From an uncultured Bdellovibrionales bacterium (GTDB lineage Bacteria; Bdellovibrionota_C; UBA2361; SZUA-149; DAOLCO01), in contig CAYGUX010000005.1 of assembly GCA_964353175.1 (NCBI GenBank), positions 84,373 through 148,372 of the forward strand: a stretch of DNA of 64,000 bases. The letters run 5' to 3'. Below the pieces are notes generated by a model. The model saw nothing but the letters and a program-made list of their open reading frames with translations, had not been told where the DNA came from and did not search any database. Positions 1-64,000 of the stretch are shown here, in pieces; within the stretch, counting starts at the first letter, position 1; each line of letters starts with the position of its first letter. Both the position numbers and the translations under genes were made by a program.

Positions 1-846
1 GCCAATAATAAAAACCTAGAATCCAGAGTACTGGGGTCATTAGGTAAATACATAGAAAAGTACGAAGTAAAAATCTATGCCTTTACCCTATTTGCTAGCC
101 ATGATCATTCACTAAATGATTTTAAACCCAAAACTAAATCTCACTTTTACAGAGACTTAGGAGCAAGAACAGCTGAAGCCGTTAAAAAGTATGTACCATC
201 CTTTGGAACAGGCTCAGTGTTTGAGAAAAGACCCTCAGAACAAGCCGTTACCAGTGATACAGAAAGTCACTTGGATAGACTTATGTACATAATCCTGCAA
301 CCCATCCAAGCAGGACTATGTAAGAACCTCTCAGACTACCCAGGGTTTAACTCCTATAAGTATATCCTTAGCGGAAAGCCCCTGAAGGTAGAGTTCTTTA
401 ATGCCACAGAGTATGGAAAGGCCAAGAGAAGGAAAAAGAATATAGACCCCGATCATTTTGTAGAAAGATACGAGATTAAGTTTGAAAAGATACCAGGCTA
501 TGAACATCTCTCTCAAAAAGAATATAGCAAAGTAATACAAGCAGAGTACGAACGTAGAAGGCTTAAAATCATAGAAGAGCTAGAATCTAAAGGTCACGTA
601 TGGTCAAGTAGAGAAGCTCTAAGAAAAACCAGATCTACAGACTTTGCAAAGAGTCCAAAGAGGCATAAAGAAGGATCTAGAGTACCCCTAGTCTTATCCC
701 TTTGTATGGAAAGAAGAGCAGAGTTCTTAAGCTACTACTTCTCAAAACTAGTAGCGTTTAAGAAAGCATCCCTTGCGTACTTGAGTGGAGATAGAACTGC
801 TGAGTTCCCGGAAGGAACATGTATCCCGCCTGGCCCATGGTGTTAG
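1..846 (+). mobile_element. HUH (Y1) transposase-like protein, 5'-truncated by the window edge. Resembles IS200/IS605-TnpA / REP-associated tyrosine transposase but is longer.
   Basis: The reading frame of the 217..846 ORF stays open back to nt 1. The upstream translation contains IYAFTLFASHDHSL, matching the HUH motif context (YxxTLMPNHVHLL) of Y1 transposases. A long basic C-terminal region follows. The element ends are not definable. Confidence 0.45.
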
Positions 847-1376
847 ATTAGAGTTTCATAGGCTCTAGGCGCGACAAACAATCAATCTACCAAAAGTAAT
901 TCTTACAAGATCTAGCGCTATGTCCTGAGTCCAATATTTAGGCGAGCTTTAACCGAAATTAGACCCTAAATCAAAGTTACTATATTAGATCTGGCGAATT
1001 TTTCAGCGGATGCCCGTAAAAATCAGTTTGAAAAAATTAAGTTTGTACAGGGCTCCGAGGCCTGTCAAATCTGAGATCTGTGATCACATGGATTTTAACT
1101 TCTTCTTCTATTCCTACCTTGTACATGTAATGAAAGACTCCTGATCATAAGTTTATCAATCTTAAGAAGGGAAATACGTCCCAATTCTACAGCAATAAAA
1201 CATATCCGCCAAAAACGCTAGGAAGAAAATTTAGGTAGAAATATTAAAGACTTAAAAATAGTTGGAAAAGCCGTGGAATGATGGTCTAATTCTATCGATT
1301 AAGGTAGATGGAATCACTATATTGCTCTTTATGCACTTAGTTGTCATAACCTCTCTAGTAACACCCTTGGATACTT

Positions 1377-2081
1377 ATGAAAGACAGCTACTCAGATCGA
1401 TTTGTCTCAATTGCTAAAGACTATGCCACACTTTGGAATGAGATTTTCTTAGAAGCAGGTTTTGATTATAGAGAATTGCAAAAATCAGTATTTACCTGTG
1501 CCTTGGACACTTTTCCTGATTTAAAGAAAAAGCGTATTCTGGATCTTGGAGTAGGGGACGGTGAAACAATTAAAGAATTCCAGGAATATGGATGTGAATT
1601 TCTTAGTGGGCTTGATCTCAATCCAATAATGTTGGAGGCTAGTCATAGACGCTTTGGTGAGAGTGTGAAATTAATACATGGGGATATTAGAGAATTGGGC
1701 CAATTTATAGAGCCTGGTTGTTATGATCTTATTATTAGCGGGGCAACATTTCATAACATAGCTAGAAATGATAGAGCTAATGTTTGGGATGAATTAATCA
1801 CCTTAAAGCCTTCATGTATAATCTCTGGCGATAAGATTGCCGATACCGATGCACTCTTACATGCTCGGTATTTGAATATAGAAATGGAGGCAATTATTAA
1901 GGTATACAAAGATCGTCATAACTTAGTTAAGGAGTCAGACGAATGGATTGAGCACTATATTGTAGATGAAAGGGAGAAGCTATATTTAGAAGAGATCGAT
2001 ACAGCTCTTAGTAAATTCTATAATACATCATTAGTCTTCGAAATGGGGATGTATAAAACATTAAAATGTAACTTGTTTTAA
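1377..2081 (+). CDS. Class I SAM-dependent methyltransferase
   Basis: Motif I ILDLGVGDGETI (DxGxGxG) and an acidic post-I residue. Rossmann-like layout, 234 aa. Confidence 0.65.
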   Translation: MKDSYSDRFVSIAKDYATLWNEIFLEAGFDYRELQKSVFTCALDTFPDLKKKRILDLGVGDGETIKEFQEYGCEFLSGLDLNPIMLEASHRRFGESVKLIHGDIRELGQFIEPGCYDLIISGATFHNIARNDRANVWDELITLKPSCIISGDKIADTDALLHARYLNIEMEAIIKVYKDRHNLVKESDEWIEHYIVDEREKLYLEEIDTALSKFYNTSLVFEMGMYKTLKCNLF

Positions 2082-3143
2082 AGTTACTACCTGACCATTT
2101 TCAATTTTCTTTATTACTTGCCTTAAGCCTTCAATATCTCCGTTCTTATCAAATTTATATTTACCAAATACACCAGAAAATTCATTATTATAAAGAAACT
2201 CTTTCGGATCTTTTCCACTTTCAATTGCCAAGTGCATCACCTTAAAAGCTTCTAAGGTTGTATAAATGACTAAATCCCAGGCATTTGGTTTCCCATGTTT
2301 ATTTATATATTTTTCCAGTATTATAGAATCTGATTTATTTAACCGATCTTTGATCGAAGGAAAGTCGGAAAATATAATACCTTCAGCATTACCTTTAGCA
2401 AGATTCAAGAAAGAGGAACTTCCTGGGTTATAAGAGCCATATATAGGAATATTATAGTTAGATTCCTTTAGCTGTTTTAAAATTACGGCAAATGAAGCCT
2501 CTGTATTGCTATTAATAAATAGGCTATCTACTTTTTGTTGTTTTAGCTTTAAAATAAGAGATTTAAAGTCATTATCAGCGCTTAAGTAAGGCTGAGTAAA
2601 GGTAGAAAAGTTCGCACTACGAGAATAATTTAGAAAGGCATCTAATAAATCGACAGAATAATCAGACTGCTCAGTTAATATCCCAAGTTTAGAATGTCTT
2701 TCAGAAATATAATGAAAAAGTATTTCAGCGTTAATCGTGTCATTTGGCGCGGTTCTAAAGATGTTATCTGCCGCAGTTGATATGTTGGGAGAAGTGGCAA
2801 GGGGGGCGAAAACAATTGTTCCAGCTTTTTGGTAGATCGATGCAGTTGAAAGTACGGTAGCGCTACAATTGCCGAATACATAACTAACCTTATCTATATT
2901 TATTAATTTATGAGCCACTGCTACGGCCTCTTTTCCTTCGCATTTATCGTCTTCCACAACAATATCGTATTTATCGTTTGCGATTTCGTGGTTGGCAAAA
3001 AAAACCGCATTCTTAATGTCTGTTCCAAAGGTTGCAGCTGGTCCAGACAGAGCAGTAGAAACGCCTATCTTAATCTTTTTGGTCTCAGCATTTGCAAAGG
3101 TGGAAAAAATTAAGAGCAGAATGAATAACAATATTTGTAGCAT
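2061..3143 (-). CDS. Periplasmic solute-binding protein, Leu/Ile/Val-binding (LivK / Peripla_BP_6) family. Start adjusted to the internal Met that begins the signal peptide.
   Basis: The ORF track gives 2061..3257. The signal peptide MLQILLFILLLIFSTFANA begins at the ATG at 3143. The mature protein has KIKIGVSTALSGPAATFG...DIVVEDDKCEGKEAVA, typical of branched-chain amino-acid-binding proteins. No permease or ATPase genes are adjacent. Confidence 0.65.
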   Translation of the reverse strand: MLQILLFILLLIFSTFANAETKKIKIGVSTALSGPAATFGTDIKNAVFFANHEIANDKYDIVVEDDKCEGKEAVAVAHKLINIDKVSYVFGNCSATVLSTASIYQKAGTIVFAPLATSPNISTAADNIFRTAPNDTINAEILFHYISERHSKLGILTEQSDYSVDLLDAFLNYSRSANFSTFTQPYLSADNDFKSLILKLKQQKVDSLFINSNTEASFAVILKQLKESNYNIPIYGSYNPGSSSFLNLAKGNAEGIIFSDFPSIKDRLNKSDSIILEKYINKHGKPNAWDLVIYTTLEAFKVMHLAIESGKDPKEFLYNNEFSGVFGKYKFDKNGDIEGLRQVIKKIENGQVVTLKQVTF

Positions 3144-3328
3144 AATTAAATGAATGTTACGGGGTAACTCTAAAGGGGCACGATAGGATATTCTTGAGGG
3201 TATTGTCAAGATGATTAGACTGGTGGGATGGGTAAAAATCATAGGTATTACCATCATTATAGAAGTTCTTGTTGAATAGCAGGTACTAAAGCTTGTTACG
3301 CTTTGGAAAATAGTTATAATACTAACCT

Positions 3329-3958
3329 ATGACTAAGCAACTTGTTTCTTTTTTTGGTAATCCTGATTCTACTCATTGTTTTCAGGCTGTTATTAAGATG
3401 GCCTTAAAATATTATTTCCCAACTGAGGATTATTCATGGGAGGAGTTGGTTAAGTTAACTGGAAAGAAGGCTGATAAGTGGACTTGGCGTACGCGTGGTC
3501 TAATAGAGTTACAAAAGAGAGGAATGGAGGTTGTTAACTGGGGGAATTTCGATCATAGAAAATTTGTTGAAAGTGGAGCGGATTATTTATTTTCTTTATA
3601 TGGCCCAGAGAAAGCCAGAATCCAGATCGAACATTGTGATCTGGACTATGAAATAGAAAATGCAAAGGCGATGCTTGATGTTGTAAAGACTACCTTTGGC
3701 CTGCCTACATTGGAAGACATTAAGCATTTGTTGGATTGTGGTTACTTAGTAATATGTAATGTCAATTCAAAGATTTTGAATGCGCAAGAAGGGTATAGTG
3801 GACACTTTATCTTAATATATCAGATAGAAGGCAATCATGTAGTTATGCATGATCCTGGACCACCTCATTCCCCAGATAGGAGAGTGTCATATGAAGATTT
3901 TATGAAAGCTTGGGAATATCCGAATGAACAAGCGAAAAATCTAATTGCCTTACGTTGA
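3329..3958 (+). CDS. Papain-fold C39-like peptidase domain protein (Peptidase_C39_2 / BtrH-like)
   Basis: N-terminal Cys in NPDSTHCFQAVIKMALKYY (the CxxAxxxMxL pattern of C39 peptidases) and a C-terminal His/Asp pair in SGHFILIY...HVVMHDPG. No signal peptide. Confidence 0.4.
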   Translation: MTKQLVSFFGNPDSTHCFQAVIKMALKYYFPTEDYSWEELVKLTGKKADKWTWRTRGLIELQKRGMEVVNWGNFDHRKFVESGADYLFSLYGPEKARIQIEHCDLDYEIENAKAMLDVVKTTFGLPTLEDIKHLLDCGYLVICNVNSKILNAQEGYSGHFILIYQIEGNHVVMHDPGPPHSPDRRVSYEDFMKAWEYPNEQAKNLIALR

Positions 3959-4103
3959 AACAACTACTATTAGTCTACTTACTATCTTAACGCGCTTGCG
4001 GAAATCTAATCCTTGTTAATTTAGTCTCAGAGTCACTTGACAATATCGTGGATAGCCTTGGTCATTATGGCGCATAGGTGTTAGTGGTAAGGAGAATAGT
4101 AGC

Positions 4104-4523
4104 TCAAAAATAAACGGAAATAGCTGGCATCCATGATATCACTATTGGTTCTTCAGTTTGCTCTCCATTGATTCCAAGGGGATTAATACCTCTACTTTTT
4201 AGAGTTTCAATAGATCCAACAACTTCTTCATAAGACACACAAAAAGCAAAATACCCTTTTCCACTAACTACAGGTGGACTAGCTTGCTCTCCCCAAATAC
4301 CCAACATCCCAGTTAAAGAATCATTAATCCAGAAAAAAGTTACATCTCTCTCCTCTATTTCTTTGGCGACAACAAGACCTAATACTTCGCAGTAAAAGCT
4401 TCTTGAAAGCTTTCTGTCTTTCACACTTAAGTGAGTTTCGTAAATTCCGCTTGTTCTAAAAAGCATGGCGACACAATGGTGCTTCTCTATATATTTTCTT
4501 GAGAGATGATTTCTACACCTCAT
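4104..4523 (-). CDS. VOC (glyoxalase/bleomycin-resistance) family protein
   Basis: Small beta-alpha-beta-beta-beta-like protein with HLSVKDRKLSRSFYCEVLGL, typical of vicinal-oxygen-chelate fold proteins. Confidence 0.4.
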   Translation of the reverse strand: MRCRNHLSRKYIEKHHCVAMLFRTSGIYETHLSVKDRKLSRSFYCEVLGLVVAKEIEERDVTFFWINDSLTGMLGIWGEQASPPVVSGKGYFAFCVSYEEVVGSIETLKSRGINPLGINGEQTEEPIVISWMPAISVYF

Positions 4524-4758
4524 GGGCTCAATAATAGTATATAAATAGGTCGTAAGGAAGAGACACCTTGCTGTTAATTGACGATCATAACTAATTAAAC
4601 CTAAATTTGCGGTAGTTTTGGCTATTTGTAGCCCCTTTTATACTATCGATAATATAACATTATCAATAGTTATAAAATATTACGGATATGCTAGACTATA
4701 AAATTGCGCTCATCCACGTATAGTTGGGATCTTGGAGGGTTTGCTGGTGGGGGGCAGA

Positions 4759-5181
4759 CTATTCCAATATATACCTTCTCACTACCTCATCCACAATATC
4801 CTTCATAGAAATACAAGCCAATGGATATCCTTCATCATCAACTATAGGCACGTGCCGAAATCCGCCTTCTGACATGAGTTGTAGTGAAAAGGCTAATGGG
4901 CTGGTCATTTTTATTGTGATTGGGTTTTTGGTCATGAGTGTATCTAGTGAGGCACTTAGAATTTCACTATTGCCTACGACTTTTTTTAGGACATCTCTTT
5001 CAGTAAATACTCCAGTTAAAAGTCCAGATGAGTTAATCACTAATATCGCCCCACCTTTTTCATTCTTCAGGATCTCTATTGCTTGCTCAACTGAAGTATT
5101 TTCAGCCAACAATAAAGGAGGGGGGGGATTTAGGAGTCCTACACTTTGACTAAGGTCAAGGCCTTTGGAATTTGCAATCAT
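4759..5181 (-). CDS. CBS-domain pair protein
   Basis: Two CBS-like repeats (LLTGVFTERDVLKKV... and ISMKDIVDEVV), 140 aa. Confidence 0.65.
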   Translation of the reverse strand: MIANSKGLDLSQSVGLLNPPPPLLLAENTSVEQAIEILKNEKGGAILVINSSGLLTGVFTERDVLKKVVGNSEILSASLDTLMTKNPITIKMTSPLAFSLQLMSEGGFRHVPIVDDEGYPLACISMKDIVDEVVRRYILE

Positions 5182-6728
5182 TTTGTCTCCTTATTAGGTT
5201 CTTGTTCTGACCATTCGCAATCAATATTTTCTAAAGCTCTTATTTCAAATCTATCCTCATCCCAGAGATAGGCTAAGGTAAATGGACCTTTTTTATTTTC
5301 ATTAAAAGTATATTTATTGTCTTTTCTAAAGACAACGACTCCTGGGAAAACTTCTTTTTGTATATTCAGTCTCGAAATTAGATTTTTTTTTGTGCTATTA
5401 CTCAAGATCTCTTTTTCTTTCTCTAATTTCTCTATCTTGGTCTTAATTTGTTCTAATAACTGAACAGAGTTTTTAACTTTTTCTTTGTGAACACTAGCTA
5501 GATTAACAAGTTCTCTTGGATTACTTACATATGGCCCAAGAAATAAGCTCAGCGATTCCTCTCTAAGCTTCAACCTATTGATCTTTGCTTCAAGTTCCAA
5601 AAAATCTTCGCCAGCTTCTTCTATCGGTAGAAACTCAATCTCGGTGTGTACTTCTGAAGAATTCCCTAAACTTACTACAGATATCCCACATACTGTTCTG
5701 GCTTTTGAGGCATAAAGAGAACCACCTATAGAAATTTGGCTACCAGAAGAAAGGATACTCCTCACTGCATTAGTGCCGATGCTAATAGAGCGCCCTGCAA
5801 AAATTGCTTGGCCTTCGAGCGCCTTGGCCTGAACATCAAATCTCGCTTTTACCCATTTGAAATCATAGTACTGTAAATTTGTAACGATTGCACTTTCATT
5901 CTCTGATCCGACGACATTCCCATCGATGTTAATTGACGCCTCTTTAGACTCTAACTTTGCGTCGAATACATCACCCTTGATTATAATTTCATCTCTACAG
6001 TACACCTGAAAGCCCCGCATCACAGAGCCTTTAATATTTGCTCCACCAATAAAGTCTAGGCTTCCAGTACCATGATCGATGTCGGATCGGATATGGTAGA
6101 TTGTTTCGACCTTTAGATTATATATCTTCTTAGCATCAGTCGCGCATACTAGATAACCATTTTTAGCTGAAATAAGTTCTTTGTAGGAGTGCTTAGATGC
6201 GGGGAGTAGGGTAAGTGAGTCATCCTGCTGAAATTGAGCTTCTAAGCCTTCTATCGCTTTTATTGGTCTACCGAAAACATCAATTCCGTCTGTACCAAGC
6301 ACTGGTGGATAAATTCTGGCAACTGGCTGTCCCTCTGTAACGCTATCAAACCGTTTTTGAAAGCGGTCCCATAATTTGTATTCTCCCTCAAATACTGGCG
6401 TAAATGGTTTTACCAAAAGAATTAATTTACCATCACGACCTGGGGTAGATAATCGGCCTTTAGCGATTCTGCGCTCTATAGGCTTGGCGTCACTTAAAGC
6501 ATATTTTAAGGCATCCTTTAAAGCTCTATCATCTATAAGATCTATAGCTAATATTTTTTCAATCCAGTCACATATAAAATTTTCTAAAGTTTCGGCTTCA
6601 ATTAGGTTTGCTTCTATTTTGGGGGAGATGAGTAAGAATGCTTTAATAGATTCTTCTCTAACTTCGAGCGTAGCTGATACGAAATCATTCTCTTGTTTGA
6701 ACTGTTGGTCTTTTTTATTATCTGACAC
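5178..6728 (-). CDS. FapA-like (DUF342) beta-solenoid protein
   Basis: YPPVLGTDGIDVFGRPIKA and IRSDIDHGTGSLDFIGGANIKGSVMRGFQVYCRDEIIIKGDV match the FapA N-terminal and solenoid repeat pattern (GkdGvdvfGepi ... GNIdFdGnVvIkGdV). A C-terminal coiled-coil follows. Confidence 0.55.
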   Translation of the reverse strand: MSDNKKDQQFKQENDFVSATLEVREESIKAFLLISPKIEANLIEAETLENFICDWIEKILAIDLIDDRALKDALKYALSDAKPIERRIAKGRLSTPGRDGKLILLVKPFTPVFEGEYKLWDRFQKRFDSVTEGQPVARIYPPVLGTDGIDVFGRPIKAIEGLEAQFQQDDSLTLLPASKHSYKELISAKNGYLVCATDAKKIYNLKVETIYHIRSDIDHGTGSLDFIGGANIKGSVMRGFQVYCRDEIIIKGDVFDAKLESKEASINIDGNVVGSENESAIVTNLQYYDFKWVKARFDVQAKALEGQAIFAGRSISIGTNAVRSILSSGSQISIGGSLYASKARTVCGISVVSLGNSSEVHTEIEFLPIEEAGEDFLELEAKINRLKLREESLSLFLGPYVSNPRELVNLASVHKEKVKNSVQLLEQIKTKIEKLEKEKEILSNSTKKNLISRLNIQKEVFPGVVVFRKDNKYTFNENKKGPFTLAYLWDEDRFEIRALENIDCEWSEQEPNKETK

Positions 6729-6827
6729 AAGATATCATGAATATGTGTTTTTGGGCCCCTATGCCCGATAAGGTTACTTATCGGGCATAGGGGGTGGTCC
6801 GCTTAAGTAGCTGTTATTATGTGCTTT

Positions 6828-8030
6828 CTAGACCCATTCAAAATTCTTCAAAGCCTTTTCAGCATCTTTGCCTCCGATTAATTCGAGAGCAACACCTGCA
6901 GCGATCCTAACATCTTTATCGGCATCTTTTAGTTTATCTATTAGTTTACTGTTCGAATTTTGTGAGTCGGGCCCTATTTTCCCTAATAATGTACATGCGG
7001 CCTTTCTAACGTTGGGATGATCGTGGCTTAGTAAATACTCAATTTCGCTATTTAGCTCATTCGCTTCTTCTTCTATCTTATTTAAAGCATCGCATAACAT
7101 CATTGGAATTTTCCAGTGATTATCCTTGAATGCAAATTTAATTTCCCCTAATTGGTTGTTGGAGTTTTTAGTAAGCACATCGTATAAGGATGTTGCCGCA
7201 TTTTCTCTGACGGCCTTATCTGGATTTTTCAACTGCTTGGCTATAGCCTCTACATTCGCTATAGGCTTATACCTAGACCAAGCTTCAAGAGCCTCTTCTG
7301 TTCCAATCTTTCTTAAGGCTTCTGCAGCCGTCCATCGTACATCAGGATCATTGTCATCGAGTAAGCGTGCTAAATGTTTTACGCCCTTACTGACTTCTGG
7401 CGAGGCTCTAAGATTACCAATCGCTCTAGCTGCCTCTAATCTTGTCAATAAGTCACTATCGTCTAAACTATGAATTAAATGCTCTAACAGAGATATGGCG
7501 ATTGGCCCCATATTCCCAATGGCAACAATGATACCCCTTCTAACCCTTGGGCTTTCGCTACTAATGCCCTCTTTCAAATAAGGTAAGGTATCAGGCCCTA
7601 TGATGCTAATGGCCCAGGAGATCGCTTTATGGAGCTCATTCTGTTGGTTGTTGAATAACCTTATTAGTTTATCAATAGCGGTAATGGAATCTGGTCCAAT
7701 CTTACCCAAAGAATAGACTGCGCCTTTAATCTCATTATCACTGGTAGAATCTAAAATCTCACTTAATCTAATAATTGCCGGCTTAATTTTTGCGCCAATA
7801 TCCCCTAGTGCTGGTATGGCAGCTGCCCGTACTAGGTCTTCTGAGTCTTTGGTGGCATTGATAATTGCCGGTACCGCCTCAGCAAAAAACTCATGGGTCT
7901 TTCTCAGGTGGATAAGAGAAGTAATAGCTCTTAACCTGACTTGCCAATCGACACTATTGAGATCCTCTACCTTAGATCTCATTTCTTTTAATTCCCGATC
8001 CAATGCCAGTTCTTTTGCTTCGCTACTCAT
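6828..8030 (-). CDS. HEAT-repeat (PBS-lyase-type) protein
   Basis: Multiple ~30-aa repeats of the form DxxVRxxAAxALGxIG (e.g. DPDVRWTAAEALRKIG, SPRVRRGIIVAIGNMG). Confidence 0.6.
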   Translation of the reverse strand: MSSEAKELALDRELKEMRSKVEDLNSVDWQVRLRAITSLIHLRKTHEFFAEAVPAIINATKDSEDLVRAAAIPALGDIGAKIKPAIIRLSEILDSTSDNEIKGAVYSLGKIGPDSITAIDKLIRLFNNQQNELHKAISWAISIIGPDTLPYLKEGISSESPRVRRGIIVAIGNMGPIAISLLEHLIHSLDDSDLLTRLEAARAIGNLRASPEVSKGVKHLARLLDDNDPDVRWTAAEALRKIGTEEALEAWSRYKPIANVEAIAKQLKNPDKAVRENAATSLYDVLTKNSNNQLGEIKFAFKDNHWKIPMMLCDALNKIEEEANELNSEIEYLLSHDHPNVRKAACTLLGKIGPDSQNSNSKLIDKLKDADKDVRIAAGVALELIGGKDAEKALKNFEWV

Positions 8031-8226
8031 TCTATCGTTATTCCAGATGTTGTATAATTATTGTTACCTGTTTAATCTGATACGGAAAAATTCAAACTGA
8101 GAACATAATCTGCTTACTCAATAGTAAGAGATGTGTTATCTATGTACCAAAAGACCGCAACATTTTGTAATATTAGGGCAAATACTAAGTTTAAGATGCT
8201 CTTAACCTAATATAATATCAAAAAAA

Positions 8227-9381
8227 ATGGATATAGACGACAATAAAATTAAGTTATCTGGGAATCCAACACCATCATCTGGAACTGATAACAATATCGT
8301 CCTACCAATTAGAAGTGGACAATATGAGGATTCTTCTAACCTTGATTTCATGTCTAACATCAATCAACGTGGAGTTAAAAATATTTATGATTGTGAGCTA
8401 GATGACGTAATTTCTAATTATGTGCTTTATTATGCTAGCGGTGAAGGCCATACCGCTAAGGCTAAACGGTATGACTTACATTATTTTCTAAAGTTCCTAT
8501 CAAGTCCAACAAACAAGAATGTATTGGTTAGAAATTGGACCATGCAAGCAACGAAGGATTTTATTGATATAAGGTTAAACAAGGGAGAAGCTCCTTCTAC
8601 CGTTTCAAGACGTCTTGCAACAATTAAACATTTTGGTAGAACTCTTTCGGATAGAGTACCTGGTTTTATTAATCCTGCAAAAGAAGTAAAAGCACCTTCA
8701 TTTAAACAGGATCGTCCCCAAGGATTGACCATAGAAGTTGTGGAGCTCCTAAAAGTGAGTGCTATTACTATTTTTGAGGAGAAGCAACATGCATTCCCCG
8801 CATTCAGAAATATGGTTCTATTGGAGCTTTTGTTAGGGACTGGGTTAAGGGCTGACGAAGTGCGACTACTAAAACGTTCGCAACTTACAGATGACAATAC
8901 GTGGTTAAAAAACGTTAAAACTAAAGGTAAGAAGTTTAGAGATGTCTATATTCATGAAGGTTTAAGCCCACTTCTATTAGAGTATCTAACAATTTCGCAA
9001 GAACACCTAGTTCACCTATTCCCCATTACTTCATCCTATTCAAATAGTCAGTGGCTTAATTTCCCTGTATTTATCAGTACTCGGAATGGAGTGACGGATG
9101 ATCCTGTGAGCTTTACACTCGCACCTAAAACGTTATGGAGAGTTATTTCGGAAATAGGAAAGAAAGCTACATTGCTTTCTGAAGATGAGATTCCTAATCT
9201 TCACCCCCATAAGCTAAGACATGCCTTTGCTCATGGGCTATTAAATTCATCTAATGACATAAGGCTAGTAGCGCAAGCTTTGGGTCACAGTGATGTTAGA
9301 ACCACTATGAGATATACCGAAAGATCAAAGGAAGAATTAAAGAAGGCAATAGAGATTTCTCAAACAAAGAGAAATCTCTAA
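8227..9381 (+). CDS. Site-specific tyrosine recombinase / integrase (phage-integrase family)
   Basis: C-terminal catalytic signature HKLRHAFAHGLL ... LGHSDVRTTMRYTE (the R..H-x-x-R..Y tetrad context). N-terminal SAM-like core-binding region. Confidence 0.8.
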   Translation: MDIDDNKIKLSGNPTPSSGTDNNIVLPIRSGQYEDSSNLDFMSNINQRGVKNIYDCELDDVISNYVLYYASGEGHTAKAKRYDLHYFLKFLSSPTNKNVLVRNWTMQATKDFIDIRLNKGEAPSTVSRRLATIKHFGRTLSDRVPGFINPAKEVKAPSFKQDRPQGLTIEVVELLKVSAITIFEEKQHAFPAFRNMVLLELLLGTGLRADEVRLLKRSQLTDDNTWLKNVKTKGKKFRDVYIHEGLSPLLLEYLTISQEHLVHLFPITSSYSNSQWLNFPVFISTRNGVTDDPVSFTLAPKTLWRVISEIGKKATLLSEDEIPNLHPHKLRHAFAHGLLNSSNDIRLVAQALGHSDVRTTMRYTERSKEELKKAIEISQTKRNL

Positions 9382-9407
9382 AGCTTTAAAAGGTTTTTAA
9401 GCTTTAG

Positions 9408-9923
9408 TTATAGTAAAGATCCTATAACAGAAAATGCTTCATCGTAGTTTGGTTCAGCTGAGACCTCAGAGACGTACTCTACATGAACAATTTTACCACT
9501 CGTATCAGCTATAAAAACTGCTCTAGCTAATAGGCCAGCTCCTTCCATGTCAACGCCATAGGCTTTCCCAAAAGTTCGATATTTGTAATCGCTACCTACT
9601 TTAATATTTGAAAGCCCTTCAGCTCCACAGAATCTATTTAATGCAAATGGAAGATCCCTACTCACACATAAAACAGTCATAGCTTGACCAAGAGAGTTTA
9701 CTTTCTCATTGAACTTACGTGTCTGAACCTGGCAAGTTGGAGTGTCCACGCTAGGCACTACAGAAAGCACCAAAATTTTAGTATTGAATTCCTCTGATTT
9801 TATGTCTTTTAAATCAGAACCGCTTAGTATGAAATTTGGTAAGGGATCCCCTACTTTCAAGGATGATCCGACTACTTCAACTGGTTCTCCATGTAGAGTA
9901 ATTTTTGTATTTGTTATGGCCAT
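9408..9923 (-). CDS. tpx: Thiol peroxidase Tpx (atypical 2-Cys peroxiredoxin)
   Basis: Near-canonical Tpx N-terminus (VKVGDPLPNF) and peroxidatic Cys motif SVDTPTCQVQTRKFN. 171 aa. Confidence 0.88.
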   Translation of the reverse strand: MAITNTKITLHGEPVEVVGSSLKVGDPLPNFILSGSDLKDIKSEEFNTKILVLSVVPSVDTPTCQVQTRKFNEKVNSLGQAMTVLCVSRDLPFALNRFCGAEGLSNIKVGSDYKYRTFGKAYGVDMEGAGLLARAVFIADTSGKIVHVEYVSEVSAEPNYDEAFSVIGSLL

Positions 9924-10006
9924 AAAAATTGTTTAATTAGGTAAATTGGTAATACCTAATATTAGCTAAATTTATGGCTTAAGGCAAAATGTAATTGCGT
10001 AGTTAA

Positions 10007-10450
10007 TCAATCGCAAAAACTAGCTCTTTTGCCATTTCTACAGAATAGATTAGCAAAAAAACCTAATTTGGACCTCGTATCGGATACGCTACGCCCTCTT
10101 TCATCCAAGTCATGTTCATCGAATATTCCGTTAGAAAGGGCACTACTTGGTTTGTGTTCTGCAGCAATAATTTTTCGATCCGCATTTTCTATCGTAGAAT
10201 AGAATCCTGCCTTTAAAGAAGCATTTTCTTCAAAAAAAGTACCAATGACATACCATATTGCGATAGCTGAGAGTGTACCGAAAATAATCTTAACTTTAAT
10301 ACTCGGGCTAAACCAATTCTTCGTTTCTCCATCCTTATCTTTTTCAGATGAATTCGTCGCGGTGTCATTAGATGATGCTGTAGGAGCTACAGCTCTAGCC
10401 GAATTATCTACATTGTTTCGAAATGGGTGATAATTGTTTAGAGTACTCAT
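10007..10450 (-). CDS. Hypothetical single-pass membrane protein
   Basis: One hydrophobic segment (IIFGTLSAIAIWYVIGTFF). No recognisable motif. Confidence 0.3.
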   Translation of the reverse strand: MSTLNNYHPFRNNVDNSARAVAPTASSNDTATNSSEKDKDGETKNWFSPSIKVKIIFGTLSAIAIWYVIGTFFEENASLKAGFYSTIENADRKIIAAEHKPSSALSNGIFDEHDLDERGRSVSDTRSKLGFFANLFCRNGKRASFCD

Positions 10451-10674
10451 AAAATAGGTTATATCTAGACCAAAAATATTATCGTTTATAACAACGATAC
10501 CACTGTTATGGGTTGTTAAATGAAAGATGGATACTACAGTTGGTTATTTGATCCATCGAGGTGAATGTTGGGAAAAAAAGCCTATATTCTAATGCCTTAC
10601 AATCGATAGTTGTAGAGGATTCACGATCTAAGGTAAAAGCCATGATGACAGTACTTATAATGAAGCAATAAAAT

Positions 10675-11238
10675 ATGACTAAGGATGAGCTAAGAAATCA
10701 AAGTAAGGCAATAAGGTCTGGGGTTGTGGAAAAAGAACGTTTGTCTCAGGATATTAATTTTAAATTAATTGCTATGTTCAGACGAGAAGGCTTTAGAAAT
10801 GTGTCTTCCTACGTATCAATGGGTACAGAAGTTGATACATCGATTCTTCTCGATTATTGTTTAAAAGAATTTGGACATATCGCAATTCCTAATATTGAAC
10901 CCAATATGAATATGGGCATGGTAAGATTGGAGAGCCTAGATGAGCTTGTTATATCTAATTTCAACTTCGGCCAATTGAACCCCAATATTAAAAATTCTGA
11001 AAATCGCGACGTAGGAAGCTCTAGTCTGGATGTTATTATAGTGCCACTACTAGCTTTTGATATCAGTAGGAACAGATTAGGGTATGGTAAGGGTAACTAT
11101 GATAAGTATCTTTCAACTTTAAGTAATAATGTCCCTAAGGTTGGCATAGCCTTTTCTTCTCAAATTATAGATTCGATTCCAGTTGAAGCTCATGATGTTC
11201 AACTGGATATTATAATTACTGAGTCGAATCAGTTTTGA
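10675..11238 (+). CDS. 5-formyltetrahydrofolate cyclo-ligase (MTHFS)
   Basis: Family signature GYGKGNYDKYL (GYGxGYYDR in characterised enzymes), 187 aa. Confidence 0.75.
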   Translation: MTKDELRNQSKAIRSGVVEKERLSQDINFKLIAMFRREGFRNVSSYVSMGTEVDTSILLDYCLKEFGHIAIPNIEPNMNMGMVRLESLDELVISNFNFGQLNPNIKNSENRDVGSSSLDVIIVPLLAFDISRNRLGYGKGNYDKYLSTLSNNVPKVGIAFSSQIIDSIPVEAHDVQLDIIITESNQF

Positions 11239-12262
11239 TTTGGCTTTCAATGGCCCACTCTCTAAATGGATGATTCACTGTGACTTCGGGAGGTGGCTCT
11301 CCATTGATAAACTTATGACCGTAAGCTTTTGCTAGTTCAAGACTACGTTCGGAGCCGATATGTAGAAGTGTTAAGAGGGATTCTTTCCTAAGTTCTTTGT
11401 CACTAGAAAACTGCATGACATGCGAAACTTCATCTAACAGATCTGAACTTTTATTAGCTTGATCAATGACACAGGACAATGCGGTTATTTTAGCATGCCT
11501 TGTCTGACTAGACTTTAATATACTTTGTATCATCTCTTCTGATAACGTTACTTGCTCCTTACTTAGAATCTGAGAATAAAGACATGCAGGTAACACGATT
11601 GAATCTGAGTCTTCCAGATTCAAATTCTGCATTAAATTCCATTCCTTGACCTTTGCATAGCTACTGGTAAATTGTTCACTGAAAAAAGTTTCAACTTTAT
11701 CTTTGATTTCTTTAGGTAACACCAAGCCAAGCCTAAGCATGGCGGCACAAACATAGAGTTCAGGAGTAATATTCCCCTTCTCTGTTTGAACATCAAATCT
11801 TGCAACACATCGCTTATGGAAAGCATTTTCCACACTTTCAGGGGATTTAGTTACTCTTATTAAAGCCAATAAGCTCTGAAAATAAATACTTTGAGTATCT
11901 ATCGAAGGTTCGGATTTTAGAAATAGATTTAACAATGTAGAGGATGCAAAGGATGCTCTTTTACCAAATGAGCCAATTACTTTTACAATCTCTACCTTCT
12001 CAAGATCACTAAACTGATCTGGTGATTCTTTAAGTTGATCTATCATCTCCCTTATCATATCTTTGATGTGTTCTGGGATCTCTACTGCTCTTCTAATTTC
12101 AACGGTATTTTCACCTATGGATAGAGTTCTAATTTCTTCCAGTTTGCTATTTATGGAATTCGACTTACGGGGAACTGAAATAGAGTTGTAAATTAAGAAC
12201 CAAGCAAGTATTGCGACGAATAGAAATAATATAAAAAATAGTAGGCTATTTGCTTTCTTCAT
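11216..12262 (-). CDS. Hypothetical membrane-anchored protein. 1-nt overlap with upstream lgt.
   Basis: N-terminal TM helix then a helical soluble domain with no recognisable catalytic motif. Its stop/start arrangement suggests co-transcription with lgt. Confidence 0.3.
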   Translation of the reverse strand: MKKANSLLFFILFLFVAILAWFLIYNSISVPRKSNSINSKLEEIRTLSIGENTVEIRRAVEIPEHIKDMIREMIDQLKESPDQFSDLEKVEIVKVIGSFGKRASFASSTLLNLFLKSEPSIDTQSIYFQSLLALIRVTKSPESVENAFHKRCVARFDVQTEKGNITPELYVCAAMLRLGLVLPKEIKDKVETFFSEQFTSSYAKVKEWNLMQNLNLEDSDSIVLPACLYSQILSKEQVTLSEEMIQSILKSSQTRHAKITALSCVIDQANKSSDLLDEVSHVMQFSSDKELRKESLLTLLHIGSERSLELAKAYGHKFINGEPPPEVTVNHPFREWAIESQIKTDSTQ

Positions 12263-13059
12263 TAGCTATTAAATATGGATTGGTTGTTGAATGCACTTTT
12301 CTCTTTTGATGGGATAAATATCAGGATACTTCCAGCAATTACTAGGGGGATAGAGATTAATTGCGCTTGGGATAAACCAAGATATACAATATCTTCAATG
12401 CGAATAAATTCTATGGAAAAACGAACTATTCCACTTAGCACGAGGTAAAAACCAAATATTTGACCTTTATTCCCTAAATAAGATTTAACTGATTTAGAGG
12501 TAAGTAAAAGAAGTATTAGTATCGATAAAAGAGACTCATAAACAGGAGTCGGGTGTACGAATAATTCAGTCGGGACAACTCCATATTTATAACTAGTACC
12601 CCAAGGTAGAGTGGTCTCAATTCCATAGTCCCCATCTCCTGATAATTGGCAACCTATTCTACCCACGGCATACCCTAAAGCTAAAACTGGAGCGACAATA
12701 TCAGTCATAGTGAAAAATGAGAGTTTATTGATCTTAAGAAATAAGGCGATGCCAAGTGTTCCGCAAATTAAACCTCCATAAAAAACGAATCCAGCACTGC
12801 TGAAAATCGTATGTATTGGGTCGTTTAGTAAGGCAGCTGGGTTTGAAATAATGGAAAATAGTCGAGCTCCTATGAATCCACTAATCGCGGCCCAAGTAAT
12901 CATGTCTTCTGCATACTTAGGACTTAGATTGAGATATTCTAAGTTTTTAGCCAGTAAATAATAGGAAGCTAGGAAACACAACAACATGAGGAATCCAAAG
13001 CTATAAATAGGGAGATTGACTCCAAAAGGCAAAGAAATATCGAATAAAGTAATAAACAC
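12262..13059 (-). CDS. lgt: Prolipoprotein diacylglyceryl transferase
   Basis: Polytopic protein with the Lgt signature region GYAVGRIGCQLSGDGDYG and a C-terminal PTPVYESL (HPTxLYE-like). 265 aa. Confidence 0.85.
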   Translation of the reverse strand: MFITLFDISLPFGVNLPIYSFGFLMLLCFLASYYLLAKNLEYLNLSPKYAEDMITWAAISGFIGARLFSIISNPAALLNDPIHTIFSSAGFVFYGGLICGTLGIALFLKINKLSFFTMTDIVAPVLALGYAVGRIGCQLSGDGDYGIETTLPWGTSYKYGVVPTELFVHPTPVYESLLSILILLLLTSKSVKSYLGNKGQIFGFYLVLSGIVRFSIEFIRIEDIVYLGLSQAQLISIPLVIAGSILIFIPSKEKSAFNNQSIFNS

Positions 13060-13092
13060 AGATGTGTGAGTTTAAAATAGTGTATTAATAGT

Positions 13093-13704
13093 TTAGTTAC
13101 TACAGGTCTTTATTGCATCGCACAACGCTACTTTCATTTTCTCCCCTGACCAAGCTCTTTTACTGAGTATTCTAATGGAGTTTGGCTGTCCATCGGGATC
13201 ATTGATCGAAAGAAAGGTGGCATCTGAATTAACTAAAAACGTCTCCGGATAACCTTGAATATTTAGTTTTTCTATACTAGTCCATTCAGGATCCAATAGT
13301 ACTGGGAAGTTAATATTGAATTTTTTAGAGAATGATAATACTTGAGGTCTGGCCTTTGGAGGGTCCATATTTATTGATATCACTCTAAGTGGAGGAACCC
13401 CTATAGATGCGCTTTGAAGTTGCACTAGGTCAGGCATTTCTGCAATACATGGTACACACCATGAAGCCCAAAAATTCAGTAAATATGGGCCTTTCTTAGC
13501 CTCTTCATTTAGATTAACTAAGACCCCATTCATATCTAGTAACTCAATGTGGGGCAGCTTATCCCCTACCATGAATTCACTATTCATTAGCTTGGGTTGT
13601 GACTCTTCTGGATTACTATCACAACCGCTTAGCGAAATGTAAAAACCTATTAGAAGGATTATTAGATAGGATGTTTTATGTTGCACTAACATTGATTTAT
13701 TCAC
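13093..13704 (-). CDS. TlpA/ResA-like thiol:disulfide oxidoreductase lipoprotein (thioredoxin fold)
   Basis: Lipobox LSGC and the active site NFWASWCVPCIAEMP (WCxxC). Confidence 0.75.
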   Translation of the reverse strand: MNKSMLVQHKTSYLIILLIGFYISLSGCDSNPEESQPKLMNSEFMVGDKLPHIELLDMNGVLVNLNEEAKKGPYLLNFWASWCVPCIAEMPDLVQLQSASIGVPPLRVISINMDPPKARPQVLSFSKKFNINFPVLLDPEWTSIEKLNIQGYPETFLVNSDATFLSINDPDGQPNSIRILSKRAWSGEKMKVALCDAIKTCSN

Positions 13705-13853
13705 TTTTCAGAAATTAGATTTATTGCCACATGGTAAATCTGGTATTTTTAGACTTTTTGTTGTAGAAGATACAGCCCAACTGAACTACTTATTGTTGTT
13801 TCTATTTTTATAACTACAAAAAAATTGACTTTTCTACCTAATTTTTAAATTAT

Positions 13854-14855
13854 ATGAGAGACCTCTTTTTTACTATATTGATAAAGTTTGGTCTATGGTT
13901 AATCTCTCTAATACCTCCTTCTTTGTTCCTATTTTTTTCTAGAATAGTTGCTAGAGGACTTTTTCATTTCTTAGCCAGAGAAAGATCTATAATATACTAT
14001 CAACTCAAGTTTGTATTTCCAGAATTAAGTGATGCGGAGCTACTGGAATTAGGCAAGGAGTGTTTTTTATCTTTTAGTCTGCTTATCGTTGAAAGTGTAA
14101 ATTCAAAGAAACTAGTATCCAGGATTGCCTACCCTGGTGACCCTTCGAAAGAAGAAACTGGTTACTTCAAATATAAAGATTCTTGCGGTGTTGGCGAGAT
14201 ACATCAAAAAAATACAGGTGCGATTTGCTTGGTTTCTCACTCAGGCAATTTTGAGTTACTGGCAGCTTTTTATGTGGCAAAAGGTATTAGATTAACTTCT
14301 ATCGCTAGAGAACCCAATTATAAAGCCCTAATTAAGATAGTTAAAGACTTCAGGTCTTCTTATGGATTAGACTTCTTATGGAGAGAGGAAGTAGGCAATC
14401 CGATAAGATTGCTTAAGGTAATAAAATCAGGCCGATTTTTAGCGGCTTTAATTGATCAAGATACAACATTAGACAGTATTTATGCCAAGTTCTTTGGGCT
14501 TGAATGTGCTTTCCCTAAGGGGCCAATAAGCATCGCTATACGGATGAATAAGCCAGTTTTTGTCACATTTGATCGTAGGCTTAAGGATGGTAGTCATCAA
14601 GTACATATAAGTCGGGTCCACTGGGAGCAGTATGCGGATACTTTATCCAAGCAAGAGCTAGAGCAGTTTGTTGTGAATGAATATAGTGCACAATTGGAAA
14701 AACACATAAAAGCCACTCCATCTCAGTGGGTATGGTGGCACAGAAGGTGGCGTCGCAAGGAAGGAGAGAATCCCGAAGAACCAATGTCCACAGAGGCGTA
14801 TTTGGAATTTTTAAAACAAAAAATTGAACTACGTGAAAGAAATAAAGACTTATAG
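13854..14855 (+). CDS. Lipid A biosynthesis late acyltransferase, LpxL/LpxM (HtrB) family
   Basis: N-terminal membrane anchor. The HSGNFE motif corresponds to the HX4D/E acyltransferase motif of LpxL (HLGNWE). Confidence 0.7.
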   Translation: MRDLFFTILIKFGLWLISLIPPSLFLFFSRIVARGLFHFLARERSIIYYQLKFVFPELSDAELLELGKECFLSFSLLIVESVNSKKLVSRIAYPGDPSKEETGYFKYKDSCGVGEIHQKNTGAICLVSHSGNFELLAAFYVAKGIRLTSIAREPNYKALIKIVKDFRSSYGLDFLWREEVGNPIRLLKVIKSGRFLAALIDQDTTLDSIYAKFFGLECAFPKGPISIAIRMNKPVFVTFDRRLKDGSHQVHISRVHWEQYADTLSKQELEQFVVNEYSAQLEKHIKATPSQWVWWHRRWRRKEGENPEEPMSTEAYLEFLKQKIELRERNKDL

Positions 14856-14888
14856 GCGGAGTGGAAAAAATCTGCTATAGCAACATTT

Positions 14889-15242
14889 ATGAATGCACTT
14901 TTAGTTGACGATGATCCTATAATTGTTACTCTTGTAACTGCCATGCTCTCCTCTAAGGGCTATGATGTGCAATCTGTCTCCTCTGGCAATGAGTTGGTTC
15001 GTTTGCTCTCTGGTGAAGAGATTATTTTTGACCTCCTCCTAATAGACCTTCAATTAGGTGAGGAATCGGGGCTTGAGATTTTTAAAGCCAAACTAGAAAG
15101 CCGAATAGCTTTGGATAATGTCATTTTTATGAGTGCTAACTCAGAGAGAGACGCCATAGAGCTTTATCATCTCACTGAAGATATGAAGTTCTTGGAAAAA
15201 CCGTTTAGCTCAAATCAGTTGTACAATCTGATTCACCTGTAA
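14889..15242 (+). CDS. Single-domain response regulator (CheY-like receiver)
   Basis: LLVDDDP acidic pocket, a conserved Asp in LLLIDLQLG, and Ser/Lys downstream (FMSAN...KP). 117 aa, no output domain. Confidence 0.7.
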   Translation: MNALLVDDDPIIVTLVTAMLSSKGYDVQSVSSGNELVRLLSGEEIIFDLLLIDLQLGEESGLEIFKAKLESRIALDNVIFMSANSERDAIELYHLTEDMKFLEKPFSSNQLYNLIHL

Positions 15243-15622
15243 AATCACTTGTTCTGTTCGAGGTGTTTGTCGTTGATATTTGGATAATAGAATGCTTGTA
15301 CTACAGGCATGCGTCCACAGAATGGACTTAGTTAACTAAATATTTTTGCGTATTTATCCCTCATTTGATTGAATTTAGTATATTCGTGCTAGAGCTATGT
15401 AGATTATTCTCTAGCAATACTAGGCTATTGCACCGCCAACAAGCGTGCACTCCACTTGACTTGACCGAATGTTGGCCGAAAAAGAAAACACTTGATTGAT
15501 ATCAAAATACCTGTAACCATAGAAGGTATAGCAATCATCTTAATGTTATAGACAGAGTTTCAGATGTAGGATCGTATGTAGTTTTAAAGCACTAAATTAA
15601 TCCCAATTAGGAGACCTTAACC

Positions 15623-17581
15623 ATGGCGCCCGAGAAGAAAACAGATAATTCAGTTCAAGATCAATTTAGAGCAATTATAGACAAGGATCGCGAAACTCGA
15701 CAGAGAAATCATTGGAAGGGATCTGCATTAGAGTATCTAGACCTAGTCAAAACAAATCCGATAATAACTCAACTCTCCCACCAGAGACTTTATCAAATGT
15801 TAATTGAACCTGGTGTTGAAGAAATTAAAGTTGAAGATGATCCAAAGCTGACTCGCCTATTCAAAAATAAAAAATTAAGAAGATATGGGTTCTTTGCTGA
15901 AGATTTCTTTGGAATGGAAGAGACCGTTGCTAATGTTGTAAGGTACTTTCATTCTGCTTCTCTTAGAGGAGAAGAAAGTCGGCAGGTGCTATATCTAGTA
16001 GGGCCCGTGGGTTCTGGTAAAAGTTCTTTAGCTGAGAAGTTGAAGAAGGGATTAGAGGAGTTGCCACCAATTTATTCTATTGAAGGTTGTCCGATGTTTG
16101 AAGATCCCCTACACCTTATCCCCAGACATTTGCGAAAAGAGTTTGAAAAGATGCTTAACATTAAGATAGAGGGTGATCTATGCCCCGTTTGTAGGTATAA
16201 ACTAAAAGAAGAATACAAAGGGAAATGGGAAGAATATCCGGTTGTAACACGGGAATTCAGTCGAAGAGGTAGAGTTGGTGTTGGAGTAGTTCCACCTGTT
16301 GATCCTAACAATCAAGATACAAGTGTTTTAATTGGTTCAGAGGATATTTCTAAACTTGATAGATATTCCGAAGGTGACCCTAGGGTATTAGACCTAACTG
16401 GTGCCTTGAACGTTGGTAATAGAGGGATGGTTGAATTCATAGAAGTATTTAAGAATGAAACTGAATACCTTCACGCAATGATTACTGCTACGCAAGAAAA
16501 GTCCATACCCGCTCCCGGAAGGCATGGAATGATATATGTGGATACTTGTATCGTTGCGCATTCAAACGAGGCTGAGTGGAAGAAGTTTAAGGCAGATCAT
16601 ACGAATGAAGCTATCCTAGATAGAATTGTGGTTGTAAAGGTTCCATATAACTTAAGACTTTCAGAAGAAGTTAAAATTTATAATAAAATCATAAGGCAAT
16701 CTAATTTTAACGCTGATATTGCACCTCATACAATTGAATTAGCTTCCAAGTTCGCAATTCTGACTAGACTTGAAGGGTCTAATAAATGCGACTTAATGAC
16801 TAAGTTAAAACTGTATAACGGTGAAGAGATAGTCGAGAAAGGTAAAACAAAGAAGATAGATGTATCAGAGTTGAAAGAAGAGTCGAAACGAGAAGGTATG
16901 GATGGAATCTCCACACGTTTTATAATGAAAGCTCTTGATAATGCCTTATCTGATAATATCGAAAGTAACTGCATTCACCCTCTCAATGTAAGGGAAGCTT
17001 TAATCAATATGGTTAAGGCTGGTGACTTGCCAGATGAGACTAAGAGAAATTACTTAGAAATACTTCGTGATGTTATTCATAAAGATTACTTAGAAATTTT
17101 GGAAAAGGAAATTACAAAAGCTTTTGTATATTCATATCAAGAACAAGCGGAGACTTTATTCCAGAACTACTTAGATCATGCTGAGGCCTATGTGACGAAG
17201 AAAAAGTTAAAAGATAGGCGAACTGGAGAGGAACTTGAACCAGACGAAGCATTTTTAAAATCAATTGAAGAGCAGATTGCTATAGTAGGAACTGCTTCAG
17301 ATGGATTTAGGCAGGAAGTTATCGCCTACCTTTGGTCGATTGGAAGGCGTGGAGAAAAAGTCAGCTACGAATGCTATGAACCATTAAAAGAAGCTATCGA
17401 GAAGAAGTTAATGCTGAGCGTCAGAGATGTCTCTAGAATTGTAACTAAAGCGAGGACCAGAGATTCAGAGCAGCAAACTAAGTATGATACTATGGTTGAG
17501 CAACTGATTGGAAATGGTTACCCGCCAGCATGTGTTGACGTGATTCTGAAGTATGCTTCAAACCATCTATGGAAAGATTAA
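15623..17581 (+). CDS. prkA: PrkA family serine protein kinase (YeaG-like)
   Basis: AAA-type Walker A GPVGSGKSSLAEKLKKGLE followed by the PrkA C-terminal domain. 652 aa. Good SD (AGGAGA) upstream. Confidence 0.9.
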   Translation: MAPEKKTDNSVQDQFRAIIDKDRETRQRNHWKGSALEYLDLVKTNPIITQLSHQRLYQMLIEPGVEEIKVEDDPKLTRLFKNKKLRRYGFFAEDFFGMEETVANVVRYFHSASLRGEESRQVLYLVGPVGSGKSSLAEKLKKGLEELPPIYSIEGCPMFEDPLHLIPRHLRKEFEKMLNIKIEGDLCPVCRYKLKEEYKGKWEEYPVVTREFSRRGRVGVGVVPPVDPNNQDTSVLIGSEDISKLDRYSEGDPRVLDLTGALNVGNRGMVEFIEVFKNETEYLHAMITATQEKSIPAPGRHGMIYVDTCIVAHSNEAEWKKFKADHTNEAILDRIVVVKVPYNLRLSEEVKIYNKIIRQSNFNADIAPHTIELASKFAILTRLEGSNKCDLMTKLKLYNGEEIVEKGKTKKIDVSELKEESKREGMDGISTRFIMKALDNALSDNIESNCIHPLNVREALINMVKAGDLPDETKRNYLEILRDVIHKDYLEILEKEITKAFVYSYQEQAETLFQNYLDHAEAYVTKKKLKDRRTGEELEPDEAFLKSIEEQIAIVGTASDGFRQEVIAYLWSIGRRGEKVSYECYEPLKEAIEKKLMLSVRDVSRIVTKARTRDSEQQTKYDTMVEQLIGNGYPPACVDVILKYASNHLWKD

Positions 17582-17603
17582 CTTATTAGGTTAAGATAAT
17601 AAA

Positions 17604-18827
17604 ATGAGTACAATCTTTAGACCCTATGGTGGGGAGGATAAGCGTTCTGATCGAAGTGCTGGTGATAGAGCTAGACATCGGCAAAAAATCCGAGATTCGA
17701 TTAGGGGTAATATAGCCGATGTTCTCTCTGAAGAATCTATTATTGGAAGAGATAAGGATAAAGTAATTAAGGTTCCTATACGGTCAGTTAAGGAATATCG
17801 CTTTATTTATGGGGATAACAGTCCTGGCGTAGCTCAAGGTAACGGAGAAGTTCAACCAGGTGATGTTGTGGGGAAAGCTGATCAAGGTGATCCGAACGCA
17901 GTTGGACCCGCAGGAGAGCAGCCTGGAGTCGATGCGATAGAGACAGATATTACTCTTGAAGAGTTGATCGATATCATGTTTGAAGATTTGGAGTTGCCAG
18001 AACTTCAAAAGAAAGCATTGAAAGCTATCCCTAGTGAAGACGCTTACAAAAGACATGGTACTCGTAGAGAAGGAATTCGGGCACGTTTAGATAAAAGAAA
18101 AACTGCAAGAAATAGAGTTAGGCGAAAACTATCCATTGTTCGAAACAATGAGAATGTAGATGACCCTGACTTCATACTAGATGAAGAGGATAGAAGATTC
18201 CCTTTTCACAAAGATGATATGCGGTATTATTACATTACTGAAGATACAAAACTTCAGTCCAATGCAGTAGTTGTGTGTATTATGGACACCTCTGGTTCTA
18301 TGGGGACAACTAAAAAGTACCTTGCTAGGAGTTTCTATTTTTTACTGTATCAGTTTGTGCGAATGAAATATCAAGAAGTTGAAATAGTTTTTATCGCCCA
18401 TCACACTGAAGCAAATGAAGTTAACGAAAAGGAATTTTTCCATAAGGTTGAGTCCGGTGGGACTTATATTTCCTCGGGTTATGAAAAAGCTTTAAATATT
18501 ATTGAAGAGCGTTACCACCCTTCCCTTTGGAATGTATATGCATTCCATTGCTCAGATGGAGATAACTTTTATAGTGATAATGAAAAAGCGCTTGGTTTAG
18601 CAAATGAGTTATGTAAAGTTTGTAATCTATTTGGTTATGGAGAGATAAAACCAAGTGGGACAGCTTACTATAGTGGGAGTATGCTTGAAGTTTTTTCTAA
18701 ATTGGAACATGAAAATTTTCAATCAATAACAATTGAAAAGAAAGAAGATTTATGGGCTGGTTTTAGATCTTTTATGTTGAGAGATTCTGTTGTTAAGGAA
18801 GCTATAAAGAACGACGAGGAAACATGA
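17604..18827 (+). CDS. yeaH: YeaH/YhbH family protein (DUF444, vWA-like)
   Basis: Positioned immediately after prkA. Conserved DUF444 blocks (VVCIMDTSGSMG, an MIDAS-like DxSGS). 407 aa. Confidence 0.85.
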   Translation: MSTIFRPYGGEDKRSDRSAGDRARHRQKIRDSIRGNIADVLSEESIIGRDKDKVIKVPIRSVKEYRFIYGDNSPGVAQGNGEVQPGDVVGKADQGDPNAVGPAGEQPGVDAIETDITLEELIDIMFEDLELPELQKKALKAIPSEDAYKRHGTRREGIRARLDKRKTARNRVRRKLSIVRNNENVDDPDFILDEEDRRFPFHKDDMRYYYITEDTKLQSNAVVVCIMDTSGSMGTTKKYLARSFYFLLYQFVRMKYQEVEIVFIAHHTEANEVNEKEFFHKVESGGTYISSGYEKALNIIEERYHPSLWNVYAFHCSDGDNFYSDNEKALGLANELCKVCNLFGYGEIKPSGTAYYSGSMLEVFSKLEHENFQSITIEKKEDLWAGFRSFMLRDSVVKEAIKNDEET

Positions 18828-20275
18828 AATTTTTGGACCTTGAAGATTGGGATAACAGAATTCAAGAGTTGGTTTCTCATTTTGGATTAAATTGTTATCC
18901 GCAAGAGTTTGAAATTTGTGATCATTTTGAGATGTTAGGATACATGTCCTATTCCGGCATGCCTAGTCGGTACCCTCATTGGTCCTATGGAAAATCTTAT
19001 GAAAGAGAAAAGACTCTTTATGATTACGGTGTTGGTGGATTACCCTATGAAATGGTGATTAATTCTAATCCATGCCTTGCTTATCTCATGAGAGATAATA
19101 CGGATTTGCTTCAAATCCTCACTATCGCCCATGTATATGGACATAATGACTTCTTCGCTAATAACTTTACATTCACCTCTGGGATAGATGCTAAGTATTC
19201 ATTAGAAATGTTTAAAACACATGCTGATAGAGTTCGATCCTATATTGAGGATCCTTCTATCGGGATTGAAAGAGTAGAGCGGGTACTAGATGCTGCTCAT
19301 GCCCTGAGTTTGCAAAGAAGTAAAAACTTAGCCATACGGAAATTGAGTAGAGGCGAACAACAGTTTAGAAAACTTGAAAATTCTCAAATTAAAGAAGATG
19401 AGTTTAGTAACTTGCATCAGAAAGAGGTTTACCGCACCCCCAACCTCTCTCGCTTGCCCTTGGAACCAGATGAAAATATTTTAGAATTTATCTCAAAGTA
19501 TGGTCCAAGTTTGGCAGACTGGGAGCGAGATCTTTTAGCGATAGTTGATAAGGAAGCATCTTATTTTATCCCTCAGATTGAAACAAAAATTATGAATGAG
19601 GGTTGGGCTAGTTATTGGCACTTCAGAATTTTAAATGAATTGAATTTGCCACAAGGCTTACACATGGAGTTCTTGGTACGCCATAATCAAGTGTTAAGGC
19701 CCACGCCAGGAGGTTTAAATCCCTACCACCTAGGATTCATTATATGGAAAGACATAGAGAGACGATGGAACCAAGGTGATACAGGGATGGAATTTGCTAA
19801 TGAGAATCATAAAATTGATTCTTCTAACATGCATGAAAATGATACTCCTGGTAGAAAAAAAATGTTTGAAGTTAGGGAATCTGATCGAGATGTTTCATTT
19901 CTAAGAAGGTTTTTAACGAAAGATGTAATGCAGGAACTCGATTTGTTTCAACATGAAAAACGGGCTAAAGAAAGAGTGGTTACAAAAATAGCTGATGAGG
20001 AAAACTGGCAAGACGTCAGAGATACCTTAATTCGCTCAGTAGGTATGGGTTCTCGGCCAATTATAAAGATTGTAGATGCGGATTTTGGAAAGGATAGAAC
20101 TCTCTTTTTAAGGCATGAACATGAGGGGAGAGATTTGCAACTTGATTACTGCGAAAAGACTTTGGCGCACCTAGAAAGTTTATGGAGACGTAATGTTGTC
20201 CTAGAAACAGTACTAAATGGCAAAAAATCAAAATTAAAACTGATTGATGATGCTTTAAAGGTAGAAAGAGCTTGA
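18824..20275 (+). CDS. spoVR: SpoVR family protein
   Basis: 4-nt overlap with yeaH. Conserved SpoVR blocks (HVYGHNDFFANN, NEGWASYWH). 483 aa. Confidence 0.85.
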   Translation: MKFLDLEDWDNRIQELVSHFGLNCYPQEFEICDHFEMLGYMSYSGMPSRYPHWSYGKSYEREKTLYDYGVGGLPYEMVINSNPCLAYLMRDNTDLLQILTIAHVYGHNDFFANNFTFTSGIDAKYSLEMFKTHADRVRSYIEDPSIGIERVERVLDAAHALSLQRSKNLAIRKLSRGEQQFRKLENSQIKEDEFSNLHQKEVYRTPNLSRLPLEPDENILEFISKYGPSLADWERDLLAIVDKEASYFIPQIETKIMNEGWASYWHFRILNELNLPQGLHMEFLVRHNQVLRPTPGGLNPYHLGFIIWKDIERRWNQGDTGMEFANENHKIDSSNMHENDTPGRKKMFEVRESDRDVSFLRRFLTKDVMQELDLFQHEKRAKERVVTKIADEENWQDVRDTLIRSVGMGSRPIIKIVDADFGKDRTLFLRHEHEGRDLQLDYCEKTLAHLESLWRRNVVLETVLNGKKSKLKLIDDALKVERA

Positions 20276-20307
20276 ATGAAGATTAGGTTAAAGATAATCT
20301 AATTAAT

Positions 20308-20793
20308 ATGATATTCGATAATCTAATTATTATTCTTTTAGGCCTAGTTTTACTTTCCTTACTACTAAGTAGGGTATTGATGTTAGTAATGGTACCGAGA
20401 ATTATTCGATTAGAGGGGGATAAGGTTGATGAATCTAGTTCAAATGTTCCAAACTCATTTAGGGTATTTTGCTCGTCCGAAAGAATACTAAATAAAATAT
20501 GGAAAATATTACCCTGGGAATCTACAGGCGTTTTAGTTTTTGATGGAGCAAATATTCATTATCAAGGTGAAAAGAAACGCGGTCGTCATGTTCAATATAA
20601 GTTCCCTCGCCATAATGTAAAAATCACCTATCTTCCTTCTAACTACTATAGAGATGGTGGACTTACTTGGATCTCAATAGAGTCTCACTCATTTAAATTC
20701 TTTTTTACATCAGTTACAAAGTCTGAATTTGACCTAGATGACTCAGAGTCAACGACTGGCATATATAGATTAGTTTCGAATTTAGAGTCTTAA
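20308..20793 (+). CDS. Hypothetical membrane-anchored protein
   Basis: N-terminal TM helix. No recognisable motif. Confidence 0.3.
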   Translation: MIFDNLIIILLGLVLLSLLLSRVLMLVMVPRIIRLEGDKVDESSSNVPNSFRVFCSSERILNKIWKILPWESTGVLVFDGANIHYQGEKKRGRHVQYKFPRHNVKITYLPSNYYRDGGLTWISIESHSFKFFFTSVTKSEFDLDDSESTTGIYRLVSNLES

Positions 20794-20821
20794 TAGATCT
20801 AAGCAAAACTACTCTAATTTT

Positions 20822-21943
20822 TTACTTAGGGGCATCCTCTACTTTCTTCTCTTCTTCAGGCTTATCTCTTAAAGCATCTAATATCCCAATTTGTTTCAAT
20901 AAGTCATTAGTATCTAACTTATTCACACCGATACTATTAGAGCCAGCTCCAGCCCCATTGTTAATTACTATAAAACTACTTTTGGACTTTGATAACTCAT
21001 CGGCTATTTCAGATTTTAAAATAGCCTCACCACCTGGCCCACTTAATGCTTCAATTCGTTTTTTTAAGCCTTCAATCTCCTGCATTCCAACAGTCATTAT
21101 CCTTTCAGCTTCTAGATTTTTAGACTTAAAATAAGCATCCCCTCTCAGTTGTGCTTGCTCCTTTTTTCCTTTGGCTTCCGCGACAATTCTATTTACTTTC
21201 GCCAAAAGTTCATTGTATTCTATTTTCTTCTGTTCGATTACAACAGCAACCCTCTTTATTTCTTGTGCGGTTTCTTGATTGGTAGCTTGAGTTTGGTCTA
21301 TTTTTTGTTGATAGCTGTCGTCGATCCCATCAGGTTTAATCCTTTCAAACCTATGGCCGTTGTATACGACTGCTTCAATAACTATTCCTTCTGGTTGTAA
21401 GCGCGCATTCATCGCGTTTTTAAGTTTGTCGATAGCTTTCTGCCTTTCTTCCTGACTAAAAAAGTCTCTAGTCGATAGCGTATTCATATGAGTTCTAATA
21501 TCTGATCTGGCAATCGCAGCTACCAATTCATGTATTCTGTTTTGAATCTGGCCTTTTTCACCAGCTACATACTGAATAATATGTGCTACTTTTGTAGGAT
21601 CAACTCTATACTGAACGGTAATCCCTAAAAGAACTTCGTTCCCATCTACGGTTCTTGTTTGAACTGAGTCCTCTATATTAGGATGACTCCCACTTCCTTT
21701 TGCACTCCAACTAATCGTTTGTACAGTTGTGTCTAGCTTATATAGTTCTTCCCAAGGGAATATAAACTTCATTTCACCTGGCTCTAGAACAGTTTGAGAT
21801 ACGCCTCCACCTAAAAAAGGAGGTAATTTTACAAACTTAATTCCATACTCCCCTGCTTCTAATCTTTGAAAACCATTATCACAAGCAGTTAAGGCTAGGG
21901 TGAAAAATGAGAAAAATAAAAGTTTTGCTATATTCATGTTCAT
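20822..21943 (-). CDS. SPFH/band-7 domain lipoprotein (HflC/prohibitin-like)
   Basis: Lipobox LALTAC, an SPFH-like core, and a C-terminal coiled-coil with Ala/Glu/Lys heptads. Confidence 0.6.
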   Translation of the reverse strand: MNMNIAKLLFFSFFTLALTACDNGFQRLEAGEYGIKFVKLPPFLGGGVSQTVLEPGEMKFIFPWEELYKLDTTVQTISWSAKGSGSHPNIEDSVQTRTVDGNEVLLGITVQYRVDPTKVAHIIQYVAGEKGQIQNRIHELVAAIARSDIRTHMNTLSTRDFFSQEERQKAIDKLKNAMNARLQPEGIVIEAVVYNGHRFERIKPDGIDDSYQQKIDQTQATNQETAQEIKRVAVVIEQKKIEYNELLAKVNRIVAEAKGKKEQAQLRGDAYFKSKNLEAERIMTVGMQEIEGLKKRIEALSGPGGEAILKSEIADELSKSKSSFIVINNGAGAGSNSIGVNKLDTNDLLKQIGILDALRDKPEEEKKVEDAPK

Positions 21944-21949
21944 TTGCCT

Positions 21950-23092
21950 TTAATTACCGCTAAACTTATCTGACCAATCATTAACCCGATATGGATCAAC
22001 GCCACTAATTACCCCGCCTTTGAGTGAAGACAGAAATGGGACCATCTTTCTTCCGATATAAATTCCACCACCTTGGCTAGAAAGAATTAAATTTTTCTGT
22101 AGGTCTATTACTGACTTAGATACTTCGACGTTTTTATTTGCAATTGCTACCTGCTCGGATTCATATTTCCTAGCTTCCTCTTCTAGTACGCTTACTTGAG
22201 CATCTCCATTAACTTTTAAAACAGCAATTTTTTGACCATCCCATTCCGCCCTTACGGCTTCTGTTTTTGCCTGAGCTTCCGCTAAATCGCTTAAAGATGC
22301 ATTAAGTCTTTCTGTGGCATCCTGAAGGTTCTTAGCAAAGATTTGGTCATCAATCTTTTGTTCTGCATATACATACCTTCTTATTAATGTAGCCCACATT
22401 TCAATACCTTCTTTATTAACCATCTGGTTTATAGTCTCAGTAGCTTTAAAGGCCGCCCTTTCTCTTAGTGACGGATTATAATAGTCGATAGTTGAGAGTG
22501 TACTTAGTGCTCTTTTTAAGGCGTCTTCCGCTCTAGTAGAAAATGAATTAAGTTGCTTATTCACATTCGTTGTATATGTATTAACTAAATCCCTAGGTCC
22601 TCCGTGTACACGAGTAATGCTTTTAACTAATGGTACATCTTTTTTAATGTGACCATCTTTAGTGTCGTTTTCCTCTGTACCTACTCCTACCGTTTCTCCC
22701 GGTCTATCAAAGTACCGAACTACTAATGTAATATCTGTTTTTACCTTAGATCCATCGGCTGTTGGTATTTCTAGTTTAGCCAAAGATAAATCTCCCTGAC
22801 CCTCATCATCCATTTGAATAAATTGGAAATCTCTTGGAAGTAGTATTACATCTGATAAGCCAGGTACTTTCCAGTGTAGTCCTGGTTCTAGACCAACCTT
22901 CTGGTACCCGCCCTCTGTGAAGCCTGGGATACTATAGTAATTTTGTTTAATGCCGATCATATTGGGTGGCACGATTTTCCCAAAGACAAAAAAGAATAGG
23001 AATGATCCTAGGAGGACAACAACTACTAAGAATCCCAATAGGGACGAAATACTTCCTTTCTCGTAATCGACAATTTGATTTTTCATACTCAC
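21950..23092 (-). CDS. SPFH/band-7 domain membrane protein (HflK-like)
   Basis: N-terminal TM helix, an SPFH-like core and a coiled-coil. Paired with the downstream SPFH lipoprotein. Confidence 0.6.
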   Translation of the reverse strand: MSMKNQIVDYEKGSISSLLGFLVVVVLLGSFLFFFVFGKIVPPNMIGIKQNYYSIPGFTEGGYQKVGLEPGLHWKVPGLSDVILLPRDFQFIQMDDEGQGDLSLAKLEIPTADGSKVKTDITLVVRYFDRPGETVGVGTEENDTKDGHIKKDVPLVKSITRVHGGPRDLVNTYTTNVNKQLNSFSTRAEDALKRALSTLSTIDYYNPSLRERAAFKATETINQMVNKEGIEMWATLIRRYVYAEQKIDDQIFAKNLQDATERLNASLSDLAEAQAKTEAVRAEWDGQKIAVLKVNGDAQVSVLEEEARKYESEQVAIANKNVEVSKSVIDLQKNLILSSQGGGIYIGRKMVPFLSSLKGGVISGVDPYRVNDWSDKFSGN

Positions 23093-23230
23093 TTAGCTCG
23101 TTTGTTAGTGTAACCTTGATGTATCAATAAAGCCTATGCTACTATTACTGACAGTAAATCTAAAACAGATATAACTATATAATGAGTAGAAGGAAGTCGC
23201 AAACTTCGCATTAATTAACTACTTAAATCA

Positions 23231-23692
23231 ATGTTAAACATAATATTACATACTCCAAAAATCCCTCAAAATTCAGGAAATATTGCTAGGCTTACCGCTG
23301 GAAGTAAATTGGCACTGCATTTTATTGAGCCATTAGGATTTGAGCTTTCTGATAAATATTTAAAACGAGCTGGCTTAGACTATTGGCCACTTGTAAATTT
23401 AACAATACATAAATCATGGGATGATTTTCTAGTAACTGAAAAGCTAGATGTCTCCAGTTTGTATGTATTATCAACAAGAGGCCAGAAGTCCTTGTACTCT
23501 ATCAAATTTAAAGCTGGCGATTATCTTCTATTTGGAGATGAAGAAAAGGGCTTACCTGAAAGTTTTCATACTACTTACTCGGACAGGAGATTTAAAATCC
23601 CGATGATTGAGGAAGGCGTCAGGAGTTTAAATTTAGCTAATTCTGTAGCTATCACTGCCTACGAAGCCATTAGACAGTTAGTGCATAGCTAG
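23231..23692 (+). CDS. trmL: tRNA (cytidine/uridine-2'-O)-methyltransferase TrmL (SpoU-TrmH class)
   Basis: Close match to E. coli TrmL: MLNIILHTPKIPQNSGNIARL...HFIEPLGFELSDKYLKRAGLDYW. 153 aa. Confidence 0.85.
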   Translation: MLNIILHTPKIPQNSGNIARLTAGSKLALHFIEPLGFELSDKYLKRAGLDYWPLVNLTIHKSWDDFLVTEKLDVSSLYVLSTRGQKSLYSIKFKAGDYLLFGDEEKGLPESFHTTYSDRRFKIPMIEEGVRSLNLANSVAITAYEAIRQLVHS

Positions 23693-25513
23693 TTATAGGC
23701 AGTTTTTAAAACTAGAATGCCACTCTAACTGAAGAGTTATATTGCGATTATCTCTGGAGTTTAGTTCTTTTGCCGGGGACCAAAGGTTATTTGAGTACAG
23801 CATAGAATCGGTTTTAATTGGAATTGATCTAATCTCCCCCGGGGGAATTATCCCATTCTGGACAGCGCTTGGATTCCTATGCATTTTAGCATGACTAATT
23901 GGATCTAATCTGAAGCTAATGTGCTTGGATGGATGATGGTTTTTTAATACTAAAAATTTAGACTTTGGATTACTCTCTTTCTCCTCACATAAAATAACTT
24001 TGGAATAACCAATAGACCATCTAGTCATATCAGATTCAATCGGATAGAAGCCTAAACTTTGATTACTATCATAATAGAAACTACCCAAAATACTTATAAG
24101 TACGACAATAAGTAATTTCGTATTCCCTGCCTGGGTACAAACTTTAGTAAGAAATATTGGTGCAAGTAATATGATTAAAAGAAAATAGAATTCTAAAAAA
24201 TATATATGCGGTCCACTTAGTAAAGCTACAGCGGATACTGCTAAATAGATTAATACATTGCGGTCGTACTTCCTGAACTTAAATACATTGCGTAAAATAA
24301 ACCAGATAAAGTATATCGCAATCGGCAAACCAAATGTTAATATAAGTTCGGTATAGAAGTTATTACTATTATCCCTCCAATTACCTAAGTCTATACCTGC
24401 CATTTGAGCTAGGTAAGATTGCACCTCATAGAAGCCTTTTAAGCCATAACCTAAGAAAGGTTTTTCCTTCATACCTTCATAGGCGATCTTTAAAAAAGTT
24501 GTACGACTCTCTAGCATCTTAGTAAAAGTATTAGGATCAATAGTATCTAGGAATCTCCTAATTGAACTTTGTTCCGCAAAGTAATCTTTTAAATATATGC
24601 CAATATTTAGAATACATAAAGAAATAGGTAAGCAATAAAGTAATAGGTTTTTTCTACTAACTATATTCCGCTTAGATGACGCCAAGGCAATTAGAACGCT
24701 CGGCACAAAAAACATATAAAAGGTTCTGGAGCCACTAAATTGACTTAATCCCACAATTGAAAGGATTAGCGGAAGATATAGTTTATCCGTATATTTCTTC
24801 TCAAATATGACCAGCATAACTAAAATTCCTAGAATAAGACCTTGAGCATTAGGATCACTTGCGATACCTGAAAATCGATTAGCATAGCTCCAGAAGGCTG
24901 ACTGATTTAAGGAGAAATATGGAAATCCAAGGTGTTGTAAGTATATAAAGATTGCTGAGAGTACTACATAGACTGGTGTAATCTTAAGAATCATTGTTAA
25001 AAGCTTCTTTCGATTATCCTCATCAAGATAAAAAGGTACTGACCCTATGATTAGGAAATCTAAAAAGTTCATAATTGGGAATTTAGCCATTTTAACTATA
25101 TCCAATATCCCGAACCAATTGACATTAGAATTCTTAATCGTATGCGCGACAGCAAATATCTCAATTTGAGTGGAGATAATCAAACTAAGGAATAAGCTAA
25201 GGCCAAGGCATTTAAAATAGTTTAAATACCCTTTATCTAAAGTGCCCATAGTCATAGGTAACAACAAGATATAACAGCATAAGTGAGCCGTAGTAGCACC
25301 TAAGAAAGGCAAGAATAAAAATCCGCAAAGAACTAAAAGCAGATGCCGACTCTTATAAAAATAATAGGAAGAGCAAGACAGTAATCCAGTGAGAGCAATT
25401 ATAATATTGAAGTAGTTAGGACCAGTTAGTGCGTATAAAGGAGTAGTGGCAGATTCTCTATATAGAAGAATCGATTGAAGAATTATTATTAACGGTAATA
25501 AAAACCTAAGCAT
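23693..25513 (-). CDS. Large polytopic membrane protein (O-antigen-ligase/Wzy_C-like topology?) with a C-terminal soluble domain
   Basis: At least 10 hydrophobic helices over ~480 aa, then a ~125-aa hydrophilic tail. The family assignment is tentative. Confidence 0.3.
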   Translation of the reverse strand: MLRFLLPLIIILQSILLYRESATTPLYALTGPNYFNIIIALTGLLSCSSYYFYKSRHLLLVLCGFLFLPFLGATTAHLCCYILLLPMTMGTLDKGYLNYFKCLGLSLFLSLIISTQIEIFAVAHTIKNSNVNWFGILDIVKMAKFPIMNFLDFLIIGSVPFYLDEDNRKKLLTMILKITPVYVVLSAIFIYLQHLGFPYFSLNQSAFWSYANRFSGIASDPNAQGLILGILVMLVIFEKKYTDKLYLPLILSIVGLSQFSGSRTFYMFFVPSVLIALASSKRNIVSRKNLLLYCLPISLCILNIGIYLKDYFAEQSSIRRFLDTIDPNTFTKMLESRTTFLKIAYEGMKEKPFLGYGLKGFYEVQSYLAQMAGIDLGNWRDNSNNFYTELILTFGLPIAIYFIWFILRNVFKFRKYDRNVLIYLAVSAVALLSGPHIYFLEFYFLLIILLAPIFLTKVCTQAGNTKLLIVVLISILGSFYYDSNQSLGFYPIESDMTRWSIGYSKVILCEEKESNPKSKFLVLKNHHPSKHISFRLDPISHAKMHRNPSAVQNGIIPPGEIRSIPIKTDSMLYSNNLWSPAKELNSRDNRNITLQLEWHSSFKNCL

Positions 25514-25521
25514 CTATAGAT

Positions 25522-26343
25522 CTATTTCTTTTGTGCATATTTATCACAGAAATCTTTCCCCTCACCTTCTATTGCAAGTACACAACTATCTTTGAAAGTT
25601 TTTTTAAGACCCCTCGGCCCTGCTTTAGCTGCTGGAAGAAACAATTCAGAACTTGGAATGTTTTTTAATTTAAAGAGTACAAGTTCTCTAATCTCTACCC
25701 TGAGGCTTGAAGTTTTTGTTTCACCGCTTGTAACTTGGAAATACGAGTTGGCACTAATATCATTTAAGGTATCAATACTAACGCCAGTAATATAACTATT
25801 GTCCTGATTGTATGGACTGAAATCATCATTAACTTTAGCATATACCGAACTAATAAAGTTCCCAGGTAGGACTAGAAAACTTAATGCATGCCAATCTAAC
25901 TCTTGTGATTCTAAAGTGCTAACAGGTAAAGGTGAAAGAGTGTACCATCCACCAGTTCCATCCTGATCCTTTAAATAGAACTCCAATCTAGTACTTGTTC
26001 TCAATCTTATCAACGACAATGCCCAGCCGGCATAGGGAGCGGTTTGGCTGTCATAATTAGTCACTAGTCTTTGTCTTTTATCTAGTGGTGGCGCTTGAGT
26101 ATATTTAAAATAGAAGCTTAATAAGATAGGCTCCGCATCAGATGGAAATAGATCACCATCTGACTTTAGAGAAAAATAAGAAGATTCTTTTGGTTCCGCA
26201 TTTTTCAAATCACCAATTTCAGACTGGCTAGTCTTAGATGATTTGATTTTTAAGGATTTGCTTTCACGATTACAACTAGCAGTCGTAATGCCAATGCATA
26301 AAAAAATAAAAAGAATTTGAAGTGATTTTTGGAGGCTTAACAT
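25522..26343 (-). CDS. Lipoprotein with a jelly-roll (LamG/concanavalin-like) appearance
   Basis: Lipobox ITTASC. Beta-rich sequence with GWALSLIRL...WHALSFLV. Confidence 0.3.
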   Translation of the reverse strand: MLSLQKSLQILFIFLCIGITTASCNRESKSLKIKSSKTSQSEIGDLKNAEPKESSYFSLKSDGDLFPSDAEPILLSFYFKYTQAPPLDKRQRLVTNYDSQTAPYAGWALSLIRLRTSTRLEFYLKDQDGTGGWYTLSPLPVSTLESQELDWHALSFLVLPGNFISSVYAKVNDDFSPYNQDNSYITGVSIDTLNDISANSYFQVTSGETKTSSLRVEIRELVLFKLKNIPSSELFLPAAKAGPRGLKKTFKDSCVLAIEGEGKDFCDKYAQKK

Positions 26344-26399
26344 TAAGCCTCCAAAAAATTAGAAATAAGGAACAAAAGTAACCCTTATTAATTAGGCAA

Positions 26400-26969
26400 T
26401 TATTCAGCCTCGGAAGCTTCTTCCTCTGCTTCTTCTGTCGGTGCCTTCTCTTGCTTTTTACGTTTAGCTTTTTCGAAAGCAATCATGGCTTCTTCGCTCG
26501 CTTTTCTTTCCTCCGCTTCGGTTGCCTTCATTGCTTCAACTCTTACAATGAATGTTCCAATTACGTCAGAATGAAGTTTAATTTTGACAGTGTGATCGCC
26601 TAACTTCCTTAGAGCATCAGTGATTAGAATTCGTCTTCTATCAACTGAGAATCCATCTGCAGTGAGCTGTTCAGAGATGTCTTTTGCACTAATAGAACCG
26701 AATACTCTTCCGCCATTTCCAACTCTAAGTCCAAGCTTAACTACACGTTGAGCCCACTCAGTTTTAGATGCTTCAGCTTCTATCTTCAATTTTTTCTTTT
26801 TAACTTCAACTTGACGTAACTTATGAGCGATTTCTTTTGAGCTACCTGCTTTAGATTCTACTGCGAATCCATTTGGTAAAAGAAAATTCCTAGCGTAACC
26901 AGGTCTTACGTTTACAATCTCTCCAATATCTCCCAAACCACTTACGTCATTGGTTAACAAAATTTCCAT
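26400..26969 (-). CDS. rplI: 50S ribosomal protein L9 with a charged C-terminal extension
   Basis: MEILLTNDVSGLGDIGEIVNVRPGYARNFLLPNGFA is canonical L9. 189 aa, against ~150 typical, because of the EAE-rich tail. Confidence 0.9.
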   Translation of the reverse strand: MEILLTNDVSGLGDIGEIVNVRPGYARNFLLPNGFAVESKAGSSKEIAHKLRQVEVKKKKLKIEAEASKTEWAQRVVKLGLRVGNGGRVFGSISAKDISEQLTADGFSVDRRRILITDALRKLGDHTVKIKLHSDVIGTFIVRVEAMKATEAEERKASEEAMIAFEKAKRKKQEKAPTEEAEEEASEAE

Positions 26970-27009
26970 GCCAATCCTTATTTTACTATTTCAAATCTCA
27001 ATTTAAACT

Positions 27010-27462
27010 TTAAGCTGAAGCTCCAACATCGTCCGCATCATCTTGTAAATCATCTTTATCATCACCATCACCAGCTCCATTTCCACCAAAAGTAGAAACA
27101 TGAGGTGGTCTATACCCGTAGGTAAAGTCACTCTTTAGTCTTCCATTAAGATCCGGTGAAAAATCATTTTTAGTCATAATCGAATTTCGAAGGACTTCAT
27201 CCATAAGGCTGATCTGTCTTCTGAGGTCAGCTACGATACTACCTAAGCCATTAACATTAACAGCTACAAATAATCCGTATTTGTAATTGTTAATTGGGTA
27301 AGCTAAAGATCTTTTACCCCAGATTTCTCTTTTTTCAACTACTCCAGCGTGATCTCTAGCGACTTCTTCGATTTTTCTCAATCTTTCTTCTAAAACGCTA
27401 TCTTGTGTATTTGGATTGAATACCAAAAGCAATTCATATTTTCTTTGTTTTTCTGATATCAT
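27010..27462 (-). CDS. rpsF: 30S ribosomal protein S6 with an acidic tail
   Basis: YELLLVFNPN...VEKREIWGKRSLAYPI is canonical S6. Poly-Asp C-terminus. Confidence 0.9.
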   Translation of the reverse strand: MISEKQRKYELLLVFNPNTQDSVLEERLRKIEEVARDHAGVVEKREIWGKRSLAYPINNYKYGLFVAVNVNGLGSIVADLRRQISLMDEVLRNSIMTKNDFSPDLNGRLKSDFTYGYRPPHVSTFGGNGAGDGDDKDDLQDDADDVGASA

Positions 27463-27544
27463 ATTTCTCCCTTAATGCGCATACTCACTCGATATTCGCG
27501 CAATTTTTACTCCAACTCTTTAGTTTTTAAATTATTCAAACTTA

Positions 27545-28183
27545 TCAAGCTTGAATGCTTCTTTCTAAGATCTTTCCAAATTCCATTCTAGGTACTTCCG
27601 TAGTTAGTTCTTGATATAATTTCCTAGCAACTCTACTTAGTACTTCCTTTTCTTTTATAGCATCGTCCTTTTTCGACTTTGATAAAACCCAATCACTTAC
27701 CTCTACGAATCTTTCATCACTATCAACAAGATCCCTTGGATGGCCTATACCTATTCTAAATCTAAAAAACTCTCGACTACCCAGTATATTAATAATACTT
27801 TGTATGCCCCTATGCCCACCAGCACCACCCCCTACTTTTAGCTTCAAATTACCTGATTTGAAGTCTAACTCATCATGAGCCACTAGTAGGTTCATCGGTT
27901 CGGAAGATAAATTCATGTCCTTATAAAATTTAATGGCGGCCAATAAGGGCTCTCCACTAAGGTTCATAAAGGAAATTGGTTTTACCATCCTTAGCACCCT
28001 TCCAAATGATAGGGAGCAACTAGAAATAATATATTTATCTCTTTTTACCTCCGACCAATTAGATCCAAATTCATTACTGAGTAGATCTAAAAATTCAAAA
28101 CCTGCATTATGCCGTGTTCCCCTATATCGTTCACCTGGATTTCCAAGACCAACGACATAGAGACTTTGAGCGTCCTTACTCAA
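27545..28183 (-). CDS. pth: Peptidyl-tRNA hydrolase
   Basis: LYVVGLGNPGERYRGTRHNAGF and HDELD motifs. Confidence 0.9.
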   Translation of the reverse strand: MSKDAQSLYVVGLGNPGERYRGTRHNAGFEFLDLLSNEFGSNWSEVKRDKYIISSCSLSFGRVLRMVKPISFMNLSGEPLLAAIKFYKDMNLSSEPMNLLVAHDELDFKSGNLKLKVGGGAGGHRGIQSIINILGSREFFRFRIGIGHPRDLVDSDERFVEVSDWVLSKSKKDDAIKEKEVLSRVARKLYQELTTEVPRMEFGKILERSIQA

Positions 28184-28189
28184 AGACCA

Positions 28190-28819
28190 CTACTTTTTAG
28201 CTGCTGGAGCAGCTACTACTGGCTTTTCCTCTTCTGCTGTTTTTGGTGCTACGGCCGCTCTCTTATCAACAAAAGCAGTTACGATCATAAGCCCTTCAAC
28301 GCACTTCAACTTAACACCTTCTGGTAAATCTAAATCACTTGCGTGTAAAGATTCTCCTGCCAATAAGCTTGTAATATCCAAAACAAATTCTTTCGGAATT
28401 TTTGTGGCTTTAGCTTCAATACTAACTTCGTAAACCATCTGGTTAATTGTCGCAGTTCCTTGCCTAACGCAGTCTGGAGAACCTTTTATAATGACAGGAA
28501 TACTTACTGCTACTGATTGGTCTTCAGTAACAGCTAAGAATTCTACGTGCATTAAAGTACCTTTGATTGGTTCCACTTGCACAGACTTAACCAAGCCCAT
28601 CAGACCATCAAGGTCTTTGTAGCCTGAGAATTTAAATAGTTGTGAATGCGGCTTTCCTCTGGCTTTAAGGCCAAATGTATGTGCATCCATTACAAAGGAT
28701 TTTGCTTCATGGTCCTTTCTATAAACCACTGCAGGAAGCTTACCTGCCGACCTTTGACGCCTTGAATCACCAGATCCAATGCCTGCTCTTTCTGTAATCT
28801 CTAATTCTATGACATCCAC
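28190..28819 (-). CDS. rplY: 50S ribosomal protein L25 / general stress protein Ctc
   Basis: RRQRSAGKLPAVVYRKD N-terminal motif. 209 aa, the long form with a Ctc C-domain. Sits in the conserved prs-rplY-pth arrangement. Confidence 0.85.
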   Translation of the reverse strand: MDVIELEITERAGIGSGDSRRQRSAGKLPAVVYRKDHEAKSFVMDAHTFGLKARGKPHSQLFKFSGYKDLDGLMGLVKSVQVEPIKGTLMHVEFLAVTEDQSVAVSIPVIIKGSPDCVRQGTATINQMVYEVSIEAKATKIPKEFVLDITSLLAGESLHASDLDLPEGVKLKCVEGLMIVTAFVDKRAAVAPKTAEEEKPVVAAPAAKK

Positions 28820-29055
28820 TAGTTCACCTAAAAATCTATAAGAATATAATTATTCAGTATTTACGGGGCGGGAGACTATAAAATGGTACCTATTTTATCA
28901 ATAGGTAAATGGGATATATTTTGAACTAATTTGAAAAATATGACTTTTTTAACCATAAAAGCGCATAATACTGACTATATTAATGCTTTGTCCGGCCTCG
29001 AAAGTATGATTTTTTGCAATTTACTTTATCTTTTAGAAGAATTAGTAAAAACAGC

Positions 29056-30012
29056 TTACTCTTCTCCAAAGAGTAAGCTTACCGAAGAATCCTCATGAAT
29101 ACGCCGTATCGCTTCCCCTATTAGTGGGGCAACTGACAAACGGGCTATCCAATTATTATGTTGATTGGAGTTTAAGTCCGGGTGATAAATGGAGTCGCTA
29201 GTGATAATTTTCTGGATTTTACTATTGGGAATAAGTTCTTTCGCATTGCCTGATAATACAGGGTGAGTAGCAAGCGCATAAACTGACTTTGCACCCTGCT
29301 CTAAGAGTGCTTCTGCGGCTTTCACCATCGTACCACCAGTATCAATCATATCATCTATGATAATCGCTACTTTAGAAGACACGTCTCCAACTACATTCAT
29401 CTCCGCTACTTCGTTTGGAGCGGTTCGCCTCTTATCTATTATTGCTAAACTAGCATCTAATCTTTTCGCGTAAGCTCTTGCTCTTGCTACTCCTCCAGCA
29501 TCGGGAGAAACAATTGTAATCTCTTCTTGATCAAAATGTTCTTTTACATAATTTAGTAATACTGGTCTCGCATATAAATTATCAACTGGAACGTTAAAAA
29601 AGCCCATTACTTGGCCTGCATGCAAGTCCATGGTTAGCACCCTGTTTGCACCGGCGCAAACAATCAGATCAGCTACTAACTTAGCTGTTATTGCTACTCT
29701 TGGTTTAGTTTTTCTATCCTGCCTAGCGTATCCAAAGTATGGAATTACGGCAGTAATCCTTTCTGCACTTGCTCTTCTCAAGGCGTCCATTATGATTAGG
29801 AGCTCCATCAAGTGATCATTACCAGGAGTGCTTGTGCTCTGAACTACGAATACGTCATGCCCTCTAACGTTATCCTTTATTTCGACTCCTAATTCACCAT
29901 CGCTGAACCTACGTATATCGCACCGAGTAAGATCCACGTTCGCAGATTTTGCAATTTCTTCTGCTAATGGGGGGTTAGATCTACCTGCTATTATTGAAAG
30001 AGGACCGCGCAT
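29056..30012 (-). CDS. prs: Ribose-phosphate pyrophosphokinase
   Basis: PRPP synthase blocks (DLHAGQVMGFF, the PRPP-binding loop IIDDMIDTGGT). 318 aa. Confidence 0.92.
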   Translation of the reverse strand: MRGPLSIIAGRSNPPLAEEIAKSANVDLTRCDIRRFSDGELGVEIKDNVRGHDVFVVQSTSTPGNDHLMELLIIMDALRRASAERITAVIPYFGYARQDRKTKPRVAITAKLVADLIVCAGANRVLTMDLHAGQVMGFFNVPVDNLYARPVLLNYVKEHFDQEEITIVSPDAGGVARARAYAKRLDASLAIIDKRRTAPNEVAEMNVVGDVSSKVAIIIDDMIDTGGTMVKAAEALLEQGAKSVYALATHPVLSGNAKELIPNSKIQKIITSDSIYHPDLNSNQHNNWIARLSVAPLIGEAIRRIHEDSSVSLLFGEE

Positions 30013-30220
30013 AATAATTAATTACCTGTTTATCTCTTAGCTGATTAAATACTCTAAGAATTCTAGCTATTTATTAAAAATAAGTCCACTACTGTCATTT
30101 TAGCATGTTATTAGCGAACAAATGAAATATGATTCATTAAAAATTGCAGATTTATAGATTATTGTCTTAACAACATTTTCAAGGGTAAACTGCATAACAT
30201 AATATAAAGACCTTATAATT

Positions 30221-31246
30221 ATGAACTGTAGAATTCTCCTCCTAGTAACATCTCTATTTTTTGCCGCATGTAACGGGCAAGATGGCCTCCAGAAACAGCT
30301 CACCGAAGCTTTGGGCCTTAAAGGACCGAAAAAGACAGGTACGCAGTTGTTGCCTAGTAAAGAGGATAAAACAGCCTTATCTAATTCTATCCAAGGATGC
30401 CCCAAGGATTCTTCATTAGCTGGTCGAGCTTTCCCAAGAGGGAATATGCAATATTGTGCATACAAAGATGAAAAGGGGCTGGAGATCAAACATGGAGAGT
30501 TTAGAAGGTGGTATTCGAATGGGAAATTTGAAGCTAAGGGTCAATTTCAAGATGGGGAGATCGAAGGACTATATCAAACATTCTATGAGACTGGTCAGAT
30601 CAAAGATCAATGTAACTACCTACATGGGCAAGCCAATGGACTAAAGACTACATACTCTAAGGAAGGTAAAAAACTGTCCGTGGAGACCTTTAAATCTGGA
30701 TTCAAGGAAGGACTATCTGTTAAATATGGCAGGAATGAAACAATTCTAGAAAAAGGTAGTTATAGTGGTGATTTGAAAAATGGTTTATGGGAACTCTTTA
30801 ACAAGAATGGGGTACTCAGAGAAAAAGCTGAATTCAGTCAAGATGTGCGTCATGGTAAGAACATAAAATACAATAAAAAGGGGGCCCTACTCTCTCAAGG
30901 ATTTTATAGTCACGACAAAGAATTGGGACACTGGATATATTTCAATAATCAGGGATTAAAAAAAACGGAAGGTAACTACGTAGATGGTAAAAAACATGGT
31001 AGGTGGGTTGATTATGGCCGAAATGGTGAGGAGGTTAGAAATACATTTTTTGATTACGGCAGGAAGTTAGACTCGGTTACAGTTAAACAGAATTCGGGGG
31101 CTGGAGGCCAAACTCAAGGATTCGGTAAGGGAGATATATTTGGAGAGGAACCTATTATTCGCCCTAGGACTAATAACTACGAAAGACCACGCCAAGAAAG
31201 TAATCGCCCTAAACCATTAGAAAAAGAAGGTTGGAATCCATTGTAG
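30221..31246 (+). CDS. MORN-variant (YwqK-like) repeat lipoprotein
   Basis: Lipobox FFAAC. About 8 tandem ~23-aa repeats of the form G.W..Y..NG.....G.Y..G...G. Confidence 0.5.
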   Translation: MNCRILLLVTSLFFAACNGQDGLQKQLTEALGLKGPKKTGTQLLPSKEDKTALSNSIQGCPKDSSLAGRAFPRGNMQYCAYKDEKGLEIKHGEFRRWYSNGKFEAKGQFQDGEIEGLYQTFYETGQIKDQCNYLHGQANGLKTTYSKEGKKLSVETFKSGFKEGLSVKYGRNETILEKGSYSGDLKNGLWELFNKNGVLREKAEFSQDVRHGKNIKYNKKGALLSQGFYSHDKELGHWIYFNNQGLKKTEGNYVDGKKHGRWVDYGRNGEEVRNTFFDYGRKLDSVTVKQNSGAGGQTQGFGKGDIFGEEPIIRPRTNNYERPRQESNRPKPLEKEGWNPL

Positions 31247-31297
31247 GCCATTACCTCGATCTTTCCACTTCTTAGATACTGTAGTATCAATGTATAT

Positions 31298-31729
31298 ATG
31301 GAAAACGCGATTAAAAAAACATCTTTTGAAGAGTTAACAACTAGCACTATTAATTTATCGGAGATACCTGTTACTATTTCAGTGTCGCCGATAGAAAGAG
31401 ACTCGGATCCCAATAGTGCTATTTTTGTTTTTTCATACACAGTCCGAATTGTTAATAATTCGCTTAAGGATATTCAGTTAATAAATAGACATTGGAAAGT
31501 TTTCTCTAACAATAGGCAAATAGCAGATGTAAAGGGCGATGGAGTTGTTGGTCATCAACCCCAATTTAAGCCTACTGATTCATTTGAATATACCAGTTAC
31601 ACTGTAATTAAAGACCCAGTAGGAGAAATGTCTGGATCTTTCACCTTTGTTACGGATGATGGAATGTTTTTTGATCTTCCAATAGACCCATTTAAATTAT
31701 CTTACTTAGAACGCCTATCACTACATTAG
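31298..31729 (+). CDS. apaG: ApaG domain protein (DUF525)
   Basis: Conserved ApaG blocks: RHWKVFSNNRQIADVKGDGVVGHQPQFKPTDSFEYTSY...GEMSGSFTFVTDDGMFFDLPIDPFKL. Confidence 0.7.
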   Translation: MENAIKKTSFEELTTSTINLSEIPVTISVSPIERDSDPNSAIFVFSYTVRIVNNSLKDIQLINRHWKVFSNNRQIADVKGDGVVGHQPQFKPTDSFEYTSYTVIKDPVGEMSGSFTFVTDDGMFFDLPIDPFKLSYLERLSLH

Positions 31730-31755
31730 TAGCGCAATTCTATTTACTAGATTTT

Positions 31756-32265
31756 TCAAGGCAAAACCAAGTACCTCGATACAAACAACCTCTCCTCTTC
31801 CTCTTCAGTTAAGATATCCTCCCCCACCCATACATTAAACCCTGAGTGGCTCCAGGATCTCATTAGATTAACATCGTCCTCCGATAGAAGATCTCTCTCA
31901 AGAAACGCATTTAATACTTTCTCCTGAGAGAGTTCTGTCAGAAGCTCAGTATCTATCTCAGGTAGTTCTTGATACTCGCCACTAGGAGTTATCACCCCAG
32001 GAAGCACAAGACTAGGCACATGGGGATGAGGAACTAAAATAGTCTCATTCAGGGTCTCTGAAAAAATGTGACCTCGCTTCGCTGTACAGCTGGGGCATAA
32101 CACTCTCTCCTTACACGAGAACGCTATCAGCTCTGAGTGATTACACTCCTCACGATGCGCTCTAGCGCAGCCATGTCTCAAGATCCCGCAATTAAGGTAC
32201 GCATCAAAGGACTGGGGGGACATTCGCTCTAAGAAACCCATACCGCTCCTCGAACAGCTCGTCAT
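31756..32265 (-). pseudogene. IS91-family (Zn_Tnp_IS91 + partial Y2/HUH) transposase remnant, truncated, in a G+C-rich segment
   Basis: CNHSELIAFSCKERVLCPSC...ILVPHPHVPSLVLP aligns with the IS91 zinc-binding domain and the start of the HUH region (CGHERVSYNSCRNRHCPKC...LPVPYFHVVFTLP). MRSWSHSGFNVWVGEDI...RLFVSRYLV resembles the SWxHSGFSVH...RLARY block. The protein is only 169 aa (~400 expected) and the catalytic Tyr half is absent. The local G+C is visibly higher than the flanks. Confidence 0.5.
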
Positions 32266-32592
32266 AACTCCTCTCGGTAGTTAAACACAAGGCGATAAAG
32301 GGCGCTCTCCTCGGGTTTGCGACGAGAGTACTCATGCAGCCTAGAGGCGTGCTTTGACCAGATCGGATAAGGTAGTTCCACCTAGCGTTATCGCTAAAAG
32401 GGGGGTGAAAATCCCAGGGAAGGGTGAGAAATATTGAAAAGTTGGCGATATCAGCGGGCTATCTGTTTTTAGAAGCCCAGTCAATACACGCTGTTGATCC
32501 ATGCGTTTAATAATCTAAGTTGCCTTTCTATTTGCTTATCGATATATTTTGGTTGAGGCGTTGTACTTAAACTAACTTAAATTATTATACCT

Positions 32593-33612
32593 ATGCTTTC
32601 CCTAAATTCAAAATACGCAAACTTTTTTATCTTTTTGTTCCTTGCGTATGGATTGTCTTTTGTACCTTCTCAGTCGGTCAGTGCGGATGATAAAATCATA
32701 CCAAACTTTAAGATCGGTTACATTCCTATCGTTGATCATTTAATACTTGGAGTAGCTAAGAAAAGAGAAGGAGATGATTTAAAAAGCTTTAATCTTGATC
32801 CCATTCGTTTCCCGGATATGGGTACGGTAGCTGAAGGGATTAGATCAGGGGATTTAGATGGTGGGTTTTTGTTGGCGCCACTTGCTTTTCAGGCAAAACT
32901 AAAAGGAGCTAAGATAAAAATATTGGCTTTGGGGCATAGAAATGGGAGTGCGTTTGTGGTTAGGGTTAAGCCTGGTATTGATTCCGTAAAGGATTTACGC
33001 GACAAAACTATAGCTATCCCACACCGATTTTCAACCCATAATATGCTTTTGCATATGTTTACTTCTAAGGAAGGATTGATACCTAACAGAGATTTTAAGG
33101 TTATTGAGTTAGGGCCTACAGAGATGCCATCCGCATTAGCTGGAGGAGTAATAGATGGGTATATCGTTGCGGAGCCAATTGCGGCTAGGAGCGAAGTGCT
33201 TGGGGTCGGAAAAGTATTGGTACTTTCAAAGGATATCTGGAAGGATCACCCAGATTGTGTGTTAGTCATGGGTGAAGACGTCATATCTAAATTCCCTCAA
33301 GCAGTAGAGGAGTTTCTTGAAAGTCTAGTAAGGGCAGGAATTTATGCGGAAGTTAATAGAGAAGAAAGTTCAGAGATAGGGTCTAAATTTTTAGGACAGC
33401 CGATAGAAGCATTAAAAATTTCAATGATGAAACCGAAGGACAGAGTTACTTTTGTGAATTTAATCCCTGAAGTCAATGAGCTGTCTAGAATTCAAGACTA
33501 CATGGCGAATGAGATGAATCTCTTTCCTAAAAAAGTGGATTTAAATAGTTTTATAGATGCTAGTTTTATTAGAACAGCATATGATAATTTAGAAAGCGCC
33601 AATAAAAAGTAA
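32593..33612 (+). CDS. ABC transporter substrate-binding protein, NitT/TauT (SsuA/NMT1-like) family
   Basis: Signal peptide. NMT1/SsuA-like fold cues. The permease and ATPase genes follow. Confidence 0.65.
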   Translation: MLSLNSKYANFFIFLFLAYGLSFVPSQSVSADDKIIPNFKIGYIPIVDHLILGVAKKREGDDLKSFNLDPIRFPDMGTVAEGIRSGDLDGGFLLAPLAFQAKLKGAKIKILALGHRNGSAFVVRVKPGIDSVKDLRDKTIAIPHRFSTHNMLLHMFTSKEGLIPNRDFKVIELGPTEMPSALAGGVIDGYIVAEPIAARSEVLGVGKVLVLSKDIWKDHPDCVLVMGEDVISKFPQAVEEFLESLVRAGIYAEVNREESSEIGSKFLGQPIEALKISMMKPKDRVTFVNLIPEVNELSRIQDYMANEMNLFPKKVDLNSFIDASFIRTAYDNLESANKK

Positions 33613-33628
33613 GTACAAGGACTTAAAA

Positions 33629-34408
33629 TTGAAGATTGGTAAACGCATTAAAGAGCTATCTCTTCCTCTGTTTGCCATAATGTTATTTGTTCTTATATGG
33701 CATATAATAGCAGGCAGTGGTTTATTCTTAACTGAGTTATTCCCATACCCCCATGAAGTTTTTTATGCTTTTTTAGAGGTATTAAAAAGTGGAGATTTGG
33801 CAACGAATTTGGTTTCTAGTTTGTTGCGTGTGGCAATGGGATTTGCTATCGCTGTAATTCTTGCGGTTCCTTTAGGCCTTTTGATCGGATGGCATAGTAG
33901 TTTATGGAAGTCTCTTTATCCGCTAATACAGATTTTTAGAACGATTTCACCTGTGGCTTGGATCCCTTTGGCAATTCTCTGGTTTGGTATAGGTGATGCG
34001 CCAGCCATTTTTATTGTTGCGATCACTGCTTTTTTCCCTCTTTTGATTTCATGTGTTTTTGCCGTGAAAAGCATTGATCCCCTACTCATAAAAGTTGCAA
34101 GAAATTTTGGTGCCACTGATTCGCAAGTGCTTTGGAGGGTTATTTTGCCAGGTAGCATTTCCTCGATTATGATTGCTCTTAGAGTGTCTTTAGGTTTTTG
34201 TTGGATGATAATCGTTGCTGCGGAAATGGTGGGAATGCGGTCTGGCTTAGGTTATATGATATTGGATGCTAGAAACTTTCTTAGAACTGATTTAGTTATG
34301 GCTGGAATGATAGTAATAGGGCTTGTGGGTTTAGTTATAGATAGAATAATGACAGCCTTGGAAATTAAGTTTAGAAAACATTTAATTCCCTTGGAGAGTA
34401 GAAAATGA
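33629..34408 (+). CDS. ABC transporter permease (SsuC/TauC-like)
   Basis: Six TM helices and an EAA-like loop (AAEMVGMRSGLGYMIL). Confidence 0.8.
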   Translation: MKIGKRIKELSLPLFAIMLFVLIWHIIAGSGLFLTELFPYPHEVFYAFLEVLKSGDLATNLVSSLLRVAMGFAIAVILAVPLGLLIGWHSSLWKSLYPLIQIFRTISPVAWIPLAILWFGIGDAPAIFIVAITAFFPLLISCVFAVKSIDPLLIKVARNFGATDSQVLWRVILPGSISSIMIALRVSLGFCWMIIVAAEMVGMRSGLGYMILDARNFLRTDLVMAGMIVIGLVGLVIDRIMTALEIKFRKHLIPLESRK

Positions 34409-35160
34409 AAGAACATTTTCTTTCTATCGTTGATTTAAAGAAATCCTTCGAAGGCACCCAGCTCGTTTCTCCCGTATTGGACATAGCATCTTTAAATTTG
34501 GCACAAGGAGAGTTTGTTTGTATACTTGGTGCTTCTGGTTGTGGAAAGTCTACTCTTCTAAATATAATAGCTGGGTTCGATAAACCTACCGGTGGAAAAG
34601 TTTTGTTAGAAGGGGCTTTAATCCACGCAAGTAACCCAAATTGTATATTAGTATTTCAAGATTTTGGTTTATTTCCATGGAGAGATGTTTTGGGGAATGT
34701 CTCTTTTGGCTTAGAATTTGGGAATAAGCCCAAAGAAGAGATAGAAGCTATCGCGAGAGAATATATTGACCTTGTAGGGTTATCAGATTTTGTGAATAGT
34801 TATCCTCATCAACTGTCTGGTGGAATGAAACAGAGAGTTGCTATCGCTCGGGCATTGTCCGTGGAGCCAAAGGTTCTTTTAATGGATGAACCTTTTGGGT
34901 CTTTGGATGCATTGACTAGATTAAATATGCAGGATGAGCTCACTCGTATCTGGATGAAGACAAATAAAACTGTTCTATTTGTAACGCACTCTGTTGATGA
35001 GGCTGTTTACCTGGGAGATAGGGTTATTGTCATGGGTAGTAGACCAAGTGGAATAAGGAAGATTTGGGATATTGATATAGATCGGCCCCGTCGAAAAGAC
35101 GACATGAGAATGTTGGACTTCAAGATTGAAATTCTTAAAGAATTGGGCGTTGCTAACTAA
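34405..35160 (+). CDS. ABC transporter ATP-binding protein (SsuB/TauB-like)
   Basis: Walker A GASGCGKST, the LSGGMKQR signature, and Walker B LLMDEPFGSLD. Confidence 0.88.
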   Translation: MKEHFLSIVDLKKSFEGTQLVSPVLDIASLNLAQGEFVCILGASGCGKSTLLNIIAGFDKPTGGKVLLEGALIHASNPNCILVFQDFGLFPWRDVLGNVSFGLEFGNKPKEEIEAIAREYIDLVGLSDFVNSYPHQLSGGMKQRVAIARALSVEPKVLLMDEPFGSLDALTRLNMQDELTRIWMKTNKTVLFVTHSVDEAVYLGDRVIVMGSRPSGIRKIWDIDIDRPRRKDDMRMLDFKIEILKELGVAN

Positions 35161-35240
35161 AGCAAAAATCTACTCCCCGAGACTGTAAAATAAAGTGTGT
35201 AAGGGAGAGTTTTTTCACTTCATTTCAATACAATAGAATA

Positions 35241-35339
35241 GGTACTACCCTCTTTTCTCCTATTATTATTCACCGTGATTAAAGGCACTTACACATTCAA
35301 CTACCCTAACATGCTAAGTATAAGAAAGAGGGTAGTACC
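35241..35339. repeat. 15-bp perfect inverted repeat (GGTACTACCCTCTTT ... AAAGAGGGTAGTACC) with a ~69-nt spacer, between convergent genes
   Basis: Read directly: the left arm is at 35241-35255 and the right arm at 35325-35339. The right arm ends at the stop codon of the minus-strand receiver gene. Confidence 0.6.
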
Positions 35340-35761
35340 TATGAAGGGCCCTCCCCTTCAGCCATTTCCCTTAAGTTATCTGCTGAATATGGTTCAAAAA
35401 GAAAACCGTCTACTCCATTAAGCATATTGTCGGCGATGATTTCATTCTGTTTGCTACTTGGTTTAAGTACGGTAATAAAAGCCCATTGTTTGCCTTTAGG
35501 AGTCTTCTTAGCTTCCTTTATGAAATCAGACACACTTTCTATGGTAAAACGATGTGAAATTGTGACAACATCAATTGATTCAAAACCATTTCCAAAGTTA
35601 AGGCCCTCTTGCAGAGAAGAGCAAAATAAAACTTTCTTGAAACACGGCAAGCAGAGTGCAACATCTTTAAGCATAGACCTACTCTTGCCATCAGAATCAA
35701 TAATTAGGATGCTGTATATATCAGACGTTGCCATTTCTCGATTGGACCTCAGGATCCCCAA
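35339..35761 (-). CDS. Stand-alone receiver (REC)-like domain protein
   Basis: ILIIDSDG acidic pocket, a candidate phospho-Asp in IDVVTISH, and a conserved Lys in VLKPS. 140 aa. Confidence 0.45.
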   Translation of the reverse strand: MGILRSNREMATSDIYSILIIDSDGKSRSMLKDVALCLPCFKKVLFCSSLQEGLNFGNGFESIDVVTISHRFTIESVSDFIKEAKKTPKGKQWAFITVLKPSSKQNEIIADNMLNGVDGFLFEPYSADNLREMAEGEGPS

Positions 35762-35920
35762 TTGGGAATTTTCTTATGCCACTAAACAAGTCGGCCAACT
35801 AGGCTAATTTACTTAATCAAAACAGTAAGATTTTATCTAATCCACTGCTTTTATTGAAGTTCGCAGTCAGCCAATTCTTGCGAATGCTCACCAAAAATGC
35901 TGCTTGGGGAGGGTTAAGAA

Positions 35921-37045
35921 CTACTCTACGACTCTTCCAATACCGTTTCGGATCTGCTTAACCACAAATGTGTGACTAAAATACTTACCGCCTTCTTCAT
36001 CTTCAACATAAGAAAACTTCCCCTGGTTACCATCAAAATTAGAAACTACTTTAAAAATATCCATTAAAGAAGTAAAATTATTAGTAGGTTTTGCCCCAAA
36101 GCCACTTGCAACCACATCTGCCATGTCATACGCATTTCCTGCCATGGGCATTTGAGCATCTAGCTTATATTTGGCTTCATACTTTTTCACAAAATCATCT
36201 TTCACTTTATAATAACTATATATAGCTCCCTCTACATACTGACTATTAGGTAACAATAATGAAGATTCTATTAAGTTTGTGCTATAAATATTAAAGTCAT
36301 ATCCCACATCTTTAGCTTGTCTAATAAAAGTCAGAATTTGGGCTGGCAACAAAAAAAGTCCTAAATTTTTTACTTTCCGAGCCTTGAGTTGCAACACAAT
36401 CGATCTAAAATCCAATTCCGATGGGTTCACCGTAGCAATGACATCTAAGTTCTCGCCCTTAGAAAGATTTGCCTCAAAAGCAATGAGCATAGAATTTATG
36501 TAACCCATCTCCGTTTTAACTATAAAAAATTCTTTTTCTCCGTTTTTTCTCAACTGACTCAGTAAAGGCCTTATGTATCTAGCTGAGTTATCATGAGCTC
36601 TGATAACATTTTTACTATGCAAGGAAGACGCTTCATCAGAAGTGAAACAAAGAAGGAGCTTATGCTCTCTATCAACAATTGGAGCCAACGCACTGCAAGC
36701 AGGAGAACCAAAAGAAAAAAATAGATCAACTTTATCTATTGTATCAAGCTTCCTGAAGGCGCTGATTGAAGACTTAGCATCATATTGATCATCTTCGTAG
36801 ATATAATTAACGAAATCCACTTTATCTGGATTTTCGCTTCTATAAAGCTCTATGCCATTTTTGATTGCGATTCCAAAATCAGCGAGTGGACCAGAGAGAG
36901 GAAGAATTACTCCGACCTTAAGAGGATTAGCTTCAGCTTTGCTTTGCAAACCCAGCAAAAAAACAACACTTAGCAACAATAAGAACTTAGAAATGGTTTT
37001 AGAAAATAAGTACATTACAAAAGGAAACCTATAAACTAATAGCAT
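35921..37045 (-). CDS. Periplasmic solute-binding protein, LivK/Peripla_BP_6 family (paralogue B)
   Basis: KVGVILPLSGPLADFGIAIKNGIELYR. The TAATG stop/start overlap with paralogue A indicates coupling. No permease is nearby. Confidence 0.65.
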   Translation of the reverse strand: MLLVYRFPFVMYLFSKTISKFLLLLSVVFLLGLQSKAEANPLKVGVILPLSGPLADFGIAIKNGIELYRSENPDKVDFVNYIYEDDQYDAKSSISAFRKLDTIDKVDLFFSFGSPACSALAPIVDREHKLLLCFTSDEASSLHSKNVIRAHDNSARYIRPLLSQLRKNGEKEFFIVKTEMGYINSMLIAFEANLSKGENLDVIATVNPSELDFRSIVLQLKARKVKNLGLFLLPAQILTFIRQAKDVGYDFNIYSTNLIESSLLLPNSQYVEGAIYSYYKVKDDFVKKYEAKYKLDAQMPMAGNAYDMADVVASGFGAKPTNNFTSLMDIFKVVSNFDGNQGKFSYVEDEEGGKYFSHTFVVKQIRNGIGRVVE

Positions 37046-38151
37046 TACTCTATTACTACCGCTATTCCATTTATAACTTGCTTAACTACTATAGGATATT
37101 TAAAATATTTACCCCCCTCCTGATCTTGAACGTAAGAGAAATTACCAAGTACCCCTTCTTGTTCTTTTACATTTTGAAATATACTCATTAGGGTTTCATT
37201 ATCTCTTTTCATCTCAGATTTAATTCCGTTGGCTAAAATACTCACCATATCATATGCACTTCCCCCAAAAGGCAATTGAGAATCCTGCATATACCTTTCC
37301 TTATAAATCAATACAAAGCTTTCTTTCAAACTGTGATATGGATAAATGGAGCCCTCCAATCCCTCTGAATTAGGCAACAAAATAGCAGACTCCGTCATAT
37401 TAGTACTGAAAATATTAGGGGAAAATCTATTTTCCTTAGCCTGCTTCATAAAAATCACCATTTGCTCAGGCATTAGAAATAATCCAAGAGCTTTGATGTT
37501 CTTTAGTTTGGATTTTAAAATTAAATTTCTAAAATCCAAATCACTGGGGTTCACGCTCCCTACTTCCACTAAACTCTCCCCCTCAATTAGATTCCTCTCT
37601 AATCCCTTTTTCATTGATCTAAGATAACTATTTTCAACATCAACTACGCTAAATTCTTTTACATCTCGTTTTCGCAAATACTCCAATAATCCCCGCATAT
37701 ATTGTGCGCTATAGTTCATCGTTCTAATCACTAATTTTCTATCCACGGTGGGGGCTTCATCGGCACTGATATTAATTAAAATCTTACCATCTCGCTCTAA
37801 AATTGGAGCCAACGCACTAGCGGCAGGAGCACCAAATGCAAAAAATATATCGACTTTGTCAATGGTAGAGAGTTTATGGTAAGCACTAATAGAAGTCTTA
37901 GAATCATAATGATCATCTTCATAAACAAAATTGAGGTGTTTCACTTTAGTAGGATATTGAGAACGATATAACTCAATTCCATTCTTAATAGCATTCCCAT
38001 AATCAGCTAAAGGCCCAGAGAGAGGGAGAATAACACCGACTTTTAGCTTTGTAGACTCTCCCGAAACTCCAGTACAACAAAAAGCAAGAACCAAGAATAA
38101 TAAACTAAATAATCGTCCCATTCTCTCTCCTTTTCCTAAACTGTTTAACAA
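37045..38151 (-). CDS. Periplasmic solute-binding protein, LivK/Peripla_BP_6 family (paralogue A)
   Basis: KVGVILPLSGPLADYGNAIKNGIELYR and a signal peptide. Close paralogue of the downstream gene. Confidence 0.65.
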   Translation of the reverse strand: MLNSLGKGERMGRLFSLLFLVLAFCCTGVSGESTKLKVGVILPLSGPLADYGNAIKNGIELYRSQYPTKVKHLNFVYEDDHYDSKTSISAYHKLSTIDKVDIFFAFGAPAASALAPILERDGKILINISADEAPTVDRKLVIRTMNYSAQYMRGLLEYLRKRDVKEFSVVDVENSYLRSMKKGLERNLIEGESLVEVGSVNPSDLDFRNLILKSKLKNIKALGLFLMPEQMVIFMKQAKENRFSPNIFSTNMTESAILLPNSEGLEGSIYPYHSLKESFVLIYKERYMQDSQLPFGGSAYDMVSILANGIKSEMKRDNETLMSIFQNVKEQEGVLGNFSYVQDQEGGKYFKYPIVVKQVINGIAVVIE

Positions 38152-38714
38152 CCTCTTCTGCTATCCCGTTAGGTTCTATGTGAGGTACGAACTCTTTTTC
38201 TATCCCCTCAAGCTCAGACAAGTTCAACCCCTCCCTCAACCTCAACACCCCACCACCTGTCATCAGACACTTCCTAAACTTCTTTTTAATCTCTAAAAAA
38301 GTATCGCCGGGCTCAATGAATAGAGTGTGTATCATCTAGGCCTCTAAGCTCTTTTGCTAATTCATCTAAGTGCAAACTTGCCAAGAACAAACTATCCGAA
38401 GAACCTGAAGTTTGTAGGATCCCTTCAAAAGAACACTGCGCTAAACTTTTCCCTTCTACGAAGTCTGTAAAACCAATGTCGGTAAAAGAGAATACCGATC
38501 CATATCCACCTTCTCTAAGTCTACCTTCGAAAGAGATAGTTGATTTTAGCAGATCAAGACTGATCCGCTCTTTTTCCTCATCTACTGAAATAAAAATCTT
38601 TGGGGAGCCATTCAGATTGCTGGCAACATGCGCCTGCACCGGCAAGGAAGATGCATCTAGAATACTTTTAGCTTTTTGGAAGAAGTTAGTTAGGACTTGT
38701 AACATTCCATTCAT
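38105..38714 (-). pseudogene. Two hypothetical ORFs (133 aa and 76 aa) that overlap by ~23 nt in different frames. This is either a frameshifted single gene or a tightly overlapped pair.
   Basis: The ORFs 38313..38714 and 38105..38335 share the overlap sequence ATGATACACACTCTATTCATTGA. I recognised no family. Confidence 0.25.
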
Positions 38715-38766
38715 TATAGAGTGAAATTCCCTCAGGTCAAGCCTTTGCTCTCATACTTTCAGGCTC

Positions 38767-39380
38767 TTATACTCGCTCGTCAAAGAAGTCCTGCAATAGA
38801 TTGGCTCTTTCAAACTGCCCATTGGCTCTAAAAGCCTCGACCAGTGAACCTACGGCATCTAGATTTCTCCATTGGGTCATTTTGCAAGCAGATTCAGCAC
38901 ACTGAACAGACCATTCTAGGTCTTGAACCTCATTTGAATTAGAATAGATCCTAGACATTTCTATATAAGGAACAGGATCTCTAGGATCAACATCCAAAGC
39001 TCTTCTAAACATCTCCTTAGCTTGAATAATCCTATCGCCCCCTAAAAATAACTCGGCTCTTAACATATAGGCCTCTTTAGGTGCTTCCCCAGTCGCAAGG
39101 CAACGCACCAACAAATTCTCTCCCACCACAAAGTCACACCCTCTTTAAGTTCGTAATGACTTAGTGCACAATCTATTACATGCCTTAAAGGAGCATCTAG
39201 ATTTAAGGATCTCAATGCATCTCTTAACTTCAAAACGGATTCCTCTAAAGCAGATCCTCCGATATTACTTAAAAGAAGAAGATGAACATACTTTGCTGTA
39301 ATTTCAACATTATTAGGAAGCACTTCTTTCCCAATCTCTAAAGTCTGAAGAGCAAATCTACTTTTACCCAGATATGACAT
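38767..39380 (-). pseudogene. TPR-repeat protein split into two overlapping ORFs by an apparent frameshift near 39125-39135
   Basis: The ORFs 39060..39380 and 38767..39129 are both TPR-like and overlap by 70 nt in different frames. Shifting one nucleotide into the other frame gives a continuous protein (...HYELKEGVTL / VVGENLLVRCLATGE...). Confidence 0.45.
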
Positions 39381-39391
39381 TTCAGTAGTTG

Positions 39392-39670
39392 CTATGCTGA
39401 ATAAGAGTTAATCGTCTGATAAAATCCTGTTTGACCCGAGGTTAGAGGCCTCGGGACTGAAAAAAGCCCAGTTAAATCAAACAGGAGACCTATGAAGAGG
39501 ATATCATATAAAACCGCTGGCTTAACAGTTCCTCGCTTTTTTAGAGCGCACGTTCGTGTGCGCTCTAAAGGCGGTCCTGCCTGCGGTACCATCCTGATAC
39601 CGCTTACGACAGCACAAGCCCGCTCAGAACTGTTAAGCCCGCCGTTTATTTTTCCCCCACCTCCTCCATT
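39392..39670 (-). ncRNA. Candidate structured RNA or leader element: a G+C-rich block of nested perfect hairpins, family unassigned
   Basis: Hairpins read directly (plus strand): CCTGTTTGA...TCAAACAGG enclosing CCCGAGG-ttagagg-CCTCGGG; TTTAGAGCGCAC-gttc-GTGCGCTCTAAA; GCGGTA-ccatcctga-TACCGC; and the long-range pair GGCTTAACAGTTC / GAACTGTTAAGCC. The block is followed by a T-rich and CCTCCTCC tract, and is much G+C-richer than the flanks. Strand is assigned only from its proximity to the TPR gene start at 39380. Confidence 0.3.
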
Positions 39671-39777
39671 TTAAGAGGTTCGACTTAATTCGCCATTTTG
39701 AGTTGTGCTATAAATCGGCTAATAAAAATTCTTGACCATATCTGATTGTATGCGTATAATAAAGAAAATATGCGCAT

Positions 39778-40035
39778 ATGAAAAATCGGCTTAATTTAAC
39801 TATAGATGAAGATTTACTTGTAAAGGTAAAGAAATTTGCCTCTGATTCGGGGGTTTCCTTGTCTAGTATTGTGGAAAAGGGGCTGGCTAGAGTAATTAGT
39901 CAAGAAGAGAATATTAATATTGATAAGCTGCTAAATGATTTTCATAAAAAGGCACTTGGCAAGAACTTTAAAGAACCTTCTGACATATTAATAAAAGATC
40001 TTTTACAAGATAGAAGGCAGAAAAAGTATTCGTGA
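39778..40035 (+). CDS. Type II antitoxin, ribbon-helix-helix (CopG-like)
   Basis: N-terminal LNLTIDEDLLVKVKKFASDSGVSLSSIVEKGL is an RHH pattern. 85 aa. Its stop overlaps the GTG start of the downstream PIN gene (GTGA). Confidence 0.55.
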   Translation: MKNRLNLTIDEDLLVKVKKFASDSGVSLSSIVEKGLARVISQEENINIDKLLNDFHKKALGKNFKEPSDILIKDLLQDRRQKKYS

Positions 40036-40442
40036 ACATTTTACTTGATGCCAATATTTATATTGATATAGCATGTAGGCCCAGTCTGCAGCTTGCCTCG
40101 GTTAACTTATTTAAGAAGCTAGTACTGTCCCCGGGAATCGATGTTTGTCTTGCAAGCTGTAGTTATACTGACATTTTTTATTTGATCTCTAAGCTAACTG
40201 AGAAAAAGCATGCCCTCGAATTCTTTCAAACTCTTGAAAAAGCTAATGTACAGTTTCTTGATTTTACTGAAAAGGAAATTCGTTTTGCTAAAACATTAAA
40301 ATTTAATGATCACGAAGATGCTTGCGTATGTGCAACTGCCGTTTTAAATAACTGTTCCTTAATAGTTACTAGAGATGTTAAAGATTTTAAAAATTCACCC
40401 ACTAAGATTAGAACTCCTAGCCAGTTTTTAAGAGAATTGTAA
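40032..40442 (+). CDS. vapC: PIN-domain toxin (VapC-like)
   Basis: N-terminal acidic residue in ILLDANIYID, a further acidic residue, and a C-terminal TRD. 136 aa. Confidence 0.65.
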   Translation: MNILLDANIYIDIACRPSLQLASVNLFKKLVLSPGIDVCLASCSYTDIFYLISKLTEKKHALEFFQTLEKANVQFLDFTEKEIRFAKTLKFNDHEDACVCATAVLNNCSLIVTRDVKDFKNSPTKIRTPSQFLREL

Positions 40443-40842
40443 GCGTTCGCTCGTCGTTAACATAAGACCACTTTAATCAACTAAATTGCCTTACATAAGA
40501 ATATTATTTACTCACAGCAGGTTTTATGCTTTCCTGGGGGTTGGGTTTAATTAAATTAAATCTAAGAATAATGCTTAGTTCCTAATCGTAAATTTAGTAA
40601 ACAAGAGAATGCTTTCATGTTAAGGATAGTGTCCGGAATCTTTCTGCTAGAGATCCGTCCTTTGCGAATGTTGAATTCCTGCAAAACAGCCTGTCGTAGT
40701 CGGTCATATTCTTAGCCATAAGTGACCAATATTGGTCTAAATTTTCATTTATTTACACACATCTTATGAAGTTGATGCTGTTAAGAAGTGGTCTAAGTAT
40801 ATGTAAAAAAAGGAAATGGGATATACCTAGGGATTTCCTCAG

Positions 40843-40892
40843 CCACAATTTATGGTATTGACCGCCTCGAAGGACCACTATATGTAGTGGTA
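40843..40892. promoter_or_regulatory. Candidate NrdR operator: two boxes ~33 bp apart, upstream of nrdA
   Basis: Box 2 is a near-perfect palindrome, ACCACTATATGTAGTGGT (40875-40892). Box 1, CCACAATTTATGGTAT (40843-40858), matches the acaCaAtATaTtGtgt consensus at about 11 of 16 positions. The pair lies 110-160 bp upstream of the nrdA ATG. Confidence 0.35.
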
Positions 40893-41000
40893 TGCTCACT
40901 TTTTACCTCTATCGGGAAAAAAGATATTAAAGCAAGGAATCATTAGAAAATAGAGAGATTTTAACAATACAATTGAGACATTCAAAGAGGAGATAATTCT

Positions 41001-43883
41001 ATGGGTACTAAGGGCAATACTCAAACTAAAGATACTGGAGATACTAGCCAAGAAAATACTTTGGTTCGCCCAGAAATCAAAGTTAATAAGCGCAACGGAA
41101 AGGTAGCTAGTTTTGATGGTAATTTAATTAGGGTGGCAATTGAAAAAGCATTTAAGGCTGATAGAGGATTAAGCCAGGCTGAACAATTAGACCAGTTTTC
41201 CCAAAATGAAGTAGAAACTATTAGTGACGAAGTAATAAAAAGAGTATTTGCACAATTAAGCCCTTCTAAAGATTTAAGCATTGAACAAATACAAGATTTT
41301 GTAGAAATGCTTTTAATGCAAGGCGGACATTATAGCGTCGCAAAACGTTATATCTTGTATAGAGAAGAAAGGACTAAGGCAAGAAAGCTAAGAGGAGAAG
41401 AGCTGGAGTTAGGTGGCGAAATTAGCAATGACATTAAGTTAAAAACTGCTTCCGGAGAAGAAATTACTTTAGATTGGGAAGAGGTTAAGCTACGCGTTTC
41501 TTTAGCATGCAAGGACTATCCAGCCTGTAATAGCGATTCATTACTCGAAGAGGTATCTAGAGCAATATTTAACCACATGACTGTGGAAGAACTAGACAGA
41601 GCGTTGATTTTAGCTACTAGAACTAAAATCGAAAGAGAACCATCTTATCAGAATGTAGCCTCTTACCTGCTACTTGATATGATCTATAAGGAAGTGATTG
41701 GGCATAGTATCAATGAAGAGACGATTGAAGAAAGTTATAAATCAAATTTTGAAAGTTTCTTAAGAAAAGGTGTTAGTGCTGGTAGATTAAGTCCAGAACT
41801 TTTAGTTTTCGATAGTCAGAAAATTTCTAACGCTCTTGTGATGGAAAGAGATAGAAAATTTTTATACATTGGACTTCAAACAATATACGATAGATATCTG
41901 CTTCATGTAGATAATAAAAGAATTGAAACACCACAGTATTTCTGGATGCGTGTAGCAATGGGCTTAAGTGCTAAAGAAGGTGCACGGAAAGAAGAGAAGG
42001 CTATAGAATTTTACAATATATTGTCTAGCTTTAGGTTCATCTCTAGTACCCCTACCCTTTTTAATGCAGGCACACCTCACCCTCAATTGAGTTCATGTTA
42101 TTTGACTACGATTGATGATGATCTTGAGCATATATTTAAATGTATTAGTGATAATGCTAAATTATCCAAGTGGGCAGGTGGTCTAGGAAATGACTGGACT
42201 CAAGTTAGGTCAACTGGCGCTAGGATTAAGGGAACAAATGGTGCGAGTCAAGGAGTTGTACCGTTTCTTAAGGTAGCTAATGATACCGCAATCGCTGTTA
42301 ATCAGGGTGGCAAAAGAAAAGGTGCGGTTTGTGCGTACTTAGAAAGCTGGCATTTAGAACTTGAAGAGTTCTTAGATCTTAGAAAAAATACTGGTGATGA
42401 CAGAAGACGCACTCACGATATGAATACGGCAAACTGGATCCCAGATTTATTCATGGAGAGAGTTTATAGCAATGGTGTTTGGACTTTATTTAGTCCAAAT
42501 GACGTTCCTGATTTGCATGATTTATATGGTAAGGCGTTTAAGATTCGTTATGAGCATTACGAAAAGATGGTAGAAGAAGGTAAAATTGAATTATACAGAC
42601 AATTACCAGCGATAGAAGTATGGCGTAAGATGTTAAGTATGTTATTTGAGACAGGGCATCCTTGGATTACTTTTAAAGATCCTTCAAACATAAGATCACC
42701 TCAAAGTCATGCAGGAGTTGTCCATAGCTCAAACCTTTGTACGGAGATTTTATTAAATACTAGTGCCGATGAAACAGCAGTTTGTAACCTAGGTTCCATA
42801 AATTTAACTGAGCATATCTCTGATGGTAAACTAGACGAAGATAAGGTGGCTGAAACAATACATACTGCAGTACGAATGCTTGATAATGTAGTTGATATTA
42901 ACTTTTACCCGACTGTAGAAGCTAAGAATTCGAACCTTAGGCATCGACCAGTAGGATTAGGTTTAATGGGATTCCAGGATGCCCTATATCTGTTAGATCA
43001 TTCTTATCAAAGTGAAGAAGCATTAGCTTTTGCTGATTACAGCATGGAATTTATTTCCTATCACGCCATATTAGGATCATCTGAGTTAGCTAAAGAGAAA
43101 GGGACGTATTCTAGTTACAGAGGGTCTAAATGGGATCAAGGATTAATTCCAATAGATACATTGGATCTTTTACAAGAAGAAAGAGGAGGTTATGTTGACG
43201 TTGATAGAACCGTTCGGATGGATTGGACACCAGTAAGGGAATCTATCAAATTAAATGGCATGAGAAATTCCAATGTGATGGCTATAGCTCCAACTGCAAC
43301 AATCGCAAATATTGCAGGCACGACACAATCGATAGAGCCTACTTTTAGAAATTTATACGTTAAGAGTAATCTTTCTGGAGAATTTACAATTATCAACCCA
43401 TATCTTGTAGAAGATCTAAAGAAGATCAATATGTGGGATGATGAAATGTTAGATGACTTGAAATACTTTGATGGTGTGGTAGCGGATATAGAGCGAGTAC
43501 CGGAAGAGTTAAAGGTTAAATATATTACAGCTTTTGAGATCGATTCCAGATGGTTGATAGAAGCTGCGAGCAGAAGACAAAAGTGGATAGATATGGGACA
43601 ATCTCTAAATCTATATATCGCGACTCCTAACGGTAAATTGCTAGATGAGATGTATAAATTTGCTTGGGAGAAAGGCCTAAAGACTACTTATTATTTAAGG
43701 TCTCAAGGTGCTACCCAAGTAGAAAAATCTAGTATGGATGTAAACAGAAGAGGTATTCAGCCTAAATGGATGAAAAATAGGTCTGCTTCTAGTGATATTG
43801 AGATCAGAAGAGATCAGGTGGAACAAGTTGGATCAGCTAAAGTTTGTGATTTAATGGAGCCAGATTGTGAGGCTTGTCAGTAG
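41001..43883 (+). CDS. nrdA: Ribonucleoside-diphosphate reductase class I alpha subunit with an N-terminal ATP-cone
   Basis: ATP-cone ([25 protein letters not shown]), active-site blocks (NLCTEI, a C-terminal CxxC tail [11 protein letters not shown]). 960 aa. Confidence 0.92.
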
Positions 43884-43922
43884 TAAGTAATAAGTAGTTA
43901 AATTTTAAAAGGAGAATTAATT

Positions 43923-44978
43923 ATGTCATGTTGTGATGGAACTGAAGCAGGAGCATACGATTTAAGTAAACGAATTAATGCTGACGATAAAAGATTGATT
44001 AACTGTAAAGCAGTTGATGTTAATCAACTTATGCCACTAAAGTATAACTGGGCGTGGGAACATTATCTAAATGGTTGTGCCAACCACTGGATGCCTACAG
44101 AAGTATCTATGCAGAAGGATATTGAGTTGTGGAAGTCTGGTAAGCTAACTGAAGCTGAACGAAAAATCATTATGCGTAACCTTGGTTTTTTTAGTACAGG
44201 CGAGAGTTTGGTCGGTAACAACATTGTATTATCGATTTTCAAACACGTTACCAATGCAGAAGTAAGACAATATTTATTAAGGCAGGCATTTGAAGAAGCT
44301 ATTCATACCCATACTTTTCATTATATCGTTGAATCTTTAGGCCTTGATGGTCGTGAAGTTTTCAATATGTATCATGAAGTTTCATCTATTCGTGGTAAGG
44401 ATGCTTTTGTTATGTCTTTAACTGATGACATGATGGATCCTGATTTTACAACTGATACATTAGAAGGAAAGCAAAAACTTCTAAAAAACCTAATTGGTTT
44501 TTATGTCGTGATGGAAGGAATATTCTTCTATAGTGGCTTTGTTATGATTCTATCATTCCATAGACAAAATAGAATGACAGGAATTGGTGAGCAGTTTCAG
44601 TATATTCTTAGAGATGAGACTACTCATCTTAACTTTGGAATTGATTTGATTAACAGTATTAAGGCTGAAAACCCTGAAATCTGGACTCCAGAGTTCCAAG
44701 CGCAAATTATTCAAATGGTTGATGAAGCTACCACTTATGAATATATCTATGCTAGAGACTGCGTGCCTGATGGCATATTAGGTCTAAGTGCTGATAAGTT
44801 CTTAGAGTACGTTCAATTTATTGCTGATAGAAGATTAGAGAGAATTGGATTGGGAACCAAGTACGGTTCAAAGAATCCATTTCCTTGGATGAGTGAGACT
44901 ATTGATTTGGCAAAAGAGAAAAACTTTTTTGAAACAAGAGTTACGGATTACCAAAATGCTGGTGCTTTACAGTGGTAA
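43923..44978 (+). CDS. nrdB: Ribonucleoside-diphosphate reductase class I beta subunit
   Basis: Di-iron ligand blocks ([10 protein letters not shown], the EGIFFYSGF region, RDETTHL) and a C-terminal aromatic tail. 351 aa. Confidence 0.9.
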
Positions 44979-45002
44979 AACTACCCTAAAAAGTGTATTA
45001 CA

Positions 45003-45028
45003 GGGGGAGCTAATGCTCCCCCTTTTTT
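45003..45028 (+). terminator. Rho-independent terminator after nrdB
   Basis: GGGGGAGC-taat-GCTCCCCC followed by TTTTTT, 24 nt after the nrdB stop. Confidence 0.8.
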
Positions 45029-46234
45029 ATGATTTTAAAAAGCCCTTTAGACACCTGCTTTCAAAGCCTAGACTCAGAAGAGACAGTTCAAAATATTTGC
45101 TGTCTAGCAATTTTGAAAAAAGAATTAGATGCCGGAGAACTAGAGTCAGTAGTACGAGAGGCTGCGAAACGATACCCTAAACTAAAATATATATTAGGTC
45201 CCTTAAGTAGTAGATATTTTATTCGACCTTTAAAAGACGTGACACCCTGTGTCCCACTTAGTGAGAATTCCCTAAAGGGTTTTTTGGGGAAATTTTCAGA
45301 AAAACTAGATTCCAATCAACTTCCTTGGAAAATTCTCTATTCAGGCTCAAAAGAAGGAACTCAAATACTTAGTTACATGCTTAGTCATGCCTTGGGAGAT
45401 GGTGTAAGTGGCTTAGATTTTTTCCATTCCTTATCTAATAAATCTGAGAACAAAGCATTAAAAAAAGATAGGGCAGCAAACCCACCTAAGTATTTTGGAG
45501 CTACTAAAAGCATTATTAAAGAGATGTTGGGTAAACCCAATATCCACTCAGTAAATGGTATTAATTCGAGTAAAAGAGAACTACTTTTACTTACCATGCC
45601 TTACGATAGTTTAAAGAAATTAAAAAAAGAGAACTCAACCACAGCCTACGCAGTGCTCTTGGCTTTAGTTTCATATATAGTAAGTGATTACAGTGGCATC
45701 GTTTGTAAGAGTAAATACGCTAAGCCACTTCTTCCGGTTAGCATTAGAGGTAAAAATAGGCCAAAGGATCTATCTAATAAAATCGGTGGAGCCACAATAC
45801 GATTACCCTTAGGGGAAACAAACAGCGGTAAACTAATCGAGCAAATAGCCATTGAACTAAACACTAAATTAACTGAAGACGCCTATTACGCCTATTATCT
45901 ATGGGCATTCATTCTCTCCAAGCTACCTACTTCTCTCAGAAAATATTTATTGTATTTCTCTGCTAAAAAGACTTCCTTTATTTGTACCAACCTCATTGGC
46001 CCTAATCATCCTATAGTTATCGCCGATGCTGAGATAGAGGAACAATATGTAATACCAGCCCTAATGCCTGGACACGGGCTTGGTTTTGGTTTCATGAAGT
46101 CCAACCAAAAGATGCAGATTGCAATCATCTTTGATCCACATATAATTAAAGATAGATTGAAACTAAAGAATAGTTTAATGACAGCCCTGGGGAAAATGGG
46201 GATTTCAGAGGGTTATAAAATCAGAGAGAGTTGA
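45029..46234 (+). CDS. WS/DGAT- or condensation-domain-like acyltransferase family protein. The start is uncertain because the ORF begins in the terminator T-tract.
   Basis: LSYMLSHALGDGVSGLDFFH resembles the HHxxxDG catalytic motif of wax-ester synthase/DGAT and other condensation-fold acyltransferases, with the first His replaced by Ser. ~400 aa. Confidence 0.35.
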   Translation: MILKSPLDTCFQSLDSEETVQNICCLAILKKELDAGELESVVREAAKRYPKLKYILGPLSSRYFIRPLKDVTPCVPLSENSLKGFLGKFSEKLDSNQLPWKILYSGSKEGTQILSYMLSHALGDGVSGLDFFHSLSNKSENKALKKDRAANPPKYFGATKSIIKEMLGKPNIHSVNGINSSKRELLLLTMPYDSLKKLKKENSTTAYAVLLALVSYIVSDYSGIVCKSKYAKPLLPVSIRGKNRPKDLSNKIGGATIRLPLGETNSGKLIEQIAIELNTKLTEDAYYAYYLWAFILSKLPTSLRKYLLYFSAKKTSFICTNLIGPNHPIVIADAEIEEQYVIPALMPGHGLGFGFMKSNQKMQIAIIFDPHIIKDRLKLKNSLMTALGKMGISEGYKIRES

Positions 46235-46305
46235 AATGTTGAAATTAAGCCACTCAATAGAGGCGCCCAAACAAAGTGACTATAACAAGCCTAAATTAAA
46301 AAAAA

Positions 46306-46379
<74 letters not shown>

Positions 46380-46452
46380 ATAAATACAGGTATGCATTTA
46401 TACTTACAAGAAGGTTTGGTCAAGCTATAGAAGTAATTTAGAGTAAATTTTA

Positions 46453-46476
46453 CCTCAGGAGTTTAAGTCCCTGAGG
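46453..46476 (-). terminator. Weak hairpin (CCTCAGG-N10-CCTGAGG) just after the rpoD stop
   Basis: 7-bp stem with a 10-nt loop, about 10 nt downstream of the rpoD stop. It is followed by an A/T-rich stretch on the minus strand, not a clean U-tract. Confidence 0.35.
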
Positions 46477-46485
46477 TGAGAATTA

Positions 46486-48447
46486 CTACATTTTCTCTAC
46501 GAAACCTTTTAGCTTCTTAAGACGACTTGGGTGCCGCAACTTCCTAAGTGCTTTAGCTTCAATTTGCCTAATTCTTTCTCTAGTTACATCGAAGTTCTTC
46601 CCAACCTCTTCTAAGGTATGGTCGCTTCTTTCACCGATTCCAAATCGCATTCTTAAAACTTTCTCTTCCCTAGGCGTAAGCGTCGCCAATACCCTTCTCG
46701 TTTGCTCTTGTAAATTAAGATTCTCAACAGCATCAGAGGGCAGAATAACCCGCCTATCCTCAATGAAGTCTCCTAAAGCACTATCAGCATCGTCTCCAAT
46801 TGGCGTTTCTAAAGATACCGGCTCTTTCGCAATTTTTATAACTTTACGAACTTTATCAACAGAAATATCCATTCTTTCTGCGATCTCTTCTGGGGTAGGC
46901 TCCCTACCTAAGTCTTGAACTAAGTACCTTTGTACTCTCACGAGCTTATTGATAGTTTCAATCATGTGAACAGGGATTCTGATTGTTCTAGCTTGATCAG
47001 CAATGGCTCTTGTAATGGCCTGCCGAATCCACCAAGTAGCATAAGTAGAGAATTTATATCCTCTTTGGTATTCAAACTTATCGACTGCCTTCATCAGGCC
47101 GATGTTACCTTCCTGGATCAAGTCTAGGAATTGTAATCCTCTATTAGTATATTTCTTAGCTAAACTAACAACTAATCTAAGATTAGCTTCAACTAGTTCT
47201 TGTTTAGCAAAATATACTTTGATTTCACTCTTATCAAGAGCCCGCACGGATCTTCTAAGTTCCACTGCGGTAAGAAGTATTTCTTGTTCAATTGTTCTAA
47301 CTCTATTTCTCGCATAGATTAAGCCTTCTGCTAAACTTTTAGCATCCGCTACTTTCATCTTGAGTCTCTTAGCAGCTCTCTTTAAAGCTAACTGATCATC
47401 TGAAAGAATCTCATCTACAGCTTCCTGTAATTCAGAAAGCGTACGTCCAGTCTCTCTTTGGGCATCTTCAAGAACTTGAATGGCATCAGCCACCTCTACT
47501 AGGTAAGCCTTCTTCTTCGCTGTGATATATTCTAAGTGCTTTTTCCCAAGTTGTAGTTCTTCATACTTACTTCGAATTTTATCACGAAGTTTATCGTACT
47601 TCTTTATATATTCTTTGTAATTTTTATTATCACTTGGAGTCTTCTGTATGAGAATCAAGGCTTCTTCTAACTGCTTCCAGAATTTCTTTATAGGCTGAAC
47701 ATTCTTAAAAAATTTCTTTTTTGCTTCTTCATCATCAGGTGGTGGTACATCTGCTTTGGCAGCAACTGGACTATCTTCATCATCGGAAACGGCTGTATCG
47801 TCTTCCTCCTCGACCTCTTCCTCATCTGGAGTTGAATCATCCTCATCAAATAAGTCTTTAACTCGAACCTTACCTTCTTTGAGTGCTTCGCTAAGATCTA
47901 TTATATGTTTTATTGAAATGGGAGATCTTCCTAGTTCAGACAAAATCTCCATTTGCCCTTCCTCTATCCTCTTAGCGATAACAACTTCGCCCTCTCTAGT
48001 TAAAAGCCCTACTCCGCCCATTTCCCTAAGATACATTCTAACAGGGTCAGTACCTCTAGCTACTCCTGCAGTAACAGTACTCTCTGCCGCAGTTTCATTT
48101 GCTTGTGGTTCTCCAACTCTTAAATTATCCGAAGAATTCGTATTCGATGATCCAGAATCATCAATGATATCAATCTCTCCATCGCCAAGGAGTGAGAAAA
48201 AATCATCCATATCAGTATCAGAACTAGATTCGCTACTGTCAAACGCTACCAAACTTTCAATATCTTCTTCCTTGGCTTCACGTCTAAGTGGCTTACTGTC
48301 AAGATTGTCATCAAGGGATTGATCATCTAAATTGTAATTATCAAGTTTTGCGCTTAGTGCAGCCTTAGCAGGCCTGCCTCTTGCTCCTTTACGATTCGCT
48401 TTTATGGAAACTTTTTTTACAGTCTTCTTCGCAACTTTAATTGACAT
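46486..48447 (-). CDS. rpoD: RNA polymerase primary sigma factor (sigma-70)
   Basis: Regions 1.2 to 4.2 are present: [42 protein letters not shown]...[17 protein letters not shown]. The acidic region 1.1 gives 653 aa. Confidence 0.95.
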
Positions 48448-48843
48448 TATCTACTTTTGATTTGATTTGGTAATATTTCTAAAAGCCAAGTATTTCGGTT
48501 AATTAATAAGAAAACGGTCCACCTCATTGGCGATAAGGCAACCTTAACTATACATGTATAGTTTTTAATGAAAAATTAAATAATTGCCATTAAATATTTT
48601 ATAATTGATGATAAAATGCCCAATATAAATTAACATACATATCAATCAGGATCTGATACCCAGTTTCCTACTATCAGAAAGATTTCATGGCTATATGATT
48701 CTAAAGGGCTATCAAACCTATTCATAGCCTTATAAACCCGCGCATTATATGCTATATATTGCGGCTAAGCAATATAGTAAAGCCTAGCTCTTTAGTTAAG
48801 AGATAATAACTAATAGACTGGGAATGGCAAAGAATATGCTTAG

Positions 48844-50772
48844 CTAGGAGTTGTTCTTGCTAAGTGCCCGTTTTTTCTCTAATTTTTCTTGAGCCATTAA
48901 GATTTTATCTTTAGGAGCGGAATCTCGTAGTTCTGCTGATTTTATACCATCAATATCTTTTAATAGGCTTAATCTACCCAAGGCCTGCGTAAAACTACTG
49001 ATAAGCTTGCCATATTCCGCCCCGCCGGTGCTTAATTGGCTAAATGCCTCCTCTAATAGGCCATCCTTTTCAAGCCCTAATTCTATCAAGATGCCATAGA
49101 TTTTAGCTATTACTTCTTCCCTCAACTCAGGATCCTGTAAGGTTTGCATTAGAGTAGGGTCATGGGGCCTAAATGCTCTAGTTATACGATCCAAAAACAA
49201 GGTTATCTTAGCATCATCTTGAACATCTATTTTCAAATTTTCAAAAATTGATTCTACTTTGATAATATTCGGATCTACTAAACAGGCAATCATTAACTGC
49301 CTTTTTAACATCGATAATGACTTATCAGAGGCGGATGTAAATTCTTCTATATTAAGATTGGAATCAAAGAATTCTTTAAATTCTTTTGGTGGAGTAGATC
49401 TGACAATTTTAGGGATGGAGGTACTAAGAGGTGCAAGCATACTATTAAGAGTGTCATAAGCCACTCCAAGCATTGAGCCGCTGTGTTTTAGTAAGACTTC
49501 CCTTTCCACAGGATTTCTAACTTCAGATAGGATCTTACAGATCTTATCTGCTATTAGGCCTGCCTCAGAAGCCTTTACGTCACTTAAGTCCAAAATACTA
49601 CCCCTTTCCAATCCTCTAACTTCCGCAGCTAGTATCCCAATATATAGTTTTAATAAATCACCCTGCCCTTGCTTAAAGATCTCTATAACTTGCTTGTCGT
49701 CTCTACCCATCCTAAGAGAATCAGGATCTTCACCCTCCGGCAAGAATATGGGAATGACCTCTAAACCCGAATTTAAAAAGGATTGAAACGATCTACTCAG
49801 AGCCATTCTTCCTGCTTTGTCTCCATCGAAGACTAGAAAGACTCTTTTGACGATGCGTGATAAGATTTTTGCATGTTCCTCAGTTAGAGCAGTCCCACAC
49901 ACTGCTAGAACATTTTCAATTCCAATCTGAGATAATGCAATTACATCAGTATATCCTTCTACGATATAAACTTCCTTCTGTTTCTGGCAAGCTAAAAATC
50001 CTGGACCCATTCCATAGAAGGACTTACGTTTGATAAACATACTGCTTTCGGGAGAATTAATATATTTAGGATTATCAGGTGAATCAGTTAGCGCCCTACC
50101 TCCAAAGGCAATTGGACTATGGTCACTTCTTGTAATCGGGAATAAGATCCTATCCCAAAAAAGTTCTGATAATTTACCAGAATCTCTTTGCCTTAAAAGT
50201 CCTACCTCCAATAGACCTTCTTCAATATCTTTTTTGCTAATTCCGTAATCTTTACCAACGGTACTGATTAGGTAATCTAAAAGCTGCCCTTGGCCTCTTT
50301 TTATAGCAAGACCGACATGAAACCTTTTAGCCACGTCTTCAGAGATGTTTCTTTTATTAAGGAAATCTTTTGCTAAATTCTTATTTTTCCAAAAACTATC
50401 TTCATAGAAATTCTGTGCTTCACTAAGAATTTTCTTCAAGTGATTTTTTCGTTGCAGGTTTTGTTCGACTCTTGGAGATTGTGCTGGTAACGAAATACCT
50501 GCTTTGCTAGCTAAGTAACGAACTGATTCTGGAAAAGTTAGTCCACGAGTCTCCATTACAAATGTGAAAGTATTGCCTTTTTTCCCACACCCAAAACAAT
50601 AATAAAGTCCCTCCTCCTCATTGATATGAAAAGATGGAGTCTTCTCTGAATGAAAGGGGCAGCAACAAACATGCTTACGACCAGCTTGTTTCACCTCGGA
50701 CCTTTCCCCAATTAAAGCAATGATGCTTGTTGCGTCCTTAACGCTATCGATGAGGGCTTCTGGATAAATCAA
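48844..50772 (-). CDS. dnaG: DNA primase
   Basis: Zn ribbon CCPFHSEKTPSF...CFGCG, TOPRIM block EGYTDVIAL, and a C-terminal helicase-interaction domain. 642 aa, upstream of rpoD. Confidence 0.92.
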   Translation of the reverse strand: MIYPEALIDSVKDATSIIALIGERSEVKQAGRKHVCCCPFHSEKTPSFHINEEEGLYYCFGCGKKGNTFTFVMETRGLTFPESVRYLASKAGISLPAQSPRVEQNLQRKNHLKKILSEAQNFYEDSFWKNKNLAKDFLNKRNISEDVAKRFHVGLAIKRGQGQLLDYLISTVGKDYGISKKDIEEGLLEVGLLRQRDSGKLSELFWDRILFPITRSDHSPIAFGGRALTDSPDNPKYINSPESSMFIKRKSFYGMGPGFLACQKQKEVYIVEGYTDVIALSQIGIENVLAVCGTALTEEHAKILSRIVKRVFLVFDGDKAGRMALSRSFQSFLNSGLEVIPIFLPEGEDPDSLRMGRDDKQVIEIFKQGQGDLLKLYIGILAAEVRGLERGSILDLSDVKASEAGLIADKICKILSEVRNPVEREVLLKHSGSMLGVAYDTLNSMLAPLSTSIPKIVRSTPPKEFKEFFDSNLNIEEFTSASDKSLSMLKRQLMIACLVDPNIIKVESIFENLKIDVQDDAKITLFLDRITRAFRPHDPTLMQTLQDPELREEVIAKIYGILIELGLEKDGLLEEAFSQLSTGGAEYGKLISSFTQALGRLSLLKDIDGIKSAELRDSAPKDKILMAQEKLEKKRALSKNNS

Positions 50773-50853
50773 ACTACTTACCTATTCCTTGGCTAAACAA
50801 AGGTATTTATAAAATACAATCGACGAGTATTGAATTCGCAAGAAAGTATTTTT

Positions 50854-51627
50854 TTAATCTAAATCACTAATGACACTTAATACACTGAATTGTAACTCAT
50901 TTTTCCCAGCTAAAACAATAAGCCATTCTCCTCTATCTGGTAACTCAAGAGTTTGAGTTTTTTGCTCTCCTGAGGATGGTTCTACTGAAATAGTTTTAAC
51001 ACCAGCTCCGATCTCTATTGGCGCGCTTATAACTCCATAAGGACTTGCTAGAGTATCCGTACTAATACCATCCGTAATAGAACAATTTGCACTATTTGCG
51101 CCGATTAAAGCATTTATAAAACGGACCCTTCCAAAGCCACTAGATGGTCTGCCAATAGGTTCAGAAACAAGTTCTATATCTACTTGATTATCTTGTGCCT
51201 GACCCAATACTAGTACAGTATATTCAGTATCGGCTGTTGGGACGAAACTTAATTCCTTAACCACATCATTAGGTCTAACACCCCTTGTTAGACGCAAAGT
51301 AGAAGGTAGCATTGCTACAGGTACGTAGTCTTTGGCCTCGTTATATCTTGTTTTTGTGAGATAAACTCCATCTTGGTATAATCCAATAGGTACAGTATCA
51401 ATTGAAGTATGAACTATCCTAATACCAGTTTTATTTGTTCTACCATTTGTATCTCCACCACCCTCACTACTTCCGCCGCCAGAGCAAGCAGAAAAGAGGA
51501 AGCCAAAGCAGATTAATAGGATAATGAATGGTTTAGATTTTAAAAAAGTCATAGTTGAACATGATTTACGTAGGGATATAAAAACAAAATATAGTAGAAT
51601 ATACAATTGAATTTCGCAATGATCCAA
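50854..51627 (-). CDS. Hypothetical lipoprotein
   Basis: Lipobox LFSACSGG, a Gly/Ser linker and a beta-rich body. Confidence 0.3.
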   Translation of the reverse strand: MDHCEIQLYILLYFVFISLRKSCSTMTFLKSKPFIILLICFGFLFSACSGGGSSEGGGDTNGRTNKTGIRIVHTSIDTVPIGLYQDGVYLTKTRYNEAKDYVPVAMLPSTLRLTRGVRPNDVVKELSFVPTADTEYTVLVLGQAQDNQVDIELVSEPIGRPSSGFGRVRFINALIGANSANCSITDGISTDTLASPYGVISAPIEIGAGVKTISVEPSSGEQKTQTLELPDRGEWLIVLAGKNELQFSVLSVISDLD

Positions 51628-51677
51628 TCTAGTCTAATTTCCAACTATTCGCATTTCTGCTATGTTTAAGAATTCAT

Positions 51678-53342
51678 ATGATTAAATATAAGATACATAG
51701 TTCACTTGTTTTAGCATTAATTTGTATAAGCCTACTCTCTTCTTGTTCTTTTATGGATAGCAATGAGTCGGTAAATACAGTTGAAGATGCGGAAGATAGT
51801 AGTGATCCTGATACTACGGAAACAGATTTAGAAAGCTCAGAAGATACCGAGGAAGATTATACTGAAATAGAGTTAATTTCCGAAGCTCAAAGATCATATG
51901 ACGCTGGCCGATACATGATCGCAAAAAATTTCTTCGATAAAATTGTGCAAAACTATCCTGGTAGCCCCTTATCCCTTACAGCGGAATTAAAGATTGCTGA
52001 TTGCCTATTCTTAGCTGATAGGTTTGTAGATGCTATTCCATACTATCGGGATTTTGCAAAAATCCACTCTAAACACGAAGCCAGACCCTACGCCTTATTT
52101 AAAATTGGAGAATCCTTTCAGAATACATATCAGGGTACTAATCAAGATTTAACGCCTTTAAAGGAAGCAATCAAGGCCTACCTATTTGTAATCAATGAGT
52201 ATCCTAAAGGGAAATATGCATCCCAAGCAGCATCAAATATTAGGCTAGCGGAAGAAGACTTATTTAAATCCGAGCTATCAGTGATTGATTTTTATGTAAG
52301 AACTGGCGATAAAAAATCTGCCGATAAAAGAATTTTAGATTTAGGGCATCAATATGGGCATCTTGATATATATAAAGAATATTCAAAAGACCAAGAATTA
52401 ATCAGAGAACAAGCATTTAAACAAGAGGTCATAGCTCAGGAAGAGACACTTACCGATGGTTCAATAGAGTCAATAGAGATTGAAGAGAGCGACAATAATA
52501 AAGTGGAAAAACCACTAGAAACTACATCTTATTCCGTCGATACTACTACTTTTAGAAGTGATAGTAATGATATTAAAGAGGACTTAAATCGAACTGAAGA
52601 AAAGGCTTTAGAACTTGCATTGCAGGCTGTTCCCTCCCCCATACCATCTGCCACACAACCACAAGCTATAGTGAGAGAAACACAAATTCTTCAGACTACA
52701 GCTGAACCATTAGCTTCTCCAACAAATGAACCAAAAGAAATCGGAATTGCTAACCCTCAAAATAAAACTTTAGCAGATTTAGATCCCATTACTTCAACCA
52801 AAGAGACAGGGATGGATGTTATAAAGACTGAGAATCTGAATGTAGCGGTAGATAAAGGAAACCTTCCCAATATCGGAAGTGAGTCACAGGTATTAATGGA
52901 CAGTCCAAACAGACTATCCGAGGACTCTGATGAGATCGGCTTAGAGCAACTCAAAGGTTCATTCCTACATACTTTTAATTGCGAACAGGAAGATGGAATT
53001 ATAAAAGTTTTTATGAACTTCGGAGCAAAACCATTTCTAAAGTCTTCAAGAAAAGACACAAGTAATGGCAGTTTAAATACTATCGTCTTCCAAGAAGGTT
53101 TCTCAACCAATCCACTACCACCCGATACGAATAGTGATGAATGGATTAAACGGCCATTAAAAGTATGCATGCAAATTGGAGATCAATCTGTACTAATAGA
53201 GGAAAGAATTAAATCAAAGTTAGGATCCTCTCAATTTGGTCCTAATTCCTATGTTTTTGTCTACATCCGTTCAAAAAGTATAGAGAAAATTTCAATAGTA
53301 AATGGGTCTAGTCCAGAGACTTTGGCTATTATTGCTCAATAA
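51678..53342 (+). CDS. bamD: BamD (YfiO)-like TPR lipoprotein with a long low-complexity C-terminal extension
   Basis: Lipobox LSSCSF. The N-terminal ~230 aa has BamD-like TPRs (AKNFFDKIVQNYPGSPLSLTAELKIADCLF...YYRDF...YPKGKYASQA). ~300 additional residues follow, rich in T/S/E/P. Confidence 0.5.
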   Translation: MIKYKIHSSLVLALICISLLSSCSFMDSNESVNTVEDAEDSSDPDTTETDLESSEDTEEDYTEIELISEAQRSYDAGRYMIAKNFFDKIVQNYPGSPLSLTAELKIADCLFLADRFVDAIPYYRDFAKIHSKHEARPYALFKIGESFQNTYQGTNQDLTPLKEAIKAYLFVINEYPKGKYASQAASNIRLAEEDLFKSELSVIDFYVRTGDKKSADKRILDLGHQYGHLDIYKEYSKDQELIREQAFKQEVIAQEETLTDGSIESIEIEESDNNKVEKPLETTSYSVDTTTFRSDSNDIKEDLNRTEEKALELALQAVPSPIPSATQPQAIVRETQILQTTAEPLASPTNEPKEIGIANPQNKTLADLDPITSTKETGMDVIKTENLNVAVDKGNLPNIGSESQVLMDSPNRLSEDSDEIGLEQLKGSFLHTFNCEQEDGIIKVFMNFGAKPFLKSSRKDTSNGSLNTIVFQEGFSTNPLPPDTNSDEWIKRPLKVCMQIGDQSVLIEERIKSKLGSSQFGPNSYVFVYIRSKSIEKISIVNGSSPETLAIIAQ

Positions 53343-53419
53343 TTATCCCAATAAATTACAGGAGTTTATCAGTTTTTCCGCTTATATATTTGCGTTTTGC
53401 TTCCTAACTCTGTTAGAAA

Positions 53420-53461
53420 GACTTCGATTTTAGGCATGTATTTATGCTTAAAATCGAAGTC
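53420..53461. repeat. Strong hairpin (13-bp perfect arms GACTTCGATTTTA / TAAAATCGAAGTC, extendable to ~18 bp with one mismatch) in the bamD-like / Rrf2 intergenic region
   Basis: Read directly. It sits ~78 bp after the bamD-like stop and ~280 bp before the Rrf2 start, and no T-tract follows. Confidence 0.5.
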
Positions 53462-53742
53462 TAAGAATTACTTACATTGTTATAGGCAATATAAGTAATT
53501 TGGAGGTGTTTTTTAAGTCAGTTGCTTGTATTAGTCGGTTGATTTAGTGAACATACTAAAATGAGGAATGTTATCTGTTTTTAGTTTAAATTGCCTTAAG
53601 ATTTAATCATTCGAAAGATTGATTAATCTTGAATAGCTTTATAAATGAGAGATAGAAGTAACAGTAATCAAATGAGTTTTTTAGCAATAGTAAGATTAAA
53701 CTGATTAAAAGTCAGGAATTAAAATAATAGAGGAACAAACAT

Positions 53743-54198
53743 ATGGCGGTTAAGCTCTCGAGAGAAGAACAATATGGAATTATGGCATTGGTCGATTTAG
53801 CTTACAACCTAAATGGTGGCCCAGCTCAAGTTAGGCAAATTGCAAAAAGACAAAAAATCCCACAAAGATTTCTTGAGCAAATATTTGCTAAGCTTAGACA
53901 AGCGGATGTTGTAGTTGGTAAAAGAGGTCCAAGAGGCGGTTATTCATTGGCTAAGGAGCCTAAGGATATCAGACTTGAAGAAGTGATGAGAGCTTTAAGA
54001 CCAAGACTACAAGAAGATCAAAGAACTGATACACCAGCTTTGGCTGAGTTGATCGACACAGTTTGGTCTGAAATCGAAGGTTCTTTTCAATCTACTCTAA
54101 GAGGTGTTTCTTTACAAAACCTTTGTGATAGAGCGAAAGATCTAGGTATCTCAGATGTAACTGAGATCGCAACAATGACTGGAAGAATTGATCAATAA
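53743..54198 (+). CDS. Rrf2-family transcriptional regulator (no Cys triad, so not an Fe-S cluster type)
   Basis: N-terminal wHTH with the Rrf2 signature: LSREEQYGIMALVDLA...VVVGKRGPRGGYSLAKEP. Confidence 0.8.
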   Translation: MAVKLSREEQYGIMALVDLAYNLNGGPAQVRQIAKRQKIPQRFLEQIFAKLRQADVVVGKRGPRGGYSLAKEPKDIRLEEVMRALRPRLQEDQRTDTPALAELIDTVWSEIEGSFQSTLRGVSLQNLCDRAKDLGISDVTEIATMTGRIDQ

Positions 54199-54259
54199 AT
54201 TTTCTAAGTCAATCTTGTGATGCTATAAAAGGGTCTCTACTAGAGACCCTTTTATATTT

Positions 54260-55156
54260 ATGAAAGAACAAACAAAAATATGTATAGTTGGTCTTGGAGG
54301 TTTAGGTATCCCGGCCCTTATAAGACTACTAAATCAACCTACTTCACTAGCTTTCACTATTTTTGAGGATGATGATGTAGAACTCTCCAATCTACCTCGT
54401 CAAGTCCTTTTTCAAAAAGAAGACCTCACTAAACCCAAGCTGGATGCATTGGCACTAGCCCTAAAAAGAGAAACTGAACTATTCTCTAATCAGTCTCATC
54501 AAGTCATATATCGTAAATATAAACTAACTCAAGATAATTTAGCTGAACTAGATCCTTTTGATGCTATTCTAGATTGTACCGATGATCCGATACTGAAATA
54601 TGCAATCAGTGATTATTGTAAAATTAAGCAAAAATATTTAGTCCATGCTGGAGCGCAAGGTCAGAGTGGATTTACGATGTTAGTAAGTCCTGATGGTCCT
54701 TGCCTAAGATGCGTATTTGGCGAACCAGACACGCATCAGCTAGCAGAGTACTGCAATTCATGCCGAGTTAGTGGGATTTTAGGCGCATATTCTGGTTTAA
54801 CAGGGGCCTATCAGGCTGAATTAGCACTGCAAGTAATTGATGGTGTGACTAGCCCGTCCGCATTCAGGATCAATACTAGCGGCACGAAATCATTATGTTT
54901 TGAAATAGATGAAGATTGCATATTGTGCGCTAAACACAAGGAGCTAGACCTACGAACGATTAATTGCCCCGAAACTTTTGTCTATACAAAGTTAGCACTT
55001 TTAAAGAGAAGTAATTCAACAGAAAAATTACTAGTAAATTTTAAGCAAGAAGAGGATTTATTGAGCGTAAAACAATCGATTTTAGAAGAAGGTTTTACCG
55101 TTTTATCTACAGTTAGTTGCGATGCATCGGGAACCTATAAACTACTAGTTCAGTAA
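54260..55156 (+). CDS. ThiF/MoeB/HesA-family E1-like adenylyltransferase with CxxC pairs and a ~75-aa C-terminal extension
   Basis: Nucleotide-binding motif ICIVGLGGLGIPAL, LSNLPRQ, Zn motifs CLRC...CNSC, and a further CILC. The C-terminal extension does not match canonical MoeB or ThiF. Confidence 0.65.
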   Translation: MKEQTKICIVGLGGLGIPALIRLLNQPTSLAFTIFEDDDVELSNLPRQVLFQKEDLTKPKLDALALALKRETELFSNQSHQVIYRKYKLTQDNLAELDPFDAILDCTDDPILKYAISDYCKIKQKYLVHAGAQGQSGFTMLVSPDGPCLRCVFGEPDTHQLAEYCNSCRVSGILGAYSGLTGAYQAELALQVIDGVTSPSAFRINTSGTKSLCFEIDEDCILCAKHKELDLRTINCPETFVYTKLALLKRSNSTEKLLVNFKQEEDLLSVKQSILEEGFTVLSTVSCDASGTYKLLVQ

Positions 55157-55160
55157 CCTT

Positions 55161-55568
55161 ATGGAAGATACATCTGAAACAGTAATACAGTATTCTAAAC
55201 ACTACCTAGTAAGTGGGTGGGGCCTTAAACAACAAGAAAAAGTCAAAGATATATATATTGACTGCCCACCAGATTGGTTTCTATTTAATCGCTATCTTGT
55301 GTCTATGGGTAAAGATAGTCCATTGGACCCAGATGTAGGAAGTCACCATATAAAATGTCTATTGAACCCGGAAACAACTATTATCGATGAATCAACCCAT
55401 GTTTTTACTGGTGAAATAAAAAATGAATTAGTGATTACCTTAAGTCAAAAACACACTAAAATTAAATCATGGAGCTTCAGTATTCCTAATACTTCAGTGA
55501 GTTCAGAGCTAATACAATTGTCATTTTTTCTAAGCTTAACTGACTCTATTATGTTGGAATTATTGTAA
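55161..55568 (+). CDS. Hypothetical protein, 135 aa, 4 nt after the E1-like gene
   Basis: No recognisable motif. Its tight spacing suggests co-transcription with the ThiF-like gene. Confidence 0.3.
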   Translation: MEDTSETVIQYSKHYLVSGWGLKQQEKVKDIYIDCPPDWFLFNRYLVSMGKDSPLDPDVGSHHIKCLLNPETTIIDESTHVFTGEIKNELVITLSQKHTKIKSWSFSIPNTSVSSELIQLSFFLSLTDSIMLELL

Positions 55569-55621
55569 GCCACAAAATCTAATCTATCAAAAACTACAAA
55601 TTTAAGATAAAACTTGGGTAG

Positions 55622-56494
55622 ATGGTTACTAGATTAAAACAAATTCAATTACCAAATCTTTCTGAGAAGAAAGCAATTAAGGCAATGATCTCTACTTTAG
55701 GGAAGATTTTACTTATATTAGCAATTTACCTTGCCTATAAGTCTAGAATTAAGCTTGATCAATATAATTCAATTACTATCACTAAAGCTCATATTCCAAA
55801 TCTCCCTGATATTTCTGAAAATAGCGTCAGTATAAACGATAAGATTAGCCTGATAAAATCTAGAAATATTTTTGGTATCGTTGAGGATGAGATAAAGAAT
55901 GAACCTAAACAAGAAGTGAAAAAGATCTCTCCTTTGAAATTTCGTTTAGTAGGTACATTAATAACTCCAGGTATTCTACCGATGGCGATAGTAGAAGATC
56001 TACAAGCTAAAAAACAAGATACTTTTGAAGTAAACGAGAGTGTTTTTGAAAAAGCTACTCTCAAAGAGGTCTTCACTGATAAAGTAATTTTAGATAGAAA
56101 TGGTTCTTTAGAGACTCTAGAGCTAGAAGAGGGTCTATCAAACTCAGATGGGGAGTCTGGTATTCAAGCATCCAATGGAACATTTACTGTTCCCGAGGAA
56201 GAAGTTTCTGAAGCCCTAGCTAACTTACCTGTTTTACTATCGCAAGCAAGGGCGGTGCCCTATTTCAGGAACGGTCAAAGCATTGGGATGAGGTTATATG
56301 CCATCAAAGCAGGAAGCCTATATGAGAAATTAGGCTTAAAGAATTCAGACATAATTAAAGACATAAATGGCAGCCAAGTAAGCGATCCAACTAAAGCTTT
56401 AAAACTTTTTGAAGATTTAAAATCTCAAAGACAAATTGGTGTTCAAGTTGAAAGAGAAGGTAAGGACGTACAACTACAATACCAAATTAGATAA
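55622..56494 (+). CDS. gspC: Type II secretion system protein C-like (TM anchor plus C-terminal PDZ-like domain)
   Basis: N-terminal TM helix. The C-terminal GMRLYAIKAGSLYEKLGLKNSDIIKDINGSQV is PDZ-like. Positioned immediately before gspD. Confidence 0.55.
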   Translation: MVTRLKQIQLPNLSEKKAIKAMISTLGKILLILAIYLAYKSRIKLDQYNSITITKAHIPNLPDISENSVSINDKISLIKSRNIFGIVEDEIKNEPKQEVKKISPLKFRLVGTLITPGILPMAIVEDLQAKKQDTFEVNESVFEKATLKEVFTDKVILDRNGSLETLELEEGLSNSDGESGIQASNGTFTVPEEEVSEALANLPVLLSQARAVPYFRNGQSIGMRLYAIKAGSLYEKLGLKNSDIIKDINGSQVSDPTKALKLFEDLKSQRQIGVQVEREGKDVQLQYQIR

Positions 56495-56561
56495 TAAACA
56501 CTCTTTCCATACCTATTTACAGATAGTAGAAGTGGGACAAGATATTAATATATAAGAACTA

Positions 56562-59447
56562 ATGGTAAATAATAAATTTTCAATTCTTTGGCAGCATCTA
56601 TTTAGTCGTAAATGGTTGCAAAATCTCTGCTTTACCCTCTTTTTGATAATGGTTTCCTATATACATTCGAATGCAGATACTCAAAAGACCTTTCAAAACT
56701 TTAACGAGGATCAGGTGACTGATTTTTTTGAGAAAGAAGATTTTAGACCATTAAGTGAAGCAGAAGAAAGAGATGTTCCAAGTAGTACAACGACTACAAC
56801 AGCTCATAAAGTTGCGAATGTCAAAAAAGAATCTTTAGATTCTAAGGAGAAACAGCCTGAGCCAAGAGATTTAAGCCAATTAACTACTGTTCTAAATGTT
56901 ACAGATGCAGATATTGAGGCACTTGTTAAAACCTTTAGCAAGTTAACTGGGAGAAACTATATTGTTGATAGTTCGGTAAAAGGTAAGATTACTATTCATT
57001 TACCGACAGCCATTACTATTGAAGATGCTCTTAAGGTATTCGATTCTATCCTATTGCTTAAAGGTTTTGCGACCGTACCTGTCGGTGACAATATATGGAA
57101 GGTGATAAATGCTAAAGACGCTAAACAGACTACAATCCCTTCAGCATATTCTAAGAATACAACTTCCGAAAGTTTAGTAACTGAGATACTAAAAACAACT
57201 CATGTAAGTTCCGATGAGATTCAAAAACTTGTAGCCCAATTCATATCTAAAGATGGATTTTCTCAAGCTATATCAGGAACCAACTTAGTAATACTAGTGG
57301 ATACTACCGCCAACATAGACAGAATCAAAAGTTTACTAAATCAAATAGACATACCCCCTTTAGATCAGGATATAACGATAATAACCATCGAACATGCGGA
57401 GGCAAAGGATGTCTCAGAGAAAATCTCTAAAATACTAGGAGAGGACAGTGAAAAGGAAGGTGCGACCAATGATTTGCCGATTTCCAATAACTTTTTAAGG
57501 CGGCGTTTGAGCCAATTAAATAATGCTCAAAATGCACAGGCAAATGCCAACAATACATCGGGATCATCTATTCGGAGTACGCCAATGAAAATCATTCCAG
57601 ATGAAAGAACTAATTCTATTATAGTCGTTGCGGATGAATTTACAACGTTAAAAATAAGGGCTCTTGCAGAACAACTAGATAGTCAGACTGATAAGTCCGC
57701 TGGTAGATTTTATGTATATAGATTGGAGCATGCTGATGCAGAAGTGTTAGCACAAATTATCTCTGGATTAATCGGTGGTGGAGGGAGCTCCGGAAGTAGT
57801 ACAAGTGGTACACAAGGTAGTTCTTTTTCAAGAAATACTAGCAATTCTAGCTCTTCTAATTCGAGCCTTGGTGGGGCGAATAATAGTAACAGCAATAGTA
57901 CATTCGGTGGAAGCAATAGATCCTCTAGTCGCTCCAGGGCTAGCTCTAGCAGTGGCAGTGGAAATACAAATAATCCTTCATTTTTCTCTGATTCATCAAG
58001 AGTTACATTTGAGGATGAAATATCTGTAGCCGCAGACCCTTCTACAAACTCCTTAATTATAAACTCTAATAAATCTGACTACGAAAAACTTACCCAAGTA
58101 ATAATGATGCTTGATGTGAAGCGAAGACAAGTTTTAGTTGAAGCAACCATCCTAGAAGTCTCATTAACTGATGAAGTTGGAATAGGTGTTGAGCTTCAAG
58201 GTAGTCTAGGCTTAAATGACTCTGGTGTGATAAGTCAGACTAACTTTGGGAATATCTCCAATCTTTTAACTAACCCAAGTGCTCTGTCCGATCTAACTCT
58301 AGCGGCAGCGAGTGTTGGCACGCTCACGCTACCAGGAGGAGTTCAGATTCCTTCTCAAGCTGCTATTTTATCTGCAGTTAGTAGGCATTCAAATGTGAAT
58401 GTACTAAGTGCCCCTACTATTTTATCTACAGATAATGAAGAAGCTGAAATAATTGTCGGTGAGAACGTACCCTTTGTAAGTAGCACCGGCACGAATCAAA
58501 CAAATCTATCCAATACCTTTAACCAAATTCAACGGCAGGATGTAGGTATTACACTTAGAATTACCCCACAATTAGGTACAGGCGATTTCCTTTCCATGAA
58601 AATATTTGTGGAGATTTCTAATGTTGTTCAAGGTACTAGGAATGACCCTAATGGGCCTACTACCAGTATTAGAACTACGGATACACTTGTCGCAGTAAAA
58701 AATGGCCAGATGATAGTAACTGGAGGATTAATTCAAGATAGTATTAATGAATCAACAAGAGGAATACCCTTCTTAGAAGATATCCCAGTTCTTGGTGCCT
58801 TATTCCAGAGAAAAGATGACACTAAGAGAAGAACTAATCTTCTAATATTCTTAACTCCACAAATTATCCATGATCAATATGATGCTAGAGATTCTACCCT
58901 TCAAAAGCGAGACAATTTAAGAAGAGAGTTGGACGAAGATTCTACGACACCTGAGATACTGAGAAAATTAGATGACCCAGCGCTTGATAAGGTGTTTGAA
59001 ACAGGTGAGATAGAAGACCATAGGAGTAACCTACCAATATCTGAGGGACCGAAACCTGAAGTAGAAACTATTCAAATAGAAAACAAACCAATCATTAAGT
59101 CTAGTGAACAAAATGAATTTAACACTAGTGGTTTTACTTATTCAAAGAGCACTAAAAATGAAAAAACTGCTTCACTTCCACTCTCTATTAAAAAGTTTAT
59201 GGTTTTTAAATCATTAAGTGCCCCTTATAAAACTTCAGTTGTATATGTAGAATCAGAGGATGACTTATCCACTAAGTTTTTTACAGGTAGCAAGGCTAGT
59301 GTCATTGGCAGCAAGGCAGTTTGCCTTGGAGTATTTAGTTCCCTTGAGGAAGCAAGTAGTATCCATAAGGACTTACCACAACCTTTAGTTATCGTAGGGA
59401 AGAATTTTTTTGAGTTACAAAATCAAGGCTTAGTCTCCAATGAGTGA
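56562..59447 (+). CDS. gspD: Type II secretion system secretin GspD with a long S/G/N-rich low-complexity insert and an extended C-terminus
   Basis: Secretin domain blocks ([36 protein letters not shown]) and N0-N3-like repeats. 961 aa, including a ~90-aa Ser/Gly/Asn-rich linker ([12 protein letters not shown]...) and a ~190-aa tail. Confidence 0.9.
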
Positions 59448-60978
59448 GATAGTTCACCTACCTACAGATAAGCCGCCTACCAATCTTATCAAAGGAGACT
59501 TCTCTAAAATCATTGGTAGTTGGGCTAAGCAGTTTGGCGCTATACCAGTCTATGAAAAAGACGGAATAATCGTAGTTGCTACTCATAACTTAACTTCTAA
59601 AAGTGCACTAACTGCACTTCAAGCAAGTTATGGACTCCCTATTTTCCCGCTTAAAGTAGATGAAACTGAATTTCTAAGAATCTTAAATAGTTTTCGATCC
59701 AGTATAATGTCGGACAGAAATTATACTTTAGATACTACCGACAAGGAAGAAGATACAGATGATACCTTAGCTCAACTAAAAATTGATGTTACTGATGATG
59801 AAGATGATGATGCTCCAATTATCCGCTATGTAAACGCGTTAATTTTTAAAGCAGCGAATCTGCGAGCGAGCGATATTCACATAGAACCATTCGAACAGCA
59901 ATTGAAAGTCAGGTTTAGAATCGACGGTGTACTACAAGATGTAGCCACTGAGGACAGATATTTCCAAGCCGCAATTGGTTCAAGAATTAAGGTCATGGCT
60001 AACCTAAACATAGCAGAGAAACGTTTACCTCAAGACGGCCGTATTGGTTTAAAAATTGCTGGCCAAGATGTAGATATTCGTGTTTCCACAGTACCTACTA
60101 GATATGGCGAAAGAATTGTATTAAGACTACTGGACAAGTCTAAAGGTTCTTTATCACTGGAGAATATCGGATTTACTCCTGACATAAAAGTATCCATAGA
60201 GAAGTTAATTAAAAAAAGTTATGGTATATTCTTGGTAACAGGCCCCACCGGATCTGGAAAAACGACCACACTTTACGCATGTTTATCCGAGATACACTCT
60301 GTAGATAAAAATATTCTAACTATTGAAGACCCAATTGAGTATGAAGTCTCTGGCGTAGGACAGATGCAAGTAAATCCTAAGATTGATTTTACTTTTGCAA
60401 ATGGATTGAGGTCTATTTTACGGCAAGATCCAGATGTAATCATGGTCGGGGAAATTAGAGATTTAGAAACTGTTGAAATCGGCATTCAGGCGTCTCTGAC
60501 AGGACATTTGGTCTTTTCTACACTTCACACGAACGATGCCCCTGGTGCGATTACTAGGCTTTTAGACATGGGCGTAGAACCATTCTTAATATCCAGTAGT
60601 TTGTTGGGCATATTAGCACAGCGTTTAGTGCGAAGGTTATGCCCTACTTGCAAATCTGCGGATAATTTGACTGAAGTCGCGTGTTCAGAGCTAGGCCTAC
60701 CCCTAGATAAGGCTGGCACAGTGGTTTTTAAACATCATGCGGGAGGATGTGAAGCATGCCAAGGAACAGGATACTCTGGGCGAAGTGCGATACATGAATT
60801 ATTAGTCATAGATGATGTTGTGAGGCCCATGATTATGGAGCGAGCTAATGCAAGTACAATTAGATCTACAGCACTCGGCAATCGAAGTTTAAGAACAGAT
60901 GGTGCTGAGAAAGTATTACAGGGGATCACTTCAGTAGAAGAAGTTATGAGAGTTACCCAAGAAGATTCACAAGCATAA
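59440..60978 (+). CDS. gspE: Type II secretion system ATPase GspE
   Basis: Walker [11 protein letters not shown], Asp/His boxes, a tetracysteine motif CPTC...CEAC, and an N1E-like N-domain. 512 aa. Confidence 0.92.
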
Positions 60979-60986
60979 GTTAGAAT

Positions 60987-62207
60987 ATGTCCCCTGTTTT
61001 CAAATATACTGGATTAAATAAAGAAAGTGCCCAAGTTAAAGGAAGTCTTGATGCTGATAGCGTTAAAGGTGCTCGCGACAAGTTAAAATCGACAGGAATT
61101 TATCCTATCGATATCAAAGAAGTTAAGACCACGAATAGAGTTGGTAATAAAGATGTTCAAATTAAGAAGAAAAAAATTCCAGTTCTTCAACTATCTGTTC
61201 TAACCAGACAATTAGCAACCTTACTCCACGCAGGGATGCCTCTAGTGGACTCGCTAAAAGCACTCAGTGAACAAATAGAGAACCCACAAGTACGTCAGAT
61301 CCTCACTGAGGTGAGAGAAAAAGTTTTAGAAGGAACAGCCCTAAATATTGCACTTGAGGGTGCTGGTGGGGCATTCCCTAACCTGTACATTAAAATGGTT
61401 AGAAGTGGTGAAGCTAGTGGTACATTGGATATGGTACTTCAGAGGCTTGCAGATATGCTTGAAAGCCAAGCAATATTAAACAGAAAGATTATATCAGCTA
61501 TTTCTTATCCAGTATTGATGTTGTTACTATGTTTTGGGGTCATAATTCTATTGTTAGCATACGTAGTTCCACAAATTAGCGTTATCTTTAAGGAACAAGG
61601 CAAACCCCTGCCACTAATCACTCAAATCATCATCGGGGGTAGTGATTTTATCCGAGGGTATTGGTGGTTAATGGCACTTGTTTTTGTTGGAATAGGTATT
61701 TTATTTAAACGGTACCATAGTACAAAGATTGGTAAATATAACTTAGATAAATACCGTCTTAAGATTCCTATCTTCGGTGACGTATTTTTAAAGTTGGCAA
61801 CATCAAGGCTCTCTACCAATCTTGGAACAATGCTTCAAAGTGGAATTGAACTCTTAACAGCTTTATCAATCTCAAAGAATATTGTTGGAAATACCTATCT
61901 TGAAGAAGCAATTGATGAGGCTTCAGAGGGAGTGGAACAAGGGAAATCGCTTGCCGCCCTACTTTCTCAATCCAATAGGTATCCAAGGATTTTAATACAT
62001 ATGATAGCAATAGGCGAGCAAACTGGTGCGCTAGATGATATGTTGATAAGAGTTGGTAAATCCATGGAATCGGAGATAGAAGCGGTAGTTGATGGTTTAA
62101 CTGCATTGTTGGAACCAATATTAATTATATTTCTAGCATTTATTGTTGGTGGTATTTTAGCAGCAGTAATGTTACCAATGTTAGAAGTAACAAGTATAGG
62201 AAGATAA
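60987..62207 (+). CDS. gspF: Type II secretion system inner-membrane platform protein GspF
   Basis: Two GspF repeats, three TM helices and a conserved LLxAG(M/V)PL block. 406 aa. Confidence 0.9.
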   Translation: MSPVFKYTGLNKESAQVKGSLDADSVKGARDKLKSTGIYPIDIKEVKTTNRVGNKDVQIKKKKIPVLQLSVLTRQLATLLHAGMPLVDSLKALSEQIENPQVRQILTEVREKVLEGTALNIALEGAGGAFPNLYIKMVRSGEASGTLDMVLQRLADMLESQAILNRKIISAISYPVLMLLLCFGVIILLLAYVVPQISVIFKEQGKPLPLITQIIIGGSDFIRGYWWLMALVFVGIGILFKRYHSTKIGKYNLDKYRLKIPIFGDVFLKLATSRLSTNLGTMLQSGIELLTALSISKNIVGNTYLEEAIDEASEGVEQGKSLAALLSQSNRYPRILIHMIAIGEQTGALDDMLIRVGKSMESEIEAVVDGLTALLEPILIIFLAFIVGGILAAVMLPMLEVTSIGR

Positions 62208-62212
62208 ATAGA

Positions 62213-62668
62213 ATGGAAAATATAGAAGTTGAAAATAGTATCGAAGAAGTTAAGTTTTTACAAAATGAAAAGGGACTTACCTTAGTCGAGTTACTTGTTG
62301 TTGTAACTTTAATTGGCTTAATTGCAGTAGTTGTAGCAAGTAACGTATTTTCAAAAGGTGAAGCTGCTAAAGCTGAACTAAACTTAACTAGAATGAATAG
62401 TCTTAAACAGGAAATTTCTAGATACAGGCTAACCTACAACTCCTATCCTACTGCGATACAGGATTTAATCAGAGCGAACTCACAAGTTAAAGCTACTGGC
62501 AGGCCATTTACTGCGATACTTAAAGAAGATGAATTAAAAGACATGTGGGGTAACCCCTATGAGTATAAACTTGAAAATAGTGGTAGAAGTTATGTTCTAA
62601 CATCTTTTGGTTCTGACGGAATTCAAGGTGGCGAAGGTGCTAATCAAGATGTATCTGTAAGGCCATAA
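62213..62668 (+). CDS. gspG: Type II secretion major pseudopilin GspG. The leader is longer than usual if the annotated ATG is used.
   Basis: Prepilin motif KGLTLVELLVVVTLIGLIA, the GspG core, and a C-terminal GSDG. 151 aa. Confidence 0.85.
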   Translation: MENIEVENSIEEVKFLQNEKGLTLVELLVVVTLIGLIAVVVASNVFSKGEAAKAELNLTRMNSLKQEISRYRLTYNSYPTAIQDLIRANSQVKATGRPFTAILKEDELKDMWGNPYEYKLENSGRSYVLTSFGSDGIQGGEGANQDVSVRP

Positions 62669-62682
62669 CTTAACTTTAAAAT

Positions 62683-63393
62683 GTGTATCTGGTGCAAAAC
62701 AGAAAAACTAGCGAGAATGGTTACACTCTAATAGAACTTATTGCGGTAGTAGCCCTTCTCGCCGTTGTTTCTGCATTTTTCATATCTAGATTTAGCTTTT
62801 CAACCGAATGGGCCATTAGAGATTCAATTACTCAATTTGCCAATACTATCGATTTTCTAAAGGTTGATAGTCGTGCAAGACAAGTAAAATATGTAGTAGA
62901 GATAAGCCAAACCAATAATTCATATAAAGTTTGGCAAATTATTACCCCATTGACTCAAACTACTCAGAATGTCGATCTACTTAGTGGTTTTAGGACGAAA
63001 GAAGACGCACTCAGGAGGCAAGAGGAAGAATCATTAGAAGCATTAAAAAATCTATCTTCGAATTATGAATTAGAAGCCATGAATGAAAGCATGCCACTGG
63101 AAGACCAATTCTATGCCATAGCATACTCATCAAGTAACGATAAAGGCCTCAGAATACCCCCACTAGATTCCCCTTCTCTAGTGGAGTCTAAATACTTTAG
63201 CCCTGAGATTAAAATAATCAGTTTTGAATTGGCTACGATCAATCAATTAAATAATCAGAATGACCTACTTCAAATTCCTATATATCCTGGAATGAGCGGT
63301 ACGCCTTTCCAAATTACTTTTCAGGCTAACTCTGAAACTATTAGATTGACTAATAAGAGTGGCTATAAGGGTTTGATTTATGAGAACCTTTAG
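62683..63393 (+). CDS. gspH: Type II secretion minor pseudopilin (GspH-like)
   Basis: Prepilin N-terminus NGYTLIELIAVVALLAV. The GTG at 62692 would give a more typical 10-aa leader. Confidence 0.55.
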   Translation: MYLVQNRKTSENGYTLIELIAVVALLAVVSAFFISRFSFSTEWAIRDSITQFANTIDFLKVDSRARQVKYVVEISQTNNSYKVWQIITPLTQTTQNVDLLSGFRTKEDALRRQEEESLEALKNLSSNYELEAMNESMPLEDQFYAIAYSSSNDKGLRIPPLDSPSLVESKYFSPEIKIISFELATINQLNNQNDLLQIPIYPGMSGTPFQITFQANSETIRLTNKSGYKGLIYENL

Positions 63394-63925
63394 TAGGACT
63401 AATCATTGCTCACTTAGAGCCTTTACACTAATAGAAGTTGCCCTAGCTATTGCGATTTTAGGAATAGGACTCGCAACAATCACTACTCTTAGTACACGTT
63501 TAGTTGATGATACCTTCTATGAGGTAGGTAGATCTAGAGGAACCATACTAGCACTCTATATCTTAGAAACACAGGCAGTTTCTCCTGCTGATGCGACTAA
63601 TGATGAAGACAATGGTAGCCAAAACCAAGCAGGAGCATTGATTCCTAAATTAGAAACATTGGGATACTTTTCAGGATTAAACAGGCAAGAAGATTTTCCT
63701 TACTTAGATGAGCGGTGGACTTATGAATTAAATTTTGAACCTTTGGCTCTTCCGCTATCTGAAAAAACTTATAATATCGTAACATCTGCAGTACGTTGGG
63801 GGCCAAGTGACTTTGAAACAGTACACTTACAATCTATTGTGGAAGTCAAAACTAACAATAATTCAACAAGTGCTGGGGGAATTGGTACCAATGGCACCAA
63901 TAATACCAATGGACTTTCTCCTTAA
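63380..63925 (+). CDS. gspI: Type II secretion minor pseudopilin (GspI-like)
   Basis: Prepilin N-terminus RAFTLIEVALAIAILGIGL. Confidence 0.6.
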   Translation: MRTFSRTNHCSLRAFTLIEVALAIAILGIGLATITTLSTRLVDDTFYEVGRSRGTILALYILETQAVSPADATNDEDNGSQNQAGALIPKLETLGYFSGLNRQEDFPYLDERWTYELNFEPLALPLSEKTYNIVTSAVRWGPSDFETVHLQSIVEVKTNNNSTSAGGIGTNGTNNTNGLSP

Positions 63926-63930
63926 AATAT

Positions 63931-64000
63931 ATGAATTCTAACAGAAATAAAGAAAAAGGCTTTACCTTAGTCGAACTACTATTTGTAGTAATACTTTTAT
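63931..64000 (+). CDS. gspJ: Type II secretion minor pseudopilin (GspJ-like), 3'-truncated by the window end
   Basis: ATG at 63931 gives MNSNRNKEKGFTLVELLFVVIL, a prepilin leader plus hydrophobic helix. Confidence 0.5.
   Translation, partial: MNSNRNKEKGFTLVELLFVVILL

Follow-up and report, generated by a model that had tools for sequence, protein, structure and literature searches.

Foreign DNA of an IS91-family lineage beside apaG in a low-GC bacterial genome: the decayed 5′ part of an insertion sequence

The window, that is, the whole 64-kb stretch of DNA that was analysed, has an overall GC content of 37.2%. All of its proteins fall into singleton clusters, and a whole-window Rfam search returned one tRNA-Met only. 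The gene for ApaG occupies positions 31298-31729 (121 bits on NCBIfam PRK05461, cut-off 106), and the genes for a NitT/TauT-type substrate-binding protein, permease and ATPase (ssuABC) occupy 32593-35160, so the first-pass annotation was correct in describing the neighbours of the feature studied here as apaG-like and ABC-transporter genes. Between them lies a 169-aa open reading frame (ORF) on the minus strand (31756-32265). The first-pass annotation took this ORF for the remnant of an IS91-family transposase in unusually G+C-rich DNA.

The ORF matches the Pfam zinc domain Zn_Tnp_IS91 (PF14319) with E = 1.2e-10 and 41.7 bits (cut-off 26.3) over residues 16-82, in agreement with the zinc-binding IS91 N-terminus that had been recognised by eye. 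Over the same residues, it scores 53.3 bits on the NCBIfam model ISCR_clade_Ia (NF052416) and 26.9 bits on transpos_IS91 (NF033538), both far under the whole-protein cut-offs (925 and 125, respectively), as is to be expected of a fragment. The first-pass annotation had proposed a HMMER search with two Pfam models; PF14319 matched, but Y2_Tnp (PF04986) gave no match on the ORF even at E ≤ 1. The assignment of the ORF's HUH region is thus transitive, made via its relatives. A search of 5.8 billion proteins recovered 42 of these, all 93-296 aa long and carrying PF14319, PF04986 or both. The closest, apart from the ORF's own product, are 69-72% identical across the zinc domain. One relative (P0034) is 89% identical over the SWSHSGFNVWVGEDI...RYLV block (SWxHSGF...RYLV), and three that carry PF04986 (P0002, P0005 and P0007) are homologous over this block, so its proposed resemblance to an IS91 segment is real. 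The ORF's own product is an NCBI-derived 161-aa protein (P0001), the sole member of its cluster among about 15 billion sequences.

All close copies of the element being damaged, the parent transposase was reconstructed as a composite of ~424 aa stitched from the closest relatives; the nearest intact ORF, at metagenome locus L015 (419-436 aa), is ~48-50% identical. On transpos_IS91 (cut-off 125), the composite reaches 180.8 bits, and the score of the intact ORF of L015 is 191.8 bits. The composite matches PF14319 with E = 9e-19 and PF04986 with E = 7e-21, both domains also being present in relatives, and it aligns with annotated plasmid IS91-family transposases at 96-99% coverage and 26-37% identity. 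These profile and protein matches support the assignment of the parent element to the IS91 family.

When the parent was mapped onto the window by tblastn, it resolved into four collinear pieces in three frames. Codons 1-38 of the transposase gene, tnpA (VELPYPIWSKHASRLHEYSRRKPEESALYRLVFNYREE), lie at 32268-32381 on the minus strand (frame -3, 61% identity), are visible in a three-frame translation and are not in the frame of the 169-aa ORF. Codons 40-58 (ERSYDELFEERYGFLRANV) follow at 32219-32275 (minus strand) in a third frame (frame -1), with the indels on either side seen against the metagenome copy L012. The zinc domain, codons 52-124, is at 32020-32238 (minus strand, 81% identity). Codons 186-273, which contain the HUH motif and the SWxHSGF...RYLV block before the truncation, are at 31766-32028 (minus strand, 70% identity).

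The lesions were mapped base by base with a gapped DNA alignment to L012 (86-87% identical) and with the protein alignment. Relative to L012, 11 bp are missing at 32267|32266 and a net +1 shift lies near 32219, the two frame changes at the 5′ end. The ATG of the 169-aa ORF is fortuitous, having been created at the junction of the 11-bp deletion. In the C-x2-C pair, Arg (CGT at 32152-32154) stands in place of the first Cys: the window reads AHREEC versus AHCEEC in L012, L014, L016 and L018, and the Cys is kept in all full-length relatives. Parent codons 125-185 are removed by a 183-bp (61-codon) in-frame deletion with its junction at 32020-32033 (minus strand). This deletion is flanked by direct repeats, TTCCyCATCCCCAT. 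The window has one of them, at 32020-32033; L012 has both, at ~753-768 and ~938-951, 183 bp apart, and the two blast segments overlap on the window's single repeat. The 169-aa frame stays open because the deletion is in-frame.

The same deletion bears on the reading of LVPHPHVPSLVLP as the start of the HUH region, which needs correction. The VPSLVLPG part is the true HUH motif (HPHVH-SLVLPG), located 61 codons downstream in intact copies, but the LVPHPH part is the end of the zinc domain plus the start of the ‘PHPHKHLVFT’ strand. LVPHPHVPSLVLP is therefore two motifs fused by the 183-bp deletion. The HUH motif itself is altered from HPHVH to HPHVP (CCT at 32014-32016); the second histidine is present in L014, L016 and L017 (ungapped alignments), all relatives have HPHVH, and the proline occurs in the window only.

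Homology with L012 stops abruptly at 31766, where L012 goes on as KCPLSLDRL..., and nothing beyond parent residue 273 is present. The Y-x3-Y tyrosines, found within RY[YF]GxYS at ~residue 333 of the parent, are absent there, and tblastn located none elsewhere in the 64 kb. They are the equivalent of Y249 and Y253, the essential tyrosines of IS91 (PMC5714925). The C-terminal CPKCG (CxxC) ribbon also lies beyond residue 273 and is hence absent as well. With 169 of ~424-436 aa, the ORF has less than half of the intact length and lacks the catalytic tyrosines, as first described. It is a chance reading frame through a pseudogene, with its stop codon within the host spacer.

Pieces of the element were found at 13 metagenome loci. 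At least eight related copies share 72-91% nucleotide identity with the window over shared segments and occur in unrelated contexts, which delimits an element of ~1.67 kb. The copies come from Logan SRR28161539 (L012), JGI (L014, L016-L018, L021 and L022) and ENA GROS21 (L005-L009), and those from these sources are 83-91% identical to the window. By blastn, identity to the window is 86-87% for L012 and for L014, 91% for L005-L009 and 72% for L004; among themselves, the copies are 70-90% identical to L012. Frameshifts occur in L012 and L014, internal deletions in L013 and L016-L018, a small inserted repeat in L004, and 5′ truncation in L005-L010. That each close copy is damaged differently argues against a conserved function of the window's ORF. 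The 3′ half of the element and its right end survive only in the metagenome copies.

The left end, upstream of tnpA, is defined by several of these copies. Strong homology to L012 starts at L012 position 380 in five others (L004, L016, L017, L018 and L021). L012 is itself truncated at the left, and the true terminus lies ~71 nt further out: a further ~71 nt, beginning AAAACATATAACCCCC, is common to L017, L018, L004 and the window, and in part to L021, and the flanks beyond it all differ. In the window, this outermost 71 nt of the terminus, AAAAACAGATAGCCCGCTGATATCGCC..., is at 32400-32470 on the minus strand, as placed by alignment with L017, L018, L021 and L004 and by an nhmmer profile of the left end. 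All four aligned copies contain AAAACATATAACCCCCT..., upstream of which divergence is complete. The best match of the left-end profile in the whole window is 32471-32420 (E = 0.043, 10.4 bits), and it abuts the strong homology. Eighteen nucleotides (32382-32399), still within the strong homology, separate the 71-nt terminus from the GTG start of tnpA. The left end had been placed at 32399, where L012 and the blast alignments stop and beyond which shuffled pairwise alignments were nonsignificant; this was revised when more copies revealed the truncation of L012. Imperfect direct and inverted repeats of 26-27 nt at 31683-31716 and 32556-32593 were also considered and were judged to be chance matches in AT-rich DNA, the homology-defined ends being elsewhere.

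At the right end, L012 homology ends at one point in five copies with unrelated flanks, at ...GTTTTATGTTTTCCTAC(T/A)GGT, and the right ends of other copies finish CCTAC(T/A)GGT. A perfect palindrome, AGGTTTGGGTTAACCCAAACCT, occurs ~115 nt inside the right end in all five copies (5/5), and the left end of the copies has no convincing conserved palindrome. The two ends are unrelated to each other in sequence, and both are defined by homology boundaries in independent contexts. In IS91, terIS is upstream of the transposase gene (PMC13181058); named by position after IS91, the end retained in the window would be the terIS side and the lost one the oriIS side.

The whole remnant of the ~1.67-kb element thus extends over 31766-32470 on the minus strand. 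What survives is the terminus on the 5′ side of tnpA together with the first ~60% of the gene, internally deleted; the 3′ part of the element is gone. Strong blastn homology to other copies is bounded by window positions 32399 and 31766, and weaker homology, detected with the left-end profile, extends to ~32470. The composition of the DNA follows these limits. The 705-bp remnant, with a GC content of 0.479, stands well above the mean of the window (0.372, sd 0.024; z = +4.5). No other stretch of the 64 kb is as rich in GC, and only sliding windows starting at 31753-31821 attain this value. The flanks are at 0.306 (36 bp, apaG side) and 0.336 (122 bp, ssuA side), and the step is exactly at the homology boundaries. 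The 169-aa ORF (GC 0.473) has the highest GC3 in the window, 0.488, versus a mean of 0.30 (sd 0.044) for the 59 long ORFs. Other copies of the element have a GC content of 0.44-0.45 independent of their flanks (0.37-0.45), so the composition is a property of the element.

The first-pass impression that the ORF is G+C-rich relative to its neighbours is confirmed by these values. A GC-rich tract upstream of the ORF, estimated at ~300 bp, also exists, but it measures 205 bp (32266-32470, minus strand). It is composed of the frameshifted codons 1-58 of tnpA and an 89-nt non-coding tract upstream of the gene, which in turn is made up of the 71 nt of weakly conserved end and the 18 nt. The DNA at 32471-32592 is an AT-rich host spacer. 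This spacer contains a sigma-70-like site (32520-32548), and an outward promoter for ssuA borne on the insertion sequence, which we considered, is unneeded.

Domain matches, the end-to-end homology of the parent, the related copies and the GC step all bear out the original reading of an IS91-family transposase remnant. The DNA at 31766-32470 is foreign, from a previously undescribed IS91-family lineage, and an ordinary kind of genomic fossil. We put at about 90% the probability that an IS91-family insertion sequence of ~1.67 kb has left a decayed and immobile 5′ fragment here. A tblastn search with the reconstructed parent found no second tnpA-like sequence in the 64 kb. A blastn search of the PLSDB plasmids with the remnant gave no match.

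How might the fragment have formed? We infer that the host, a bacterium of 37% GC that its best synteny matches suggest to be Oligoflexia-like, received an intact copy from a lineage of ~44-45% GC in the gap separating apaG from the operon for the NitT/TauT-type ABC transporter, and that this copy decayed stepwise. The start of tnpA would have been disrupted by the 11-bp deletion and the net +1 shift, and a Cys-to-Arg change would have cost the protein a zinc ligand. Slippage or illegitimate recombination at the two 14-nt direct repeats may then have excised 61 codons, so that the end of the zinc domain now runs directly into the HUH motif, and the second histidine of this motif would have become Pro. 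Finally, a deletion or rearrangement would have taken everything after codon 273: from the protein, the C-terminal CxxC ribbon and the catalytic Y-x3-Y tyrosines, and from the DNA, the oriIS-side end and the 3′ UTR in which the subterminal palindrome lies. With neither a nuclease nor an initiation end, the fragment would be unable to move.

The 169-aa ORF now most likely does nothing beyond marking an old point of insertion or rearrangement. Could it instead have been domesticated as a small zinc-finger protein, expressed as a regulator, for example as an inhibitor of related transposases like IS91 Orf121? Orf121, which has a zinc-finger motif, does regulate transposition (PMC13181058), the reading frame in the window is open across the in-frame deletion, and a public source lists a product of 161 aa. 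However, the first zinc-ligand Cys of that product is replaced by Arg, its start codon was made by a deletion and the native N-terminus has been frameshifted away. It stands alone in its cluster among about 15 billion sequences, the remaining copies of the element have decayed in quite different ways, and the window contains no intact copy to regulate. We consider domestication highly improbable. The window-specific substitutions comprise seven synonymous and six non-synonymous changes, a sample too small for neutral decay to be read from it; the rough dN/dS of 0.2 mostly reflects the period when the copy was active.

A second trace of the element may be present 8 kb off. Here, at plus-strand positions 40495-40541, which directly precede the region upstream of a ribonucleotide reductase gene, an nhmmer profile of five right ends points to a tentative solo relic of the other (oriIS-side) end, ...TTATTTACTCACAGCAGGTTTTATGCTTTCCTGGGGGT. 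The profile, built from the last 60 nt of five copies, matches 40504-40535 (plus strand, envelope to 40541) with 15.4 bits and E = 1e-3, and the next match has E > 1. Of 300 sequences simulated from the window with a second-order Markov model, none reached this score (maximum 13.5); for comparison, the genuine left end scores 10.4 bits with its own profile. The match is probably a relic of the element's other end, consisting of the terminal ~45 nt only. With up to three mismatches allowed, searches of the window for the oriIS palindrome and for the exact right-end pattern gave no match, and an antitoxin/PIN pair sits where the 3′ half of tnpA would be. A left-end-like match at 39037-39078 (plus strand, E = 0.53), ~1.5 kb upstream of the relic, was considered as the other end of a second, gutted copy and rejected; it consists of two short exact blocks only, inside a minus-strand ORF, with no tnpA homology from there up to the relic.

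Between this site and the relic is an unclassified, strongly folded, GC-rich element of 270 nt (39420-39690). An Rfam search of 39300-41050 at E ≤ 1 returned nothing, and blastn of the structured region at 39.4-39.8 kb against PLSDB gave no match.

The relic may represent an independent old insertion, or the other half of the remnant's copy, split from it by an inversion and then eroded. In the latter case, ~8 kb would have been inverted, and one of the two breakpoints would lie within tnpA. The relic is oriented opposite to the remnant, and the orientations and outward-facing positions of the two ends are exactly as expected after such an event. The relic has statistical support, and outside the two ends the DNA is native again, from the apaG stop codon on one side and from the region upstream of the ribonucleotide reductase gene on the other. 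Yet ~720 bp, comprising the 3′ half of tnpA and the 3′ UTR, is missing beside the relic, and the presence of the antitoxin/PIN pair in its place calls for an extra replacement event. Moreover, the ancestral adjacency of ssuA and the ribonucleotide reductase gene was found in no relative examined, and two independent old insertions fit the data equally well. We regard the splitting of a single copy by inversion as unlikely.

Slightly less likely again, in our estimate, is that the 8.8 kb at 31766-40541 is a unit between opposite IS91-family ends that was inverted or brought in by IS91-type rolling-circle activity. This interval contains ssuABC, two paralogous periplasmic binding proteins, the PIN toxin-antitoxin pair and the folded element. 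On its two sides are apaG and the ribonucleotide reductase genes, and in a related MAG these lie close together.

The first-pass annotation further suggested that the decayed copy marks a site of cargo delivery. By one-ended transposition, an IS91 copy could have arrived together with ssuABC, or with all of 32471-40494, making the remnant the edge of an island. In IS91, failed termination at terIS mobilises the DNA adjoining terIS (PMC13181058), and it is the putative terIS side of the remnant that faces ssuABC. Gene order also changes here. One MAG, L001, is colinear with the window over 25573-31729, a stretch that ends precisely with the stop codon of apaG; in another, L002, the ribonucleotide reductase gene adjoins the MORN and apaG genes, and in the window 9.3 kb lies between. 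The right-end-like relic stands at the far side of this block. However, L001 and L002 are distant (ApaG ~50% identical), and loss of synteny is expected anyway; a scan of genome contigs for ApaG identified three distant MAGs, at 46-52% identity.

Composition also speaks against cargo. The claim of a delivery site finds no support in ssuABC or the adjoining 122 bp, which are host-like: GC content falls to 0.336 immediately outside the end of the element, GC3 is 0.32-0.33 in ssuA, ssuC and ssuB and 0.28-0.38 in the rest of the block, versus a host mean of 0.30 (sd 0.044), and the block at 32471-40494 has an overall GC content of 0.377. The nearest ssuABC homologues (58-68% aa identity, tblastx) are on a contig of GC 0.372, none of whose called genes encodes an IS91 domain. 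In addition, a one-ended unit would not finish in an inverted oriIS end. Delivery of ssuABC or the larger block by one-ended transposition is, in our judgement, very unlikely, and we retain the reading of 31766-32470 as an immobile fragment.

For annotation, the consequence is that the 161/169-aa ‘protein’ would be better described as an IS91-family transposase pseudogene fragment. The remnant indicates that a low-GC, Oligoflexia-like lineage was once visited by a rolling-circle insertion sequence lineage that has no DNA-level counterpart in the plasmid database (PLSDB) and has so far been seen only as damaged copies in environmental metagenomes. Since it coincides with a synteny breakpoint, it can serve as a landmark for reconstructing rearrangements. 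The practical value is small, and the finding opens neither a new mechanism nor a long-standing question.

Insertion in the IS91 family is beside a specific tetranucleotide at the oriIS end and produces no target-site duplication. Members of the family move by rolling-circle transposition with an HUH, two-tyrosine transposase (PMC13181058, PMC5714925). The parent can be compared with the archetype, IS91 from the haemolysin plasmids of E. coli, and with IS801 and IS1294/IS1294b. As in IS91, a single protein of ~420 aa combines a zinc N-terminus, the HUH motif HPHxH and Y-x3-Y (RY[YF]GxYS), in that order, and the element appears to have two differing ends without terminal inverted repeats, with a perfect subterminal palindrome near the one downstream of tnpA (IS91 features from PMC13181058 and PMC5714925). 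Unlike IS91, the parent is only ~26-28% identical to annotated plasmid IS91-family transposases and has unrelated terminal sequences; it has no orf121-like gene, with ~89 nt between its left end and the start of tnpA. The copy in the window differs further from IS91 in being a dead fragment without the tyrosines and without an oriIS end.

The closest annotated relative found is a 445-aa protein, WP_224963446.1, from plasmid pIAE1 of Trichlorobacter lovleyi (NZ_CP058410.1). Its identity to the parent is 36.8%, with 96% of the parent covered, and its transpos_IS91 score is 173.9 bits. It differs in being from another phylum, intact and multicopy, with 14 matching places in pIAE1, and it is too distant for comparison at the DNA level.

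A likeness to ISCR elements is also apparent, in that they belong to the same HUH superfamily and the zinc region gives the fragment its best NCBIfam match (NF052416, clade Ia, 53.3 bits). ISCR elements are reputed to capture adjacent genes. However, the NF052416 cut-off of 925 is far above the scores of both the ORF (53.3) and the composite parent (129.9 bits), and the latter is below the 180.8 bits that the parent obtains on transpos_IS91. Also unlike ISCR, the element represented in the window has a defined end upstream of tnpA, common to several copies.

Synteny breaks at the 3′ end of apaG in each of the three comparisons, with the breakpoint at 31729/31730 in the window and at 6420 and 6423 in L001 and L002, two distantly related metagenome-assembled genomes. 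The window is colinear with L001 over 25573-31729 and diverges beyond, and L002 past the breakpoint runs into genes that are found at 11.2-14.6 kb of the window.

The IS91-family remnant beside apaG lacks its right (oriIS-side) end, the one downstream of tnpA. Some 8 kb from the remnant, in the opposite orientation, lies a sequence similar to the terminal ~45 nt of such an end (40495-40541, plus strand; nhmmer E = 1e-3); its score was reached in 0 of 300 simulated windows. It adjoins the upstream region of a ribonucleotide reductase gene; in L002, the ribonucleotide reductase genes adjoin a MORN gene. On its other side is a type II toxin-antitoxin-like pair (39778-40442, plus strand), consisting of an 85-aa ORF that overlaps by 4 nt a 136-aa protein with a PIN_3/PIN domain match (E = 1e-12). 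The pair is flanked by the right-end relic and by a structured GC-rich island, shortly downstream of which it starts.

The island spans 270 nt (39420-39690, plus strand) and has a GC content of 0.48-0.52, compared with 37% for the genome. Its predicted fold is very strong, with a minimum free energy of -99.9 kcal/mol where shuffled sequences give -64.4 (sd 4.7; z = -7.5), and includes long perfect stems, one formed by pairing of GGCTTAACAGTTC with GAACTGTTAAGCC and a second by TAGAGCGCAC-GTTCGT-GTGCGCTCTA. Inside it, a 60-aa ORF (39492-39674) is preceded by an AGGAG Shine-Dalgarno-like sequence. An Rfam search returned no matches at E ≤ 1, a plasmid search gave no match, and no further copy was found in the window or the collected loci. 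Possible identities of the island are a non-coding RNA, a MITE-like palindrome and some other relic of mobile DNA.

Two overlapping ORFs of 120 and 106 aa (38767-39380, minus strand) have a somewhat raised GC content (0.43) and TPR matches that are all sub-threshold; they may represent a frameshifted TPR gene. Two tandem paralogous genes for Peripla_BP_6 periplasmic binding proteins (374 and 368 aa; 35921-38151, minus strand) occur without neighbouring permease or ATPase genes.

Shortened forms of the element occur in metagenomes. Relative to L012, a metagenomic copy used as the coordinate reference, positions 1300-1544 are deleted identically in three JGI Ga0105046/49 contigs (L016, L018 and L020), with loss of the catalytic tyrosine region. 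The common deletion suggests a non-autonomous deletion derivative that occurs in several copies or in several samples. In ENA GROS21 metagenomes (L005-L009), a 770-bp unit (L005 3158-3927, L006 1245-2014) is 100% identical across at least two different upstream contexts and joins 130 nt of unrelated sequence to the 3′ part of the element from L012 coordinate 1079 onward. The 200-aa ORF that it encodes was present on 10 contigs in a look-up. Either a 5′-truncated derivative is propagating, or the unit is an artefact of assembling a repeat.

Right ends of this lineage, named by position after IS91, terminate in CCTAC(T/A)GGT, which makes NGGT a possible target tetranucleotide. About 115 nt from the right end, every copy (L012, L013, L014, L018 and L022) carries a 22-nt palindrome, AGGTTTGGGTTAACCCAAACCT, that is conserved without any change. 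It lies at 1843-1868 in L012 and at the corresponding place in the others, and is a candidate for the oriIS hairpin of this IS lineage.

What the first reader, a model, noticed from the sequence alone, without database searches (positions are those of the whole stretch)
39392..39670. Unassigned G+C-rich block of nested perfect hairpins between a frameshifted TPR gene and an RHH-PIN toxin-antitoxin pair
In an A/T-rich genome, this ~280-nt stretch is conspicuously G+C-rich and contains at least four clean stem-loops plus a 13-bp long-range pairing. The plus-strand elements are: CCTGTTTGA/TCAAACAGG closing a three-way junction that holds CCCGAGG/CCTCGGG; a 12-bp perfect stem TTTAGAGCGCAC-gttc-GTGCGCTCTAAA; GCGGTA/TACCGC; and GGCTTAACAGTTC/GAACTGTTAAGCC. 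A CCCCCACCTCCTCC polypyrimidine tract follows. The six-frame ORFs inside it (66 and 60 aa) have no protein-like composition. That combination is what structured ncRNAs, riboswitch leaders or attenuators look like in low-GC genomes. I could not match it by eye to RNase P, tmRNA, SRP, 6S or the common riboswitch cores. It lies about 12 nt upstream of the start of a decaying TPR gene on the minus strand and ~100 nt before a toxin-antitoxin module, so it could also be a mobile-element end or a recombination site.
Basis: seen in the sequence. Interest (0 to 1): 0.65.

Follow-up and report, generated by a model that had tools for sequence, protein, structure and literature searches.

The report
Orphan hairpin block in mosaic island
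The hairpin-dense, G+C-rich stretch is real, but it matches no known RNA family, is missing from every related genome I could reach, and sits at a seam between two transferred gene modules inside a 9-kb inserted island, so it is more likely a leftover mobile-DNA signal than a riboswitch or housekeeping RNA.

Summary
Observation confirmed. Window 39425-39647 holds two self-contained folds: a 3-way junction, and a 20-bp-closed domain containing a perfect 12-bp hairpin. The fold z-score is about -7 to -9 on both strands. Three of the window's 18 perfect inverted repeats of 10 bp or more lie here.

Interpretation mostly not supported. No Rfam family reaches threshold. Sub-threshold hits are noise. 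The neighbouring TPR gene is a pseudogene cut exactly at 39380, and its intact homologue elsewhere has no such element. The RHH-PIN cassette (39719-40441) has its own promoter and occurs in three other genomic contexts without the element. So the block is not a leader for either neighbour.

Relatives L087 and L088 have apaG directly followed by nrdA. The window carries a roughly 9-kb mosaic island there (about 31733-40712) with a decayed IS91-family transposase. The element is one orphan piece of that island. I found no copy in the window, relatives, plasmids, phages, viral contigs or one metagenome scan.

Best guess (about 0.4): a relic cis-acting hairpin signal of a single-strand-DNA-processing mobile element. 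A strain-specific ncRNA, including a retron-like msr-msd relic, is not excluded (about 0.25). Strand, expression and genome-wide copy number remain untested.

The parts
39381..39718 (.). The whole orphan block. It is bounded on the left by the breakpoint of the truncated TPR pseudogene and on the right by the start of homology of the portable TA cassette.
   Evidence: tblastn and the DNA alignment put the start of TPR homology at about 39377-39380. TA homology with L086, L091 and L082 starts at 39719, 39722 and 39731. blastn and a covariance model find no match to this block in any held locus.
39425..39486 (.). Domain 1, a three-way junction. It has a 10-bp perfect outer stem (39425-39434 / 39477-39486), a 7-bp hairpin CCCGAGG/CCTCGGG (39435-39455) and a 4-bp helix ACTG/CAGT (39456-39472).
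   Evidence: Sequence, folds on both strands and the inverted-repeat lists. L090 is identical across this domain.
39511..39647 (.). Domain 2, closed by a 13-bp perfect stem (21 bp at 90% complementarity). It is flanked by an A-run on the 5' side and TTTATTTTT on the 3' side, and encloses two arms.
   Evidence: (I2). It is the strongest fold outlier of the window.
39540..39569 (.). Perfect 12-bp hairpin TTTAGAGCGCAC-GTTCGT-GTGCGCTCTAAA. GTTC sits in the loop. The hairpin is preceded by GTTC-CTCG at 39528-39535.
   Evidence: (I6). GTTC and CTCG are the cleavage tetranucleotides reported for IS91-family ends (PMC13181058). Their presence here is a sequence observation, not a functional test.
39572..39626 (-). 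Irregular arm. The core hairpin is GCGGTA/TACCGC, with loop CCATCCTGA on the + strand. On the minus strand G-U pairs lengthen the arm (GCGGUAUCA/UGGUACCGC, CUGUC/GGCAG).
   Evidence: Folds. The MFE has 7 G-U pairs on the minus strand against 3 on the plus strand. The overall strand difference is not unusual for this window.
39654..39667 (.). CCCCCACCTCCTCC tract (GGAGGAGGTGGGGG on the minus strand). In the minus-strand fold it pairs with CCUCUUC at about 39495-39501, adding an outer helix around domain 2.
39386..39436 (+). Left copy of an imperfect direct repeat that flanks the structured block. It resembles the sequence just upstream of, and including, the -35 box of the TA promoter.
   Evidence: Smith-Waterman score 30 against 18.0 +/- 3.5 for shuffles; 7 of 1000 shuffles reach it. 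Suggestive only.
39700..39737 (+). Right copy of the same direct repeat. It overlaps the -35 box (TTGACC 39732-39737) of the TA promoter.
38740..39380 (-). TPR pseudogene. It lacks the first ~82 residues of P0002 (~129 of P0001), has a frameshift at about 39135-39138, and has a premature stop at 38767-38769.
   Evidence: The junction and frameshift are reproduced in L090.
39719..40442 (+). Portable DUF6364 (RHH-type antitoxin)/PIN toxin-antitoxin cassette with its own promoter (39732-39760) and palindromic operator.
   Evidence: Pfam and promoter scan. It is 92.5% nt-identical to L086 and 93% to L091, and 79% aa-identical to the L082 cassette, each in a different neighbourhood.
31733..40712 (.). 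A roughly 9-kb mosaic island inserted between the apaG stop codon and the apaG terminator/nrdA promoter. It contains the element. Relatives L087 and L088 lack it.
   Evidence: Synteny prs-MORN-apaG-nrdA-nrdB in L087/L088.
31766..32403 (-). Decayed IS91-family (Zn_Tnp_IS91 / Y2) transposase gene at the left edge of the island.
   Evidence: Pfam. It is 85-87% nt-identical to the full-length 446-aa gene that lies next to the same TA cassette in L086.

Best explanation
The block is a strain-specific, non-coding piece of foreign DNA. It sits at the seam between two independently acquired modules, a truncated TPR gene block and a portable toxin-antitoxin cassette. Both lie in a roughly 9-kb mosaic island inserted between apaG and nrdA.

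I read it as an orphaned cis-acting DNA signal of a mobile element that works through single-stranded DNA. In that class, perfect palindromes extrude as hairpins and are recognised and nicked by an HUH-type enzyme. Three enzyme types fit:
- an IS91-type Y2 rolling-circle transposase, which uses subterminal palindromes next to GTTC/CTCG;
- a conjugative relaxase acting at an oriT;
- a rolling-circle Rep protein.

Shown here:
- The structure is real.
- The block is absent from relatives.
- The block lies at a module junction.
- The island exists.
- IS91-family elements are linked to these modules.

Inferred, not shown:
- That the hairpins were ever a substrate of such an enzyme.
- Which enzyme it would have been.
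- Whether the signal is still active. It is probably a relic, because no cognate enzyme gene is intact in the window.
For: (1) Comparison rules out a role as a native leader of either neighbour.

(2) The whole region 31733-40712 is an insertion relative to L087/L088, where apaG abuts nrdA.

(3) The island is a mosaic of separately sourced modules.
- A decayed IS91-family transposase lies at its left edge.
- A full-length copy of that transposase lies beside the same TA cassette in L086.
- The TPR block is a truncated copy of genes that sit next to rplU in a relative.
- A second palindromic element, with 18-bp perfect arms, lies at another module seam at 35238-35342.

(4) The stable core is made of perfect Watson-Crick palindromes.
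- They fold about equally on both strands and with DNA parameters.
- The strand difference is unremarkable.
- This is what DNA-level inverted repeats give.

(5) GTTC-CTCG (39528-39535) lies 4 nt before the 12-bp palindrome, and GTTC is in its loop. IS91-family ends are described as subterminal palindromes adjacent to a GTTC or CTCG cleavage site, with frequent one-ended transposition carrying flanking DNA (PMC13181058).

(6) (A/G)TCCTG occurs 3 times on the + strand where 0.14 is expected. One copy begins 5 nt after the 12-bp inverted repeat, and the inverted repeat with a nick core ATCCTG just downstream is the MOBP oriT layout (PMC3772185).

(7) An imperfect direct repeat flanks the block, as after an insertion.

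(8) No Rfam family matches. No convincing promoter or terminator was found for a discrete RNA.
Against: - No second copy and no homologue was found anywhere, so membership of any mobile-element family is unproven.
- No sequence similarity to either end region of the IS91 copy available (L086 2787-3236; window 32403-32592).
- The IS91 remnant is 7 kb away, not adjacent.
- No relaxase, Rep, Y1 transposase or RT gene was found among the window ORFs of at least 110 aa scanned up to 56.5 kb. ORFs from 56562 on were not scanned.
- None of the three TCCTG sites meets the full (C/T)ATCCTG(C/T) consensus.
- The motif arguments are post hoc.
- The direct repeat is only marginally significant (7/1000) and has indels.
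- The block has no terminal inverted repeats at its outer ends and no clean target-site duplication.
- G+C enrichment in an A+T-rich genome is also the classic signature of structured RNAs.
- Several extra helices form only on the minus strand through G-U pairs.
Confidence: 0.4

Rival explanations
1. A strain- or lineage-specific structured non-coding RNA of about 270 nt, transcribed from the minus strand and carried as cargo of the island. It would act in trans or as part of a system whose protein partner has been lost.
For: - Extreme fold stability, and the strongest outlier of the window on the minus strand.
- The block is G+C-rich in an A+T-rich background.
- Additional helices form only on the minus strand through G-U pairs: the 9-bp GCGGUAUCA/UGGUACCGC, CUGUC/GGCAG, and an outer GAGGAGG/CCUCUUC helix (7 G-U pairs against 3).
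- The two domains are modular multi-helix junctions rather than simple hairpins.
Against: - No Rfam match.
- No homologue and no covariation data at all.
- Absent from relatives, because the whole island is absent.
- The only minus-strand promoter-like site is a weak 9/12 match overlapping the TA promoter, and no canonical terminator was found.
- Long perfect stems without wobble pairs or mismatches are less typical of old RNA genes.
- The strand asymmetry is within the window's normal range (z -1.4).
- The DNA immediately downstream is a dead gene.
Confidence: 0.18
2. A relic retron-type msr-msd RNA gene on the minus strand of domain 2. The 13-21-bp closing stem would be the a1/a2 repeats, the irregular G-U-containing arm would be msr, and the perfect 12-bp hairpin would be msd. 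The reverse transcriptase and effector would have been deleted in the rearrangement that also truncated the TPR gene.
For: The layout matches the generic description in PMC7736814: terminal inverted repeats that hybridise, msr stem-loops, then one msd hairpin with a stem of 10-50 bp, in that order. On the minus strand the order is correct. Only the arm that would stay RNA uses G-U pairs. The arm that would have to fold as DNA is pure Watson-Crick. The setting is an accessory island next to a TA module.
Against: - The defining partner, a contiguous RT gene, is absent. Downstream on the minus strand there are only domain 1 and the pseudogene, with no RT among the window ORFs scanned up to 56.5 kb.
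- PADLOC finds nothing on the island proteins.
- The msr-like arm is one long composite stem, not 1-3 short stem-loops.
- Any three-way junction closed by a long stem would resemble this generic layout.
- A branching G cannot be identified from the sequence.
Confidence: 0.07
3. Functionless junction DNA. The palindromes would have been produced or perfected by template-switching or fold-back repair during the rearrangements that built the island, or the block is a scrap of a higher-GC donor genome. No present or past sequence-specific function.
For: - The block lies exactly between two breakpoints.
- It is an orphan in every search.
- The stems are perfect, hence young.
- Neighbouring genes are decaying (TPR pseudogene, IS91 remnant).
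- It is flanked by an imperfect duplication.
Against: Five separate helices arranged as two closed, nested junctions, with local G+C enrichment, are more organised than repair scars usually are. The fold z-score of -7 to -9 and the clustering of 3 of the window's 18 perfect inverted repeats argue for a selected or templated element.
Confidence: 0.15
4. A solitary integron attC-type recombination site. GCTTAAC (39520-39526) and GTTAAGC (39632-39638) match the R'' (RYYYAAC) and R' (GTTRRRY) cores 119 bp apart, with the TA module as the adjacent cassette.
For: Both core consensus sequences are met, and the spacing falls in the 57-141 bp range known for attC sites (sequence; the consensus is from my own knowledge). 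TA modules are common integron cassettes.
Against: - The 13 bp following the cores pair perfectly, so there is no unpaired central spacer and no extrahelical bases. These are the structural hallmarks of attC.
- There is no second attC after the PIN gene.
- There is no integron integrase or cassette array. The only tyrosine recombinase seen is 30 kb away.
- The TA cassette in L082, L086 and L091 has no such site.
Confidence: 0.03
5. A bidirectional intrinsic terminator or 3'-UTR inherited from the donor context. Domain 2 is a long stem flanked by an A-run and a T-run. It is now stranded between divergent genes.
For: AAAACCGC...GCCGTTTATTTTT flanks the closing helix on the + strand, and GGTTTTAT follows it on the - strand. 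Other terminators in this window are long perfect hairpins, for example 6756-6793, 26326-26357 and 54224-54256.
Against: - The terminator scan reports nothing here.
- The hairpin has a 95-nt branched interior.
- The two flanking genes diverge, so nothing is transcribed into it today.
- This reading does not explain domain 1.
Confidence: 0.05

Closest known systems
IS91-family (rolling-circle, Y2 HUH transposase) end regions terIS / oriIS
   Same: Both have subterminal palindromes next to a GTTC or CTCG tetranucleotide and no target-site duplication. These elements are known to carry adjacent DNA by one-ended transposition and to build mosaics (PMC13181058). A decayed IS91-family transposase lies in the same island, and an intact copy lies beside the same TA cassette in L086.
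   Different: The block is 7 kb from the transposase remnant rather than within 100-200 nt. It has no sequence similarity to the end regions of the available copy. It is far larger and more branched than the single or double palindromes described. The perfect 13-bp closing stem would straddle any GTTC cleavage point.
MOBP-type origin of transfer (oriT): inverted repeat followed by nick core ATCCTG
   Same: A perfect inverted repeat is followed within 4-26 nt by GTCCTG|C and CATCCTG|A. (A/G)TCCTG is over-represented on one strand. The setting is accessory DNA next to a TA module.
   Different: No site meets the full (C/T)ATCCTG(C/T) consensus. No relaxase or coupling-protein gene was seen in the window. 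There is no similarity to any plasmid in PLSDB. The resemblance is motif-level only.
Retron msr-msd non-coding RNA
   Same: On the minus strand the order is: terminal inverted repeats closing the structure, then an RNA-type arm, then a perfect hairpin with a stem in the 10-50 bp range (PMC7736814; fold).
   Different: No reverse transcriptase gene follows, and no effector is present. The msr-like part is one long composite arm. There is no covariation or homologue to test against.
MITE / palindromic repeat elements (REP, Correia-like)
   Same: Similar size of about 140 bp, 21-nt terminal inverted repeats (90% complementary), a non-coding interior, and a position in an intergenic seam.
   Different: No target-site duplication. 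No second copy in the 64-kb window, in about 40 kb of close relatives, or in the JGI metagenome scan for the terminal repeats.
Integron attC site
   Same: R''/R' core consensus sequences at the right spacing, next to a TA module.
   Different: No unpaired central spacer, no extrahelical bases, no integrase and no array.

Membership tests
Any Rfam family (riboswitches, RNase P, tmRNA, SRP, 6S, ribozymes, group II intron domains) | Covariance-model score at or above the family's gathering score | tested here: not met
   The whole window at gathering score gives only tRNA-Met at 46306-46379. For 39250-39800 at E <= 10 the best hits have E = 3, namely mir-3 and drz-agam-1 at 15-17 bits against gathering scores of 37-54. 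ARAGORN finds no tmRNA.
cis-regulatory leader of the downstream (minus-strand) TPR gene | Present upstream of orthologous genes, with an intact regulated gene | tested here: not met
   The gene is truncated at 39380, frameshifted and prematurely stopped. The orthologue in L081 has an unrelated 181-nt spacer next to rplU.
leader / regulatory element of the RHH-PIN toxin-antitoxin operon | Lies within the operon's transcript and is conserved with the cassette | tested here: not met
   The promoter at 39732-39760 lies downstream of the element. Cassette homology starts at 39719-39731. L082/L083, L086 and L091 lack the element.
IS91-family end (terIS / oriIS) | Subterminal palindrome adjacent to a GTTC/CTCG-type cleavage tetranucleotide | tested here: met
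   GTTC-CTCG at 39528-39535 lies 4 nt before the 12-bp palindrome. GTTC is in its loop. GAAC at 39627 abuts the irregular arm on the minus strand. Criterion from PMC13181058. With GTTC at 3 per kb this is a weak criterion.
IS91-family end (terIS / oriIS) | Lies within about 100-300 nt of the transposase gene and resembles the ends of related copies | tested here: not met
   The transposase remnant is at 31766-32403, 7 kb away. No similarity to L086 2787-3236 or to window 32403-32592 beyond chance.
MITE / dispersed palindromic repeat | Terminal inverted repeats | tested here: met
   21-nt arms at 39511-39531 / 39627-39647, 90% complementary.
MITE / dispersed palindromic repeat | Target-site duplication and multiple dispersed copies | tested here: inconclusive
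   No direct repeat abuts the arms. No other copy in the window, relatives, plasmids, phages, viral contigs or the JGI metagenome scan. The rest of the source genome could not be searched.
Retron msr-msd ncRNA | a1/a2 terminal inverted repeats enclosing msr stem-loop(s) followed by an msd hairpin with a 10-50 bp stem | tested here: inconclusive
   The minus-strand fold has this order. The criteria are in PMC7736814. The layout is generic, and the msr part is atypical.
Retron msr-msd ncRNA | Contiguous reverse-transcriptase gene downstream of msd | tested here: not met
   Only domain 1 and the TPR pseudogene follow. No RVT domain in any scanned ORF. No PADLOC hit.
Integron attC | R'' RYYYAAC and R' GTTRRRY cores 57-141 bp apart | tested here: met
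   GCTTAAC at 39520-39526 and GTTAAGC at 39632-39638. The consensus is from my own knowledge.
Integron attC | Unpaired central spacer and extrahelical bases in the folded strand; integrase or cassette array nearby | tested here: not met
   13 consecutive perfect pairs. No second site after the PIN gene. No intI-like gene near; there is a tyrosine recombinase only at 8227-9381.
MOBP-type oriT | Nick consensus (C/T)ATCCTG(C/T) just 3' of an inverted repeat, with a cognate relaxase | tested here: not met
   The sites are AATCCTGT (39423), GGTCCTGC (39573) and CATCCTGA (39590). Each misses the consensus by one position. No relaxase domain in the scanned ORFs.
Intrinsic (rho-independent) terminator | Short G+C-rich hairpin followed by a U-tract at the end of a co-directional gene | tested here: not met
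   The scan finds none in 39381-39718. The flanking genes diverge from the block.

The most novel reading that the evidence does not exclude
The block could be a previously undescribed structured RNA of about 270 nt, transcribed from the minus strand and carried on mobile DNA. One possibility is the RNA component of a defence or retroelement system, retron-like, with an msr-type arm and a perfect msd-type hairpin. That system may have lost its protein partner here, or the partner may act in trans from elsewhere in the genome.
Probability: 0.15. Interest if true: 0.55.

Novelty: new member of a known kind. Interest (0 to 1): 0.28.

Why it matters
If the block is a relic hairpin signal of a rolling-circle or conjugative element, it mainly serves as a marker. 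It shows how a toxin-antitoxin cassette, a transporter operon and a copied core-gene block were stitched into a small island between apaG and nrdA in a Bdellovibrionota-like genome. It also shows that G+C-rich, highly structured intergenic blocks in A+T-rich genomes are not automatically RNA genes.

If the block turned out to be transcribed and conserved, it would be a new mobile-element-borne RNA class in a poorly studied predatory-bacteria lineage. With one orphan copy and no expression data, its present value is modest.

Tried and rejected
- **Rfam.** Searched at gathering score and at relaxed thresholds. Nothing. The drz-agam-1 (HDV-like ribozyme) hit at E = 3 was examined by hand. The sequence has no 3' strand for P1 after the putative P3, so I rejected it.
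- **Direct homology searches with the element.** blastn against plasmids and phages, against all fetched loci, and a covariance model of domain 2 over 380 kb of loci. Nothing.
- **Collection scans.** Four viral-contig patterns found nothing. One metagenome scan with the outer-stem pattern gave a single hit, L085. That hit is an unrelated ~60-bp perfect terminator hairpin sharing only a 13-mer, so I count it as chance.
- **Using the spurious ORFs as protein probes for homologous DNA**. Only the source genome's own 60-aa gene call came back, plus three tandem-repeat proteins that match by chance.
- **Genome scan with NrdA**. The nearest genome in the species-representative collection is only 68% identical, so there was no close synteny from that route.
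- **Cobalamin or nrd riboswitch idea.** Rejected. There is no Rfam hit. The nrdA promoter and NrdR-box region is at about 40840-40900. The block is separated from nrdA by the TA cassette.
- **Strand assignment from G-U pairs.** The minus strand is 18 kcal/mol more stable, but 75 of 456 control windows differ as much. Not decisive.
- **Terminal inverted repeats between the two edges of the 39381-40712 region**. None found.
- **Circular-permutation model** linking the L086 arrangement (TA then IS91) to the window. Rejected, because window 40443-40712 does not match L086 2787-3236.
- **PADLOC on island proteins**. Nothing.
- **Looked for a 6S RNA upstream of the 5-FTHF cyclo-ligase gene**. Nothing.
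Full report

Yes. The only correction is that the loop of the 12-bp stem is GTTCGT (6 nt). The stems organise into two closed units.

- Domain 1 (39425-39486) is a three-way junction. It has a 10-bp perfect outer stem, the 7-bp CCCGAGG/CCTCGGG hairpin and a 4-bp helix.
- Domain 2 (39511-39647) is closed by a 13-bp perfect stem, which reaches 21 bp at 90% complementarity. It holds the perfect 12-bp hairpin and an irregular arm built around GCGGTA/TACCGC.

The 279-nt stretch folds to -98.4 kcal/mol on the + strand (z -7.3) and -116.7 on the - strand (z -7.6) as RNA. As DNA the z-scores are -9.1 and -8.5. No shuffle is as stable.

In a 150-nt sliding scan of the whole 64-kb window, regressed on G+C, 39501-39650 is the strongest outlier: -6.3 sd on the minus strand and -4.4 sd on the plus strand. 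Three of the window's 18 perfect inverted repeats of at least 10 bp lie within 215 nt here. G+C is 0.46-0.50 against a window mean of 0.37. The structure is therefore not a chance feature.

**2. Is it a known RNA?**

No. Rfam at gathering score finds only tRNA-Met at 46306-46379 in the window. With relaxed thresholds on 39250-39800 the best hits have E = 3-8 and scores far below the gathering scores. I examined the drz-agam-1 hit by hand and it lacks the P1 3' strand. ARAGORN finds no tmRNA.

**3. Is it a regulatory leader of a neighbour?**

No, for both neighbours.

*Minus-strand neighbour (TPR gene).*
- Intact homologues are P0001 (342 aa) and P0002 (295 aa).
- The window copy begins only at residue 83 of P0002, exactly at 39380.
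- It changes frame at about 39135-39138 and has a premature stop at 38767.
- A DNA alignment with the intact gene (L081) loses all similarity upstream of about 39377.
- The missing N-terminal third is nowhere in the window.
- In L081 the intact gene sits next to rplU-rpmA-obg behind an unrelated 181-nt spacer.
- A second assembly (L090) is 100% identical over 38502-39497, so the junction and frameshift are not peculiar to one assembly. It may come from the same reads, though.

*Plus-strand neighbour (TA cassette).*
- The DUF6364/PIN cassette has an 11/12 sigma-70 promoter at 39732-39760, downstream of the element.
- The cassette recurs at 92-93% nt identity in L086 and L091, and at 79% aa identity in L082/L083, each time in a different neighbourhood.
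- Homology always begins at 39719-39731 and ends at the PIN stop codon. The element is never present.

The 338 nt at 39381-39718 are thus a separate piece bounded by two homology breakpoints.

**4. The wider context: a mosaic island.**

The window genome is Bdellovibrionota-like. Its nearest relative in the species-representative collection shares only 68% NrdA identity.

Closer relatives were reached through NrdB cluster members. L087 and L088 are about 77% nt-identical in nrdAB. They show the order prs - MORN - apaG - 260-nt spacer - nrdA - nrdB.

In the window, apaG ends at 31729. Homology to that spacer resumes only at about 40713, at the apaG terminator hairpin. So about 9 kb (31733-40712) is an insertion. 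It contains, in order:
- a decayed IS91-family transposase gene (31766-32403);
- an NMT1-type ABC transporter;
- unassigned ORFs;
- two Peripla_BP_6 paralogues;
- the truncated copy of the TPR three-gene block;
- the element;
- the TA cassette;
- 270 nt of unassigned sequence.

In L086 a full-length copy of the same IS91-family transposase (446 aa, Zn_Tnp_IS91 + Y2_Tnp) lies 450 nt from the same TA cassette. A second palindromic element, with 18-bp perfect arms and a 69-nt spacer (z -5.2), lies at another module seam at 35238-35342.

**5. Is it repeated or conserved anywhere?**

Not in anything I could search.
- No second copy in the window.
- No match in about 40 kb of close relatives or in any of the 91 loci by blastn.
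- No match with a covariance model of domain 2.
- No match in PLSDB plasmids or INPHARED phages.
- No match in four viral-contig scans.
- One JGI metagenome scan for the outer stem gave only an unrelated long terminator hairpin sharing a 13-mer.
- Protein searches with the spurious ORFs returned only the source genome's own 60-aa gene call.

**6. RNA or DNA, and which strand?**

The stable core consists of perfect Watson-Crick palindromes that fold on either strand. The minus strand gains three or four extra helices through G-U pairs. The resulting 18 kcal/mol difference is within the normal range for this window (z -1.4).

On the minus strand there is only a weak 9/12 promoter-like site, overlapping the TA promoter's -10 region. 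No terminator-like site was found in the block. The closing stem of domain 2 is flanked by an A-run and TTTATTTTT, but nothing is transcribed into it from a co-directional gene today.

**7. Best explanation and rivals.**

The block is strain-specific accessory DNA at a seam of a mosaic island that carries IS91-family remnants. Given that, I think it most likely (about 0.4) that it is an orphaned cis-acting hairpin signal of a mobile element that moves through single-stranded DNA.

- IS91-family ends are subterminal palindromes beside a GTTC or CTCG cleavage site. One-ended transposition frequently carries neighbouring DNA (PMC13181058).
- Here GTTC-CTCG (39528-39535) precedes the 12-bp palindrome by 4 nt, and GTTC sits in its loop.
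- On the strand of the transposase remnant, GTTC directly abuts the imperfect palindromic arm.
- Alternatively, (A/G)TCCTG occurs three times on the plus strand where 0.14 is expected. One copy begins 5 nt after the perfect inverted repeat. This recalls the MOBP oriT layout of an inverted repeat followed by the ATCCTG nick core (PMC3772185).
- An imperfect direct repeat (39386-39436 against 39700-39737; 7/1000 shuffles) flanks the structured part.

All of these are motif-level, post hoc arguments. There is no similarity to the available IS91 end regions. No full nick consensus is met. No HUH-enzyme gene is intact nearby.

The rivals are:
- a strain-specific ncRNA on the minus strand (about 0.18);
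- a retron-like msr-msd relic (about 0.07), whose generic layout fits (PMC7736814) but which lacks an RT;
- functionless junction DNA (about 0.15);
- a stranded terminator (about 0.05);
- a solitary attC (about 0.03), where the core motifs fit but the unpaired spacer, extrahelical bases, integrase and array are all missing.

**8. Novelty and score.**

The feature is real and unassigned. The evidence moves it away from the interesting reading (a new riboswitch or housekeeping RNA) and towards an orphan mobile-DNA relic. I rate it as a new member of a known kind, with low confidence in the exact kind, and give it an interest of about 0.28.

The most novel reading still open is a new mobile-element-borne structured RNA. 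I give that a probability of about 0.15 and an interest of about 0.55 if true. Copy-number analysis in the full genome and any transcript data would settle most of this.

Noticed in passing
window 31733-40712: A roughly 9-kb mosaic island inserted between the apaG stop codon and the apaG terminator/nrdA promoter. Relatives L087 and L088 have apaG directly followed by nrdA. The island holds an IS91 remnant, an ABC transporter, two Peripla_BP_6 genes, a truncated TPR block, the hairpin block and a TA cassette.
   Followed up: yes
window 31766-32403 (-); L086 3237-4577: A decayed IS91-family (Zn_Tnp_IS91/Y2_Tnp) transposase gene with internal deletions, its 3' part and oriIS side missing. An intact 446-aa copy (85-87% nt identity) lies 450 nt from the same TA cassette in a close relative.
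   Followed up: partly
window 35238-35342: A MITE-like palindromic element with 18-bp perfect arms (ATAGGTACTACCCTCTTT) around a 69-nt A+T-rich spacer, fold z -5.2. It lies at another module seam of the island, between the ABC ATPase gene and unassigned ORFs.
   Followed up: partly
window 39719-40442; L082 2488-3200; L086 2062-2786; L091 1444-1827; L084: The DUF6364(RHH)/PIN cassette behaves as a portable unit running from promoter to stop codon. It is found in at least four different neighbourhoods, with homology starting at the -35 box and ending at the stop. The promoter carries paired TATGCG(T/C)ATA operator-like palindromes.
   Followed up: partly
window 38105-38714 and L081 11061-11661: The two small genes downstream of the TPR gene (133 aa and 76 aa; no Pfam or PADLOC hit) travel with it as a three-gene block. 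In the relative this block sits next to rplU-rpmA-obg.
   Followed up: no
window 40840-40900: NrdR-box-like palindromes (CACAATTTATGGTATTG and CCACTATATGTAGTGG) overlap a TTGACC promoter upstream of class I nrdA. They are conserved in L087, L088 and L001.
   Followed up: partly
window 53351-53575: An A+T-rich but strongly structured intergenic region between a BamD/YfiO-like gene and an Rrf2 regulator gene (-4.6 sd on the + strand). It includes a 14-bp perfect inverted repeat at 53419-53462. No Rfam hit at gathering score.
   Followed up: no
window 35921-38121: Two tandem Peripla_BP_6 solute-binding paralogues (about 69% nt identity over 300 nt) inside the island. A third family member lies at 2061-3257.
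   Followed up: no
window 8227-9381: A 384-aa tyrosine recombinase (Phage_integrase) gene 30 kb from the element. I did not examine whether it is XerC/D-like or belongs to an integrated element.
   Followed up: no
window 39424, 39574, 39591 (+): (A/G)TCCTG occurs three times on one strand of the 338-nt block, where about 0.14 is expected. None fits the full MOBP nick consensus.
   Followed up: partly
window 39492-39674 (+): The 60-aa ORF inside the hairpins has a good AGGAG Shine-Dalgarno sequence and is annotated as a gene in the public source genome (P0008). It has no homologue among 1.84 billion cluster representatives, so it is probably a spurious call.
   Followed up: yes
L085 1-140: A perfect hairpin of about 60 bp after a DksA/TraR-like gene in a JGI metagenome contig. 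It shares only a 13-mer with the element and is unrelated.
   Followed up: yes

What the first reader, a model, noticed from the sequence alone, without database searches (positions are those of the whole stretch)
53743..55568. Rrf2 regulator, atypical ThiF/MoeB E1-like enzyme and unknown 135-aa protein directly upstream of the T2SS operon
The E1-like protein has the Rossmann GxGxxG motif and two CxxC pairs like MoeB or ThiF, but adds a ~75-aa C-terminal domain of unknown fold. It is followed 4 nt later by a 135-aa protein with no recognisable motif. No MoaD/ThiS-like GG-tailed carrier is visible. Non-canonical E1-like genes paired with small unknown proteins are the kind of arrangement in which new conjugation, sulfur-transfer or signalling modules have been found. 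Placement between an Rrf2 regulator and gspC is unusual. The 400-bp region upstream of the Rrf2 gene holds a strong hairpin and an AAGATTGATTAATCTT palindrome that could be its operator.
Basis: inference. Interest (0 to 1): 0.5.

Follow-up and report, generated by a model that had tools for sequence, protein, structure and literature searches.

The report
Split ThiF–TusA sulfur-transfer enzyme beside T2SS
The two "unknown" parts are identifiable: the extra domain is a TusA sulfur-carrier domain, and the 135-aa protein is a stripped-down, inactive copy of the ThiF enzyme itself, so this looks like a two-subunit sulfur-transfer enzyme built like eukaryotic ubiquitin-activating enzymes and always placed in front of a secretion operon in this lineage.

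Summary
Both "unknowns" resolve.

- **298-aa protein.** It is a ThiF/MoeB adenylation domain with all catalytic and zinc motifs. It starts about 28 residues late, so it lacks the N-terminal arginine-finger helix. It is fused to a TusA/SirA domain with a conserved Cys (CPET).
- **Synteny.** Every fused ThiF-TusA locus with enough flank has a small-subunit gene. All 57 loci with a separate TusA gene have a full-length ThiF instead. The order Rrf2, terminator, ThiF-TusA, small, gspC holds in 11 loci, some only 29-34% identical. One locus lacks gspC.
- **Function.** Myxococcota relatives sit in ThiS/JAB/cysteine-synthase/APS-kinase clusters. The likely job is to thiocarboxylate a ThiS-like carrier encoded elsewhere.
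- **Upstream region.** The proposed palindromic operator is at chance level and not conserved.

Verdict: a new variant of a known kind. E1+SirA sulfur modules were described in 2006. The heteromeric architecture and the T2SS linkage appear undescribed. The subunit pairing and the substrate are inferred, not shown.

The parts
53389..53446 (+). Conserved non-coding block between bamD and rrf2. Its role is unknown (promoter, leader or small RNA). It contains the 5' arm of the hairpin.
   Evidence: 40 of 55 columns are invariant with L001 and L002, although the proteins there are only 45-48% identical. The core motif is unique in the window and is found only in L001 and L002 among 162 loci.
53419..53462 (+).
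   Evidence: -28.2 kcal/mol, z -8.68, and 0 of 200 shuffles fold as well. No U-tract follows it. Only the 5' arm is clearly conserved in relatives.
53615..53630 (.). Palindrome AAGATTGATTAATCTT, proposed as the operator. Not supported.
   Evidence: At chance frequency (2 observed, 2.35 expected). Absent from L001, L002, L003, L006, L087, L092 and L094. It lies in a window-specific insert.
53666..53742 (+). Conserved block directly upstream of rrf2, with the dyad CTGAT-N5-7-ATCAG (53701-53715) and a strong Shine-Dalgarno. A better candidate for the rrf2 promoter and operator.
   Evidence: Comparison by eye of the window, L001 and L002 upstream sequences. No statistical test was run.
53743..54198 (+). 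Rrf2-family regulator, IscR/CymR-like, without the Fe-S cluster cysteines.
   Evidence: Pfam Rrf2 1.2e-28. NCBIfam rrf2_super passes, but IscR and CymR score far below their cut-offs. It has a single Cys (C138). An Rrf2 gene lies upstream of ThiF-TusA in 8 loci.
54224..54259 (+). Terminator-like hairpin plus U-tract between rrf2 and thiF-tusA. It ends 3-4 nt before the ATG.
   Evidence: -21.5 kcal/mol, z -5.65. An equivalent hairpin plus U-tract, with unrelated stem sequences, is present in L001, L002, L087, L006 and L094. The consensus terminator scan did not call it.
54260..54859 (+). Large subunit, ThiF/MoeB adenylation domain (residues 1-200). It lacks the N-terminal arginine-finger helix.
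   Evidence: Pfam ThiF 1.4e-34, and the match starts at profile position 20. The best PDB match is E. coli ThiF 1ZUD, with query residue 5 aligned to ThiF residue 29. G11, G13, G14, G16, R47, K60, D105, D108, C148, C151, C168, C220 and C223 are invariant. The ORF cannot be extended upstream.
54938..55156 (+). Large subunit, C-terminal TusA/SirA domain (residues 227-298) with the conserved Cys236 (CPET).
   Evidence: Pfam TusA 1.1e-5, 25.6 bits against a cut-off of 28.6. Relatives carry PF01206. A family profile hits PDB 1JDQ at E 4.4e-8 and 1JE3 at E 7.8e-4, end to end with the Cys aligned.
55161..55568 (+). Small subunit: a truncated, degenerate ThiF paralogue. It keeps the N-terminal helix (Y11-S12-K13-H14), Q25 and Y45-L46-x3-G50, and lacks GxGxxG and the catalytic motifs.
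55622..62668 (+). T2SS operon gspC, gspD, gspE, gspF, gspG and onward, directly downstream and probably co-transcribed.
   Evidence: Pfam and NCBIfam. There is no stable hairpin between the small gene and gspC in the window, L001, L003 or L007 (z -0.17 to +1.39).

Best explanation
**Shown**
- The 298-aa protein is a ThiF/MoeB-type adenylyltransferase with intact ATP-binding, catalytic and zinc motifs.
- Its chain begins at the first Rossmann strand, so it lacks the N-terminal helix that in ThiF (Arg11) and MoeB (Arg14) reaches into the partner subunit's ATP site.
- It is fused at the C-terminus to a TusA/SirA sulfur-carrier domain with a conserved cysteine.
- The 135-aa protein encoded 4 nt downstream is a shortened, catalytically dead ThiF paralogue. 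It keeps that helix, with Lys13 in place of Arg.

**Inferred**
- The two proteins assemble into an asymmetric E1-like enzyme. The dead subunit completes or scaffolds the single active site, as the inactive adenylation domain does in eukaryotic E1s and as Tcd1 does for Tcd2 in yeast.
- The enzyme adenylates the C-terminal glycine of a ThiS/MoaD-like carrier encoded elsewhere in the genome.
- Cys236 of the TusA domain, loaded as a persulfide by a cysteine desulfurase, converts the acyl-adenylate to a thiocarboxylate. This is the role the rhodanese domain plays in MoeZ, Uba4 and MOCS3.
- The genes sit behind a terminator that follows an Rrf2 regulator gene. In this lineage they appear to be transcribed together with the type II secretion operon. 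Whether that reflects a shared function is unknown.
For: - **Domains.**
- **Missing helix.** All 13 ThiF-TusA proteins begin just before GxGGLG, whereas a canonical ThiF has about 25 more residues.
- **Small protein is a degenerate ThiF.**
  - A whole-library HMM search with the small-family profile gave 1299 hits at E<=1e-3. Sorted by simple sequence patterns, the top 150 comprise about 9 window-type proteins, about 90 degenerate small proteins without GxGGxG, and about 49 N-terminal stretches of canonical ThiF.
  - hhalign chain: E 6e-14, then E 3.4e-19, with clean reversed controls.
  - The basic residue at position 13 is Arg in 84 and Lys in 10 of 94 sequences. Q25 and G50 are invariant.
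  - The N-terminal 20 residues of the model have low pLDDT, as expected for a segment that needs a partner.
- **Pairing.**
  - P0224 is a single 447-aa chain in the order ThiF, TusA, small.
  - The two genes overlap or lie 3-5 nt apart in the window, L001-L003, L006, L007, L087 and L088.
  - Every fused ThiF-TusA locus with enough flank has a small-subunit gene. All 57 loci with a separate TusA gene have a full-length ThiF and no small-subunit gene.
  - In L009, Pfam places the 218-aa paralogue on ThiF profile positions 1-56 and the short ThiF on positions 22-237.
- **Sulfur-carrier function.**
  - Myxococcota relatives lie in PALP, ThiF-TusA, ThiS, small, PALP, JAB, APS-kinase clusters.
  - The ThiF plus separate TusA loci inspected have ThiS genes ending in AIAGG (four of six loci) and, singly, a ThiI-like gene and a cysteine desulfurase-like gene nearby.
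  - The E1+SirA association in sulfur-assimilation operons is described in PMC1779556.
- **Arginine finger acting in trans, and the Tcd1-Tcd2 precedent.** PMC13139853.
Against: - No carrier gene (ThiS/MoaD) lies in the 64-kb window or in any T2SS-linked relative locus. The substrate is therefore unidentified.
- The window-clade small proteins do not match canonical ThiF directly (hhalign E 0.017). The homology is transitive.
- Physical association of the two proteins was not modelled.
- The arginine finger is reported as catalytically non-essential in ThiF and MoeB (PMC13139853), so the small subunit's contribution may be structural rather than catalytic.
- In the window clade the finger residue is Lys, not Arg.
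Confidence: 0.6

Rival explanations
1. The module works for the type II secretion system. The E1-TusA enzyme and its small partner modify, activate or mature a T2SS component or secreted substrate, or make a thio-compound needed for secretion. On this reading the small protein is mainly an adaptor to that target, not a catalytic helper.
For: - gspC lies directly downstream in 11 of 12 informative loci, including relatives only 29-34% identical.
- No terminator-like hairpin separates the small gene from gspC in the window, L001, L003 or L007, whereas every genome examined has one between rrf2 and thiF-tusA.
- No carrier gene lies nearby.
Against: - No T2SS protein in the locus ends in Gly-Gly, and I know of no T2SS step that needs adenylation or sulfur.
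- The neighbourhood is a housekeeping block (ribonucleotide reductase genes (RNR), rpoD, dnaG, bamD), where order can persist without a shared function.
- Homologous ThiF-TusA plus small pairs in Myxococcota sit in sulfur-assimilation clusters with no T2SS genes.
- One high-GC relative (L091) has no gspC downstream.
Confidence: 0.12
2. It is a carrier-independent E1-like enzyme. The adenylation domain activates a non-ubiquitin-like carboxylate, such as a tRNA nucleoside as in TcdA, or a peptide or small molecule as in MccB and PaaA. The TusA domain delivers sulfur directly to that substrate.
For: - No ThiS/MoaD gene lies in the window or in the T2SS-linked loci.
- E1-superfamily members with non-Ubl substrates exist and appear among the PDB hits: PaaA, MccB and TcdA.
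- All NCBIfam ThiF and MoeB equivalog cut-offs are missed by a wide margin.
Against: - The closest sequence matches are ThiF, Uba4 and MoeB (E 1e-24 to 5e-13), not TcdA, MccB or PaaA (E 1e-4 to 3e-6).
- The zinc CxxC pairs and the crossover-loop Cys168, typical of ThiF and MoeB, are invariant.
- The nearest related modules all have ThiS genes beside them.
Confidence: 0.15
3. The 135-aa ORF is a decaying remnant of a duplicated thiF gene with no function of its own. The large subunit works as an ordinary homodimer without an arginine finger.
For: - The arginine finger is dispensable in ThiF and MoeB, and absent from TcdA (PMC13139853).
- Other short ThiF proteins whose GxGGxG starts near residue 10 appear among the hits.
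Against: - The ORF is kept intact, at similar length and with invariant residues, across relatives whose large subunits are 29-48% identical.
- Hundreds of family representatives exist.
- It is translationally coupled to the large gene.
- A natural fusion keeps it in frame.
Confidence: 0.05

Closest known systems
E1-like plus SirA/TusA sulfur-assimilation operons (type 4e of Iyer, Burroughs and Aravind 2006, PMC1779556)
   Same: - A ThiF/MoeB-type E1 without a rhodanese domain works with a SirA/TusA protein that supplies sulfur.
- The Myxococcota relatives of the window protein sit in exactly this kind of cluster: ThiS, JAB, cysteine-synthase-like PALP enzymes and APS kinase.
   Different: - Here TusA is fused to the E1.
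- The E1 has lost its N-terminal helix.
- A separate degenerate ThiF subunit is present.
- In the window's clade, ThiS, JAB and the sulfate-assimilation genes are absent from the locus, and the T2SS operon follows instead.
MoeZ / MoeBR / Uba4 / MOCS3 (E1 fused to a rhodanese domain)
   Same: - An adenylation domain carries a C-terminal persulfide-carrying domain on the same chain.
- Uba4 is among the best PDB sequence matches (E 6e-20).
   Different: - The sulfur-carrying domain is TusA, not rhodanese.
- Those enzymes are homodimers with their own N-terminal helix.
- NCBIfam MoeZ scores 62 bits against a cut-off of 647.
Asymmetric E1s: eukaryotic SAE1-SAE2, NAE1-UBA3 and UBA1 (IAD plus AAD); yeast Tcd1-Tcd2; bacterial BilD and BubCD
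   Same: - One active adenylation domain is paired with an inactive paralogue that has lost nucleotide binding but supplies the N-terminal arginine finger (PMC13139853).
   Different: - The inactive subunit here is much smaller: 135 aa, and 88 aa in Myxococcota.
- There is no catalytic cysteine domain, UFD, E2 or Ubl conjugation machinery.
- The function is sulfur transfer.
- The pairing itself is inferred, not demonstrated.
E. coli ThiF and MoeB
   Same: - Best-matching solved structures.
- GxGGxG, Arg, Lys, Asp, the two CxxC zinc pairs and the crossover-loop Cys are conserved.
   Different: - About 28 N-terminal residues, including Arg11 (ThiF) or Arg14 (MoeB), are missing from the large subunit.
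- NCBIfam ThiF scores 114 bits against a cut-off of 275, and MoeB 93 against 449.
- No thiamine or Moco genes lie nearby.

Membership tests
ThiF/MoeB adenylation domain superfamily (PF00899) | Profile score above the Pfam gathering cut-off, and the Rossmann GxGGxG motif | tested here: met
   119.7 bits against 28.1. G11-x-G13-G14-x-G16 is invariant.
ThiF/MoeB adenylation domain superfamily (PF00899) | ATP-site Arg and Lys, catalytic Asp, and two CxxC zinc pairs | tested here: met
   R47, K60, D105, D108, C148, C151, C220 and C223 are invariant in alignment A2. Their equivalence to ThiF R70 and MoeB R73 is by alignment and by PMC13139853.
ThiF/MoeB adenylation domain superfamily (PF00899) | N-terminal helix with the arginine finger (ThiF R11, MoeB R14) on the same chain | tested here: not met
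   The Pfam match starts at profile position 20. Query residue 5 aligns to ThiF residue 29. The helix motif is on the separate 135-aa protein, as Y-S-K-H.
ThiF orthologue (TIGR02356) or MoeB orthologue (NF006444, TIGR02355) | NCBIfam equivalog score cut-off | tested here: not met
   114.3 against 275; 93.5 against 449; 59.6 against 377.
TcdA (tRNA ct6A synthase) | NCBIfam equivalog score cut-off | tested here: not met
   32.5 bits against 304.
TusA/SirA (PF01206) | Profile match over the whole domain, with the active-site Cys aligned | tested here: met
   The family profile hits PDB TM0983 (1JDQ) at E 4.4e-8 and YedF (1JE3) at E 7.8e-4 over positions 1-69, with the Cys aligned. Relatives carry precomputed PF01206.
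TusA/SirA (PF01206) | The window protein alone reaches the Pfam gathering score, and has the canonical CPxP motif | tested here: not met
   25.6 bits against 28.6. The motif is C-P-E-T, with Thr in place of the second Pro. That Thr is invariant in this clade.
E1-rhodanese fusion (MoeZ / Uba4 / MOCS3) | C-terminal rhodanese domain | tested here: not met
   No rhodanese hit. The C-terminal domain is TusA. MoeZ scores 62 bits against 647.
Type 4e E1+SirA sulfur-assimilation operon (PMC1779556) | ThiS/MoaD, JAB and sulfate-assimilation genes in the same neighbourhood | tested here: not met
   None are present in the window. They are present in the Myxococcota relatives L004 and L005.
Asymmetric (IAD plus AAD) E1 | A second ThiF-fold subunit without nucleotide-binding motifs that carries the finger helix | tested here: met
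Asymmetric (IAD plus AAD) E1 | Physical heterodimer in which the finger residue reaches the partner's ATP site | not testable with these tools
Support is indirect only: gene coupling, the natural fusion P0224, and complementary presence and absence.
Ubiquitin-like conjugation or defence E1 systems (Cap2, Bil, Bub) | E2, JAB or Ubl partners, and a catalytic-Cys or E2 domain | tested here: not met
   Only weak Rossmann-level PADLOC E1-E2 hits (E 6.5e-9 over residues 4-127), and none for the small protein. No such genes lie in the locus.
Rrf2 family, IscR-type Fe-S sensor | Three Cys cluster ligands, and the IscR or CymR equivalog score | tested here: not met
   The Rrf2 superfamily criterion is met (98 bits against 73). 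IscR scores 80 against 208 and CymR 78 against 195. The sequence has a single Cys, C138.

The most novel reading that the evidence does not exclude
In this Bdellovibrionota-like lineage, the ThiF-TusA enzyme and its dead-paralogue subunit are functional parts of the type II secretion operon. They would act without a classical GG-tailed carrier, for example by adenylating or thiolating a T2SS component, a secreted protein or a secretion-linked small molecule. Expression of the whole unit would be gated by read-through of the conserved terminator behind the Rrf2 gene.
Probability: 0.12. Interest if true: 0.8.

Novelty: new variant of a known kind. Interest (0 to 1): 0.5.

Why it matters
- **E1 evolution.** If the two proteins form the predicted asymmetric enzyme, this is a sulfur-transfer E1 in bacteria already organised as one active plus one degenerate adenylation domain. 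That layout has been regarded as typical of eukaryotic ubiquitin, SUMO and NEDD8 E1s, and was seen more recently in Bil/Bub defence systems and in yeast Tcd1-Tcd2. It would offer a minimal system (135 aa, or 88 aa in Myxococcota) for asking what the inactive domain and its trans-acting finger helix actually contribute.
- **Annotation.** Hundreds of 'hypothetical' proteins of 88-220 aa could be given a name. The whole-library search gave 1299 hits at E<=1e-3, a count that also includes N-terminal stretches of canonical ThiF.
- **The T2SS linkage.** The strict placement in front of gspC, apparently in one transcript behind a conserved terminator, is unexplained. It is cheap to test in cultivable predatory bacteria.

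Tried and rejected
**Searches and models that gave nothing usable**
- Rfam scan of the whole window: only a tRNA. There is no riboswitch upstream of rrf2 or thiF.
- Foldseek of the better model against the PDB: nothing significant. SAE1 ranked third at E 0.044.
- Pfam, NCBIfam and PADLOC on the small proteins alone: no hits.
- hhalign of the window clade directly against canonical ThiF: not significant (E 0.017).

**Attempts to model the complex**
- An unpaired alignment on the natural fusion P0224 was unusable. MAFFT placed the small proteins on the N-terminal ThiF region.

**Attempts to identify the organism**
- The genome-contig scan was saturated by ordinary ThiF genes and did not return the source genome.
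- Taxonomy therefore rests only on a GspC_delta match, which is borderline (149.6 bits against a cut-off of 150), and on relative L007 being labelled Bdellovibrionales.

**Other**
- One look-up was wasted on a 767-bp contig.
- Ideas considered and rejected: E2, JAB, beta-grasp or rhodanese identity for the small protein; a defence-type E1; an IscR-type Fe-S Rrf2 regulator; and the palindrome as operator.
- Literature searches for ThiF-TusA fusions, or for ThiF with T2SS in Bdellovibrio, found nothing relevant.
Full report
**1. What is there**

The ORFs are as described:
- Rrf2: 53743-54198.
- A 298-aa ThiF-like protein: 54260-55156.
- A 135-aa ORF: 55161-55568, starting 4 nt after the previous stop.
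- gspC (55622-56494), gspD, gspE, gspF and gspG follow.

Upstream lie a long BamD-like gene and, on the other strand, DUF4397, dnaG and rpoD. This is a housekeeping neighbourhood with about 36% GC. A borderline GspC_delta match (149.6 bits against a cut-off of 150), and relative L007 being labelled Bdellovibrionales, point to a Bdellovibrionota-like organism. The source genome itself could not be identified.

**2. The 298-aa protein**

- Pfam ThiF matches residues 4-200 (E 1.4e-34), but the match starts at profile position 20.
- PF01206 (TusA) matches residues 227-298 (E 1.1e-5, 25.6 bits, just under the 28.6 cut-off).
- A profile of this C-terminal domain from 13 family members hits the solved TusA/SirA-family proteins TM0983 (E 4.4e-8) and YedF (E 7.8e-4). 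The match runs end to end, with the active-site cysteine aligned.
- The best solved relative of the N-terminal part is E. coli ThiF, with query residue 5 aligned to ThiF residue 29. Uba4 and MoeB come next.
- In an alignment of 13 ThiF-TusA proteins plus one canonical ThiF, every ThiF-TusA protein begins just before GxGGLG. The canonical protein has about 25 more residues.
- The nucleotide-binding glycines, R47, K60, D105, D108, both CxxC pairs and the crossover-loop C168 are invariant. C236 of the TusA domain is invariant among the ThiF-TusA proteins, so the adenylation domain looks active.
- It falls far below every NCBIfam equivalog cut-off for ThiF, MoeB, MoeZ and TcdA. It is not an ordinary orthologue of any of them.

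**3. The 135-aa protein**

- *By eye.* Its N-terminus (QYSKHYLVSGWGLKQQEKV) resembles the RYSRQ...G..GQ..L helix that opens ThiF and MoeB. In more distant relatives (L006, L007) the equivalent protein has the canonical ERYSRQLIL. That is followed by a Rossmann-like stretch without glycines and by YLAAAGV.
- *Family size.* A word-indexed search found only 11 relatives. A whole-library HMM search found 1299 proteins at E<=1e-3. Sorted by simple sequence patterns, the top 150 comprise:
  - about 9 window-type proteins;
  - about 90 degenerate small proteins of 100-220 aa without GxGGxG;
  - about 49 N-terminal stretches of ordinary ThiF.
- *Profile-profile comparison.* The window clade matches the YSRQ small family at 98.2% probability, E 6e-14. 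That family matches full-length ThiF at 99.2%, E 3.4e-19, across ThiF positions 1-215 with deletions. Reversed-sequence controls gave E 0.06 and 0.007. The direct comparison of the window clade with ThiF is not significant (E 0.017), so the homology is transitive.
- *Conserved residues.* Position 13 is Arg in 84 and Lys in 10 of 94 sequences. Q25 and G50 are invariant.

**4. Do the two belong together?**

- The genes overlap or are 3-5 nt apart in the window, L001, L002, L003, L006, L007, L087 and L088.
- P0224 is a single 447-aa chain in the order ThiF, TusA, small.
- Across 163 sequences scanned with my own HMMs, every locus with a fused ThiF-TusA and enough flank has a separate small-subunit gene.
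- All 57 loci in which TusA is a separate 90-aa gene have a full-length ThiF with its own N-terminal helix and no small-subunit gene.
- In L009, Pfam itself places a 218-aa degenerate paralogue on ThiF profile positions 1-56 and the neighbouring short ThiF on positions 22-237.
- The N-terminal arginine of ThiF (R11) and MoeB (R14) acts in trans on the neighbouring subunit's ATP, though it is not essential there. In yeast Tcd1-Tcd2, an inactive ThiF-like subunit supplies it to the active one (PMC13139853).
- The inference is that the small protein pairs with the large one as an inactive-adenylation-domain analogue. I could not model the complex.

**5. What it probably does**

- Myxococcota members of the same ThiF-TusA clade, each with an 88-aa small subunit, lie in clusters of PALP, ThiF-TusA, ThiS, small, PALP, JAB, APS kinase and a PP-loop enzyme.
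- Among the six inspected loci with a full-length ThiF and a separate TusA, four have a ThiS-like gene ending in AIAGG or AVSGG. Single loci also hold DUF169, a ThiI-like PP-loop enzyme or a cysteine desulfurase-like gene.
- This is the E1+SirA sulfur-transfer arrangement described in 2006, in which SirA was predicted to replace rhodanese (PMC1779556).
- The most likely mechanism is therefore adenylation of a ThiS/MoaD-like C-terminus, followed by sulfur delivery from the TusA Cys236 persulfide.
- The window and all T2SS-linked relatives lack a nearby carrier, so the substrate is not identified.

**6. Context and regulation**

- The order Rrf2, ThiF-TusA, small, gspC (then gspD where the contig continues) is found in the window, L001, L003, L006, L007, L087, L088, L089, L090, L094 and L108.
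- L002 and L093 end too early to tell. L091 has another gene downstream.
- Between rrf2 and thiF-tusA the window has a hairpin followed by a U-tract that ends 3-4 nt before the ATG (z -5.65). Five relatives have an equivalent hairpin plus U-tract with unrelated stem sequences. The consensus terminator scan did not call the window hairpin.
- No promoter-like site fits between this hairpin and the ATG, and thiF-tusA has no Shine-Dalgarno.
- Between the small gene and gspC there is no stable structure in the window, L001, L003 or L007.
- The inference is that thiF-tusA, the small gene and the gsp genes form one transcription unit, reached by read-through of the rrf2 terminator.
- The Rrf2 protein has one cysteine and scores far below the IscR and CymR cut-offs.

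**7. The upstream region**

- The 20-bp hairpin is real.
- The palindrome is at chance frequency and lies in an insert missing from L001 and L002.
- Two other stretches are conserved with L001 and L002. One is 53389-53446 (40 of 55 columns invariant). The other is a block next to the rrf2 start that holds a CTGAT/ATCAG dyad.

**8. Verdict**

The two 'unknowns' are identifiable.
- The system is a new variant of a known kind: an E1 plus TusA sulfur-transfer module.
- It has an apparently undescribed split, asymmetric architecture and an unexplained, conserved position at the head of a T2SS operon.
- Literature searches found no description of either feature.
- The subunit pairing and the substrate remain inferences.

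Noticed in passing
window 53389-53446: A non-coding block between bamD and rrf2 is 73% invariant across the window, L001 and L002, although their proteins are only 45-48% identical. It is unique in the window, has no Rfam match, and includes the 5' arm of the 20-bp hairpin. It could be a promoter, a leader or a small RNA.
   Followed up: partly
window 53666-53742 (dyad at 53701-53715): A second conserved block lies directly upstream of rrf2. It has a CTGAT-N5-7-ATCAG inverted repeat that varies in a partly compensatory way in L001 and L002. It was seen by eye only.
   Followed up: partly
window 54224-54259; L001 about 5081-5112; L002 about 5954-5990; L087, L006, L094 equivalents: A hairpin plus U-tract lies between the rrf2 stop and the thiF-tusA start in six genomes, with unrelated stem sequences. 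In the window it ends only a few nt before the start codon, which has no Shine-Dalgarno. This suggests attenuator-style control of everything downstream, including the T2SS genes.
   Followed up: partly
L009 1215-6916; L012 about 8000-12270; L075: Deltaproteobacteria and Myxococcota MAGs have a short ThiF without TusA and without the N-terminal helix. They also have a 218-222 aa degenerate ThiF paralogue about 3 kb downstream, within a cluster of threonine-synthase-like, cysteine-synthase-like, HAD and APS-kinase genes. The active-plus-dead ThiF pairing therefore seems broader than the TusA-fused clade.
   Followed up: partly
L095-L162 (57 loci), e.g. L135 6451-9160 and L109 4945-9032: A widespread module has a full-length ThiF followed by a separate TusA of about 90 aa carrying the same CPxTFVYTKLAL motif. 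Individual inspected loci also hold ThiS (ending AIAGG), DUF169, a ThiI-like PP-loop enzyme with an NFACT-R_2 domain, or a cysteine desulfurase-like gene.
   Followed up: partly
protein P0224 (447 aa, metagenomic): A natural single-chain fusion in the order ThiF, TusA, small subunit. In it the first CxxC pair appears lost (the sequence reads 'SLEELFG').
   Followed up: no
window 51678-53342 and 56562-59447: The BamD-like lipoprotein is 554 aa, with a C-terminal extension of about 320 aa beyond the YfiO domain. GspD carries a Ser/Gly/Asn-rich low-complexity insert of about 70 aa between Secretin_N repeats.
   Followed up: no
window 39778-40032: An 85-aa ORF matches DUF6364 and, weakly, the CcdA and CopG antitoxins. 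It lies in a stretch of small unannotated ORFs (38105-39589, minus strand).
   Followed up: no
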